Assembly: GCA_964652805.1 (NCBI GenBank)
Contig: CAZZBJ010000001.1
Span: forward strand, 1 to 47,762
Direction of reading: 5' to 3'
Source of the DNA: an uncultured Mordavella sp.
Lineage (GTDB): Bacteria; Bacillota; Clostridia; Lachnospirales; Lachnospiraceae
DNA: 47,762 nucleotides
Shown: one piece after another, positions 1 through 47,762 of the stretch
How positions within the stretch are numbered: the stretch's first letter is position 1
Layout: the number at the start of each line of letters is the position of its first letter
Notes under the pieces: model-generated
Databases searched by the model: none
What the model saw: only the letters and a program-made list of their open reading frames with translations
Told to the model about the DNA's origin: nothing
Translations under genes and position numbers: made by a program

Positions 1-296
1 ATTCATTCATGAAATCTTCATTTTAGACTTGACTTTTAATAGTTAGTCTTTCATTTTTATGTGTAACATATTATACCAGTGTCCTCATTGAAAGTACAGA
101 TAAGTTTGCGATACGCTTTTGATTGAGTTTTCGCAAAACACTAATGACGGTCTTAGGGCAGCGCTGTTTGTCAGCGGATCATCTGCCAGCCGATTTCTGT
201 TCCTATAGTCGCCGTCTTCCTGGTAAAGAAGCCGGACATATTAATGAACCTCCAATGGCTCTAAAGAATTCTATGGGACCATTTGAAATCAGCACT

Positions 297-629
297 TTAT
301 AAACGGTGTTTTTCACCCCAGTCACACATACTGTCCAAAATCGGTATCAAAGATTTTCCCCGCTCCGTCAAGCTGTATTCCACTTTAGGTGGAATTTGCG
401 GATATTCCTCCCGATGAACAAGCCCGTCCGCCTCCAGTTCTTTTAATGTAGAACTCAGTGTTTTATAGGAAATCGTTTTGATATATTTCTTCAATTCGTT
501 GAAACGAACGACCTTAAATCCCATCAAAGCATATAGGATAAACATCTTATATTTTCCCTGTATCAGCGACATGGTATAGTTAAATCCGGTGTCTTCTAAT
601 TTCGCATCCTTAATACATTCTATGTTCAT
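297..629 (-). CDS. HxlR-family winged-helix transcriptional regulator
   Basis: 110 aa with RFNELKK...ISYKTLSSTLKELEADGLVHREEYPQIPPKVEYSLTERG, the typical HxlR signature; divergent from two flavin reductases. Confidence 0.93.
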   Translation of the reverse strand: MNIECIKDAKLEDTGFNYTMSLIQGKYKMFILYALMGFKVVRFNELKKYIKTISYKTLSSTLKELEADGLVHREEYPQIPPKVEYSLTERGKSLIPILDSMCDWGEKHRL

Positions 630-667
630 TTTACACTCTCCTGTAAGTAAGTATTGAACTCTGCTGT

Positions 668-694
668 AAGTATCGCACTTAAATGTGCGTACTT
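668..694. promoter_or_regulatory. Probable HxlR operator (inverted repeat) in the divergent promoter region
   Basis: aagta-t-CGCAC-ttaaat-GTGCG-tactt palindrome between hxlR and the flavin reductase gene; TATAAT at 721-726. Confidence 0.55.
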
Positions 695-776
695 GTTTTT
701 CTTGCCATTCTCGTTATGATTATAATAGCAAAGGCGGATAAAGTCAATCCGGCCAACACGGAAAGGAGTCATAGCT

Positions 777-1349
777 ATGTCAAAGAATCTGGGTGTTAAA
801 CCCTACTTGTTTCCTATGCCGACTTACATGATCGGCACCTATAACGAAGATAACACAGTGGATGTTATGATGATGGCCTGGGGCGGTATCTGCGCCGAGG
901 ACATGGTTGCGCTGAACCTGGAAGCAGAACACAAAACGGTAGCCAATCTTGAGGTGAGAAAAGCCTTTACCCTCGCCGTTCCCGGGACGGATACGCTGCG
1001 GGAATCCGATTTTCTCGGAATCGCCAGTTCCAACAAGATGGCAGACAAATTTGAGCGTACCGGTCTCCACGCCATCAAAAGTGAGCGGGTGGACGCTCCG
1101 GTTATCACCGCGTATCCTCTTACGCTGGAGTGTGAGGTTGTGGAAATGCAGTCCCAGCCCTATGGCCTGCGGGTGCTGGGAAAAATCATCAATGTGATCG
1201 CAGACGAAAAGATTTTGGATGATGCCGGAAAGATCGATGCCGGAAAAATTCACGCTTTCACTTTTGACCAGATGCAGAACGGCTACTATGCCGTTGGCGA
1301 AAAGGTGGGGCAGGCATGGCACAGCGGTGCCGACTTAATGCATAAATAA
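777..1349 (+). CDS. Flavin reductase-like FMN-binding protein (flavoredoxin type)
   Basis: 190 aa with LFPMPTYMIGTY, AWGG, and VDAPVI...LTLECEV motifs; GAAAGGAG RBS upstream. Confidence 0.9.
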   Translation: MSKNLGVKPYLFPMPTYMIGTYNEDNTVDVMMMAWGGICAEDMVALNLEAEHKTVANLEVRKAFTLAVPGTDTLRESDFLGIASSNKMADKFERTGLHAIKSERVDAPVITAYPLTLECEVVEMQSQPYGLRVLGKIINVIADEKILDDAGKIDAGKIHAFTFDQMQNGYYAVGEKVGQAWHSGADLMHK

Positions 1350-1413
1350 AAAATTCAAAAAGCCTTGTGCTTTGAACATTCATTTTATCACACAAAGAAA
1401 GGAATTGATCGCA

Positions 1414-1911
1414 ATGAAAAAAATCACTTTGCCTAAGGCGTCTCAACTGACTTCCCCCAACCCGGTAACGGTGGTATGCACCCAAAAGCCGGATGGCTCC
1501 ACTAATCTTGCTACGGTATCCTGGTGGACTTATCTCTCCTACAATCCGAATATGGTTGCCTATGCTATGGCTAAGACTTCTTACAGCGGTGAGATGACAA
1601 GGAATAACAAAAAGGTCATTCTTACCATCCCAGGTGCAGAGATTGCGGACGCTGTACTTGGCTGCGGCAGCACCACCGGACGCAATACAGATAAAGTCGC
1701 CAAATTCAACATTGAACTGGCCAAGGTAGAGGGAAGTTCCATCAAAATCCCCGCCCACAGCCGCGTTGCCATTGTCTGCAGCCTGAAAGAATATCACGAA
1801 GCGGGAGATCATTACCTATATATCTGCGATGTGGAACAGGTCTATGGGGATGAAACAGAAGAAGCTCTGTTCGCATGGGACGGTTATTCCCAGCTTCGTC
1901 CGGCGAAATAA
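1414..1911 (+). CDS. Flavin reductase family protein (second copy)
   Basis: Start moved to ATG 1414 after the GAAAGGA RBS; PNPVTVV, NLATVSW, CGSTTGR, EAGDHYLYICDV motifs. Confidence 0.88.
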   Translation: MKKITLPKASQLTSPNPVTVVCTQKPDGSTNLATVSWWTYLSYNPNMVAYAMAKTSYSGEMTRNNKKVILTIPGAEIADAVLGCGSTTGRNTDKVAKFNIELAKVEGSSIKIPAHSRVAIVCSLKEYHEAGDHYLYICDVEQVYGDETEEALFAWDGYSQLRPAK

Positions 1912-1924
1912 GGGGAGGGTTGGA

Positions 1925-1994
1925 ATGGACTTTTTACAACTGGCGACAGATCGCTGTTCTGTCCGTTCCTTTTTTTGACCGCCTGATTGAGCCA
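1925..1994 (+). pseudogene. Nitroreductase N-terminal remnant (frameshifted and truncated)
   Basis: GGGGAGG RBS then MDFLQLATDRCSVRSF; a 7-T run gives TGA at 1976-1978, and the shifted frame continues FDRLIEP, matching the RxSVRxFxDxPIE start of nitroreductases; homology then ends. Confidence 0.65.
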
Positions 1995-1995
1995 T

Positions 1996-2111
1996 ATACG
2001 TCCATTCTTTTGACCTCCTGTGTTATTTTATTTGTGGTTTTGCAGATCCACTTATTATCATAACACAGGAGGTTCTTATTTTTCCTGTTACACAAAAAGT
2101 TCTTCTGCCTC
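1996..2111 (-). mobile_element. Probable left-end remnant of an insertion sequence (IS256-family-like)
   Basis: Minus strand begins GAGGCAGAAGAACTTTTTGTGTAAC, recalled as resembling IS256-family ends; 14-bp perfect inverted repeat (2013-2026/2060-2073) covering an AGGAGG RBS; ATG at 2005 has no real ORF behind it. Confidence 0.4.
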
Positions 2112-2126
2112 TTTTTGTTCTGTGTC

Positions 2127-2750
2127 TTACTTCTGCCGCACCCGGTAGATGGCCTCCAGTGCGTCCACAATCCCGTCCACGCCCATAAGGCTGGCGTTGA
2201 AGAGGATCTGGTGGGACTCGATGCTGCCCCAGGGTCTCTGCGCATGGGTCTCATAGTAGAGTCTTCTCTCCCGGTCGGTCCGCCTTATTTTGTCCCAGGC
2301 CTGCTTGTCGTTCAGCTTGTAGATCCGGGAGATCCTGCGTATTCGGTCCTCCTTAAAGGCGTGGATGAACACGTGGATGCAGCTGCTGTAGTCTCCCAGG
2401 ATGTAGTCCGCGCATCTGCCCACGATGACGCAGGAGCCCCGGGCAGCCAGCTTCTTCACAAGCTCTGTCTGCACCTGGTACATCTGCTCGCTTAAGGGCT
2501 CCACATTTTCTCCGCTCATAAAGGTGGTGTAATCCCCCAGGCTCACCATACAGGAGGACAGGAACCGGCCAAGAGAGGTCTCGTTGACATTCTCCGCAGC
2601 CTCGTTACTGATGCCGATCTCCTGGGCCGCCATATGGATCAGATTCCTGTCGTAGAGAGGAATGTCTAGCCGCTGTGCCAGCTTGTTTCCAATCTCGTGG
2701 CCGCCGCTCCCGAACTGGCGTCCAATGGTTATGATGGTGTGGTCTGTCAT
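2127..2750 (-). CDS. Cytidylate kinase-like family protein
   Basis: 207 aa; IITIGRQFGSGG P-loop, VIVGRCADYIL, DRERRLYY. Confidence 0.9.
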   Translation of the reverse strand: MTDHTIITIGRQFGSGGHEIGNKLAQRLDIPLYDRNLIHMAAQEIGISNEAAENVNETSLGRFLSSCMVSLGDYTTFMSGENVEPLSEQMYQVQTELVKKLAARGSCVIVGRCADYILGDYSSCIHVFIHAFKEDRIRRISRIYKLNDKQAWDKIRRTDRERRLYYETHAQRPWGSIESHQILFNASLMGVDGIVDALEAIYRVRQK

Positions 2751-2916
2751 ATGGATCCGCTCCTTTCTTTATCTTCTATCTTTATTATACTTCACACAGA
2801 GCGGATAAGCAAAAAGTTTTAGCGGTTCTCCCCTGATCTAACGGTTCCGGCGGACGTGGTTCCCATGCTTTGTCCGGTTCTTCCGGGTGAAGGATCCTCT
2901 CGAGGCGGAAAAAGAG

Positions 2917-2970
2917 AAAAAGGACACAGCCGGTTCAGCCCGTTTGCGGCGGCGCCGGCTGTGTCTTTTT
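2917..2970. terminator. Intrinsic terminator downstream of the ABC exporter operon
   Basis: 11-bp stem gacacagccgg/ccggctgtgtc flanked by A- and T-tracts. Confidence 0.65.
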
Positions 2971-3097
2971 CTTTCTGGCTCTCGCGTAAGATGTGACATC
3001 TGCAGATGCGTTTAGATATGCTGTCGACATAAGAGATATTAACATAAGGCTTTATGTTGAACAAGCAGGTTCCGCAAAACGCGTCATTTTGTGTCGA

Positions 3098-4939
3098 TCA
3101 GGCACTTTTCTCAAACTGCGCGTTGTACAGTTCCGCATAGAAGCCGTTCTTTGCAAGAAGCTCTTGGTGTTTTCCCTGCTCGATAATATCCCCGTCCTTC
3201 ATGACAAGGATCCTGTCCGCATCCCGGATAGTGGACAGCCTGTGGGCAATGATAAAGCTGGTCCTTCCCTGCATCAGATTGTCCATGGCCTTCTGGATGC
3301 GCATCTCTGTCCTTGTGTCCACAGAGCTGGTGGCTTCGTCCAGGATCAGAATCCTGGGGTCTGCCAGGATAGCTCTGGCGATGGTGAGGAGCTGCTTCTG
3401 ACCCTGGGACACATTGCTGGCCTCCTCGTTGAGAACCATGTCATAGCCTCCCGGAAGAGTCTGCACAAAGCGGTGCACGTAGGCTGCCTTCGCCGCCTCC
3501 ACCACCTCCTCGCGGGTAGCGTCCGGTCGGCCGTAGCGGATATTTTCCTCGATGGTGCCATTAAACAGCCAGGTGTCCTGGAGCACCATGCCGAACATCC
3601 TGCGCAGCTCACCTCTGTTGAAATCCCGCAGGTCGTGACCGTCTATTTTTATAGAGCCGTTGTTTACATCGTAGAACCGCATGAGCAGCTTCACCATGGT
3701 TGTCTTTCCGGCGCCGGTGGGCCCTACGATGGCGATCTTCTGGCCTGGCTCCACCTTTGCGTTAAAGTCGTTAATGATAATGTGGTTCGGATTGTAGCCA
3801 AAGTGCACTTGGTCGAACTCCACCCGTCCCTTCAGGTTTTCTGTGGACACCGGATCCGGAACCGTCTGCTCCTCTTCCTCCTCCTCCAGGAACTCAAAGA
3901 CTCTCTCCGAGGCCGCTGCTGTAGACTGGAGCATATTTGCCACCTGGGCTACCTGCTGGATGGGTTGGGTAAACTGGCGCACATACTGGATAAAGGACTG
4001 GATATCTCCCACCTGGATGGTGTTCCTGATGGCCAGGTACCCGCCCAGGATGGACACTGCCACATACCCCAGATTGCCCACAAACTGCATGATGGGCATC
4101 ATGATACCGGAGAAGAACTGGGACTTCCAGGCGGACTGATAGAGGATTGTGTTTGTGTCGTTGAATGTCTTGATCACGTCCTCTTCTTTATTAAACGCCT
4201 TGACAATATTGTGGCCGCTGTACACCTCTTCCACCTGGCCGTTGATGTGACCAAGATACTCCTGCTGGTCCTTGAAGTACCGCTGTGAGTGCTTTACGAT
4301 GACGGAGAGCAGGCACATGGACAGGGGGAGGATCAGGATGGCAATGACTGTCATCAAGGGGCTGATGCTGAGCATCATCACAAGGACGCCGATGATGGTG
4401 GTCACAGAGGTGATCACCTGCGTAGCACTCTGGTTCAGGCTCTGCCCCAGGGTGTCCACATCGTTGGTGATACGGGACAGGATCTCGCCGTGGGTCATCC
4501 TGTCAAAATATTTCATGGGCATGCGGCCTATCTTCTCGGAAATCTCTTTTCGCAGCCGGTATGTCATTTTCTGGGAAATCCCAGTCATGATATAGCCCTG
4601 TATAAAGGAGAGTACCGCGCTCACCAGATAGAGGACCAGGACACTTAAAAGGATCCGCCCCACCTTGCCGAAATCAATGCCGTCCCCTCCGGAGACCCGG
4701 CTCACAAGGCCGTTGAAGATTTCTGTGGTGGCGTTTCCCAGGATTTTCGGTCCGATGATGTTGAAGGCTGTTCCTCCCACTGCAAAGATCATGACAAAGA
4801 GGAGGGCAATCTTATAACTTCCCATATATGCCATCAGCTTTTTCATGGTGCCCTTGAAGTCCTTTGCCTTCTCTCCCGGCATCATATGTCTTCCGCCGCC
4901 CATGTGGCCGTGTCCTTTTGTCTGTCTTGTCTCCGCCAT
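3098..4939 (-). CDS. ABC exporter, fused permease/ATPase (consensus-site subunit of a heterodimer)
   Basis: 613 aa; TM domain, GPTGAGKT, VSQGQKQ, ILDEATSSVD, IAHRLST. Confidence 0.95.
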   Translation of the reverse strand: MAETRQTKGHGHMGGGRHMMPGEKAKDFKGTMKKLMAYMGSYKIALLFVMIFAVGGTAFNIIGPKILGNATTEIFNGLVSRVSGGDGIDFGKVGRILLSVLVLYLVSAVLSFIQGYIMTGISQKMTYRLRKEISEKIGRMPMKYFDRMTHGEILSRITNDVDTLGQSLNQSATQVITSVTTIIGVLVMMLSISPLMTVIAILILPLSMCLLSVIVKHSQRYFKDQQEYLGHINGQVEEVYSGHNIVKAFNKEEDVIKTFNDTNTILYQSAWKSQFFSGIMMPIMQFVGNLGYVAVSILGGYLAIRNTIQVGDIQSFIQYVRQFTQPIQQVAQVANMLQSTAAASERVFEFLEEEEEEQTVPDPVSTENLKGRVEFDQVHFGYNPNHIIINDFNAKVEPGQKIAIVGPTGAGKTTMVKLLMRFYDVNNGSIKIDGHDLRDFNRGELRRMFGMVLQDTWLFNGTIEENIRYGRPDATREEVVEAAKAAYVHRFVQTLPGGYDMVLNEEASNVSQGQKQLLTIARAILADPRILILDEATSSVDTRTEMRIQKAMDNLMQGRTSFIIAHRLSTIRDADRILVMKDGDIIEQGKHQELLAKNGFYAELYNAQFEKSA

Positions 4940-4940
4940 A

Positions 4941-7178
4941 TCAGACCGCCTCCTTCCTGTCTTTTTCCAGTTCCGCCTCTGAGAGCTGAGAAGACGCGAT
5001 CTGGTAGTACGCCTCGCAGTTTTTCAGAAGCTCCCTGTGTGTCCCTATGCCTGCGATCTTTCCATCGTCCAGGACAATGATCTGCTCCGCGTGGAGGACG
5101 GTGCTGATCCTCTGGGCCACAATGATGACCGCCGCCTCTTTTGTCTTTCTGGCAAGGGCTGCCCGGACGGCCGCGTCGGTCTTGTAGTCCAGGGCAGAAA
5201 AGCTGTCGTCAAAAATAAAAACCTTCGGGTGCTTTGCAATGGCCCTGGCAATGGAAAGTCTCTGCTTCTGCCCGCCGGACACATTGGCTCCGCCCTGGGA
5301 AATGGGACTTTCGTATCTCTTTTTCTTGTGATTGATAAACTCTGTGGCCTGGGCGATCTGTGCCGCCTCCTCCATCTCCTCCCGGGTTCCGTCCGAATTG
5401 CCGTAGAGAATGTTGGATGCGATGTCACCGGAGAAAAGCACGCCCTTCTGGGGCACATAGCCCAGCTGAACACGCAGGTCGTGCTGGGTGATGCTGCGGA
5501 TGTCATGCCCGTCCAGCGTTATTTTTCCCTCTGTCACGTCGTAAAATCGCGGGATCAGGTTGACCAGAGTGGATTTCCCGCTTCCCGTGCTTCCTATGAT
5601 GGCTGTCGTCTGCCCGGGGCGGACAGTGAAGCTCAGATCCTGGAGCACATCTTCCTCTGCCCCCGGATAGCGGAAGGACACGTGGTCAAAGCAGATTTCT
5701 CCCCGGCAGTCCTCCACCTTCTCCGGCTTCTCCGGGTCGCTGATGGAGGCGGCGCTGCGGAGCACTTCATCCACACGCTCCGCGGACACGGCGGCTCTGG
5801 GCAGCATAACGGAGATCATACAGATCATGAGGAAAGACATAATGATCTGCATAGTGTACTGGATAAAGGCCATCATGTCACCCACCTGCATGGTGCCGTC
5901 GTTGACGCTGTAGGCTCCGGTCCAGACAATGAGGACGGAGATGCCGTTCATCACCAGCATCATAACAGGCATCATAAAGGTCATGGCCCGGTTAACAAAC
6001 AGGTTCAGCCTGGTCAGGTCCTTGTTGGCCTTGTCAAACCGCTCCTCCTCATACCGCTCCGTGCCGAAGGCCCGGATAACCTGCAGGCCTGTCAGGATTT
6101 CCCTGGAAACAAGGTTCAGCCGATCCACCATCTTCTGGACGATCTTGAACTTGGGCATGACCACAAGGAAGAGAACGATCACTACCATGAAAATCAGAGC
6201 CACACCAAGAGCGATGATCCAGGTCATGTCCACATTTGTGTTCAGCACCTTCCAGATGCCGCCCACCGCCATGATGGGGGCGTACAGCACCATCCGCAGG
6301 AGCATGACCGTCAGCATCTGGATCTGCTGGATGTCATTGGTGCTCCTGGTGATGAGGGACGCTGTGGAGAATTTGTCGAATTCCCCGTTGGAAAATCCGA
6401 CTACCTTCCGGAAGACCTTTCCCCTGGCTTCCCGGCCCACGCTGGCCGCCACCCGGGAGGCCATAAGTCCCACCGTGATGCTGGCCAGCATGCCAAGCGT
6501 TGCCAGGGCGAGCATTTTCCCTCCTGTGGTGAGGATATAGTGGGTCTGCATGGCATCCATATCTATGCCAAGCTCCTCGTAGGCGGACTGGATATAGAGG
6601 GTGGCCGCCTGCTCCACCATGGTATCGGGCATGCTGTCCATGCTCTCGTCCATCCGGGCCACCACCTGGTCTCTTGCGGCGTCATCCATCATTTCCAGCA
6701 TGTCAAATATGGTCATGTCTGATAAATCCACGCCGACCTGGGCCTGCATCTGCTGGCGCATGGTCTCCTCCATAGATTGGGAGGTGTCGCTGCCGCTCTC
6801 AAACCCGGACACCAGCAGCATGGGTTTTCCCATGATCTCCGCCAGGTCATCCAGCTCCTCTGCGCTGTCTTTTACATTTTCTTTCAGCTCAAGGACGGTG
6901 CCGTCGTAGTCATAGTCCTCCCCGCCGGTCTCCTGGTAGGCGTCTCTCACCGTATCCTGGTCATCAGAGGGAATGAAGAGAAGCAGGCGCTCCAGCTCGT
7001 CCGCAGCGATCTGCTCCGGCACGCTCTCGTCCACACCTCCCTGCTGAATTCCTACATTTACGATATCTGACGTGTAGGTCGGAAGAGACAGGTCACACCA
7101 TGCCTGCACGATCAGCACACACAGGATAGCCAGCACGGCGCCTGCGTGGGGCTTCAGAAATTTTAATAGTTTTATCAT
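4941..7178 (-). CDS. ABC exporter, fused permease/ATPase (degenerate-site subunit, with a large acidic loop after TM1)
   Basis: Start set at ATG 7178 after the AAGGAG RBS; GSTGSGKS, VSGGQKQ, FDDSFSALD and VAQR (degenerate Walker B and switch). Confidence 0.93.
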   Translation of the reverse strand: MIKLLKFLKPHAGAVLAILCVLIVQAWCDLSLPTYTSDIVNVGIQQGGVDESVPEQIAADELERLLLFIPSDDQDTVRDAYQETGGEDYDYDGTVLELKENVKDSAEELDDLAEIMGKPMLLVSGFESGSDTSQSMEETMRQQMQAQVGVDLSDMTIFDMLEMMDDAARDQVVARMDESMDSMPDTMVEQAATLYIQSAYEELGIDMDAMQTHYILTTGGKMLALATLGMLASITVGLMASRVAASVGREARGKVFRKVVGFSNGEFDKFSTASLITRSTNDIQQIQMLTVMLLRMVLYAPIMAVGGIWKVLNTNVDMTWIIALGVALIFMVVIVLFLVVMPKFKIVQKMVDRLNLVSREILTGLQVIRAFGTERYEEERFDKANKDLTRLNLFVNRAMTFMMPVMMLVMNGISVLIVWTGAYSVNDGTMQVGDMMAFIQYTMQIIMSFLMICMISVMLPRAAVSAERVDEVLRSAASISDPEKPEKVEDCRGEICFDHVSFRYPGAEEDVLQDLSFTVRPGQTTAIIGSTGSGKSTLVNLIPRFYDVTEGKITLDGHDIRSITQHDLRVQLGYVPQKGVLFSGDIASNILYGNSDGTREEMEEAAQIAQATEFINHKKKRYESPISQGGANVSGGQKQRLSIARAIAKHPKVFIFDDSFSALDYKTDAAVRAALARKTKEAAVIIVAQRISTVLHAEQIIVLDDGKIAGIGTHRELLKNCEAYYQIASSQLSEAELEKDRKEAV

Positions 7179-7261
7179 GAAATACTTGTCACTCCTTTTT
7201 TGCTCTGGGCTAAAAATTCTTCCCCGGAGCAGGATCTCCTCGGTCTTCAAGAAAAGCTGCT

Positions 7262-7837
7262 TCAGATCCTCGATGCGCGCTCCTCGTTGAACAGGCGGCG
7301 GATGCGCTCCTCAATACCGTGCTCTGCGATGTACTGATATACGGCACGGGGAACCAGATGCTCCCACTCCTGGCCTGTGGCGATGCAGCTGCGGATCCAG
7401 GTGCCGGTTACGCCGCACTCCTCCCTGCCGCGCCGCCAGAGGACTTCCGTCTTCAGGTCAAGCCCCTTCAGTATTTTCAGCTTCTCCTCGTCCCAGCCGT
7501 CGCAGATGCCCAGATAGTAGACGCCGTCGGAGGGCGTGTACTGGGTGATGTATTCGGGGCGGTGGATGGGGAAAGGAACGATCTCATAATCGGTCAGGGG
7601 CACGTTGAACTCCTCCATGGTCTCCCGGATCATCTCATAGCGCTCCAGATAAGTCAGCGGATTGGCCGTCGGCGTGGAGCGTATCTCATCGTTCACCGAC
7701 TCTTTCACGCAGGAGGGATCCGGGTTGGTGATCCCGATATACAACTTCCTGCACCGCATTTTCGCAGCCAGGATATACTCAATATGCTTCAGGTGCGGGA
7801 TCTGAAATCTCGCATTTACAACTCCTTTTTCAACCAT
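7262..7837 (-). CDS. Nicotinamide-nucleotide adenylyltransferase-like nucleotidyltransferase
   Basis: RFQIPHLKH (HxGH-like), IGITNPD, NPLTYLERYEMI, TGTWIR...WEHLVP. Confidence 0.8.
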   Translation of the reverse strand: MVEKGVVNARFQIPHLKHIEYILAAKMRCRKLYIGITNPDPSCVKESVNDEIRSTPTANPLTYLERYEMIRETMEEFNVPLTDYEIVPFPIHRPEYITQYTPSDGVYYLGICDGWDEEKLKILKGLDLKTEVLWRRGREECGVTGTWIRSCIATGQEWEHLVPRAVYQYIAEHGIEERIRRLFNEERASRI

Positions 7838-7959
7838 AACAAACCTCTTTCGTAAAATGCAGATCAAACCTAACGTCAGTAACTGTAAACGAAACTTGTT
7901 CTTTTTCCGACAATGTACTAAAATAATACCAGCACAAACGCACAGGAGGTATCACACAT

Positions 7960-8646
7960 ATGACCGTACAGGAAGACCAGGCATTTCTGGAAAATGCGCT
8001 TCCCTTTTTCCCCAGGCTCTCCCCTTCGGAGAGATCGCTGCTTTTGCAGAGCACCGCATCCGTTTCCTATAAGAAGGGAGCCTCCATCCACCAGGCGGAC
8101 TACAAATGTCTGGGACTTCTCCTCGTAAAAACAGGGGCTCTGCGGGTGTACATCATGTCCGAGGACGGCAGGGAGATCACCCTGTACCGCATCTATCCCG
8201 GAGAGCTGTGCATCCTCTCCGCCTCCTGCGTCCTCTCCTCCATCACCTTTGACGTGTACATAGACGCAGTGGATGACAGCCAGGTTCTACAGGTCAGCTC
8301 CGCTGCCATCTCCCTTCTGATGCACGACAACATCTACGTGGAGTCCTTTGCCAACAAGGCGGCGGCCGAGCGCTTCTCGGACGTCATGTGGGCCATGCAG
8401 CAGATTCTCTTCATGAGCTTTGACAGGCGCCTTGCCATCTTCCTTCTGGATGAGTCCGCCTCCCTTGGCACGGACACTCTCTCCCTGACCCACGAGCAGA
8501 TCGCAAAGCTCATGGGCAGCGCCCGGGAGGTGGTGACCCGGATGCTGAAATATTTCTCCCAGGAGGGCTATGTGTCCCTGGCAAGGGGCAGCGTCACCAT
8601 CCTGAACAAAAAGGCTCTCCGGAAGCTGGCTGACTCTGTGCAGTAG
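7960..8646 (+). CDS. Crp/Fnr family transcriptional regulator
   Basis: 228 aa; cNMP-binding-like domain (GREITLYRIYPGELC) and HTH LTHEQIAKLMGSAREVVTRML; AGGAGG RBS. Confidence 0.93.
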   Translation: MTVQEDQAFLENALPFFPRLSPSERSLLLQSTASVSYKKGASIHQADYKCLGLLLVKTGALRVYIMSEDGREITLYRIYPGELCILSASCVLSSITFDVYIDAVDDSQVLQVSSAAISLLMHDNIYVESFANKAAAERFSDVMWAMQQILFMSFDRRLAIFLLDESASLGTDTLSLTHEQIAKLMGSAREVVTRMLKYFSQEGYVSLARGSVTILNKKALRKLADSVQ

Positions 8647-8708
8647 TCACTCCGGGCTCCCTCATGCTTTTCCCTGTATTGTTTCTTATCCTTATATTAT
8701 TGTAAAAA

Positions 8709-9626
8709 TCAATAGGACGCCTCTATCTTCTTTATCTTCTCATATAAAAATCTGTTGGCCGGCACAGGAATGCCGTATCTCTCGGCCATGGGGATCACAG
8801 TCCCCGCAAACATCTCCACCTCCGAAGGCCGCTTGGACACGGCGTCCTGGCGCATGGAAGGCATGCCCTTCGGGGAGAGAGTACGAAGGATGGCAATGTA
8901 CTCCTCCAGGTCCGCCTCCGTCAGCCGGATGCCTTCCGCACCTGCAAGGGCGATCACCTCCCGCATGGCGGCCAGCATAGTCTCAAGGGCCCGGCTCCCC
9001 TCCGCAAGGGCTCCCCCGTAGTTGGTCTCATAAGCCATACACGTCTGATTGACCCCCACATTCAGCATGAATTTTCCCCAGAGCCGGTGTAGGATATCCT
9101 CCTCCACTGTGTAGGGCATCTTTATCTCGTCAAAATAGGCTGCCACCCGCTCCAGATTGTCCTTCTGAGAGGCGTCCTCCGCACCAATCCGCAGCTCCCC
9201 CATCTTCGTGTAGGTCAGCTTACTGCCGAATTTCATAGCGTCCATTCCCTGGGCCACCGTATCGATCAGGCGCTCATGGCCATACCGCTCCCCGATGATT
9301 TTCTCGCTGCTGATTCCGTTCATCACTGAGAGGATGACTGTATTCTCCCCCACACTGTTTTTCATGGTGTCGAGGGCGCCGGTCAGGCCATTGTACTTCA
9401 CAGCCACGATCACAAGATCCGCCGCAGCGGCGTCCTCACAGCACTCCATCCGAAAGGTCTTCTCCTGCCCGTTGCAGTCAAATACCGTGCCCTTATATTT
9501 TTCATACCGCTCTCTGTCCATGACAAAGGAGACGCCCTCCGGTCCCTTTGCAGAAGCGATCTGATCCCCGTAGAGAAGGCCCAGGGCGCCCATTCCGATG
9601 ATCGCTGTTTTCTCTATCATTCTCAT
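8709..9626 (-). CDS. panE: Ketopantoate reductase family protein
   Basis: 305 aa; IIGMGALG, AVKY, SVMNG, LWGKFMLN, PSMRQD...SEVE. Confidence 0.85.
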   Translation of the reverse strand: MRMIEKTAIIGMGALGLLYGDQIASAKGPEGVSFVMDRERYEKYKGTVFDCNGQEKTFRMECCEDAAAADLVIVAVKYNGLTGALDTMKNSVGENTVILSVMNGISSEKIIGERYGHERLIDTVAQGMDAMKFGSKLTYTKMGELRIGAEDASQKDNLERVAAYFDEIKMPYTVEEDILHRLWGKFMLNVGVNQTCMAYETNYGGALAEGSRALETMLAAMREVIALAGAEGIRLTEADLEEYIAILRTLSPKGMPSMRQDAVSKRPSEVEMFAGTVIPMAERYGIPVPANRFLYEKIKKIEASY

Positions 9627-9684
9627 TTCCTCCTACCTCTTCAGTCTCCTATAAAACAGGATACCACGGACCGGAAAGCATGTA

Positions 9685-9741
9685 AAGAGAGGCCGCCCGG
9701 CCGGGAATCATTTCCTCCTCCCCGGCCGGGCGGCCTCTCTT
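9685..9741 (-). terminator. Long-stem terminator closing the ydjY-like operon
   Basis: 21-bp perfect stem aagagaggccgcccggccggg/cccggccgggcggcctctctt, directly after the stop at 9753. Confidence 0.7.
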
Positions 9742-9752
9742 GTTTTTTCTGT

Positions 9753-9925
9753 CTATTTTTCTGACTGTCCGTTCTTTCTCTGTTCTCTTCGATCTGCCAG
9801 TCGGTCTGTCAGCAGCACGGCCAGGTATCCCAGCAGGGCCGCCGCCAGCAGGACGCCGTTGACAAAGTCCTGGGAGGGCGCCTGTCTGTGCAGCGCCAAC
9901 TGCAGGATAAAGGCCGGCCTTGTCA
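9753..9925 (-). pseudogene. C-terminal remnant of a membrane protein gene
   Basis: Frame gives PAFILQLAL...FVNGVLLAAALLGYLAVLLTDRLADRREQRK (TM helix plus charged tail) with no plausible own start; ends just before the terminator. Confidence 0.5.
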
Positions 9926-10499
9926 GAAGATCCGAAGGTGATCTCCTCCTGATACTGGTAAGCTGCATTGCTCGTGATACCGGCCGGGCAGCTCTCCAGA
10001 CACATGATGCAGCCTGTGGCGTACTCCTGATTTACCTCCAGGTTGCCGCCGAAGCGTATGTCCATATCCCTCTCCTCTGAGGCCGTAAACAGATCCGCAA
10101 AGGAGCAGTTCTCCGTACCGATCTCCACATTCACATCCAGCCCGGTTCCCTCGATGATGCCGTCGGAGTCATCCAGAGCGATGTTGTTGCCATCCTGGGC
10201 GCCCAGTTGCTTCAGGGCATCATAGAACTCCTCTGTGTCCGCTGCTGTGGTAAATAAGGACTTGTCCGCATTGGAGCCCTCCTCATTTACGATGGCGTGG
10301 ATTGTCGACTCGTCGTAGCCGGTGGAAAGAATGTTCATGGAGATGGTCTTCGACTCCTCGTCCACTGTCAGGGCGTCCGTCTCCTCCTGCGCCTCCTGTG
10401 TCGACTCCTCTGCGCTGTCACTGCCTGCGTCCTCCTGGGCTCCGCATCCGGTCATTCCCAGCGTCAGAAGCAGTGCAAGAAATACTGCTGTTTTTTCAT
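9926..10499 (-). pseudogene. YdjY-domain lipoprotein, frameshifted after the start codon and apparently C-terminally truncated
   Basis: AGGAGG RBS and ATG 10499 read MKKQQYFLHCF*; one extra A restores MKKTAVFLALLLTLGMTGC (lipobox); body has IRFGGN...TGCIMCLESCPAGITSN. Confidence 0.7.
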
Positions 10500-10696
10500 A
10501 AACTTTTCCTCCTTTTGTTAAAAACCAAACATTGTTTTTCCTTTATCTTAACCTCGCCCCCTCTCAAAATCCAATCAGTATTTTCAATATATTCTTTTAT
10601 ATATTTTCTTTTTCTATATATTATCATCCTGTCTTCAGAAATCCCCCCGCCCCGCTGGCTACAGCCGGGAAACAGCGTCCGATGCATTTTTTTAAT

Positions 10697-11014
10697 TTAA
10701 GCCTGCACACCCAGCAGATCTTTGATCTCCTCCTTGCCCTGGGCGCCGATGGCCATGTTCACCTTCTTACCGTCCTTGAATACGATGAGAGTGGGAATGG
10801 ACATCACTCTGTACTGCTTTGCCAGCTCCATCTCCTCATCCACATTGACCTTGCCGATCTTCACGCCTGTCAGCTCATCGGAGAGCTCCTCGATAATGGG
10901 GCTCACCATCCGGCAGGGCCCGCACCAGGTTGCCCAGAAGTCTACCAGTACCGGCACGTCTGACTGTAATACCTCTTTTTCAAAATTATCCTTTGTAAAA
11001 TGTAATGCTGCCAT
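10697..11014 (-). CDS. trxA: Thioredoxin
   Basis: 105 aa; VLVDFWATWCGPCRM, MSIPTL. Confidence 0.97.
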   Translation of the reverse strand: MAALHFTKDNFEKEVLQSDVPVLVDFWATWCGPCRMVSPIIEELSDELTGVKIGKVNVDEEMELAKQYRVMSIPTLIVFKDGKKVNMAIGAQGKEEIKDLLGVQA

Positions 11015-11058
11015 ATCATCAATTCCTCCCTTTGGATTTGTTTTTTGTTTCAGTCCCT

Positions 11059-11099
11059 ATTATACACGATCCGGAAGGTTTTTCTGTAACCAGGTCACA
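11059..11099 (-). promoter_or_regulatory. trxA promoter with a Crp/Fnr-type box
   Basis: TGTAAC-CAG-GTCACA near-palindrome at 11085-11099; minus-strand TATAAT at 11064-11059; box centre falls near -41. Confidence 0.55.
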
Positions 11100-11214
11100 T
11101 TCTTTTCATTTTTTATATTCTCAGTTTTAGCCTCCCGAAGCAAGGGCAGTTCCACAAGGACCTGTGCCCCGCCGGGGAACTTTCCTGCCTTACATCTGAA
11201 AGTATAGCAGGCGG

Positions 11215-11231
11215 TTATAAAGAATTTATAA
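11215..11231. promoter_or_regulatory. Candidate LysR-type binding site
   Basis: TTATAA-agaat-TTATAA palindrome containing T-N11-A, upstream of the LysR gene. Confidence 0.45.
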
Positions 11232-11302
11232 GGAAGGGGTAAATATGCTATAATAGCTTACAGAACAGGCTTTCAAATGCCGGAAAAGGAGTTGACATTT
11301 CT

Positions 11303-12211
11303 ATGAACATAAAGGACCTGGAATATTTTCAGGCAATCTGCCGGGAAAAAAGCATCACAAGGGCAGCCAAGCTGCTGTATCTCTCTCCCCAGGGACTGAG
11401 CCGTATCCTGCAGAATATGGAAGCAGAGCTTAACACGACCCTCCTCATCCGCAGCAAGAGCGGGATCCATCTCACAGAGAGCGGTCAGGCCCTTCTCAAG
11501 TACGCCGCAGGCATCACAGGCTCCTGGTACGGCCTGGAGCAGGAGATTAAAAATATCGAGAGCCGCCGCAGAGGCGAGGTGGATCTGCTCTCTGCCTACG
11601 GCATCCTGCGCCTCCTCACACCGGACTGCCTCATGGATTTTAAAAAGAACCACCCGGATATTACCTTCACCTACCGGGAGTTTCCTGACTGCCAAGTGGA
11701 GCGCCTCTTCCTTAAAAAGGAAGGCAATCTGGCCTTCTCCATTGGGCCTTTCCAGAGCGGCCTGTACAATGTCACCAAGCTGGAAAGCTTTCCCATCAAG
11801 CTGCTGGTGAACAGGCGCCACCCTTTGAGCAGCCGCAGCTCTGTCACCATCCGGGATCTGCAGGGGGAGAAGCTTTACATCGAGAACAGCGAGTTCAAGA
11901 TCTATCACCTGATCTATGACCGGTGCATAAAAGCCGGATTTACCCCGGACATTGCCTTTGAGACAAGCGGCTTCAGCCTCTGCCACAAGATGTGCGCCCA
12001 GAACAGGGGCATCTCCGTGACCGTGGACTTTATCTTTGACGATATGAGCCATCCAGACATAGTCATGATCCCCTTCTCAGATGGTCTGTACGAGTGGAAG
12101 GCCTGCATGCTGACCCGGAGAGGAGAATATGTGAACCAGGAGACAGGACTCTTTCAGCGCCACGTGATGCGCTGGATGCAGGACATCGCCGCCGGAAAAA
12201 TCCAGCGCTGA
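11303..12211 (+). CDS. LysR family transcriptional regulator
   Basis: 302 aa; SITRAAKLLYLSPQGLSRILQNMEAEL HTH followed by a substrate-binding domain. Confidence 0.95.
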   Translation: MNIKDLEYFQAICREKSITRAAKLLYLSPQGLSRILQNMEAELNTTLLIRSKSGIHLTESGQALLKYAAGITGSWYGLEQEIKNIESRRRGEVDLLSAYGILRLLTPDCLMDFKKNHPDITFTYREFPDCQVERLFLKKEGNLAFSIGPFQSGLYNVTKLESFPIKLLVNRRHPLSSRSSVTIRDLQGEKLYIENSEFKIYHLIYDRCIKAGFTPDIAFETSGFSLCHKMCAQNRGISVTVDFIFDDMSHPDIVMIPFSDGLYEWKACMLTRRGEYVNQETGLFQRHVMRWMQDIAAGKIQR

Positions 12212-12475
12212 CCCCTTTTGAGAGAATTTTCCCTACCTGCAGGGTATCTCTGATCTGTTGTCATCTGTCAAAAAAACAGATAGGAAAACTGTGATTTTGC
12301 CTTTTTGGTACTGTCCTTTCCGGTTTCTCTGTCTGTTTTTTGTGCAGATTTCTCTATTTATCGCTCCCATCTATGATCAATGTTTCTTATCGATATTCTC
12401 GATGTTCCAGAGTGCTTTTCATCCTTTATAATAGACGTGACAAAACCATCTCATTGTACAAAGGAGGAAATCATC

Positions 12476-12967
12476 ATGTTAAAACTGAAACAGGAAGTAA
12501 GTCCGGAGAAAGTGAGAAAGGATGCGGAGGAATACTACAGAGGCGGCTTCTTCTGCTGTGAGGCCATCATGGCATCCATACGGGACAATTTTGAGCTGGA
12601 TGTGCCAAAAGAAGTCATCGCCATGTCATCCGGCATGTCTGTTGGCGCCGGGCGCTCCGGCTGCATGTGCGGCGCACTCAACGGAGGCATCCTGGCTCTT
12701 GGCATGCTCTTTGGGCGCACAGAGCAAGGCGGCCCCCAGGATCCGAAGGTTGTAAAATGCATGGGGCTGACCAACGAGCTGCACACCTGGTTCCGCACAG
12801 AGAACGGGAAGAACTCTGTCTGTTGCCGTGTACTCACCAAAGAGTTTGACATGGGAAAAGGTGAGCACAAGGAGCAGTGCATCCGCTTCACCGGCATGTG
12901 CGCCTGGAAGGTGGCTGACATCATCATCCGCGAGTGCAACCTGAAAAATCTGGACGAGGCAGCCTAA
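12476..12967 (+). CDS. C_GCAxxG_C_C family putative redox-active protein
   Basis: Start at ATG 12476 after AAGGAGG; FFCCE, GCMCGALNGG, VCCR, QC motifs. Confidence 0.88.
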   Translation: MLKLKQEVSPEKVRKDAEEYYRGGFFCCEAIMASIRDNFELDVPKEVIAMSSGMSVGAGRSGCMCGALNGGILALGMLFGRTEQGGPQDPKVVKCMGLTNELHTWFRTENGKNSVCCRVLTKEFDMGKGEHKEQCIRFTGMCAWKVADIIIRECNLKNLDEAA

Positions 12968-12997
12968 AGGCTGTCCGGTGAAAGGAGGTCATATCCT

Positions 12998-13918
12998 ATG
13001 CTGAAAAGATTACCACTTCCCGTCACCGGGGTGGCTTTAGGCACGGCTGCCCTGGGAAATCTGATCGAGAGCTGGTCGGCGGGCCTGCGCCTCGTGTGCG
13101 GCGCCATTGCCCTTGTGCTTCTCCTTCTCTACATCATAAAGATCGTCCTTTACCCGGCCGCCTTTAAGGAGGACATGCAAAATCCCATTATGGCCAGCGT
13201 GTTCGGCACCTTCTCCATGGCTGTCATGCTCCTTGCCGGGTACGCAAAGCCCTTCATCGGAGGGGCGGCTGACATCATATGGTACGCAGGCATATTGATA
13301 CATATAGCGCTGATCATCTATTTTACTGCAAAATTCATGGTAAAGCCTGCACTTCCCAAGGTGTTCGCCAGCTATTTCATCGTGTATGTGGGCATTGCGG
13401 TGGCAAGCGTCACGGCCCCCGCCTTCGGGGCACAGGGCATCGGACAGGCCGCCTTCTGGTTCGCCTTTGTCCTGCTGCTTCTTCTGCTTGTTCTCGTCAC
13501 ATACCGCTATGTGAAGGTAAAAGAAGTCCCGGCGCCGGCAAAGCCGCTCTTTTGCATCTACACAGCTCCAACCAGCCTGTGCCTTGCCGGATATATGCAG
13601 TCATTCCCCGAGAAGTCACTGGGATTGGCAGCCTTCATTGCAGCACTCTCCTTTATCCTCTATATCGTTGTGCTGGTAAAGCTGCCCTCTTATCTGAAAA
13701 TGCCCTTTTTTCCAAGCTATGCGGCATTTACCTTCCCTTTCGTGATCTCAGCCATCGGCATGAAGATGATGAACGCCTATCTTACAACCAGCGGACATCC
13801 GCTGCCGGGACTTGATATTCTGGTCCTCATCCAGACTATCATCGCCTGCCTTTTGGTTGTCTACACACTTGTTCGGTACGGCATGTTCGTCTCCGAAACC
13901 AACGCTTGCGAAAAATGA
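12998..13918 (+). CDS. TDT/SLAC1 family (tellurite-resistance/dicarboxylate) transporter
   Basis: 306 aa multi-pass membrane protein; SYFIVYVGI, CIYTAPTSLCLAGY, PSYAAFTFPFVISA. Confidence 0.88.
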   Translation: MLKRLPLPVTGVALGTAALGNLIESWSAGLRLVCGAIALVLLLLYIIKIVLYPAAFKEDMQNPIMASVFGTFSMAVMLLAGYAKPFIGGAADIIWYAGILIHIALIIYFTAKFMVKPALPKVFASYFIVYVGIAVASVTAPAFGAQGIGQAAFWFAFVLLLLLLVLVTYRYVKVKEVPAPAKPLFCIYTAPTSLCLAGYMQSFPEKSLGLAAFIAALSFILYIVVLVKLPSYLKMPFFPSYAAFTFPFVISAIGMKMMNAYLTTSGHPLPGLDILVLIQTIIACLLVVYTLVRYGMFVSETNACEK

Positions 13919-14695
13919 TCACCGTACTTTACTGATATAACAAATCATGTCATCTACATCATGGTCATCATGATCATAAATATATACTTCTGCTTTTATT
14001 TGCGGGTTTAAGGAATACTCAAACGGTATTCCTTTTACTTTTTGTTCAAGATACTGCCTGGCACATGCATCATATTTTTCAAGAATCTGCATATCCATCA
14101 TCCGAAAATGATGTCCGGTTGTAAAACACTTCAGATTGAGTCTGCTGATCTTATCCAATGTTTTCAGATAATCCTCGCCAGTTAAGGATTCAGGAAAAAA
14201 CATACAGATATTAGGAGTCAATGCATCACCCGATAACAGAAGAGAATCTTCCTCACAATAGAGTCCAATACTTCCAGGGGTATGCGCAGGTAATGCTATG
14301 ACCCGAAATTTCTTGTTGCCAATGTCTATAACATCTTGCTCACAAATTTCCTGCAAATGCTCTTCTGACCATACGTTCAAACTCTTCTGGATTTCTTGGA
14401 TTTCAGCCGGCAGATTCGGCAGTTTACGGTCATATGCCGCAGTCAAAGGCCAGTCTGCACGGCTCATATACGCTTGTTCAAAATACCGATCTCCTCCGCA
14501 ATGATCCAGATGTCCATGACTGTTGACCACAATCAGCTCCTTTTGTGTAATCGTCTCTGCATATTTCTTAATATTTTCCACACCACAAGTCGTGTCAAAC
14601 AGAAGTGCTTTCTCGCTTCCTACTACCAACGTACATACATAATTATAAATATCTTTGATTAGGAAAACCTGATCCAGAATCTCTCTGTGTTCCAT
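13919..14695 (-). CDS. MBL-fold metallo-hydrolase
   Basis: 258 aa; NSHGHLDHCGG, AHTPGS, LSGDA, TGH. Confidence 0.92.
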   Translation of the reverse strand: MEHREILDQVFLIKDIYNYVCTLVVGSEKALLFDTTCGVENIKKYAETITQKELIVVNSHGHLDHCGGDRYFEQAYMSRADWPLTAAYDRKLPNLPAEIQEIQKSLNVWSEEHLQEICEQDVIDIGNKKFRVIALPAHTPGSIGLYCEEDSLLLSGDALTPNICMFFPESLTGEDYLKTLDKISRLNLKCFTTGHHFRMMDMQILEKYDACARQYLEQKVKGIPFEYSLNPQIKAEVYIYDHDDHDVDDMICYISKVR

Positions 14696-14760
14696 CGTTA
14701 TTTATTCCTTCTCTATTTCACAACGTCAAACTCGTCCCAGACCAGTTTTTCAGAATGTTC

Positions 14761-15420
14761 CTATACTGCCTGGTCAGCTGCAATCAACGCCTGCATGGCT
14801 TCTACGGCTTCTTGCGGCATTGGTTCATATGTTCCAAGAGTTTTGGCAATAACCGTTGTCTGTGCCATTTCTTCCGTATAAATCGTAGCATGCATAGCTG
14901 CCTTCATATCTTTTCCACAAGAGAACATACCATGATTCTTAATCAGGCAGACACGTCCTGTCTCACCTATTGTCTTTGCAACTTTGTCTGCAACATCATT
15001 TGATCCAGGCATTGTAAAACTTACAATACCAACTGGCGTAAACTCACACTGAGGAGGCGTAATCGGAATAAGTTCCGGGTTCTCTCCCATTGCGCAGATT
15101 GTTGCATACATACTATGTGTGTGAACCGTTGCATTTACATCCTCTCTCGCACGCATAACGGCTGTGTGCATCGGCACCTCAGATGACGGCTTATACGGTC
15201 CGTCAATCCATTCGTTCGTTCCGTCCTCTTTCATCTGAACAACAGCAATATCTTCTGGCTTCATTCCTGTATAAGAGATTCCACTGGGAGTGATTGCAAC
15301 AATATTTCGGTCTTCTGAATCTCTCATTGCAATATTTCCGGACGTTCCATTGATCAGTCCTTTTTCAACTGCTTCCGTAATCGCCTCTAAAACAATTTTT
15401 CTGATTTTTTCATATTTCAT
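14761..15420 (-). CDS. Class II aldolase/adducin family protein (fuculose-1-phosphate aldolase-like)
   Basis: 219 aa; GTSGNI, ITPSG, KPSSEVPMH, VHTHS, KNHG. Confidence 0.92.
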   Translation of the reverse strand: MKYEKIRKIVLEAITEAVEKGLINGTSGNIAMRDSEDRNIVAITPSGISYTGMKPEDIAVVQMKEDGTNEWIDGPYKPSSEVPMHTAVMRAREDVNATVHTHSMYATICAMGENPELIPITPPQCEFTPVGIVSFTMPGSNDVADKVAKTIGETGRVCLIKNHGMFSCGKDMKAAMHATIYTEEMAQTTVIAKTLGTYEPMPQEAVEAMQALIAADQAV

Positions 15421-15461
15421 TTTTTATGTTTCCTTTCTGCCGATTTTTACGTCACTATCAT

Positions 15462-17432
15462 TTACAAACGCATTGCTGCATAATACGCTTCATTCGTTGC
15501 ATGGTAAATCTGTCCAACATTTTTGCAATCGCCTATCACATAGTATTCGTCTGCCATTTCACACAAAGCATCTACCTTATCATATGGAGCACGGAAGCCA
15601 AGCGCACAGACAACCGAATCCGCCTCAATCACAAATTCTTTTCCATCCTTCTCACAAAGAACACCCTCTGGAATGATTTCTTTTACTTTTGTGCTTACAT
15701 AGCTGACTGCTGCTTTTTCAATCTCCGGCATCAGACCGCCTCTGTAGAAGGAATTGACCTCCATAGCGATTGCTTCTTTCATCTCAATAACAGACACTTC
15801 CTTGCCTTCATGATGGAAAGAAACTGCTGCCTCTCCTCCAACAAGACCTCCGCCCATAATTGCAACCTTCTTACCTAGTTTCTCCGGGTGAAGCTCCGCA
15901 TCAATCGCCATGATCACATGCGGAAGATCCATCCCCTTGATCGGCGGACGCAGCTCATTAGAACCAATTGCAACGAATAATGCATCCGGATCAAACTCCT
16001 TTACATATTCCGGAGTTACTTCTGTATTGAAAACAACTTTTACTCCAGCCTCTTCTACTCTGCGAATCAGTACCTTACAGAATTTCACAATATCCTCTTT
16101 GAAGTATGGCGCTCCGGCAGGATGAAGATTTCCGCCAAGCTTATCGGATTTTTCTACCAATGTTACGTCATGGCCTCTGTTTGCAGCAGTAATCGCTGCT
16201 TCCATACCGCCGGGACCTCCTCCGGCAATCAGTACCTTTTTCACCTTCTCCGGTGCTTTTCGTCCGTATTTCTCCGGAAGCTGCTGCCCCATCGTCGGAT
16301 TGACTGTACACTTTACCGTTTCACTCTTACCAGTCTCACCAAAACATTCATAACATCTCAGGCACGGAGTAATGTCATCTGCACGACCCTCCCATGCCTT
16401 TTTCGCAAGATACGGATCCGCCAGCAAAGCACGTCCGATCTCAACGATATCTGCCTGACCGGTGGCAATGATCTCTTCCATCTGCGCCGGGTCATTTAAG
16501 GAACCAACACAGGCAACCGGAGTTTTTACATGCTTCTTAATCTCCGCTGCCAGATATACATTGACACCTCTCGGGTAGAATGCAGACGGATGGGTGCGGC
16601 AGAACATAGCCGGATCCTCATGATTTCCGCAGGAGACATTGAACAGATCCACCTTGTCATCGATCATCTGCGCAACCTTGATACAGTCCTCCATTCCCAG
16701 TCCTGCCTCTGTAAGGTCATCACCGGAAATTCTTGCTTCAATCGGGAATGTAGGTCCGACTCCCTCCCTGACGGCATCAATTGCCATCATCAAGAATCTT
16801 GCGCGGTTTTCCAGAGAGCCTCCGAATTCATCGGTCCTTTTATTTAACACCGGTGAAAGGAACTGTGAGAACAGCCATCCATGCGCAGCGTGAACCTGGA
16901 CCATGTCAAATCCGCAGTCCTTACAAAGCTTTGCACCTGTCTTATAAGACTCAACGATTTCCAGGATCATCTCCTTAGACATCTCCTGTACCTCTCCTTC
17001 AGGAGTAATCTCGTAGCTTACACCATATGCAGCCTCACAGGTATCCTGATCCCCGCCAACGCTTGCAAGTCCGCCATATTTTCCACCGTGGGAAAGCTGA
17101 ATATTGGCATAGGCTCCTGCGTTGTGAATCGCTCTTGCAGTCTGAGCCATTCCCTGTTTTACACCAAAGGAATCTAACTGCAGCTGCTTATTGTGTGATT
17201 TTCCGGTTGCGGAATGTACAATTGACTCACCATATGTCACAACACCGACACCGCCCATTGCTTTTTCTTCAAGATATGCAGTCATCTCCGGCGTAAAATG
17301 TCCCTCTGTTGTAATCATACTGGGGCTTGTAGGCGCTGCGATGATTCGGTTCTTCATTCTGATATTTCCGATACGGATCGGAGAAAACAAATGAGGATAC
17401 TTTTCCTTCCCTTTACAAGTTCTTGCACTCAT
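15462..17432 (-). CDS. NADH:flavin oxidoreductase (OYE barrel, 4Fe-4S and FAD/NAD domain; BaiCD/2,4-dienoyl-CoA reductase architecture)
   Basis: Start ATG 17432 after GAGGAGG; QLSHGG, HAAHGWLFSQFLSP..NKRTDEFGGSLENRARF, CLRCYEC...C, IAGGGPGGMEAA. Confidence 0.92.
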   Translation of the reverse strand: MSARTCKGKEKYPHLFSPIRIGNIRMKNRIIAAPTSPSMITTEGHFTPEMTAYLEEKAMGGVGVVTYGESIVHSATGKSHNKQLQLDSFGVKQGMAQTARAIHNAGAYANIQLSHGGKYGGLASVGGDQDTCEAAYGVSYEITPEGEVQEMSKEMILEIVESYKTGAKLCKDCGFDMVQVHAAHGWLFSQFLSPVLNKRTDEFGGSLENRARFLMMAIDAVREGVGPTFPIEARISGDDLTEAGLGMEDCIKVAQMIDDKVDLFNVSCGNHEDPAMFCRTHPSAFYPRGVNVYLAAEIKKHVKTPVACVGSLNDPAQMEEIIATGQADIVEIGRALLADPYLAKKAWEGRADDITPCLRCYECFGETGKSETVKCTVNPTMGQQLPEKYGRKAPEKVKKVLIAGGGPGGMEAAITAANRGHDVTLVEKSDKLGGNLHPAGAPYFKEDIVKFCKVLIRRVEEAGVKVVFNTEVTPEYVKEFDPDALFVAIGSNELRPPIKGMDLPHVIMAIDAELHPEKLGKKVAIMGGGLVGGEAAVSFHHEGKEVSVIEMKEAIAMEVNSFYRGGLMPEIEKAAVSYVSTKVKEIIPEGVLCEKDGKEFVIEADSVVCALGFRAPYDKVDALCEMADEYYVIGDCKNVGQIYHATNEAYYAAMRL

Positions 17433-17445
17433 CACAAACCTCCTC

Positions 17446-18501
17446 TTATTTGCGAACCTTCCAGATATATTTTCTCGGTTCACCCTTCAAATATGCTGTA
17501 ACTTCTTCACCCATCATTGTTCCTGACCATCCGTCAACATCTGTTGTAAGTCCTGCCATATGAGGGGTACATACAACGTTTCTCATAGAGAGAAGCGGAT
17601 TGTTTGCCGGAACCGGCTCCTCCCAGTAAACATCGATCGCTGCACCGGCAATCTGTTTGTTCTGAAGCGCTTCGATAAAGTCCCTCTGATCAATGACATA
17701 TGCTCTTGCTGTATTGATCACATATGCTGTTGGCTTCATCCTGCTGAACCAGTCCTTATTCACAATTGCCTTGCAGGATGGGATAGTTGGCAGATGAACG
17801 GAAAGAATATCGCACTCTGAGAGCATCTCATCAAGTTCCACTTTTTCAGCGCCGTCCGCTGTCATCCTCTCTTCCGGACAGAACGGATCATATGCAAGAA
17901 TTTCCATTCCAAAAGCCTTTGCCCTTACGGCAACCTCACGTCCGATCGCGCCATATCCTGCAATACCAAGTTTCTTTCCGTAAAGCTCAAATCCATAACC
18001 ATAATCAGAGAAAGGATGTTTCTCATCAAGCGGTCCAAAGGTTACATTCGGAACGATCTCAACATCGTAAATATTTTCCTTCGCAGGTCCTGTATGCTCT
18101 CCTTTGTTAAGACCGATCGCTGACATGACCATTCTTCTTGTAGATGCGATCATAAGTCCTATCGTATACTCTGCCACAGCTACACGGTTTCTTCCCGGTG
18201 TATAGGAAAGTTCCAGGCCAGCCTCTTTGATTGCGTCATGATCTACCGTTGCAGGTGTTCCCTTTGCAACACCCATGAATTTCATTCCTGACTCAGCCCA
18301 TGCCTTGATCGTCTCCGCTCCGGCATACTCATCTCCCAGAACAACCAGCTCATGTCCCATACATTCTTCTCTTGTCATATCCTCTGTAACGTTACCTTTC
18401 CCATGTTTTAATTCTCCGCAGATCGTAACCTCACACTGTTCATTGATAAATGACATATATTTCTCCGGAATGGATGTGCAAAGAGCCATTTTCTTTTTCA
18501 T
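17446..18501 (-). CDS. D-isomer-specific 2-hydroxyacid dehydrogenase family protein
   Basis: 351 aa; TPGRN..AVAE, GYGAIG, INTAR, DVYWEEP, TPHMAG. Confidence 0.9.
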   Translation of the reverse strand: MKKKMALCTSIPEKYMSFINEQCEVTICGELKHGKGNVTEDMTREECMGHELVVLGDEYAGAETIKAWAESGMKFMGVAKGTPATVDHDAIKEAGLELSYTPGRNRVAVAEYTIGLMIASTRRMVMSAIGLNKGEHTGPAKENIYDVEIVPNVTFGPLDEKHPFSDYGYGFELYGKKLGIAGYGAIGREVAVRAKAFGMEILAYDPFCPEERMTADGAEKVELDEMLSECDILSVHLPTIPSCKAIVNKDWFSRMKPTAYVINTARAYVIDQRDFIEALQNKQIAGAAIDVYWEEPVPANNPLLSMRNVVCTPHMAGLTTDVDGWSGTMMGEEVTAYLKGEPRKYIWKVRK

Positions 18502-18527
18502 TTTCGTTTCCTCCGTTTCGTAATTTT

Positions 18528-19673
18528 CTAATATGCTTTTTCAAGAATTGCAAGAACGTCCTCTTTTGTGACATTCTGACGCGGGTTAAAACCAAGAACA
18601 GGCTCTTTTAATACATCCTCTGCCAACATATCAAAGTCTTTTCTGTCAATCCCCTGCTCAGACAGCGTTTTGATCTTTAATTCCTTAATCAATTTCTTAA
18701 GCTCATCTGCAAGTAAATATTTATCCTCTTCGATGCTGCCGCTTACCGGAAGATCTATTGCCTTCGCAAGCTCAACCATCTTCTCCGGGCAGCTGTCTGC
18801 GTTATACTCCATAACATACGGAAGAACCGTAGCATTCGCCATACCATGTGCCAGTCCGAAATGAGCACTCAGCGTATGTGCAATGCCGTGTACCAGTCCG
18901 AGATTTGCATTCGAAAAACCAAAGCCCGTAATGATACATCCGAGCATCATCTGTTCTCTTGCCTCCATGTCAGATCCGTCTTTCACTACTCTTGCTATGT
19001 TACTGTGAAGAATCTGAAGACCTTTAAGAGAATGATATTCGGTCAATGGAGTCGCCATATTGGAAATATAGCTCTCTACTGCATGCGTAATCGCATCCAT
19101 TCCGGTTGCCGCGGTAACACCCGCAGGAGCTGTCTTTGTAAACTCCGGATCGGCGATCACATCGGATGCAACAATCTTGTTGTCAATCACAACATATTTG
19201 ATTACCTTTTCTGTATCAATTAACGCGCTGACATTTGTGATCTCACTGGATGTCCCTGCCGTAGTCGGAACAGCGATCAATGGAAGACATGGGTTCTTCA
19301 CCATATTCATTCCGCCATACTCACTGATCGTTCCCGGATTGGTCATCAATACATTGATTGCCTTTGCCGTATCGATACTGCTTCCGCCTCCGACTGCCAC
19401 GAAACCGTCAACTTCTGCCTTTCTCGCAATAGCGGCCGCCTTTTCAACAACCTCATTTGTTGGATTCGGAATTACCTCATCAAAAATAGTAACGTTTACT
19501 TCTGCCTTCTTTACCTGATCTAATACTTTCTCTGCGATACCTGCTGCTTTTACGCCGCCGTCATATACTACCATCAGATTTTTAATTTCATATCCACTTA
19601 AAAGTTCCGGAAGCTTTTCCACCGCTCCTCTTCCAAATGTAATATTACTCTTTACAAAAAAATCGAAACTCAT
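18528..19673 (-). CDS. Iron-containing alcohol dehydrogenase
   Basis: 381 aa; GGGSSIDTAK, PTTAGTSSE, DAITHAVE, GLVHGIAH, HGMANA. Confidence 0.95.
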   Translation of the reverse strand: MSFDFFVKSNITFGRGAVEKLPELLSGYEIKNLMVVYDGGVKAAGIAEKVLDQVKKAEVNVTIFDEVIPNPTNEVVEKAAAIARKAEVDGFVAVGGGSSIDTAKAINVLMTNPGTISEYGGMNMVKNPCLPLIAVPTTAGTSSEITNVSALIDTEKVIKYVVIDNKIVASDVIADPEFTKTAPAGVTAATGMDAITHAVESYISNMATPLTEYHSLKGLQILHSNIARVVKDGSDMEAREQMMLGCIITGFGFSNANLGLVHGIAHTLSAHFGLAHGMANATVLPYVMEYNADSCPEKMVELAKAIDLPVSGSIEEDKYLLADELKKLIKELKIKTLSEQGIDRKDFDMLAEDVLKEPVLGFNPRQNVTKEDVLAILEKAY

Positions 19674-19728
19674 ATGCTCCTCCTTCTGTAATAATGGATT
19701 CCATTTCCTTTTGCCTTTCTTGTATTAA

Positions 19729-19785
19729 ATGATATCCGTAATATACCTTTTTCTCCAATTGCCTTTTTCCTTTTCAATTAGGAAA
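19729..19785 (-). promoter_or_regulatory. Island operator 1 and promoter of the Fe-ADH operon
   Basis: TTTCC(19766-70)-N10-GGAAA(19781-85); minus-strand TTGGAG(19758-53) and TATCAT(19734-29). Confidence 0.7.
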
Positions 19786-19813
19786 TCAGCGGGCCGTGAA
19801 TGGCAGCAGGAAC

Positions 19814-20968
19814 TCATTTTTTCCTCGCGTTATAGATTCCTGCCAGTACGGATATAAGTGTAATTCCAACCGCCGAGATCAGGAAAATGTTGTTTGTTGT
19901 CACCTGTCCAAACAGAACCTCTGATGCTTTATTTAAAACGACCGGAGACAACGTCTGTCCTATACAGTTGCCGCAGGTAAACCATGCTGCTGCCATTGCG
20001 GCTGCGGCTGGAGCAACAGCGTTGGAAACCGCTACCATCCCTGTCGGTATGAATACCCCCTGAGAAATTCCGCAGAAAAATGCCCCGACAACTAAGAGCA
20101 GCATATTTGACGGCGCCAGAGATATCAGGAGAGCTCCAATTGCAAAACTAAGCATTGCGCATGACATGGTCATCTTCTTTGTAATCCTGGTAACAGAACC
20201 CAACACTAATCCTGCCGCAATCTGTACTGCTGAGAATACTCCTGTAAGGATTCCGGATGCAGATGTATCCCCGGCCAGCTCCCCGGACAAGTGCATTGCA
20301 ATATTCGTATTGAATGTGATCAGGAAGAAAAACTCCATCATACAGAAAAAGGACAGAATAAATACGTCTTTATTCATATGTATATCTTCCTTGTTTTCCG
20401 ACTTCACGACACCCGTCTCCGGCAAAAACAGAAACAGAAGAATAAATGCCGCAAGACCAATCACATTCAGATAATATGCATTGCGAAAATCATTTTTCGC
20501 TATCCATCCGGCAACCGTTGTGACAAATACCATTCCTGCCCCTACACTTGCTCCCTGAATTCCCATCACGGAGACTCTTTCATCACCCTCAAAAAATTCT
20601 GCGACAACCGCCGTATTTAACGTGGTCGCCACGCCCATGGTAATTCCATAGATGGCCCTTGAAATAAAAAGCAGCGCAAAGCTATCGGCAAGCAATGGGG
20701 CAAATCCGCTAATCAGCGCAACAAGACCGGAAAATAACAGCAGCCTTTTCTTACTTATGATCATAACCAGCCTGCCGGATGCCAGCGCAATGACCATAGA
20801 GACAAGGGAAGGCACTGTCACCAGCATCTGTACATAGTTGACATTCACCGTATCAAAATGATCTGCAATCTGCCCGAGAACAGGGCTTACACAGAACTGA
20901 AGCCCCTGCAGAAAGGAAATGCAGACAATGGAAATAATAATTTTATATTTTTTCACTTCTCTACTCAT
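19814..20968 (-). CDS. MFS transporter
   Basis: About 12 hydrophobic segments; SPVLGQI..HF, SGRL..IISKKRLL, FFEGDERVSVMG; start overlaps the buk stop. Confidence 0.88.
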   Translation of the reverse strand: MSREVKKYKIIISIVCISFLQGLQFCVSPVLGQIADHFDTVNVNYVQMLVTVPSLVSMVIALASGRLVMIISKKRLLLFSGLVALISGFAPLLADSFALLFISRAIYGITMGVATTLNTAVVAEFFEGDERVSVMGIQGASVGAGMVFVTTVAGWIAKNDFRNAYYLNVIGLAAFILLFLFLPETGVVKSENKEDIHMNKDVFILSFFCMMEFFFLITFNTNIAMHLSGELAGDTSASGILTGVFSAVQIAAGLVLGSVTRITKKMTMSCAMLSFAIGALLISLAPSNMLLLVVGAFFCGISQGVFIPTGMVAVSNAVAPAAAAMAAAWFTCGNCIGQTLSPVVLNKASEVLFGQVTTNNIFLISAVGITLISVLAGIYNARKK

Positions 20969-22067
20969 CGAACGCAAACCCCCGGAAACAGCATTCTCCT
21001 GTATACTTCTTTACCTTTTCTTTCCCATCAAGTACGCGAACTGCCCCTGCCGCCATAGCTTCCATCTCAAACTCGCCCGGATAAGCGCTTACAGGAGCGA
21101 TCCACTCACAGGTCTCCGTAATCTGATTCACCAGATTCTTACTGTGAACCATGCCTCCGCCCAGGAGGATTCCGTCAACCTTTCCGTGCAGAACTGCCGC
21201 CATGGAACCAATACATTTCTCAATTTGGTAAATCATTGTATTCCACAGCATCTCTGCATATTGGTCGCCGTTTGCAGCACGTTCTGTAAGTTCAATCGCA
21301 TCTGAGATACCCAGATGGCTTACAAAGCCGCCGCTTCTGGTGCAAAGCTGTTTCACTGTCTTGATATCTTTATCCTCTGCATACTTCAAGAGATCCGCAA
21401 CTGCTACACTGCCGCATCTTGTTGGCGCCATAGGTCCCTCACCGCCTACGATGTCAAACCCGTCTACCATCCTTCCCGCGCGATGGGCGGATATGGAGAT
21501 TCCTCCTCCGATGTGACAAACAATGAAATTACATTCTTCATACCGCTTTCCCATACTTTCCGCATGACGGATCGCGGTTTCTTTCAGATTCAGCGCATGA
21601 AGATGCACACCTCTGTAAACGCCCTTAATACCGGTCATTCTGGCAAGATCCTGAAGTTCATCTACATCGGGAGGATTAACCGTAAATGCTTTCGCCTGAT
21701 ATTTCTGTGCAAATTCATATGCAATGCCGGGTCCTAATCCAGCCGGATGGATCACACCGTTTTTGGCATTGATGGAATGATCCAAAACAAGATCATCAAT
21801 CGCATATGTACCGCCTTCCATGGCGAGCAGCCCGCCTCCGCGTCCGACACAGGCATCCATTCCTTCCAGGTCAACCTGATTCTCTTCTAACAATTGTTCA
21901 ATTGTAGATTTTCTGTACTCAAGCTGTTCCGACAAAGTCTTGTATTTGGACAGCACCTTCGCATCGTGGCTTACATTTGCCGAAAACAGAGTTTTTTCTC
22001 CCTGAAACAACGCAATTTTCGTAGAGGTTGAACCGGGATTGACCGTAAATACTTTATAATCACTCAT
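20961..22067 (-). CDS. buk: Butyrate kinase family acyl-phosphate kinase
   Basis: 368 aa; VNPGSTSTKIALF, GRGG, HALN, HIGGGISI, GEGPMAPTRCG, PGEFEMEAMA. Confidence 0.92.
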   Translation of the reverse strand: MSDYKVFTVNPGSTSTKIALFQGEKTLFSANVSHDAKVLSKYKTLSEQLEYRKSTIEQLLEENQVDLEGMDACVGRGGGLLAMEGGTYAIDDLVLDHSINAKNGVIHPAGLGPGIAYEFAQKYQAKAFTVNPPDVDELQDLARMTGIKGVYRGVHLHALNLKETAIRHAESMGKRYEECNFIVCHIGGGISISAHRAGRMVDGFDIVGGEGPMAPTRCGSVAVADLLKYAEDKDIKTVKQLCTRSGGFVSHLGISDAIELTERAANGDQYAEMLWNTMIYQIEKCIGSMAAVLHGKVDGILLGGGMVHSKNLVNQITETCEWIAPVSAYPGEFEMEAMAAGAVRVLDGKEKVKKYTGECCFRGFAFDE

Positions 22068-22105
22068 CTCATTGTCTCCTTATCTCACTTATTTTTTCCT
22101 GCCTG

Positions 22106-22492
22106 CTAAGCATCTGACTCTGCAATCACAATTGCTCCTGCATAATCCTTTTCATGGGTCACAGATACAAGCAGCCTTTTTACCCCGGCTTCTTCCATCA
22201 GTTCTTTCAGCACAGGGGTATCCGTTACATAGGGGGAACCATCCTCATGATTTAATGTTTCCACTATGCGAAGATCAAAGATTTTTTCTTTCGTCAAATG
22301 TGCGAATGCTTTAAAAGCCGCCTCCTTGACTGCAAACCGGGAGGCAAGATACGCAAAAGGATCCGCAGCATTTCGGGAGGCTTCCCGTTCCTTCTTAGAA
22401 AATGTCTTTATAAGAAACGCTTCTCCAACATCCTCTGCCAGACGTTTTACTTCTTTTATTTCTGTCAGATCCATTCCGACTCCGAGTACCAT
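22106..22492 (-). CDS. acpS: Holo-ACP synthase (AcpS-type phosphopantetheinyl transferase)
   Basis: 128 aa; LGVGMDLTE, LASRFAVKEAAFKA, G.P, VSVTHEKDYA. Confidence 0.92.
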   Translation of the reverse strand: MVLGVGMDLTEIKEVKRLAEDVGEAFLIKTFSKKEREASRNAADPFAYLASRFAVKEAAFKAFAHLTKEKIFDLRIVETLNHEDGSPYVTDTPVLKELMEEAGVKRLLVSVTHEKDYAGAIVIAESDA

Positions 22493-22525
22493 AACCTCTG
22501 CCTCCTCTATTTTCTCAACTGAATT

Positions 22526-23536
22526 TTATTTGTTCTTCTCTGCCGCCGCGCGAATGACCAGCATCGCTACATTTCCCAGCATCTCGTCAACCGGAGCGCT
22601 TCTGGAGAAATCGCAGACCGGTTTGGCAAAGCCCTGAAGAACAGGACCATATGCATTTGCCTTGCCGAAAATCTGAATCAGCTTCACTCCGATATTTCCG
22701 GCATGAAGATTCGGGAAGATCAGAACATTTGCCTTTCCTGCCACTTCGCTCTCACGCTTTACCTTATGCTCTGCGACCTTTGGGATAATTGCAGAATCGA
22801 GCTGGAACTCCCCATCACATTTAATTTCCGGGCGAAGCTCATGTACGATCTTCACAGCCTCTCTCACCACATCAATGGATTCATGCTCCGCGCTTCCGGT
22901 TGTTGAAAAGGCAAGCATCGCAACTCTTGGCTCCCACCCAAGAAGGTTTCTGACTGTATCTGCTGATGAAACAGCAATTCCTGCCAGCTCTTCTGCATTC
23001 GGCTGTGCGGTAACTGCACAATCGGCAAGTGCCAGCATCTGACCCTGCGGTCCTTCAAATCCCGGAATATCAGCAAAGCCAAGACTTGACGGGCTTACTA
23101 CACCTTCCGCGAATCCTACGCCCTGCATCGCTTCCATTGTGACATCTCCGGTAGAATATTCTTTTCCGGCAGCCACGCAATCAACATAGTCCATATTCAA
23201 AAGGAACATTCCGCAGCGTACCGGGTCAACGGTAAGCTTCTTGAGTGTCGGTTTCTTCCGTTTTCCTTCATGTGCTGCAACAAATTCTTCCGCAAATGCA
23301 TCCATTGCATCCATATCTGTGTTATCAAAATATTCAAATCCTTCTGTGGATACTCCATTCTCAACCGCAAGTTTCTCTGTATTTTCCCTGCTTCCGATCA
23401 GAACCGGAGTTCCAATCTCCGTGCGGACAACCTCAGCTGCCGTTTTTAAAATATCAACACTGTATGACTCCGGAAAGCAGATTCTCTGCGGCGTATTTTT
23501 CGCTCTCTCTACCATTCCTGCAATAAACTCATTCAT
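22526..23536 (-). CDS. Phosphate acyltransferase (Pta/Ptb family)
   Basis: 336 aa; RICFPES, ADCAV, RVAMLAFST, DGEFQLDSAI, IFPNLHAGNIGVK, GPVLQG..KPVCDFSR. Confidence 0.92.
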   Translation of the reverse strand: MNEFIAGMVERAKNTPQRICFPESYSVDILKTAAEVVRTEIGTPVLIGSRENTEKLAVENGVSTEGFEYFDNTDMDAMDAFAEEFVAAHEGKRKKPTLKKLTVDPVRCGMFLLNMDYVDCVAAGKEYSTGDVTMEAMQGVGFAEGVVSPSSLGFADIPGFEGPQGQMLALADCAVTAQPNAEELAGIAVSSADTVRNLLGWEPRVAMLAFSTTGSAEHESIDVVREAVKIVHELRPEIKCDGEFQLDSAIIPKVAEHKVKRESEVAGKANVLIFPNLHAGNIGVKLIQIFGKANAYGPVLQGFAKPVCDFSRSAPVDEMLGNVAMLVIRAAAEKNK

Positions 23537-23556
23537 TTTCTTTCTCTCCTTAAAAT

Positions 23557-23585
23557 GAAAGCTCCGATTATTGTTCGGAGCTTTC
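23557..23585 (-). terminator. Intra-operon hairpin between the DUF35 and phosphotransacylase genes
   Basis: 11-bp stem gaaagctccga/tcggagctttc followed by ATTTT on the minus strand. Confidence 0.55.
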
Positions 23586-23605
23586 CTTTCATATCTTATC
23601 GTTTC

Positions 23606-24058
23606 TTAGTCCTCGTCCAGTTCAAAAAACAGAGTGGTATATCTTCCCATGTCATAAAATACCGGACGTACACGTACCGGAAGCTGATCCTGAATCTGTC
23701 TTGCTTTCTTCCTGGTCACTCCAAGAATCACTGCATTCATGGATACACCCTCATCAAATTCAACTTCTCCGCATACATATTTCAGATTTCTGTCTTCAAG
23801 TTCAAGTCTTGCATTCAGGACGCCTGTAAATACAAAGCTTTTCAGAACGCCTGTTCCTTTGAGCGTTGTCCATTCTGTCTCATGATATCCGCATGTATTA
23901 CATGCATGGTGCGGCGGGAATTCGACAGCGCCACATTCCGTACATTTTCTGGCATAGATAACGCCTTCTTTCAATCCATTCCAGAACTTCTCTACCACAT
24001 GTTCTCTGTTCCAGAAATCTTCTGTCTTTACTGTTATTTTTTCTGTACTCATGACCAT
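23606..24058 (-). CDS. DUF35 Zn-ribbon/OB-fold protein (thiolase partner)
   Basis: 150 aa; FWNGLKEG...KCTECG.VEFPP...CNTCG....W....GTG.L.SF; directly follows the thiolase. Confidence 0.9.
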   Translation of the reverse strand: MVMSTEKITVKTEDFWNREHVVEKFWNGLKEGVIYARKCTECGAVEFPPHHACNTCGYHETEWTTLKGTGVLKSFVFTGVLNARLELEDRNLKYVCGEVEFDEGVSMNAVILGVTRKKARQIQDQLPVRVRPVFYDMGRYTTLFFELDED

Positions 24059-24064
24059 ACCTCC

Positions 24065-25354
24065 TTAAAAGTTTGCCCTGAGAATTGTTGCGCGGACATT
24101 CTGTGCCCCGCCAAATCCTCTGAGGAATGTGTGTTTTGGCAGCTTCCTGACCTGACGTTCTCCGGCCTCTCCACGCATCTGTGTCACTGCTTCAAAAACA
24201 TCTGCCATTCCGGATGCTGCAAAAGCATGTCCATAGGAGGTACGACCGCCATTTGTATTCATCGGCTTGTCTCCATCGTAGGCAAGCCTTCCGTCAAGGG
24301 CATATTTCCATCCCTCTCCCTTTGGAAGGTAACCAATCTCTTCGGCTGCCAGGAATGCAGAAGAACCAATAAAGTCATTTACAAAAACAAGATCCATATC
24401 GTCTGCTGTCAGTCCGGTCATTTCAAATACCTGACGGGCAGCTTCTGCGGTCGCTTTTTTCTCAAGATGCGGAACAATCGCATCGAGAACGGACGCTCCG
24501 GTTCCAAGCACCTCAATTGGCTTTGCATTAAATTTGCGGGCAATCTCTGTCGGAACTACGATACACGCTGCCGCTCCATCTGCAACACAGGAGTCACTGG
24601 ATGTACGCAGATACTGTGTCATCTTTGGATTGTAAGGGGACTTCATATATTCCCACACATCATCAAATCCAGCCTCTTTCGCCAGCTCGTCAAACGGAGT
24701 TCTCCGAATGGCTCTCGGACAGAGTGTTGCATTTCTTCTGAAATGATAGGACTGATGATTCAATACATCGTCCGCCTGTTCCGCAGTCAGTCCGTTCTCA
24801 TGTACATAATAGTTTATCCAGTCATCGTGGTTCATACCAGGACCGCCGCCGAGATATCTTCCGTAAGCACGGTCAAAGATAGAATCCAGATCAGGGAATA
24901 ATACCTCCGGTGTAAGCGCTGTTCTCATGTGATCCGGTGTATTTCCATCCGGCATGCCTGTACCCATCTCACTGCATCCTGTCAGTACGATATCATAAGC
25001 ACCGCTTGCCACCGCAAATACCGCTTCTTCAAGAGCGATGTATCCTGTACAGCATCCTTCGGAATGGGTGATAGATCCCTTTCCTCTCATGCCAAACCAG
25101 TCTGCCACCTGAAGGTTTGGTGTGATACTGTTATACAACATATGCGGGTTCGCCGATCCATGGAAGAAGTACTGCACATCTCTTGGCTCGACTCCCGCAT
25201 CAGCCATTGCATCCAGCGCAGCATATCCAAAAAGTTCCCCGTTTGTCAGTCCCTTATAGGTCGGATTCTCCACCCCATTGAAAAATGGAGTTGCACCGAC
25301 ACCTACGATTGAGACACTCCTCATATTTTTCCCAAGTTTTACATTCGTCAACAT
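24065..25354 (-). CDS. Thiolase-family protein (SCP2/archaeal/PhlC-like type)
   Basis: 429 aa; VSIVGVGATPF, SEGCCTG (Cys101), ADGAAACIV, NTNGG...GHAFAASG, QMRGEAGERQV. Confidence 0.92.
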   Translation of the reverse strand: MLTNVKLGKNMRSVSIVGVGATPFFNGVENPTYKGLTNGELFGYAALDAMADAGVEPRDVQYFFHGSANPHMLYNSITPNLQVADWFGMRGKGSITHSEGCCTGYIALEEAVFAVASGAYDIVLTGCSEMGTGMPDGNTPDHMRTALTPEVLFPDLDSIFDRAYGRYLGGGPGMNHDDWINYYVHENGLTAEQADDVLNHQSYHFRRNATLCPRAIRRTPFDELAKEAGFDDVWEYMKSPYNPKMTQYLRTSSDSCVADGAAACIVVPTEIARKFNAKPIEVLGTGASVLDAIVPHLEKKATAEAARQVFEMTGLTADDMDLVFVNDFIGSSAFLAAEEIGYLPKGEGWKYALDGRLAYDGDKPMNTNGGRTSYGHAFAASGMADVFEAVTQMRGEAGERQVRKLPKHTFLRGFGGAQNVRATILRANF

Positions 25355-25369
25355 ATCATTACCTCACAT

Positions 25370-25612
25370 TTACATTTCATCCATAATATGATCAACAAGA
25401 TCACCGATTGTCTCAAACTGGCTCATTCTTGCCACCGGAATCATGACATCGTATTCATTTTCTATGGATGCACTCAAAGCTACCTTCTGCATAGACTGAC
25501 CGCCAAGCTCCTCAGCGATCTTTGTGTTTTCATTCATCTCAGATGCCTCTTTTTTGTAGGCTCTTGCAGCAAACTCAATCACCTTTTCTAAAACGTCTTT
25601 TCTTTCTTCCAT
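25370..25612 (-). CDS. Acyl carrier protein with an atypical phosphopantetheine motif
   Basis: 80 aa acidic protein; ELGGQS(40)MQ, IENEYDVMIP, FETIGDLVDHI; AcpS in the same operon. Confidence 0.85.
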   Translation of the reverse strand: MEERKDVLEKVIEFAARAYKKEASEMNENTKIAEELGGQSMQKVALSASIENEYDVMIPVARMSQFETIGDLVDHIMDEM

Positions 25613-25648
25613 GGTTTTCCTCTTTCATACTATCTAAAAATTATGTAA

Positions 25649-26902
25649 TTATTTCTGATACTTTTCTTCCTCTGCCTTTACAAAGCCCGGCTTTGCCAAT
25701 CCGACAAATACAGCAAAACCGACCGCCATAAGCACTGCTCCGCAGATATACGGAATACGGTAGCTTCCTGTGATGCCGTAGAATGCTGCAAAGAATGCAG
25801 GTCCGATTGCACCAACGACCTGGATGATCGGCTGAATCACTCCGTATCCATTTGCAAAGCTGTCGCCAAATTCTTCAATACACAGAGAAGCCGGCCAGTT
25901 TGCAGCTCCGCCAACTACCATACCGATCATAACGAGGGAAGCCCACACACCAACAGTTGTTCCGGTAAGATTCAAAAGCATTGCCGCAACACCACATACA
26001 TAGGTTGTGCAAGCTGCTTTTCTTGCACCAATTTGGGAATCGATCACTCCACAGATATAAGAGCCCGGGAGTGCAAAAAGTCCGGATGCAAGCATCATCA
26101 TGGTTGCCTTTCCCGAATCGAATCCAATTTCAAGAAGCCTCGGGAACAGCTGAACCATCAGACCACTCGCAAAAAGCAGCTGTGTGCCAAGTGTAATACC
26201 ATGTATCCAAACCTGTGGGGTTGAAAGAAGCTTCTTGGTTGTCCAGATACTTTTTTTATTGAATTTTTTCTCCTCATCTGCACCTTCTGCAGCCTCTCCG
26301 TTATCCGGTGCAAACCCTTTGTCCGCAGGATTATCAGCAAGTAAAGCAGCCATCATAACAGCCGCAACAATTGCAATTACAATAAACGGGAGGAATCCTC
26401 CAAGGGAACCCATTGCACCATAACCGGCCTGATAGATCATAGTTGCTACGCCGGAGCAGAGCGGAATACCCATTGTTACAATTCCCATAACCACACCTTT
26501 TTTCTTTGGAAACCATCTGGAAATAAGTACCGGTGAAAGCTGATAACCTATACCACTGGAAATTCCATTTGCAAGAATCAGACAAACAGCAAAGAGTAGA
26601 AAATCACCACTTGTGCCAAGTCCGATCATTACAACTACATAAATTGCAAAACAAATAAGACTGAGCTTCTTTGCAGAATATTTTACTGAAAGCTTACCGA
26701 GCACAAACCCTGCAACGATATTCGCAAGTGAACCTGCGGAAATCAAACTTGTAAGTACCGCAGCATTCCATCCATGAAGCTCTGCCAGAGTTCCTGAAGC
26801 GGCATTCATTGCGCTTCCGACAGCAGTTGCTGTAAAGTATGCCAGAAATGCATAAATAATTAACAGCCAACCCTTACCATATCCCTTTTTTGTATTTTTC
26901 AT
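25649..26902 (-). CDS. MFS transporter (OFA-like)
   Basis: 417 aa multi-pass protein; ISRWFPKKKGVVMG, P.DKG..PD loop. Confidence 0.9.
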   Translation of the reverse strand: MKNTKKGYGKGWLLIIYAFLAYFTATAVGSAMNAASGTLAELHGWNAAVLTSLISAGSLANIVAGFVLGKLSVKYSAKKLSLICFAIYVVVMIGLGTSGDFLLFAVCLILANGISSGIGYQLSPVLISRWFPKKKGVVMGIVTMGIPLCSGVATMIYQAGYGAMGSLGGFLPFIVIAIVAAVMMAALLADNPADKGFAPDNGEAAEGADEEKKFNKKSIWTTKKLLSTPQVWIHGITLGTQLLFASGLMVQLFPRLLEIGFDSGKATMMMLASGLFALPGSYICGVIDSQIGARKAACTTYVCGVAAMLLNLTGTTVGVWASLVMIGMVVGGAANWPASLCIEEFGDSFANGYGVIQPIIQVVGAIGPAFFAAFYGITGSYRIPYICGAVLMAVGFAVFVGLAKPGFVKAEEEKYQK

Positions 26903-26998
26903 TTTTTTTAATCCTCTTTTTTTCCAATATCTTTTTTCTTGTTACTTATTGAATGAAGCACTAAGTTTTTACGTCCCGGCACGTTTACTTATAGCCTT

Positions 26999-27092
26999 AC
27001 TATAGCCAGATTTATCTTTTCCCTCAACTTTCTAATTTCCCAATGCTTTAGGAAAAAATAAATGTCCATTTTTTTACCTGAAATCTTATAAT
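26999..27092. promoter_or_regulatory. Island operator 2, centred between divergent promoters (MFS-ACP-thiolase operon and thuA)
   Basis: TTTCC(27036-40)-N10-GGAAA(27051-55); leftward TTGAGG-17-TATAGT; rightward TATAAT at 27087-92; both -10 boxes are 31 nt from the site. Confidence 0.75.
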
Positions 27093-27128
27093 AAAACCAT
27101 AGAAAAATAATATACAAGGAGGTATTTC

Positions 27129-27959
27129 ATGAAAACAATCCACGTGCTTTTGGTATCCGGTCTTGTCACAATCGAACACCAGAGCAGAAAAATGAACGAA
27201 AGACTCCGGGAGCTTCTCGAAGCAACCGGCCGCTTTCAGGTAGTGATCACCGAAGAGTTCCGAAACATAACTCCGGAATATCTCGAACCCTATGATCTCT
27301 TACTCATTAATTATGACGGGAAGCTTCTGCCGACACAGCCTGCCAGACGCTTTGGCGAGCAGACAGAAAACGCTGTCTTCGACTTTGCCGCACAAGGCAA
27401 AGGCATCGTCTTCTATCATTCCAGTATCTGGGTCGACGCTCACTGGCCGGACGAGTGGCGTAAACTGCTTGGCGGATACTGTGCTATGGAGCAGGGCTGC
27501 CGCCGCTGTCCCAAAGATGATTACTATGTAGAAACTACTGACCCCAATCATCCGATCACAAAAGACATTGATGCAAAATGGATGAATGTTTTTGATGATC
27601 TTTTCACTCAGCTGATCATACATCCGGAAGCCAGAATGCATGTGCTGGCATCTGTGTATGACAATGTTGATTTTTACAGGGTTCCCGGCTTCCCTCCCGC
27701 ACATCATCCGGTGGAAATTCCTGATGGAGATCTCACAAAGATGCCCGGTGTAAATCAATACACGCCTGTAATCTGGACAAATGAATACGGAAAGGGACGT
27801 GTATTTGTCACATCCATCGGACACTGGGAAGCATTAGATCGTTTCAACTTTATCACCATGCTTGTCCGAGGATGCGAATGGGCCGCAACCGGGGAGGTAA
27901 CTCTTGAAAAACCGGACCGCAGCGGAGATAACCGTTTAAAGCTTTTCCCATATTATTAA
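27129..27959 (+). CDS. ThuA domain-containing protein
   Basis: 276 aa; GRFQVVITE, YDLLLINY, GKGIVFYH, HPITK, PVIWTNEYGKGRVFVTSIGH. Confidence 0.88.
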   Translation: MKTIHVLLVSGLVTIEHQSRKMNERLRELLEATGRFQVVITEEFRNITPEYLEPYDLLLINYDGKLLPTQPARRFGEQTENAVFDFAAQGKGIVFYHSSIWVDAHWPDEWRKLLGGYCAMEQGCRRCPKDDYYVETTDPNHPITKDIDAKWMNVFDDLFTQLIIHPEARMHVLASVYDNVDFYRVPGFPPAHHPVEIPDGDLTKMPGVNQYTPVIWTNEYGKGRVFVTSIGHWEALDRFNFITMLVRGCEWAATGEVTLEKPDRSGDNRLKLFPYY

Positions 27960-27984
27960 AATGACAGCAACTCTGACGAGACCT

Positions 27985-28014
27985 GCAGGGAGCTGCCGTC
28001 TGGCAGCTCCCTGC
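27985..28014. repeat. Perfect 13-bp hairpin between thuA and the PRD regulator gene
   Basis: gcagggagctgcc-gtct-ggcagctccctgc, with no U-tract. Confidence 0.6.
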
Positions 28015-28052
28015 GGATACATGGCAACAAATGAAAAAAGGAGGCAGATCTT

Positions 28053-29978
28053 ATGGATACATTGAATTTGAGCCTGCGGCAACGCAAACTGATTCATATT
28101 CTGCAGAATCAAAGCGATTATATTACCGGAAATGAACTTGCCGGACAATTGTCTGTATCTCCTCGTACAATTCGATACGATATCGAAACCATCAATCAAG
28201 CGCTTGCCCCTCACCATGCCAAAATCCTTTCAGAACGCAGCAAGGGATATCTTTTTCACGCAAAAGTCCCTGAAGCAATCCAGAAAATGAATCAAATTGA
28301 GGCTGCACTTTTTTCCAGAGAAGACCGTATACATTTCCTGGCTTTTCGCCTGTGTCTCTCCGATGAGCCTCTGAATCTGTACGATCTGGAAGAGGAGATT
28401 TATGTCAGCCGCACAGCACTGGAGAGTGATCTGCGCCATTTAAAGCGGAGCTACGGTCTGGATTCTCCTTATATTAAACTTCACCGTTCTGGTGACAACA
28501 TTTGGTTTCATCCTGACGAAGCTAAAATACGTCTGCTTCTCAATCATCTGTTTCTGGAAGACTGGAATTATAACAGAAGTGAAAATGCCTACTATGATCA
28601 TTCATTTCTGAATCGAAACATCATGGAGTATGTAACAGGTATGGTATCCCATGTTCTATATCAATTCGGAATATCCATGGAGGATTCCTCCCTGGTATCA
28701 TTGAATCTGGCTATCACGATTATGTACTACCGTGTCACATCCGGACATTACCTGCCGGAGGATTTATCCATTTCATGGGAGGATTCACAATCCGCCAATG
28801 CTGCCCGGTGTATTTTCGACACTCTGGAAAACAAGTGGAACTGCACCTTCCGTCCTGAAGAACAAAATCACATATACCAACGAATCATGTCCGGACGTAT
28901 ATCTGACGTCACAGCTTTGAGTTTCGAGACCGCTCCTGTCTGTTTTGATCCGTCGATTCTGGCATTTGCAGATGAATATTTAACAAAAATAACAACAACC
29001 TTTGGGATTGATTTTTCATCCAATGAAGACTTTTACATCACACTTTTAATGTTTTTGAAACATCTGTCCATGCCTGCTGCGGTGTTTCAGCTGCAGGGAA
29101 ATCAAACGATCTTAAAAAAAACATTGCTCATTGAATATGAGATTTCCTACTTGATTGAAGAATTGTCGCTGAAATATCTTGGGCATTATCTCAGCCAGAC
29201 AGAACTTCTGTACCTGGCACACTGCATATACGGTGCATTGGAGGACCTTCAGGAAATCCATCCCAACACCAAACTGAAAACTGTTATCTGCTGTCATCTT
29301 AGCATGCCGGCCGCATGGGCACTTAAAAAGCGGATCATGGGGGTCTTTGACAAATATTTAAATCTTGTCAGTCTGCTCCCGGTTAATGCCAAAGACACAT
29401 TTGATTTCAATCATATCGATCTTGTGATTTCTACGGCCCAGAAAATCATTACAAAAAACACAGGAACCGAAATCATATATTTTGATTCGGTTTTGTCTTA
29501 TCAGGATTTTCCAAAGCTCTCTGCATTCATTCGGAAGAAGCAATTAGAAAGAATTGCTTTTTACCCATATCTTTCTATCAGGAAATTACTGGAACATGCT
29601 TTCTGGCATGAAAAGGCAGGGAACTGTGACCGATTTGAAATTATAGAATTACTTGCCAATGATTTTATAAATAACGGGTTCACCTCCGAAGATTACCTGG
29701 AAGATGTTCTGAGACGGGAATCCATCTCCACCAATGCCCTGAACCACGGAATTCTGTTTCTGCATTCTCTGGTCCCGTCGCAGAAGACCGCACTTTCTGC
29801 AGCCATCTTCCAGACTCCTGTCGTCTGGTGTTCCCGGAAGATTCGTATTGTTGTCATGGCCGCATTTCGGCCGGAACAAACTTCTTATGCATTCTATCTT
29901 CTCAATCGGTTTGCCGATGACCGCATTGACCTGGACCGGACAAAAACAAAACAGTCCTTTATAGAATACTTCTCATAA
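28053..29978 (+). CDS. BglG/MtlR-type PRD-domain transcriptional activator (paralog 1)
   Basis: 641 aa; HTH ITGNELAGQLSVSPRTIRYDI, second HTH (IYVSRTALESDL), PRD-like region, EIIB-like KTVICCH...IDLVIST, EIIA-like VLRRESIST...LH. Confidence 0.88.
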   Translation: MDTLNLSLRQRKLIHILQNQSDYITGNELAGQLSVSPRTIRYDIETINQALAPHHAKILSERSKGYLFHAKVPEAIQKMNQIEAALFSREDRIHFLAFRLCLSDEPLNLYDLEEEIYVSRTALESDLRHLKRSYGLDSPYIKLHRSGDNIWFHPDEAKIRLLLNHLFLEDWNYNRSENAYYDHSFLNRNIMEYVTGMVSHVLYQFGISMEDSSLVSLNLAITIMYYRVTSGHYLPEDLSISWEDSQSANAARCIFDTLENKWNCTFRPEEQNHIYQRIMSGRISDVTALSFETAPVCFDPSILAFADEYLTKITTTFGIDFSSNEDFYITLLMFLKHLSMPAAVFQLQGNQTILKKTLLIEYEISYLIEELSLKYLGHYLSQTELLYLAHCIYGALEDLQEIHPNTKLKTVICCHLSMPAAWALKKRIMGVFDKYLNLVSLLPVNAKDTFDFNHIDLVISTAQKIITKNTGTEIIYFDSVLSYQDFPKLSAFIRKKQLERIAFYPYLSIRKLLEHAFWHEKAGNCDRFEIIELLANDFINNGFTSEDYLEDVLRRESISTNALNHGILFLHSLVPSQKTALSAAIFQTPVVWCSRKIRIVVMAAFRPEQTSYAFYLLNRFADDRIDLDRTKTKQSFIEYFS

Positions 29979-29980
29979 GC

Positions 29981-30011
29981 GCAAAGGCAGGATTGACCAT
30001 CCTGCCTTTGC
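29981..30011. terminator. Hairpin between convergent regulator and GPH transporter genes
   Basis: 13-bp stem gcaaaggcaggat/atcctgcctttgc. Confidence 0.65.
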
Positions 30012-30036
30012 CGCTTCATTCAATATGCATCAATAT

Positions 30037-31419
30037 TTAGTGGTTCGCTGCTCTTCTCTGCTCCAACGCTTCGTTTATCTCCTCCATCTTCTCATTGGAA
30101 AGCTTGTAGAAAAACAGCGGAATCATGCCGACAGCGACACAAATTGCAGGCACAATATTAACAACCATATTAATTCCCTGCCTGGCTGCCTCTGTCTGCT
30201 CTGCATTTGGCACATATCCTGATGCGCTGAGCAGCATTGCTCCCGCTACACCGCAGATTGCTGTCGCCAGCTTAACACTCAAAGTAAGGAACGAGCTGCA
30301 CAGTCCCTCTTCTCGGACACCATTCTTATAATCACCATACTCGATACTGTCAGAAATCATTCCGTAAACAACACCCTGAGATGAATTCGCAATACCAATC
30401 ACAAATGAAATCGCCAGAAGGAATGCAGCATTATTTGCCGGGAATGCGTACATAACCACAAATCCAATAACCATTAAAACATTCAGTGCCAGAATATAGT
30501 TTCTCTTTCCAAACTTCGCCGCGCCAGCCGGGACAAAGAACCCTCCAATCAATGCTCCGATGGACATGCTTGAATAAACCGGCGAGATCATTGTATAAGA
30601 ACCAACCACGTAGATCACATAGTACGACAGCATAGTCATACGTCCCATAATACCAATCGTTCCACCAAGTGTATTAAGAATCACCAGCACAATCTGATCA
30701 TTCTTTAAGAGCATCCTGATACTTTCAACGACACTTCTCTTTTCCTGCTCTTTATTCACATGCAGCTCACCCACATATTTCTCCGGGCAAATGTGCGCCG
30801 TAATCAAATAAATCGGAACCATAGCCAGAGAAAACAGTACTGTTGTCCAGAAATATCCCTTCGCAGTAGCCACATCGCTGTTACCGAAAAACAGGATCAA
30901 CGGCATAGCAACTGCACCCAGAATAATCGATCCGACAGAGTTAAAAATATTTCTCGCCGCAGATAAAAGCTGTCTTTCCTGTGTATCCTTTGCAACTACA
31001 TTCACAAGGCTCGCATACGCTGTCTGTACAACGGTATATGCCATACCCGCTCCAATATAAAAGGCCAGGCATAATAACACCTTCGTCATTCCCTGAACAG
31101 GAAGTACTGTAAATGTTAAAATATTAAAAATTGCAAGCACTGCCGGCGCAAATAAAATATATGGTCTGAATTTGCCCCATTTTGTATTTGTTCTGTCACA
31201 AATCATACCCATCATCGGATCATTGATCGCATCCCACACGCGGGCAATCAGCATAATCAGTGAAATTGCTCCCGCCGTCAGACCCACAACATCTGTATAG
31301 AAGATCATCAGATATGTATTGATCATGTACCAGCTCATCTGACCGCCCAACTCACCAATACCATAACCCAGTGTCAGCTTTAATGGTGTTTTCTCTTTCG
31401 TTTGATTTGTACTGCTCAT
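30037..31419 (-). CDS. Glycoside-pentoside-hexuronide (GPH/MelB) family symporter
   Basis: 460 aa; YLMIFYTDVVGL, ARVWDAINDPMMG..CDRTNTKWGKFRPY, DSIEYG.YKNGVREEG. Confidence 0.93.
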   Translation of the reverse strand: MSSTNQTKEKTPLKLTLGYGIGELGGQMSWYMINTYLMIFYTDVVGLTAGAISLIMLIARVWDAINDPMMGMICDRTNTKWGKFRPYILFAPAVLAIFNILTFTVLPVQGMTKVLLCLAFYIGAGMAYTVVQTAYASLVNVVAKDTQERQLLSAARNIFNSVGSIILGAVAMPLILFFGNSDVATAKGYFWTTVLFSLAMVPIYLITAHICPEKYVGELHVNKEQEKRSVVESIRMLLKNDQIVLVILNTLGGTIGIMGRMTMLSYYVIYVVGSYTMISPVYSSMSIGALIGGFFVPAGAAKFGKRNYILALNVLMVIGFVVMYAFPANNAAFLLAISFVIGIANSSQGVVYGMISDSIEYGDYKNGVREEGLCSSFLTLSVKLATAICGVAGAMLLSASGYVPNAEQTEAARQGINMVVNIVPAICVAVGMIPLFFYKLSNEKMEEINEALEQRRAANH

Positions 31420-31452
31420 AATTCTTCTCCTTTATTCACATTTTTTCGTTAT

Positions 31453-34224
31453 TTATGCTTCCTGTAGGTATGCCGCAATTGCTTCGCCTGCCATACGCCC
31501 TGAGTTCACTGCAAATCCCATACTATTTCCCGGAAGAGTAAAGTTATAGCTGTCTCCGTAGATAGTATTCGCATCCGTTCCCGCACTGTATAAGCCTTCG
31601 ATGGGCAGTAAGTTTTCATCCAGCACTTCGCAGTACTTATTGATCCTGACTCCTCCCAAAGTTCCATATGCGCCAAGATAGAACTTGCCGACCAGGTATT
31701 TTCCTCTTCCTGTAATCGGATGGAGATAGCACTGCTGCTTGTGGAATTTCGTGTCTGCACCTGTCTCGCACATCTCGTTGTATTCGTCGATGGTATCCTG
31801 AAGTACATCCGCGTCAATACCGAGCTTCTCTGCCAATTCAGGGATTGTCTCTGCTTCAAAATATCCGCCGTATCCCTGTTCTACCGCTTTGGCGGCCTGC
31901 TCGTCAAATTCATATACCGCAGTCGGGGAATGTACCAGACTGACCATGTCAGGCCCGTTCTTCTTATATTCCTTCAGGATTCCTTCGTCCATAATACAAT
32001 ATCCATAGTTCCCCGGCTGCATGTGAAGCGCATTACCGGTATAGGTGGTATTCCCCATCTCTCCCTCGCTCATAAAACGCTCACCAAACTGGTTGATCAA
32101 AAGGTTGGGCTGTCTCAGCACGCCATCCAGCACTGCCCAGTTTGCATTATCCGGAAGCTGATAGATTGCCTCGATATTTGTTCCAAATTTCTTCGCTCCT
32201 ACCTTCCACATCATCTTCAATCCATCGCCGTTCAGACCCGGAAGTTGGAATGGGAAATAGTCTTCTCCCAAGCTGAGCCCAAACTCTTCCTTAATCATTT
32301 CTTTGTTATTGCCGAACCCACCGGTAGCAACTACAACCGCCTTTGCTCTTGCCTCAATAAGATTCCCGTCCTTATCCTTCGCAATTACACCGCACACTTT
32401 GTCATTCTCGAAGATCAGTTCCGTTGCAGCTGTCTCCAGATAGATCTCCGTTCCGTATTCTCGCGCCTTCTCTGTCAGGATTCTCGCCATCTTGCCGGCT
32501 GCTCTTGGTCCAATGACACCATTGTCCGACTTCACGATGTGCCAGGTTGCCTCCGACTCTTTAAAGTAACGGAATGCCCCGGCAAATTCTACTCCAAGGC
32601 TCTCCAGCCATTCAATCGTATCGGCACTCTTGTGGAAATACGTCTGCACCAGATCCTCATCAACCTGATAATGCGTATAGCGCATGTGCATCTTCAACGC
32701 ATCCTCTACGCTTAAATTGTTGAAGTTCTGCTTCTGGATCTTCGTATCAATTCCCAGCGGTCCCATACCCATATTGGCTGCTCCGCCGGTGGTGTTTCCC
32801 TTCTCAAACAGGATACTCTTAAGTCCATGTTCCCCTAAGGTAACGGCTGCTGACAATCCGGCAGGGCCGCCTGCAACCACAACGACATCTGTCTCTACTG
32901 TTTTCACTATTTTTCCCCTTTCCGTTTGTGCTGTATTCACAGCCTTCACTGTTTTTTCTGTATCCTCTGTCGGTTTAAACGGCATAATCTTCGTCCTGTG
33001 CCTGCTTCCGGCTCTTGAAGATTTCTTACGTTCTTTTTTATCCTCTCTTTCTGTCTCCACGCCTTTCAGCCGCACTGCCTTTTGTACGATTCTCTGCCTA
33101 TTTCCATTCACCTTACGGATTGCGCCGTTCGGACATGCGGTGAGACATGTTCCGCATTTCCTACAGTCAAATTCGTCAATTACCGATGTATATCCTTTTT
33201 TCGACTCAATACAGCCTGCTTCACATACGTTCCCGCAGTCATGACAGCCCTGGCATTTCGTATGGTCAATATAGAAAATGGTAAAGGCCTTGCATTGCTC
33301 AGCCCTGCAGAAATGATTCTTCTGGTGTTCTTCCACTTCCTCCATAAAGCTATGCAGAAGACTGAGTGCCGGAATTGCCGCGGATTTTCCAAGTGAACAG
33401 TTAGTGAAAACAGACATGGCGTCTCCAAGCTCACGAATCATATCCAGATCTTCCGGCGACGCTTTTCCTGTCGTGATATCCCGGAATATCGATTCTAACT
33501 GAAACAGACCTTCTCTGCAGAATGTACATTTCCCGCAGCTGCGTTCCCGGAAGCAATGCAGTTCTTCCAATGCGCATTGAATCAGGCACTGGCTGTCTGT
33601 AATGGTCTCAACCACTCCGCTTCCATATAGGAAGTCTTCTGAAATCTCCGGTATTTCCGGACGATAATAGCGATGACTGCTCTTATAGGCTTTCGCCGGA
33701 CCCTTTGCCACTTCAGAAAACGCTGTTCCAAACGGCACCTCCTGCGGCTCTCCATGGTCGATGCTAAGAATAATCCCCGGCTTCTCACCGATTAATGCAT
33801 CTGCATATGCCGCCATGTTTTCCAAATGAAGCATAAGACTGTCTGCATACTTTCTAACATCTACAATGTCTGCCACTTCCACTTCCAGCTCTACCTGATT
33901 GTCTTTCGCTAGTGTCTGCAGCAGAACGAGGTATTTTTCATCCCGGACAACACAAACTGCCTTTGCAATACGGAGCGCCTTCAACACTGCCTTGATACCG
34001 GCAATGATTCCTTCCGGATTTTTCTCCAGAAGTACATTCAGCATAGCATCCGAATCATCATTATTCAGTGCTGTTACAATACTTTGACAGACACGGTCTT
34101 TCATGAGTGCGGATAGTGAACATGTTGTATTCCCGTAGCTTCTGACATCTTTAATTCTCTCATAAATCTGTTCCGGACGCAGACTTTCCGCAACCTCCAG
34201 CGCCTTTGTATTCTTATTTAACAT
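31453..34224 (-). CDS. Fusion protein: degenerate NuoF/HydB-like domain, 2x[4Fe-4S] ferredoxin and flavocytochrome-c/fumarate-reductase-type FAD domain
   Basis: 923 aa; SCGKCTFCREG...CSLGKSA, CQGCHDC...C and CRKCGTC...CP, then VVVAGGPAG, VVATGGFG, GDGLKM, GTLGGVRIN, GLYSAG. Confidence 0.88.
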   Translation of the reverse strand: MLNKNTKALEVAESLRPEQIYERIKDVRSYGNTTCSLSALMKDRVCQSIVTALNNDDSDAMLNVLLEKNPEGIIAGIKAVLKALRIAKAVCVVRDEKYLVLLQTLAKDNQVELEVEVADIVDVRKYADSLMLHLENMAAYADALIGEKPGIILSIDHGEPQEVPFGTAFSEVAKGPAKAYKSSHRYYRPEIPEISEDFLYGSGVVETITDSQCLIQCALEELHCFRERSCGKCTFCREGLFQLESIFRDITTGKASPEDLDMIRELGDAMSVFTNCSLGKSAAIPALSLLHSFMEEVEEHQKNHFCRAEQCKAFTIFYIDHTKCQGCHDCGNVCEAGCIESKKGYTSVIDEFDCRKCGTCLTACPNGAIRKVNGNRQRIVQKAVRLKGVETEREDKKERKKSSRAGSRHRTKIMPFKPTEDTEKTVKAVNTAQTERGKIVKTVETDVVVVAGGPAGLSAAVTLGEHGLKSILFEKGNTTGGAANMGMGPLGIDTKIQKQNFNNLSVEDALKMHMRYTHYQVDEDLVQTYFHKSADTIEWLESLGVEFAGAFRYFKESEATWHIVKSDNGVIGPRAAGKMARILTEKAREYGTEIYLETAATELIFENDKVCGVIAKDKDGNLIEARAKAVVVATGGFGNNKEMIKEEFGLSLGEDYFPFQLPGLNGDGLKMMWKVGAKKFGTNIEAIYQLPDNANWAVLDGVLRQPNLLINQFGERFMSEGEMGNTTYTGNALHMQPGNYGYCIMDEGILKEYKKNGPDMVSLVHSPTAVYEFDEQAAKAVEQGYGGYFEAETIPELAEKLGIDADVLQDTIDEYNEMCETGADTKFHKQQCYLHPITGRGKYLVGKFYLGAYGTLGGVRINKYCEVLDENLLPIEGLYSAGTDANTIYGDSYNFTLPGNSMGFAVNSGRMAGEAIAAYLQEA

Positions 34225-36349
34225 CTGCGGTCACCTCCTTATCCTGCTCTGTATAATCACTCCAGATGCAAGGAGATGAGATGGTAAATCTCAAATCACA
34301 CTGAAGACATCTTCCGGCCTCTTTACAGAGCTTCTCATCACAGATTCCTTTGCTGATCGGGCTGAAATCCTTCTTTCGCTCAGAGGCTTTTGTAAATTCC
34401 TCCTCTGCTCTTTCCAGATAGCCGAAGTTTTCAATTTTTCCAATCCGTTTCTCCACCGTCTCCTGTGGCACAAGAATCTCCGTAATATCTCCATCTCCGC
34501 CGAGATAACGGTCTATTTCTGATGCCGCCTCTCTTCCGGACGCAATCGCCTGAATAACGGTTTTTGTTCCATATACAGCATCACCACAGGCAAAAATTCC
34601 ATCAACACTTGCCGCAAGGCTTCCTTCCTTTACAGCAATCGAATTCGCACGTCCGCGTTCCAGACCGGATTCCTCTGACAGCGCTGTCCTTTGCCCCACT
34701 GCAAAGATAACGGTATCGCATGGGATGGTATGCTCAGAATTCTCTTCTTTTACAATGATTGCGCGCCGGCTCTCATCAAAGGAAAAACTCTTTACCTTGC
34801 TGAACTGAACCCCTTCTACATGTGACTCTCCACAAATTTTATCGAAGGTTCTTCCCGGATAGACGAAGATTCCCTCTTCCTTTGCCTGCTCGATTTCTTC
34901 ATCATCCGCCGTCATTTCCTCCCGTTTCTCCAGGCAGGCCAGATGAACCTCTTCTGCGCCCAGACGAACCGCAGATCTGGCACAGTCAAAGGCAACATTT
35001 CCCCCTCCTAAGATTACGACCTTTCGCCCCATTCCCGTCTCATGTCCCATGGAGCAGTTCTTAAGAAAATCTGCATTGAGAATGGTACCTTCCAGATTGC
35101 TTCCCTGCATTGGAAGACGTACTCCCTGGTGTGTTCCGATTGCCACTAACACTGCGTCAAAATCCTTTAATAATTCCACCGGATTTTCCACGTGGCAGTT
35201 CGTCTCAACTGTTACCCCCGCATCCTCAAGATAACCTGCTTCTCTTTCAACTACCTCTCTCGGAAGGCGATAGGAAGGGATTCCGTACTGCATCTGTCCG
35301 CCCAATTTCGGATATGCTTCCTTTAGAACAGTCTCATGTCCCTGCTTTGCCAGATAGTAAGCCGCTGTCATCCCGGATGGTCCGCCGCCGACTACACACA
35401 CTCTTTTGCCCGTCGGCGGCAGGTGTTTGCTGTTCTTTTTCCACAGTGTATTATCTGTATGCTCTGCCACGTAGCGCTTTACATTTCGTATGGATACCGG
35501 CTCATTCACCTCACCGCGCCGGCATTTTGTCTCACATGCATGCGTACAGATCCGTCCCAAACATTCCGGGAACGGCAGTTTCTCATGGATAACCGCGGTT
35601 GCCTCCGCATATTTTCCATCTTTTGCAAATCTCACATAACGCGGAATATCCGTATGTACCGGGCAGGCGGCCTGGCAAGGTATGAGTGTGTCACGCTTCT
35701 CAACAGGCGTATAATTCATCAGGTCACGAATGGTTCCTGTCGGACAGACCTCTGCGCATGCCCCGCAAAATCTGCAGTCACTGTCTTTCAGAAGTTTATC
35801 CTTCACCGTTCCGATATAAACTTCCATATTTTCCTTGCTGTATTGAAGGACTCCTACACCTCTTAAATCACGGCAGGCACGCACACAGCGTCCGCACAGT
35901 ACACAGCGGCTCATATCATGAATCAGAAGAGGATTTGTCTCATTTCTTGCAAAGCCTTTTGCTCTTGTGCGCATCCTCATGGCAGACACACCCATATACT
36001 GGATCAGTGTCTGAAGCTCACATCTTCCGAATTTCGGACAAGTGGTACAATCCTCCGGGTGGGCAGCAAGAAGAAGTTCCATCGCCAGATTCCTGCTCTT
36101 GTTGATCTTCTCATTCTGTGTAACAATCTTCAGCCCTTCTCTGGCTTTCAGAGTACAGGAAGGAACAACCTCCTCTGTCCCCTCCTGCTGTACCAGGCAA
36201 AGTCTGCAGGAACCAAGCTCCGGAAGATCCGGGTGATGACACAGATGAGGAATATAGATCCCGTTTTCAAGTGCGGCATCCAGCATGCTTTTCCCCTCTT
36301 CTGTCTGTATCTGTTTTCCATCAATCCACACTGTTACCTGTTTTTCCAA
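34214..36349 (-). CDS. Fusion protein: NuoG/HydA-like N-terminal Fe-S region and GltD/NfnA-like FAD/NAD(P)H domain
   Basis: TTG start after GAGGTG; IPHLC...GSCRLC, HPEDCTTC...CELQ, RCVLCGRCVRAC, CRFCGAC...CP, PCQAACP, GRICTHACE.KC, YGIPSYRLP, LGGGNVAFDCARSA.R, RCLQC. Confidence 0.9.
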   Translation of the reverse strand: MEKQVTVWIDGKQIQTEEGKSMLDAALENGIYIPHLCHHPDLPELGSCRLCLVQQEGTEEVVPSCTLKAREGLKIVTQNEKINKSRNLAMELLLAAHPEDCTTCPKFGRCELQTLIQYMGVSAMRMRTRAKGFARNETNPLLIHDMSRCVLCGRCVRACRDLRGVGVLQYSKENMEVYIGTVKDKLLKDSDCRFCGACAEVCPTGTIRDLMNYTPVEKRDTLIPCQAACPVHTDIPRYVRFAKDGKYAEATAVIHEKLPFPECLGRICTHACETKCRRGEVNEPVSIRNVKRYVAEHTDNTLWKKNSKHLPPTGKRVCVVGGGPSGMTAAYYLAKQGHETVLKEAYPKLGGQMQYGIPSYRLPREVVEREAGYLEDAGVTVETNCHVENPVELLKDFDAVLVAIGTHQGVRLPMQGSNLEGTILNADFLKNCSMGHETGMGRKVVILGGGNVAFDCARSAVRLGAEEVHLACLEKREEMTADDEEIEQAKEEGIFVYPGRTFDKICGESHVEGVQFSKVKSFSFDESRRAIIVKEENSEHTIPCDTVIFAVGQRTALSEESGLERGRANSIAVKEGSLAASVDGIFACGDAVYGTKTVIQAIASGREAASEIDRYLGGDGDITEILVPQETVEKRIGKIENFGYLERAEEEFTKASERKKDFSPISKGICDEKLCKEAGRCLQCDLRFTISSPCIWSDYTEQDKEVTADVK

Positions 36350-36359
36350 TCTGCACACC

Positions 36360-37322
36360 TCACTCTCCGACTCCGATGTATTTCTTCCTTTTCGCAGCCA
36401 GATTCTCAACGTTCTTCTGTGTCACAAGTCCATCTCTGATTTCATTTGAGTGCTCCCATTTACCAGCCTCATATAACCGGGATCTGGCTATCTGCTCCTT
36501 GGAAAATACTGCCCGGATCTTTCCATCTGCAATTTCCAGATTCCCCTCGATTCCGCAGATCGGACATTCCACCTTTGTTCCCTGGTTTGAAATCGTCAGA
36601 ATGTTCTCATGGCAAACGGGACAGACACCCTCTGTGTCTCCGCGGTAACGCACCCTTTCTTCTTCCGTTTCTGCCTGCAGCGCTTCGGCAATATTCTGTC
36701 CGACCTTTCTTGCCCTTTCAAGCATATCCTCTCTGCCTAATACATTTACATAGTCCATGGCTGCATGATACTGAAGCTTGTCAATTACATCCATACCCAT
36801 AGATAATGTGAACTCATACATGTTCGGCATCGCAAGTGATAACCAGTTCTCTGTCCGTGCTCCGCCCACTGTAATCAGTGCCGCAACTCTCTTCTTCAGG
36901 AATCTTTCGTCCGGGTAGGTCTCCGGTGCACGTCCTTCTCGCTTTCCGGCTTCGATTGCAGGCTTAATAAATGTAATATCGTGGGCCGGGCCAATTCGAT
37001 CGCACACCACCTTAAAATTACCGGTAGGCGCCAGAACATATGTTGGTGAGCCTGCGATGACTGCATCCGCCGACATCAATGCTTCATGAATCACCGGAAA
37101 ATCGTCATCCTTATGGATGCAGGAGCCATTTCCCTTACCCATTGCAAGACCTGCCACACAACTACAGCAGCCTGTACATATATGGATATTTAAGTCATCA
37201 CAGCGCACGAATTGAATATCCATACCATTTTTTTCACATTCCAGGAGTGCCTCCTTAATAAGGATTTCGGTGTTGCTCAGCTTTCGACCAAACGAAAAAC
37301 CGACTACTTTCTTCTTCTCCAT
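36360..37322 (-). CDS. Flavodoxin-fold/iron-sulfur flavoprotein family protein with a C-terminal double CxxC domain
   Basis: Start ATG 37322 after AAGGAG; GRKLSNT, CTGCCSC...C..KDDF, GSPTY, CPVC and CPIC. Confidence 0.85.
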   Translation of the reverse strand: MEKKKVVGFSFGRKLSNTEILIKEALLECEKNGMDIQFVRCDDLNIHICTGCCSCVAGLAMGKGNGSCIHKDDDFPVIHEALMSADAVIAGSPTYVLAPTGNFKVVCDRIGPAHDITFIKPAIEAGKREGRAPETYPDERFLKKRVAALITVGGARTENWLSLAMPNMYEFTLSMGMDVIDKLQYHAAMDYVNVLGREDMLERARKVGQNIAEALQAETEEERVRYRGDTEGVCPVCHENILTISNQGTKVECPICGIEGNLEIADGKIRAVFSKEQIARSRLYEAGKWEHSNEIRDGLVTQKNVENLAAKRKKYIGVGE

Positions 37323-37365
37323 CGTTGCTTTCTCCTTGTAATTGTGTATTGTTATTGTTTCTACA

Positions 37366-37422
37366 ATAATATCTAATTCCAAATCATGCCTCAAACTTAC
37401 AATTGCCACTTCAATGTGGCAA
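37366..37422 (-). promoter_or_regulatory. Island operator 3 and promoter of the reductase operon
   Basis: TTGCC(37403-07)-N10-GGCAA(37418-22); leftward TTGAGG-17-TATTAT. Confidence 0.75.
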
Positions 37423-37498
37423 AAACTAATTTTGTACTTTTCCATATAAAACTATAAGTTATAATTATTCTGAACTATTCTGAAAGGAGACACTTAAG

Positions 37499-37761
37499 AT
37501 GTCAAACAGGTAAAAAACGGTAAATCCGGGTTTTTAGAATTTGCGAAAGAATTCCTGGCTTTGAAACCACATATGGATATCTCCAGAATCGTTTGCGAGG
37601 ATGATATAGTCGTTGTATTCTTTAAATGCACCATAGGCAATGCCATGCATAAAGTTGTTGATATATACCGTATTAAAAACGGAATGTTGGCAGAACATTG
37701 GGATTGCAGAGAAGGGAATGTACAGGGAATATCTTCGGTAAACGGAAACAGCGTTTTCTAA
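37499..37761 (+). pseudogene. SnoaL/NTF2-like protein with an N-terminal deletion and frameshift
   Basis: GAAAGGAG RBS and ATG give MSNR*; another frame reads QVKNGKSGFLEF...EDDIVVV...VVDIYRIKNGMLAEHWD, typical of SnoaL-like proteins but missing the first helices. Confidence 0.72.
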
Positions 37762-37863
37762 CAAAGAAGGGTCCGATGGAAGATTGCTTTGTAAAAAGTC
37801 TCCGTTATGATATAATGAAACCAATTCGAACGAAAAAAATCAGCGAAATACGGAGATCATTAA

Positions 37864-39807
37864 ATGGAAACACTGAATTTAACGCTGCGGCAGCGGAAGC
37901 TGTTGCACATTGTGCAAAATCAACATGCCATTATTACCGGACAGGAATTGGCGAAACAGCTTCTTGTCACCCCCCGGACAATTCGTACAGATGTGGCAGA
38001 GATCAACAGAATTATTCGCCCATACAATGCTCAGATCCATTCCGAGCGCAGCAAAGGATACCACTTTGAGGCAGAGGATCCCCTGCTCATCCAACAGCTG
38101 AACCAGATTGAAAATGCTTTCCTGACAAAAGAGGACCGTGTCCGCTATCTGGCATTACGGCTATGCTTAACAGAGGAGCCTCTCAACACCTATGATTTAG
38201 AAGATGAAATCTTCGTCAGTCACACGACATTGGAGCACGATATTCACCAGTTAAAAATGCAATATATGCTTTCTGAGCCTTATATTTCAATAAATTATTC
38301 TAAAGATTACTTAAGCTGCGAACAAGATGAGGTGAAGATCCGCCGTCTTCTCGTGAACCTGTTTCACAAGGACTGGAATTATCAAACTCACGGAAATGCC
38401 TATTACGGATATCACTTTTTAAATCACGAACATTTAAAATTTATTATGAAGGAATTACCGATTCATCTGAAAAATCATAATATGATATTAGATGACCCAA
38501 CAATGGTTGCTCTGGATTTAGCAGTCGTAGTCATGTTTCACCGGATCAGTAATGGTCATGTGCTTCCTGAAACATTCGATATCCCTATCACAGACTCCGC
38601 TGTGTACGCTGTAACAGAGGATTTGTTCCTTTCTTTAGAACAATACTTTACATGTTCCTTTCCTGCCAGCGAACGACTTCATATTTATCAGTATATAACT
38701 TCCGGAAATGTCCTTACCACAAAAGATCTCAATCTGCAGAATCCGGAAGCTTCTTTTGATGCTGATGTTATAGAGATGGCCCATGCATATTTGTGCAGCA
38801 TCCACAATTTATACAATATTGATTTCAGAAAGGACAAGGACTTTTTCATTACCCTGTTGTTTTTTATCCAGGACTTGAAAATAGATCACCGCATCTATAA
38901 TTCTCAGGAAAACACAGACATTGTGCAGGAACAATTGATGGATGAATTAGAATTGGCCTTTCTCTTTCAGGATATCGCCAATCAGTATCTGGGACATTAT
39001 ATTACAAGAACAGAGCTTCAGTATTTAGCCCACATTATATCCGGTGCCATTGAATTTCTGTTTGAAACCAATCCGGAAGCAAAAATAAAAACTGTGGTCT
39101 GCTGTCACTTGAATCCGGCGGCATATTGGTCGTTGAAACGACAGATTTTAGGTGCCTTTGACAAATACCTGGATATCATTGACCTTTTACCTGTGAATGC
39201 AAAGTATTTCTATGATTTTAGCAATACGGATTTGATTCTTTCGACAGTACAAAAGGAGATTACGGATTTAAATACCTGCGACACAGTCCGGATCAATACG
39301 ATTCTGTCGCTAAAGGATTACCTGACTCTGTCTTCCTATATTACAACAAAACGTATGGAAATGCTCTGCCCGTATAGCCGACATACCCTTTATGAAATGC
39401 TGCTGGATGCCTATTGGCATAAATCCGAGACAGTAGAGTCTCGCTTCCAGGTTCTGGATACCCTGACACAGGATTTCCTCCATGACGGAATTGTGGATGA
39501 GATGCAGGTACAATTACTTTTAAGAAAAGAGGCATTTATGTCTGCTGCCACAAGAGCCGGCATCCTCTTTCTCTATGTCCCATGCCCGGTAAATGATACA
39601 AAGTTCTCCGTGATGATTCTGAACCACAGAATCAAATGGAACACATACAAAATCAGAACGATCATCCTGGGAGCATTCAAAAAAGAGGATTTATCCCTGA
39701 TCTTCCGTTTCAATCATATCTTTCATAATGATGAGGTTTGTGCAATCGAAAGGGTACGGATGATAAAGACCAAAAAAGAACTCTGTGATTATTTTGCAGA
39801 TGTTTAA
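37864..39807 (+). CDS. BglG/MtlR-type PRD-domain transcriptional activator (paralog 2)
   Basis: 647 aa; collinear with paralog 1 (METLNLTLRQRKLLH..., SERSKGY, KTVVCCHL, GAFDKYL); own promoter-like TTGTAA-17-TATAAT upstream. Confidence 0.88.
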   Translation: METLNLTLRQRKLLHIVQNQHAIITGQELAKQLLVTPRTIRTDVAEINRIIRPYNAQIHSERSKGYHFEAEDPLLIQQLNQIENAFLTKEDRVRYLALRLCLTEEPLNTYDLEDEIFVSHTTLEHDIHQLKMQYMLSEPYISINYSKDYLSCEQDEVKIRRLLVNLFHKDWNYQTHGNAYYGYHFLNHEHLKFIMKELPIHLKNHNMILDDPTMVALDLAVVVMFHRISNGHVLPETFDIPITDSAVYAVTEDLFLSLEQYFTCSFPASERLHIYQYITSGNVLTTKDLNLQNPEASFDADVIEMAHAYLCSIHNLYNIDFRKDKDFFITLLFFIQDLKIDHRIYNSQENTDIVQEQLMDELELAFLFQDIANQYLGHYITRTELQYLAHIISGAIEFLFETNPEAKIKTVVCCHLNPAAYWSLKRQILGAFDKYLDIIDLLPVNAKYFYDFSNTDLILSTVQKEITDLNTCDTVRINTILSLKDYLTLSSYITTKRMEMLCPYSRHTLYEMLLDAYWHKSETVESRFQVLDTLTQDFLHDGIVDEMQVQLLLRKEAFMSAATRAGILFLYVPCPVNDTKFSVMILNHRIKWNTYKIRTIILGAFKKEDLSLIFRFNHIFHNDEVCAIERVRMIKTKKELCDYFADV

Positions 39808-39856
39808 AACAAACTATCGATTATATTATTAAGAAAGTTCCCGTTCATAAGATTCT

Positions 39857-39908
39857 CTGTGCGCAGGCGGGCCGCAAGCTATTTTGCCCGCCTGCACACA
39901 GCTTTTTA
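39857..39908. terminator. Terminator between convergent regulator and kinase genes
   Basis: Stem ctgtgcgcaggcgggc/gcccgcctgcacacag followed by a T-tract. Confidence 0.7.
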
Positions 39909-39910
39909 TT

Positions 39911-41473
39911 CTAATTTATCGAATCCATTGTCTTACTGAGTCTGTTCAGGCTTCTGTCAAGCTTTTCATACATCTCAACATAATATGGATACAGCTTATC
40001 ATAGACCTCTGCCCATTCCTGATTCGGCATGATGACTTCTTTCACTTTAACAATCTCTTTTACCGCTTTTGTCAAATCTTCAAAGACACCGACACGATGA
40101 CCGGCAAGCAGTGCATCGCCTACCGGCACATCGCCGGATGCTTCATCCAGTACGTATACCGGCATATGAAGCATGGACGCTTTTATCACAGACCACGTAC
40201 GGCTCTTTGCGCCGCCGCCGCATACGCGAAGTATATTTGCCTGACCACCAGATGCCTTCACGGTTTCCATCACATGGCGAAGCGCATATGCTGTCCCTTC
40301 AAATACAGAACGTACCAGCTCTGACCTCTTCATATCCATGCGCATGCCGATGAACATTCCTCTTGCGTAATCGTTCCAGAGCGGAGCCCTTTCGCCTAAC
40401 AGATATGGGAAAAAGTACAAACCATTAGAACCTGGTTTCGCTTCCAGCGCAAGCTCATTCAGATAAGTATATATATTTTTACCATGCTCCTTTGCATAAG
40501 CACATTCCTCTGCTGCCATAGACTCAATGAACCATTTCAGAGCCGCCCCGGATGTCTGAATCGGCGCATCAAAGACCCATGGCATTCCATCAATCGCACA
40601 GGGTCTGGTTACAACTGGTATATCTGATCTGCTCTTTTTATCACTTCCTATAAACACTAAAGAAGTCGTTCCGGAAGACTCTCCCGCTTCTCCAAGACAG
40701 GACAGTCCGGTTGCATACATGGATGCCATTGCATCACTGCACCCCGCTACGACAGGGATTCCTTCCGCAAGCCCGGTCTCTTCTGCCGCCTTTTTCGTGA
40801 CCGTTCCTATCACTTCATCTACCAGTTTTACTTCCGGCATTACTTTGTCCAGATCTATACCAATTACATTTCCAATTTCCCCGGACCAGGTCAGAGAGCT
40901 GATGTCCATACATTGTGTCCGTAATGCCTGATCAATATCTGATGTTGCAGCGCCTGTCAACTTCATATTAATAAAAGAACTGGCCTGCATAAAATATTTT
41001 GTTTTGGCAAAAAGCTCCGGTTCATTTTTCTTAAACCACAAAAGCTTGTTTGGCAAAAAGGCTACAGACGGCTGACCGCCTACAATTGAAACAAAACGGT
41101 CAAATCCAATCGTATCCACAATATAATTCAATTCATTTACGGAGCGGCTGTCCTGATAGGTCATTGCATTCCGAACCGGCACTCCATTCTCATCAACCGC
41201 CAGAAGCGAAACCGTATGAGAGCTGATTGAGATACCCCTGATTCTGCTTACGATGTCTTTCCCTGCCTGCTCTGCTAAAGAACGGAAAATTTCACATGCA
41301 TGCTCCCACCATGTATTTGCGTCCTGCTCCTGTCTTCCCGGTCCCGGATTCAGAAAAACACTGGGGCGGCTTGCCTCCGCTGCAATCTTTCCATCTGCTC
41401 CCATAATGATTGCCTTGATATTTGTTGTTCCGCAATCCATACCAAGAACATAGTCGTCGCCTTTTTTTGACAT
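39911..41473 (-). CDS. FGGY-family carbohydrate kinase (xylulokinase-like)
   Basis: Start ATG 41473 after GAGGGAGG; LGMDCGTTNIK, QEQD...WW, QDSRS, PYLLGERAPLWN, GGGAKS..W. Confidence 0.92.
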   Translation of the reverse strand: MSKKGDDYVLGMDCGTTNIKAIIMGADGKIAAEASRPSVFLNPGPGRQEQDANTWWEHACEIFRSLAEQAGKDIVSRIRGISISSHTVSLLAVDENGVPVRNAMTYQDSRSVNELNYIVDTIGFDRFVSIVGGQPSVAFLPNKLLWFKKNEPELFAKTKYFMQASSFINMKLTGAATSDIDQALRTQCMDISSLTWSGEIGNVIGIDLDKVMPEVKLVDEVIGTVTKKAAEETGLAEGIPVVAGCSDAMASMYATGLSCLGEAGESSGTTSLVFIGSDKKSRSDIPVVTRPCAIDGMPWVFDAPIQTSGAALKWFIESMAAEECAYAKEHGKNIYTYLNELALEAKPGSNGLYFFPYLLGERAPLWNDYARGMFIGMRMDMKRSELVRSVFEGTAYALRHVMETVKASGGQANILRVCGGGAKSRTWSVIKASMLHMPVYVLDEASGDVPVGDALLAGHRVGVFEDLTKAVKEIVKVKEVIMPNQEWAEVYDKLYPYYVEMYEKLDRSLNRLSKTMDSIN

Positions 41474-41513
41474 TCTCGTTTCCTCCCTCTTTTCAAAGGT
41501 TTTTCCTGCTAAT

Positions 41514-41607
41514 AGAATAGCAGTATGGTCTTTTCTCTTCAAAAACCAATTTTCCGCAAGCAAACGGCAATTTAAAGTTTGTCATCCGGCAGGCAAAGCA
41601 TTATTCT
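41514..41607. promoter_or_regulatory. Island operator 4, centred between divergent kinase and dehydrogenase promoters
   Basis: TTTCC(41551-55)-N10-GGCAA(41566-70); leftward TTGAAG-17-TATTCT and rightward TTGTCA-17-TATTCT, each -35 lying 8 nt from the site. Confidence 0.78.
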
Positions 41608-41638
41608 GAAACCAGATTCAGGAAAGGAGCAAACAAAT

Positions 41639-42691
41639 ATGAAAATGAAGGCAGCATTAATGTACGGACCAAATGACATTCGCATAGAAGAAACGGATAA
41701 ACCGCTTTGCCCGGCTGATGGTTTGATATTAAAGATTATGTCAGTAGGACTTTGCGGTTCTGACATCCGCAACCTGACAACCGATTCACGGAAGGGCAAT
41801 TATCCTTTTATTTACGGACATGAAATTGTTGGATATGTGGACGAGATTGGTCCGGAACAGACAAAATACAAAGTTGGGGACAGGCTTTTCTTGTTCCCGG
41901 GAACCTACTGTATGGAATGTGACGAATGTGTCAGCGGTCACAGCGAGAACTGCTCTGACACTCACGTTGCCAAGCTTGCCGGAACCGGCGGATTTGCACA
42001 ATATGTAGCCGTGACAGGAGAAAAGATTCATTACGGCGGCATTTATGAGATCCCGGATGGTATATCCTTTGACGCCGCAAGCCTTGGAGAGCCGCTGACC
42101 TCCGTATTTGCCTGCCTGGAAAATGTAAAGGTCGGCTATCCGGATACTCTGGTCATCATCGGCGCAGGTCCGATTGGATGCTTTATGGCTCAGCTTGCCA
42201 AGATCCGCGGAGCACAGAAAGTTATTATGATTGATATTAATGCCAGCCGTCTGGAAATGGCTAAGCAGTTCGGTGTCGACATTACCGTGGACAGTTCTAA
42301 GGAGGATCCGATTGAAGCAATCCGGACACTGACCCATGGTAAAGGTGCTGACAAGGTTATCTCCGCAACTCCTGTAAATGCTACGCAGACACAGAGCATC
42401 CACATGGTAAAGAAGGGCGGTCTCGTAGTATTCTTCGGCGGCGTTCCGAAGGGATCCATGACAGAGCTTGACTGCAACCTGATCCATTACAACAACATCT
42501 GGATCAAGGGGCATTTCGGTGCATCCTATGACCAGTCAAAGCGCGCATTCCAGCTGGCAATTTCTCCGGCATTCCCGACTGAGAAATTTGTCACCCACAT
42601 ACTTCCGCTGGATAAGATCAATGATGGAATCAAACTTACCAGAACAGGTGAGGCAATCAAGGTTGTGCTTCATCCCTGGGATGAATGCTGA
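41639..42691 (+). CDS. Zinc-dependent (MDR) alcohol/polyol dehydrogenase
   Basis: Start ATG 41639 after GAAAGGAG; GLCGSD, YGHE, CMECDEC...NC, EPL, IGAGPIG. Confidence 0.93.
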   Translation: MKMKAALMYGPNDIRIEETDKPLCPADGLILKIMSVGLCGSDIRNLTTDSRKGNYPFIYGHEIVGYVDEIGPEQTKYKVGDRLFLFPGTYCMECDECVSGHSENCSDTHVAKLAGTGGFAQYVAVTGEKIHYGGIYEIPDGISFDAASLGEPLTSVFACLENVKVGYPDTLVIIGAGPIGCFMAQLAKIRGAQKVIMIDINASRLEMAKQFGVDITVDSSKEDPIEAIRTLTHGKGADKVISATPVNATQTQSIHMVKKGGLVVFFGGVPKGSMTELDCNLIHYNNIWIKGHFGASYDQSKRAFQLAISPAFPTEKFVTHILPLDKINDGIKLTRTGEAIKVVLHPWDEC

Positions 42692-42761
42692 TGAATATTT
42701 AAGGGATTGCAAATTCGCAAAACGAAAAGTATGGTTGATTCTCCTGTTTGTACTCTTTCAC

Positions 42762-42810
42762 AAGCGGGAAGGACCGCAGGGGCTGTATGCCCGGTCCCTC
42801 CCGCTTTTTC
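42762..42810. terminator. Terminator between convergent dehydrogenase and xylosidase genes
   Basis: Imperfect stem agcgggaaggaccg/cggtccctcccgct followed by a T-tract. Confidence 0.65.
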
Positions 42811-42818
42811 ATTTTCTC

Positions 42819-44828
42819 CTACCACAGCGCCTTTTCCGCCGCTTCCCCTGAGGCGAAGGGGCCCGGGATCGTGCTCAGTCCCCTGTGTTCTCCGGAATAA
42901 TCCGTATCCAGTGAGAGATCTGAACCGTCCGGGTTCTCAAATCTCTGCTCCGGCTCGAAAGCCTTTCCCAACACGTCGCTCGTAATGATGCCGTCCCGGA
43001 AATCTCTCAGATACTTATAGATATTCGTCTTTACAAAGTACTTTCCATCTTTCTCCTCCAGCTCAGCGTAGGCCTTCACTGCCGGATCTGCGCTGTAGAA
43101 GGATTTCTCGCTCCTGCAGTGCTTGGCCCCGTTAAAGTAGGCGTTTCCGTTTACCCACACCGGAAGATGGGAGAAATGGTAATCCTGCAACTTGATCATA
43201 TCCGCAGGCTGATCCATATCAAACTGGGCGATCCACTCATCATAGGTAGGATAATCGTCGAACACCTCTGTGCCCACCACCTGATTGTCCGCCATCATAA
43301 AGCCCATGTCCTCTTTTACTTCCGCCTCCTTCACCGGCCAGTTCTGGATAAAGATATTGTTATAAATCCTGTCGTCCCCGTGAAGGATGGTCATAAATCC
43401 GGCCACCTCTGTTCTATGTGGGATGTGATAGGGCGTATAGCGGGGCTGGTTGACTCCGTTGACGATCATATCGGTTCCTCCTCCGACTGCTGTGAAAGCC
43501 CCCCGGATCAGATTGTGGACCACCGCCACTCCCTCTGTGGCAATGCGGACAGATGCCCTGGAAAGCATCACATTATTGTCAATGAGCGTAGGACCGTGGC
43601 TGACCTCTATAAATACATCCTGACTCATCATGGCTCCCATGGCCATGGGTATATCCTCGCTTGGCGCATGGTTGTCGTGGAACAGGTTCTTGCTGATCCT
43701 TGTCCCCTGGGCCTGCCAGTCACACCAGATTCCCATGGTGGAGTGATGGATATGGTTGCGCCGCATGGTGACATCAATGGCTGCGTGGAGCTTGATGGCC
43801 GCAATCTCCGCTCCTCCCAGCTGCTGCATATTGTTGATATGATGGATATGGTTGTCCTCAATGACGCTGAATACACATCCCATGCGTCCTACAATACCGG
43901 TCTGCTCACAGTGATGAATATGACACCTTCTCACAGTATGGCTTCCTATCTTTTCCTTCAGCCACCCGTGATACTGTCCCCGGCACACTGCATCCCGCTC
44001 CATCTGGGTCGGGCTCTTCACATGCTTTCTTGTAAAATAGTGGTCATTTTCCGGATCATAGTATTTCCCCAGAGAGATGCCGCAGCACTTACTGTTGCTG
44101 ATCTCGCAGTCCTCGATAATCCATCCCTTTGACCAGTGAGGTCCCACCATGCCGTCCTGGTATGCGGCGGGGGGTGCCCATGTAGTGGCAGCCTTCTCCA
44201 CAAAAAATCCTCTCAGGGTAATATAATCCACTCCTGTCTTTGACGGCATGAAGCAGTTCCGCCTCACATTGATCTCCACCTTCTCCTCATTCGGGTCCTT
44301 GTCCTGGAAGTTGGCGTAGATCACCGTCTCGTTTCCGTCCTGCTCCGTATACCATTTGTATATGGAATACTCCGGTTCCCAGGAGTACTCATAGATTTCT
44401 CCCTTTATGCACTCCTCCAGCGTCTCCGCCTCATACAGCTGCCAGTCGTTTAAATAAACCGCCCCTGTATGTCTGACCACAGGTGCGAAATACCAGTCAC
44501 CCTCCACCATGGTCGTATAGGGGTTGTAGCTTCCAAAAATCCCATTGTCCACTCTCAGCACCCACACGCTGTCCTTGTATTTCCTCCATCCCGTGGCAGT
44601 CTCGGCACCTGTGATAACCGCTCCCAGCGGCTTTTCACTCACATAGGTGATCCGCTCCTCCTCAGTACCGGCATGGACGGGATCCACATACTCTCTGTAA
44701 ATCCCCGGCGCCACGCTTACAGTGTCTCCCGGCAGCGCTTTCCGCGCCGCATGACTGATGTGTCTGTAGGGCCTCTCTTTTGTTCCGTCCCCTTCCCCGG
44801 ACACCTGCGCGTCAACATAAATGATCAT
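42819..44828 (-). CDS. GH120 family beta-xylosidase (parallel beta-helix)
   Basis: 669 aa; VAPGIYREYVDP, TWAPPAAYQDG, PHWSKGWIIED, GAEIAAIKLHAAID, GIWCDWQAQGTR, IEVSHGP, FENPDGS. Confidence 0.85.
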   Translation of the reverse strand: MIIYVDAQVSGEGDGTKERPYRHISHAARKALPGDTVSVAPGIYREYVDPVHAGTEEERITYVSEKPLGAVITGAETATGWRKYKDSVWVLRVDNGIFGSYNPYTTMVEGDWYFAPVVRHTGAVYLNDWQLYEAETLEECIKGEIYEYSWEPEYSIYKWYTEQDGNETVIYANFQDKDPNEEKVEINVRRNCFMPSKTGVDYITLRGFFVEKAATTWAPPAAYQDGMVGPHWSKGWIIEDCEISNSKCCGISLGKYYDPENDHYFTRKHVKSPTQMERDAVCRGQYHGWLKEKIGSHTVRRCHIHHCEQTGIVGRMGCVFSVIEDNHIHHINNMQQLGGAEIAAIKLHAAIDVTMRRNHIHHSTMGIWCDWQAQGTRISKNLFHDNHAPSEDIPMAMGAMMSQDVFIEVSHGPTLIDNNVMLSRASVRIATEGVAVVHNLIRGAFTAVGGGTDMIVNGVNQPRYTPYHIPHRTEVAGFMTILHGDDRIYNNIFIQNWPVKEAEVKEDMGFMMADNQVVGTEVFDDYPTYDEWIAQFDMDQPADMIKLQDYHFSHLPVWVNGNAYFNGAKHCRSEKSFYSADPAVKAYAELEEKDGKYFVKTNIYKYLRDFRDGIITSDVLGKAFEPEQRFENPDGSDLSLDTDYSGEHRGLSTIPGPFASGEAAEKALW

Positions 44829-44866
44829 CTGTCATCCCTCCTTTAAACTCTTGCATTTAGTATACC

Positions 44867-46234
44867 TTATTTTCTTCCTGCTGTGGCTCTCAAACTGATA
44901 TTCAGCTTCTCCACCTTCAGGAAGTAGTAAATAACCGCAGTGGCAATGGTTACGATCAGCGGAATACCCGCAAACATAAAGATCAGCATATTGTTGCATG
45001 CTGCGGACTGTACGGCTGCCGCTGCGTCAAATCCGCTGGCTGCCAGAAGCCAGCCGCTGATGCCGGATCCAAGTCCGCTCCCCACCTTCATACCAAAGGA
45101 CGTACAGGAGTACATGGAGCCATCCAGCTTTTTCCCTGTCTTGTATGTCGTATATTCTGACGCCTCTGCCACCAGAGCATTGAAAGTTCCCATCATGGAG
45201 CAGTTGGTCAGAGAGCAGAGTCCGTACAGTACCAGCATAGCAGGCATATTTTTCATCACTGCCGCAAACACAAACAGAACTCTGAAAAGCACCTGTATGA
45301 TAAAGGAGACAAGGTTTACATTTCTGATGTTGTTAAATTTCTTAACCAGGAACGGAACGATGATCAGTCCAATCACACTGGGAATGGAGTACATGGTCAT
45401 AAAGGTTCCGTACAGATTAGCATCTCCCATAATGTACATGAAGTAGTACACCGCCACTCCCATGGAGAGTGCCACGCTCAGGTAACCGAGCACATATATC
45501 ATGGCAAGCATGTCAAAATACGGATTTTTGAGCAGCGTCTTCAGCGTGTCGATCAGGCTCACCTTCTGTGCCTTCGGAGCCTCCTCTCCCACAGCCGGGG
45601 CTTCCTCCGGCAGCTCTTTGACAGAAAATACGGAGAAGGTGTTTACGATAAGTCCGATCACCGCATAGAAAATTGCCACGTTGCGCCATCCGGCCGCTCC
45701 GCTTCCGAAATACTCCACCAGCTTTAATGTGGCGTTGGACACGAACAGATTGGCTGCCGTAGAAAAAATAAAACGGAATGTACCAAGCTGTACTCTCTCT
45801 GCCCCGTTCCTCGTGATCAGAGAGGTGAGCGCAGAGTAGGAAATATTATTTGCCGTATAAAAAACTGCGTTCAGCAGCGTGTAGGCGATAAAAAAATATA
45901 CATACTGAGCAGCTTCACCGATACTCTCCGGTATGGCAAACACTGCAATCAGGCAGAGGGCGTTTCCTATGTAGGAATACAACATCCAGGGTCTGGCCTT
46001 TCCCATTCTGGAATGTGTCCTGTCAATAAAGGTTCCGAATACGACATCTGAAATGCCGTCCAACAGCTTGGAAACCATAATCAGTGTTCCCACAATTCCT
46101 GCCGCAAGTCCCACTGTATTTGTCAGATAGACCATGACAAAGCTTGTGATAATGCCGTAGACCATGTTAGCGGCCCAGTCGCCGGTTCCATAGCCGATCT
46201 TGTTAAAAAGATTGAGATATTTTCTTTCTTCCAT
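44867..46234 (-). CDS. GPH family sugar (probably xyloside) symporter
   Basis: 455 aa; KIGYGTGD, DGISDV.FG..IDRTHSRMGKARPW; upstream of the GH120 gene on the same strand. Confidence 0.9.
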   Translation of the reverse strand: MEERKYLNLFNKIGYGTGDWAANMVYGIITSFVMVYLTNTVGLAAGIVGTLIMVSKLLDGISDVVFGTFIDRTHSRMGKARPWMLYSYIGNALCLIAVFAIPESIGEAAQYVYFFIAYTLLNAVFYTANNISYSALTSLITRNGAERVQLGTFRFIFSTAANLFVSNATLKLVEYFGSGAAGWRNVAIFYAVIGLIVNTFSVFSVKELPEEAPAVGEEAPKAQKVSLIDTLKTLLKNPYFDMLAMIYVLGYLSVALSMGVAVYYFMYIMGDANLYGTFMTMYSIPSVIGLIIVPFLVKKFNNIRNVNLVSFIIQVLFRVLFVFAAVMKNMPAMLVLYGLCSLTNCSMMGTFNALVAEASEYTTYKTGKKLDGSMYSCTSFGMKVGSGLGSGISGWLLAASGFDAAAAVQSAACNNMLIFMFAGIPLIVTIATAVIYYFLKVEKLNISLRATAGRK

Positions 46235-46443
46235 TTTTGTTCTCCTTCCTTTTTTCGCCCTCTCTTATAAGCATAGAGCGGTAACTGGTGAGAAGACTCC
46301 CGTCGAAGTCCGTCTCATATTTGCACGACATGTCTTGCTTTGATCATGGACTCATTATATAATACAGACATCAGGTCAGAAATGTCTAAATCAAACTCTT
46401 AACGCTAAAATTGTATCGTATTCAGACTACAAAAGGAGACAAA

Positions 46444-47553
46444 ATGAACCAAAATAACGAGAAATTCGACAAGATTAATCTCTCACTGCTGAGACATTCC
46501 CAGGAATATTTTCTACACCATTTCGGTGTGTCAAAGTCCTTTTTGACCTATCACAATTTCGGGAGCAGTATATCCGAATATCTAGAGATTGGGATGCCCT
46601 ACATGATCCTGTACGAGTCCCTGAACAAGGCACAGGATCAGTCCATGTTTTTTGAATTTACAGAGGGTGCAAAAAACATGATCCACACTACTCTCTCAGA
46701 GCTGAAGGCCTTTGGCGAGCGGCCGCTCCACTCCCATGATTTCTATGAACTCACTGTCGTTCTGTCCGGTGAGATCGTCCTGCAGATCGAGGATGAAAGG
46801 ATCACCTACCACGCCGGGGAATGCTGTCTATGCAATAAAAATATCCATCACCGGGAGATATTTGAAACGGATTTTGAGATCGTTCTCTTTCTGTTTCAGG
46901 AGGACTATATCCAGTCCGTCCTGAGCCAGAACCTCCTCTACAACATGGAAGGGAAGGGGTATGTAAAGGACACGTTCTTCAATCAGCTGCTCTTCAAAAA
47001 CAAAAACGGAAAGATCCCCTTTCTGGACGCAAAGGAGTACGTGGATTTCAAGCCCCGGAAATCCTATGACACGAAAGAATTCTTTACACTTTTAAATTCC
47101 ATAATCCTGGAAATCAGTGAAAACAGGTCCGGAAAAAATTATATGATGAAAGGATATTTCTGCCGGTTCCTCTCTATCTTGGAAAATCCTGAAAATTACG
47201 CAGTATTCTTTCACAAGGCAAAGCTTTCCAAGGAGGAAGCTCTGCTGTATCAGGTATCTGTTCTGCTGGAAAAGAAGAAAGGGCGCATCACCCGCCAGGA
47301 ACTGGAAGAGACCCTGAATTATAACGCTGATTACATCAACAGAATTGTCAAAAAGCGCACAGGGATGCCCCTGTCGGAGCTGGGACAGCTGTTTATGCTG
47401 AAGGAGGCCTCTGATATGCTAAGAGACACGGATCTCAGTATCAGCACCATCTGCGAAAAGCTGGGCTACTCAAACAGGAGCTTTTTCTACAGACTTTTTG
47501 AAGAGCGCTACAAAATGAAGCCAACAGAGTACAGAAAGCAGTACCGGAAATAG
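46444..47553 (+). CDS. AraC family transcriptional regulator
   Basis: Start ATG 46444 after AAAGGAG; LHSHDFYEL cupin motif and C-terminal LSISTICEKLGYSNRSFFYRLF..YKMKPTEYR. Confidence 0.92.
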   Translation: MNQNNEKFDKINLSLLRHSQEYFLHHFGVSKSFLTYHNFGSSISEYLEIGMPYMILYESLNKAQDQSMFFEFTEGAKNMIHTTLSELKAFGERPLHSHDFYELTVVLSGEIVLQIEDERITYHAGECCLCNKNIHHREIFETDFEIVLFLFQEDYIQSVLSQNLLYNMEGKGYVKDTFFNQLLFKNKNGKIPFLDAKEYVDFKPRKSYDTKEFFTLLNSIILEISENRSGKNYMMKGYFCRFLSILENPENYAVFFHKAKLSKEEALLYQVSVLLEKKKGRITRQELEETLNYNADYINRIVKKRTGMPLSELGQLFMLKEASDMLRDTDLSISTICEKLGYSNRSFFYRLFEERYKMKPTEYRKQYRK

Positions 47554-47762
47554 CCGTCCCGCGGCTCATAGAAATTCAAGGTACTCTTTTCTCACAATCA
47601 GTTTTTCATATATATCTCTCCCTCCTATTCTCTTGGTTTTATTGTGAAATCCTTGAAAATAAGCTGTCAACTTTTTTATACCACACCAGATCTATCCAGG
47701 CTTGGTAGGAATTATATTGAAGCCGGAAGCTATATCGAAATCTTTTTCCCAAAACACAATGT

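Follow-up and report, generated by a model that had tools for sequence, protein, structure and literature searches.

What does an operon do that sets an acyl carrier protein (ACP) and a phosphopantetheinyl transferase (PPTase) beside a thiolase-fold enzyme, a DUF35 protein, a modified phosphotransacylase (Pta) and a butyrate-kinase-family acid kinase (Buk)? Such a gene set lies in the window, by which we mean the whole 47,762-nucleotide stretch of DNA from an uncultured Mordavella sp. that we analysed. Judging from sequence, we give a little less than an even chance to a catabolic acyl relay that would act on a sugar-like dicarbonyl and yield ATP. The preliminary description of this DNA knew no characterised pathway with this layout and our literature search found no description of the gene set, which is conserved in gut bacteria and apparently undescribed.

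All eight genes first noted in one minus-strand run are real ORFs at the positions proposed for them. From the high-numbered end, these are an MFS transporter (25649–26902), likely for acid import or export, whose best NCBIfam matches are monocarboxylate and oxalate-formate types, all below cut-off; a stand-alone ACP (25370–25612; PF00550, 35.7 bits, cut-off 20.8); a class I SCP2/archaeal-type thiolase-fold enzyme (24065–25354; PF22691); its DUF35 zinc-ribbon/OB-fold partner (23606–24058; PF12172 above cut-off, PF01796 at 24.5 bits below its 27.1); the modified Pta (22526–23536; PF01515); an AcpS-type PPTase (22106–22492; TIGR00516, 69.8, cut-off 59.8); Buk (20961–22067; TIGR02707, 371, cut-off 289); and a second MFS transporter (19814–20977), found in 26 of the 80 loci of the class I search. 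Gaps within this core are -17 to 69 bases. The run had been drawn too short: it goes on through five more minus-strand genes, spaced by -38 to 140 bases, down to 13919. They encode, in order, an Fe-dependent alcohol dehydrogenase (18528–19673; best match lactaldehyde reductase, below cut-off), a D-2-hydroxyacid dehydrogenase (17446–18501), an OYE/BaiCD-type FMN-FAD-FeS ene-reductase (15462–17483), a class II aldolase-fold protein (14761–15420) whose closest solved relatives are fuculose-phosphate aldolases, and a metallo-beta-lactamase-fold hydrolase (13919–14695), possibly a thioesterase or lactonase. The list of missing enzymes was borne out: two scans, one of 28 ORFs and one of 16 window ORFs, shadow ORFs apart, gave no match to a ketosynthase, a malonyl transferase, an HMG-CoA synthase, a ligase, a CoA-transferase or an enoyl hydratase. 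The window thiolase gave only a weak cross-match to the ketosynthase C-terminal domain.

Several other genes surround the operon. On the plus strand there are a ThuA-like protein (27129–27959), an optional member present in 21 of 40 genomes, a PRD/EIIA-domain transcriptional regulator (28053–29978), a second PRD-domain regulator (37864–39807) and a Zn-dependent polyol-dehydrogenase-like enzyme (41579–42691); the last stands divergent from a minus-strand FGGY carbohydrate kinase (39911–41563), as it does in several relatives. Also on the minus strand are a NuoF-like FeS region fused to an FAD reductase domain (31453–34224; best match vinylphenol reductase VprA, below cut-off), which is a candidate ring-opening reductase, a NuoG-like FeS/GltD-like NAD(P)H electron-input subunit (34214–36409) and a flavone-reductase (FLR)-like flavoprotein (36360–37445; sole PDB match 7D38, E 6e-39). 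The FLR-like and VprA-like genes lie 5–10 kb from the operon. The assembly carries the thiolase as class I only, and its class II paralog is absent.

The ACP is a conserved partner of the thiolase. The window copy has its attachment site at Ser40, a net charge of -9 and no DSL motif, and differs from the fatty-acid ACP encoded on contig C16, with which it shares 34% identity. Of 80 related loci, 73 contain an ACP, which in 72 of them lies no more than 400 bases away, and the other seven are cut off at most 302 bases upstream of the thiolase, so the link is not chance. Where both flanks are complete, the ACP accompanies thiolase-DUF35 in 34/34 loci despite many gene-order rearrangements; it is present at 70/80 class II loci, and the attachment serine is kept in 150/150 sequences. 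In a paralog group, all seven long DUF35 proteins tested are fused to an ACP, and the clusters with such fusions contain two acyl-ACP thioesterases. The window DUF35 has a conserved basic patch at 113–121. The expectation that both ACP and AcpS would be conserved held for the ACP; AcpS is not the transferase that is conserved, an Sfp-type enzyme being commoner (29/80 loci, against 3/80 for AcpS), and the two types alternate. A second PPTase of this genome is on contig C111, so the window AcpS is likely a dedicated transferase. Many loci do retain a PPTase, usually of the Sfp type; that one lies within 10 kb in just 18 of the 34 full-flank loci, like the ThuA count of just 21/40, speaks against our main reading.

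Pta-Ack and Ptb-Buk systems have the same folds as the module, whose Buk scores above its family cut-off and whose Pta keeps the site-1 Asp/Ser/Arg (Asp309/Ser311/Arg312 in the window copy). The module differs in that Pta has lost the arginines at M. thermophila positions 87 and 133, which contact CoA at its 3'- and beta-phosphates (PMC6461089), has Glu for the second Asp, and is strictly paired with the ACP-thiolase set: this type of Pta occurs in 44/44 thiolase-bearing and 0/36 thiolase-free genomes. The window copy and the housekeeping Pta on contig C49 share 37% identity. Position 133 is never Arg, with D/S/R kept, in 100/100 Pta sequences, and Arg87 is missing in 38/39; the remaining sequence is an ordinary Pta from the edge of a locus. 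These arginines are absent from each of two Pta clades that share only about 45% identity. The case that Pta is not a plain CoA enzyme is thus strengthened, and together with the ACP conservation and the DUF35-ACP fusions it supports, on comparative grounds, the earlier proposal that ACP stands in for CoA. However, removing the two arginines from P. gingivalis Pta lowered activity by just 58% and 21% (PMC6461089), so the module Pta may still use CoA. Buk has subfamily-specific pocket motifs that are common to classes I and II and altered relative to ordinary Buk. Since these motifs are shared and 18 of 26 genomes with both thiolase classes have a single module-type Pta, one Pta/Buk pair would have to accept both arylpropionyl and polyhydroxy acyl groups, a point against the main reading.

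What the thiolase cleaves can be approached from its residues and its neighbours. The window copy has Cys101, His65, His376 and, at the site of the HDxF histidine, Asn326; the catalytic Cys is kept and NDF replaces HDxF in 160/160 thiolases. Thiolysis of acetoacetyl-CoA depends on this histidine; PhlC/MucB, whose acceptors are non-CoA, have lost it (PMC12960953). At 26 near-fixed positions the two thiolase classes carry different residues. Among class I genomes the OYE reductase is present in 38/40, and the 2-hydroxyacid dehydrogenase, aldolase and FGGY kinase each in 36/40, against 0–1 of 33–36 thiolase-free and 0 of 4–7 class II-only genomes; these counts, like the others given here, overstate independence because the genomes are kin and we set the thresholds. 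Seven class I genomes without FLR-like or C-deglycosidase genes still carry this partner set. The downstream genes, missed earlier, direct the window copy at a sugar-like beta-dicarbonyl. Class I probably cleaves a polyhydroxy 1,3-dicarbonyl, while class II, beside FLR-like genes, likely cleaves dihydrochalcones. Of the earlier idea of acyl cleavage from a non-activated substrate, the beta-dicarbonyl suits the window copy and the acylphloroglucinol better suits the class II paralog. Two observations weigh against a sugar: the class I-specific Phe378, Ala333 and Val257 are less polar than their class II counterparts (His, His and Lys), which a sugar pocket would not obviously call for, and the same four class I genomes lack the kinase, dehydrogenase and aldolase.

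In the relay that we prefer, AcpS, assigned by family, would make holo-ACP. An MFS protein would bring in a precursor of plant origin, from which the OYE reductase would make an open-chain or cyclic polyhydroxy 2-hydroxy-1,3-dicarbonyl. Cys101 would attack one carbonyl of this non-CoA substrate with the other half leaving as an enediolate, and the thiol of the acidic ACP, docked by DUF35, would accept the acyl group. Pta would then form the acyl-phosphate, and Buk would release ATP and the free acid. The FGGY kinase, 2-hydroxyacid dehydrogenase, class II aldolase and Fe-dependent alcohol dehydrogenase co-occur, and would, in an order that we propose, turn the fragments into DHAP and a reduced by-product. 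In the version we favour, a 3-keto-hexose-type compound would be cut between C2 and C3, the tetronate would pass through 4-phosphotetronate and an oxo-acid to DHAP and CO2, and glycolaldehyde would become ethylene glycol. Reducing the 3-keto-sugar to an ordinary sugar would give about the same ATP yield, so the true substrate may differ. The class II paralog would run the same relay on dihydrochalcones.

It is rather unlikely that the window copy itself cleaves flavonoid-derived dihydrochalcones by a PhlC-like retro-Friedel-Crafts reaction feeding the same relay, which would give phloroglucinol, an arylpropionate or aryl-lactate, and ATP and would be an energy-conserving substitute for phloretin hydrolase. 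FLR-like genes occur in 33/40 class I genomes against 1/40 thiolase-free ones, that one broken, and the phloretin-hydrolase family in only 9/40. Both FLR-like and VprA-like genes stand in the window beside a thiolase of class I only, which also counts against the sugar. C. scindens, with three paralogs, has an unexplained route from taxifolin to 3,4-dihydroxyphenyllactate (PMC11170127), whereas C. butyricum, for which a Phy is predicted, halts at taxifolin dihydrochalcone (PMC11868195). One Pta serves several paralogs. Yet the FLR link is 26/26 for genomes with class II and 7/14 for those without, and at class II loci FLR-like genes are found in 33/80 with FGGY in one and the aldolase in none, the sugar set being in class I. 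This genome also has its own phloretin-hydrolase-family gene on contig C27 (E 4e-15), and PhlABC forms aryl ketones from acetyl-CoA, which suggests that thioester formation in reverse would be uphill.

The remaining alternatives differ in direction or carrier. Buk and Pta might spend ATP to load an acid (e.g. 3-oxo-aldonate or enoate) onto ACP, where OYE and thiolase would work on the thioester as in beta-oxidation, with unloading through the same Pta/Buk. The operon, without ligase or CoA-transferase, offers no means of activation other than Buk-Pta, and the first MFS is similar to monocarboxylate transporters. The solved structures nearest to OYE are 2,4-dienoyl-CoA reductase and 6QKG (NCR A), an enzyme that acts on a thioester. 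We still consider this unlikely, because the histidine for 3-oxoacyl-thioester thiolysis is Asn in 160/160 and the neighbourhoods scanned contain neither enoyl hydratase nor 3-hydroxyacyl dehydrogenase as a recurrent gene. The reverse, biosynthetic or detoxifying direction offered in the preliminary description, in which the loaded acid is used by thiolase-DUF35 for C- or O-acylation of an acceptor (as in PhlABC and MucABC) before MFS export, seems improbable. PhlC and MucB, also without the histidine, do run that way and two MFS genes flank the core, but it fits poorly with a catabolic context of glycosidases, C-deglycosidases (over cut-off in 29/40 against 2/36), FLR-like reductases, sugar kinase, aldolase and PRD or PucR regulators. 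The assembly, 85% complete, also shows no PhlA/HMGS, and the recurring neighbours include no PKS or NRPS. Least probable of all is that ordinary CoA serves thiolase, Pta and Buk, with ACP and PPTase as passengers or in another role. The partial effect of arginine loss in P. gingivalis, the 16/34 full-flank loci with no nearby PPTase, and the lack of an adjacent ACP at L092, a class II-type locus, and at some loci of group III would agree with it; the DUF35-ACP fusions, the ACP kept through rearrangements and the two arginine-free Pta clades argue against it, as does a genome in which a housekeeping Pta-Ack pair and two Ptb-Buk pairs are present anyway.

Known systems share parts of the preferred ACP-to-ATP relay. 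Citrate lyase and malonate decarboxylase break C-C bonds in catabolism on a carrier protein of their own; it has a ribosyl-dephospho-CoA arm, and the acyl group is recycled internally with no acyl-phosphate/kinase step. PlsX, the acyl-ACP:phosphate acyltransferase, makes acyl-phosphate from acyl-ACP as proposed here, but the window protein belongs to PF01515 and PlsX supplies lipid synthesis rather than ATP. In AI-2 breakdown by LsrK/LsrG/LsrF, LsrF acts downstream of an FGGY kinase and thiolytically cuts a sugar-derived dicarbonyl to DHAP and acetyl-CoA (PMC8016206). Unlike the module, LsrF uses CoA and its operon has no ACP, Pta or Buk. LsrF is presumably not a thiolase-fold protein. Phloretin hydrolase (Phy) of the FLR-Fcr-Phy flavone pathway cuts the bond proposed for class II, which FLR-like genes adjoin, but it is hydrolytic, of family PF18089, and conserves no energy. 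The window thiolase scores far below every NCBIfam cut-off; nearest by sequence (E 5e-32 to 3e-19) and fold are the thiolase-DUF35 pairs of archaeal ACAT/HMGS/DUF35 (6ESQ, 7YVY) and the benzoylsuccinyl-CoA thiolase BbsAB (7PXP), which keep HDxF, use CoA esters and have no ACP. PhlABC (PpATase, PDB 5M3K/5MG5) and MucABC (9VBO) share the SCP2-type thiolase with DUF35, the kept Cys, the lost HDxF histidine and acyl-enzyme transfer with a non-CoA carbon partner, and their fold matches the class II model at a TM of about 0.71. The window differs from them in its ACP, PPTase, Pta and Buk, its catabolic context, an Asn where they have Tyr in HDxF, the absence of a PhlA/HMGS subunit and an identity of about 18–21%.

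All eight minus-strand ORFs of the preliminary description (window 19814-26902; an ACP, a thiolase, a DUF35 protein, a Pta, AcpS, Buk and two MFS proteins) were found at the locus, in the families named there. The genes are tightly packed, with gaps of -17 to 69 bases, but the run had been drawn too short. With gaps of -38 to 140 bases, the operon extends to an Fe-alcohol dehydrogenase, a D-2-hydroxyacid dehydrogenase (2HADH), an OYE/BaiCD-type reductase, a class II aldolase and an MBL hydrolase. Also near the operon are ThuA, two PRD regulators, a NuoF/FAD and NuoG-like reductase pair, an FLR-like flavoprotein, an FGGY kinase and a Zn-dehydrogenase. The source assembly (85% complete) has a single thiolase of this type, and elsewhere it encodes a housekeeping Pta-Ack pair, two Ptb-Buk pairs, a second PPTase and three ACP-family proteins besides the operon ACP. 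Promoter-like sites numbered 39 (shuffles, 29.7 +/- 4.4) and terminator-like sites 12 (14.3), with no usable signal.

We scanned GTDB with the thiolase and used the best 80 of 146 relatives, which were 59-95% identical and came mostly from Lachnospiraceae, plus Absicoccus and Anaerolineales. Neighbours were labelled by their best BLAST match to a reference set that we assembled ourselves. Among these 80 loci, DUF35 was present in 78, ACP in 73, Pta in 38 (one of them an ordinary Pta) and a Buk-family gene in 22. The seven loci without ACP are on contigs cut just upstream of the thiolase, and ACP was found in 34/34 loci with full flanks, in agreement with its proposed conservation in homologous clusters. 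A PPTase is present in 18 of the 34 full-flank loci; among the 80 loci it is usually Sfp-type (29/80) and not AcpS (3/80).

A second scan, of metagenomes, was led by a second thiolase paralog, which we call class II, the window's own type being class I. Its best 80 of 309 relatives had DUF35 in 75 loci, ACP in 70, Pta in 65, Buk in 58, FLR-like genes in 33, a FAD/NuoF subunit in 31, Sfp in 18, AcpS in four and FGGY in one; no aldolase was seen among the neighbours of these 80. The thiolase itself is rare, being present in 6 of 250 sampled genomes of the family. All seven long DUF35 proteins tested are DUF35-ACP fusions (L097:10636-11730, L193:9456-10532, L194:10856-11644, L195:1075-1839, L197:7744-8826, L203:8106-9107 and L205:889-1662, named by locus). 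Two acyl-ACP thioesterases occur in clusters with such fusions, and two thiolase-DUF35 fusions were also seen.

In a survey of 160 thiolase sequences of at least 400 residues, Cys101, His376 (in the GH motif), His65, Glu99 and Tyr183 were invariant. The HDxF motif read NDF in all 160; the histidine of CoA-dependent thiolases is absent. According to PMC12960953, acetoacetyl-CoA thiolysis depends on this histidine, and it is missing from PhlC and MucB, two enzymes that transfer acyl groups to non-CoA acceptors. The CoA-dependent SCP2/archaeal thiolase-DUF35 pairs (ACAT, BbsAB) have the catalytic Cys, GH motif and DUF35 partner in common with the window family, whereas they keep the histidine that it has lost. 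PhlABC and MucABC share that loss, but the window family has Asn where PhlC has Tyr298, and the HMGS-like PhlA/MucA subunit has no counterpart in the window or among the recurring neighbours scanned; PF01154 was not found in the source assembly, which is 85% complete. The PhlC acceptor residues are His56, Tyr124 and His347-Asp352, and the HMMER alignment to PhlC covered only the C-terminal part; invariant His65 may be the counterpart of His56. The Ltp2-ChsH2 and Sal-Shy aldolases lack the catalytic Cys and have a hydratase partner, whereas the window family keeps its Cys and no hydratase is found in the window. A class II thiolase model matched all SCP2-type thiolases about equally (TM 0.67-0.76), so the fold does not pick a function.

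The Pta has the PF01515 fold and its model is that of an ordinary Pta. It misses the TIGR00651 equivalog cut-off (262.8 vs 311.2 bits) and scores 66 with the Ptb model, for a cut-off of 410. In an alignment with M. thermophila Pta, Met134 takes the place of Arg133. We surveyed 100 sequences of 300-400 residues, a length filter that dropped fragments and the ordinary Pta of locus L034. In all 100, the Arg133 column was never Arg, the Tyr282 column was never Tyr and site-1 Asp309/Ser311/Arg312 were kept, while the second Asp was replaced by Glu in 99. Both arginines (Arg87/Arg133) are kept in only one of 39 locus Ptas, which is that of L034, and in the housekeeping Pta on contig C49 of the source assembly. 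In P. gingivalis Pta, the equivalent arginines contact the 3'- and beta-phosphates of acetyl-CoA; losing them lowers activity by 58% and 21%, whereas the site-1 residues are essential (PMC6461089). The module-type Pta, as we call this modified form, thus has site 1 in common with canonical Pta but not the CoA-phosphate arginines, and to judge by its residues it looks active with its CoA-nucleotide contacts shed. This fits an ACP-bound arm, although use of CoA is also compatible. Profile scans of the window ORFs gave no match to a PlsX family model, and complex prediction for a Pta dimer with ACP had a score of 0.02 (mark 0.32).

Buk is above both butyrate-kinase family cut-offs (TIGR02707, 371 vs 289; NF002834, 410 vs 222), and its pocket motifs differ from those of the genome's other two Buk proteins. 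The ACP matches PF00550, is acidic and has the conserved Ser in 150 of 150 sequences; DUF35 carries a conserved basic patch. Compared with fatty-acid and polyketide ACPs, it has no DSL motif, misses the equivalog cut-offs and has no ketosynthase neighbour. We ruled out a fatty-acid or PKS role because there is no ketosynthase and there are separate FAS genes and a fatty-acid ACP on contig C16.

For co-occurrence we compared 40 genomes of the best-80 relatives, picked for long contigs, with 33-40 thiolase-free genomes of the family, using thresholds that we set ourselves and genomes that, where related, are not independent. Module-type Pta was found in all 40 thiolase genomes and in 4/4 with other paralogs only, compared to 0/36 thiolase-free genomes. 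FLR-like genes occurred in 33/40 vs 1/40 (a broken copy), the C-glycoside deglycosidase beta subunit, over cut-off, in 29/40 vs 2/36, the phloretin-hydrolase family in 9/40 vs 0/36, and a PGR-like SDR in 7/40 vs 2/36. These co-occurrences indicate that the module belongs to plant-glycoside degraders. Of the 33 FLR-bearing genomes, 24 had no phloretin-hydrolase-family gene.

We built a tree from 37 representatives, which places class I (99/96) apart from class II (99/97, Anaerolineales included) and shows additional groups; the two classes have near-fixed differences at 26 positions. Class II is found in 26 of the 40 genomes, and all 26 have FLR-like genes, compared to 7 of the 14 genomes without it. 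Class I goes with a different set: OYE is present in 38/40 genomes, 2HADH, aldolase and FGGY in 36 each (all absent from the same four genomes) and ThuA in 21. None of these partners was found in the 4-7 genomes without class I, and each was in at most one of 33-36 thiolase-free genomes. Seven class I genomes (that of Extibacter muris is one) lack FLR-like and deglycosidase genes altogether but still hold the partner set, mostly as one self-contained cluster. As 18 of the 26 two-class genomes have a single module-type Pta, the relay from thiolase to ATP appears to be common to both classes.

From the families, gene order, motifs, fusions and co-occurrence, which are direct observations, we infer all of the chemistry that follows. 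The thiolase would work by a ping-pong mechanism in which a free 1,3-dicarbonyl forms an acyl-enzyme on Cys101, the acyl group would be handed to holo-ACP docked on DUF35, and the Pta-Buk pair would turn acyl-ACP into acid and ATP. The system likely works like PhlC, PlsX and Buk in series; for PlsX, citrate lyase, malonate decarboxylase, Ltp2 and NCR we rely on their generally known functions. We have good, though not strong, confidence in the ATP-yielding ACP relay. In class I, the kinase, dehydrogenase and aldolase would need a polyhydroxy fragment to act on. All have matches below cut-off: FGGY to gluconokinase and xylulokinase, 2HADH to phosphoglycerate and 4-phosphoerythronate dehydrogenases, the aldolase to fuculose/ribulose-phosphate aldolase and 3-oxo-tetronate-phosphate decarboxylase, and the Fe-alcohol dehydrogenase to lactaldehyde reductase. 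A fitting fate of the fragments would be tetronate to DHAP and CO2, and glycolaldehyde to ethylene glycol. Formyl transfer combined with a pentulose-1-phosphate route would be nearly as good a fit, as would a cyclic dione that is opened; the tetronate, glycolaldehyde and pentulose-1-phosphate routes are general background. LsrF is a precedent for cleavage of a sugar-derived dicarbonyl, with CoA (PMC8016206). That the window copy combines the relay with a polyhydroxy dicarbonyl substrate is a tentative proposal, about which we are slightly more doubtful than confident.

The explanation towards which we lean, by a small measure, is an anaerobic pathway family that makes ATP via substrate-level phosphorylation, with a protein carrier where CoA would normally serve. 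Swappable thiolase-DUF35 heads (at least four paralog groups) would cut C-C bonds in plant-glycoside breakdown products, class II in dihydrochalcones and class I in sugar-like 1,3-dicarbonyls, all feeding one ACP-specific Pta and kinase. Several points count against it. With one Pta/Buk shared between them, the two classes might be expected to release similar acyl groups, the class I-specific residues are less polar than those of class II, and FLR-like and VprA-like genes lie near the operon of a source assembly that has no class II copy. C. scindens, which has three paralogs, forms an aryl-lactate from taxifolin by an unexplained route (PMC11170127), for which any of the paralogs might account. 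In addition, PhlABC makes aryl ketones from acetyl-CoA, and from this direction we infer that making ATP by retro-Friedel-Crafts cleavage may be marginal in energetic terms. With PGR-like genes in only 7/40 genomes, phloroglucinol would fit as the substrate of class I, but we disfavour it since its ring-opened product would have no primary hydroxyl for the FGGY kinase. An inositol route survives only as a variant of the cyclic-dione proposal, as the neighbouring TIM-barrel and Gfo/Idh/MocA proteins score far below cut-off against IolE and IolG. That ThuA is a 3-keto-glycal hydratase, which was our own assumption, found no confirmation in the papers searched, PDB or Atlas, and ThuA is optional (21/40). 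An Anaerolineales cupin was dropped as a dihydrophloroglucinol hydrolase because the published enzyme is assigned to the cyclase family. A search of five genomes with the Zn-dehydrogenase, run with no positive control, gave no match and is given no weight here.

By the sequence features tested, the system is outside the CoA-dependent thiolase-DUF35 pairs, PhlABC and canonical Pta. We consider it real, conserved and apparently undescribed: we found no description of an ACP/thiolase/Pta/Buk system in the open-access literature searched, though PMC11170127 may list the genes in its Table 2 and Data Set S1. If our explanation is right, substrate-level phosphorylation would gain a new form in which acyl-ACP takes the part of acyl-CoA, and the thiolase would harvest energy from C-C cleavage of non-activated ketones. 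The system would also supply candidates for enzymes still missing from gut polyphenol metabolism, as in the 24 FLR-bearing genomes with no phloretin-hydrolase-family gene and in the aryl-lactate route of C. scindens, and make class I an unrecognised self-contained catabolic pathway in cultured gut isolates. For loading and unloading carrier proteins without CoA, a Pta/Buk pair specific to ACP would be useful.

The FLR-like gene at window 36360-37445 has 7D38 as its only PDB match (137 bits), the F. plautii FLR-chrysin structure (PMC7862272). It is an FLR homolog that may reduce flavones; genomes carry up to nine FLR-like paralogs, and a second F. plautii copy was inactive on apigenin (PMC8398226). 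The best family match of the reductase at 31453-36409 is VprA, below cut-off. Its 31453-34224 part fuses NuoF-like and VprA-like FAD domains, which are separate genes in many relatives, and together such proteins are a possible multi-subunit ring-opening reductase.

Catenibacillus scindens (G277) and genome G287 each carry three thiolase paralogs; they have 8-9 FLR-like genes and 14 and 16 matches to the C-deglycosidase beta-subunit family. In the thiolase-free genome G001, FLR-like and PGR-like genes are broken by stops and an aldolase is matched in part, probably the remains of a decayed island. A third thiolase group, sister to class I (loci L089, L198, L199, L200 and L202), is accompanied by a constant set of genes (TIM-barrel, glyoxalase and aldo-keto reductase). 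ROK, Gfo/Idh/MocA and ABC-transporter genes are frequent at these loci, and often there is no ACP or Pta nearby. Some DUF35-ACP fusions, which are in divergent paralogs, have two ACP domains, and their clusters include acyl-ACP thioesterase, URO-D-like and Phy-like genes. The class II operon at L168 and L169 is interrupted by a Phy-like gene, which sits between ACP and Pta. The DUF1097 membrane protein at L094:3031-3558 sits after Buk in about 30 class II loci and is a candidate acid exporter. The Anaerolineales loci L073-L075 have a class II module with FLR-like, FAD/FeS reductase, PPTase and PucR regulator genes, and an SDR whose best PDB match is 5G4K, the best PDB match of the PGR-like query, which we take to be phloroglucinol reductase.

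GC is mostly 0.49-0.57 in window 1-14000 and 0.39-0.49 in 14001-42000, with the drop just past the last operon gene, which suggests an island edge. Transposase-like ORFs lie beside the cluster in relatives. The ketopantoate reductase family gene at 8709-9626, 4 kb past the operon in the higher-GC part, is probably unrelated to it. At 42819-47553, a GH120 glycosidase, a sugar transporter and an AraC regulator adjoin the kinase/dehydrogenase pair. Between the FLR-like gene and the second regulator is a 58-residue remnant (37540-37704) with no Pfam match and 45% identity to a SnoaL-like protein that recurs in related loci. A phloretin/DAPG-hydrolase-family gene is on contig C27 of the source assembly (G000) at 9415-10254, and upstream of it are a peptide-type ABC transporter and an esterase-like gene.
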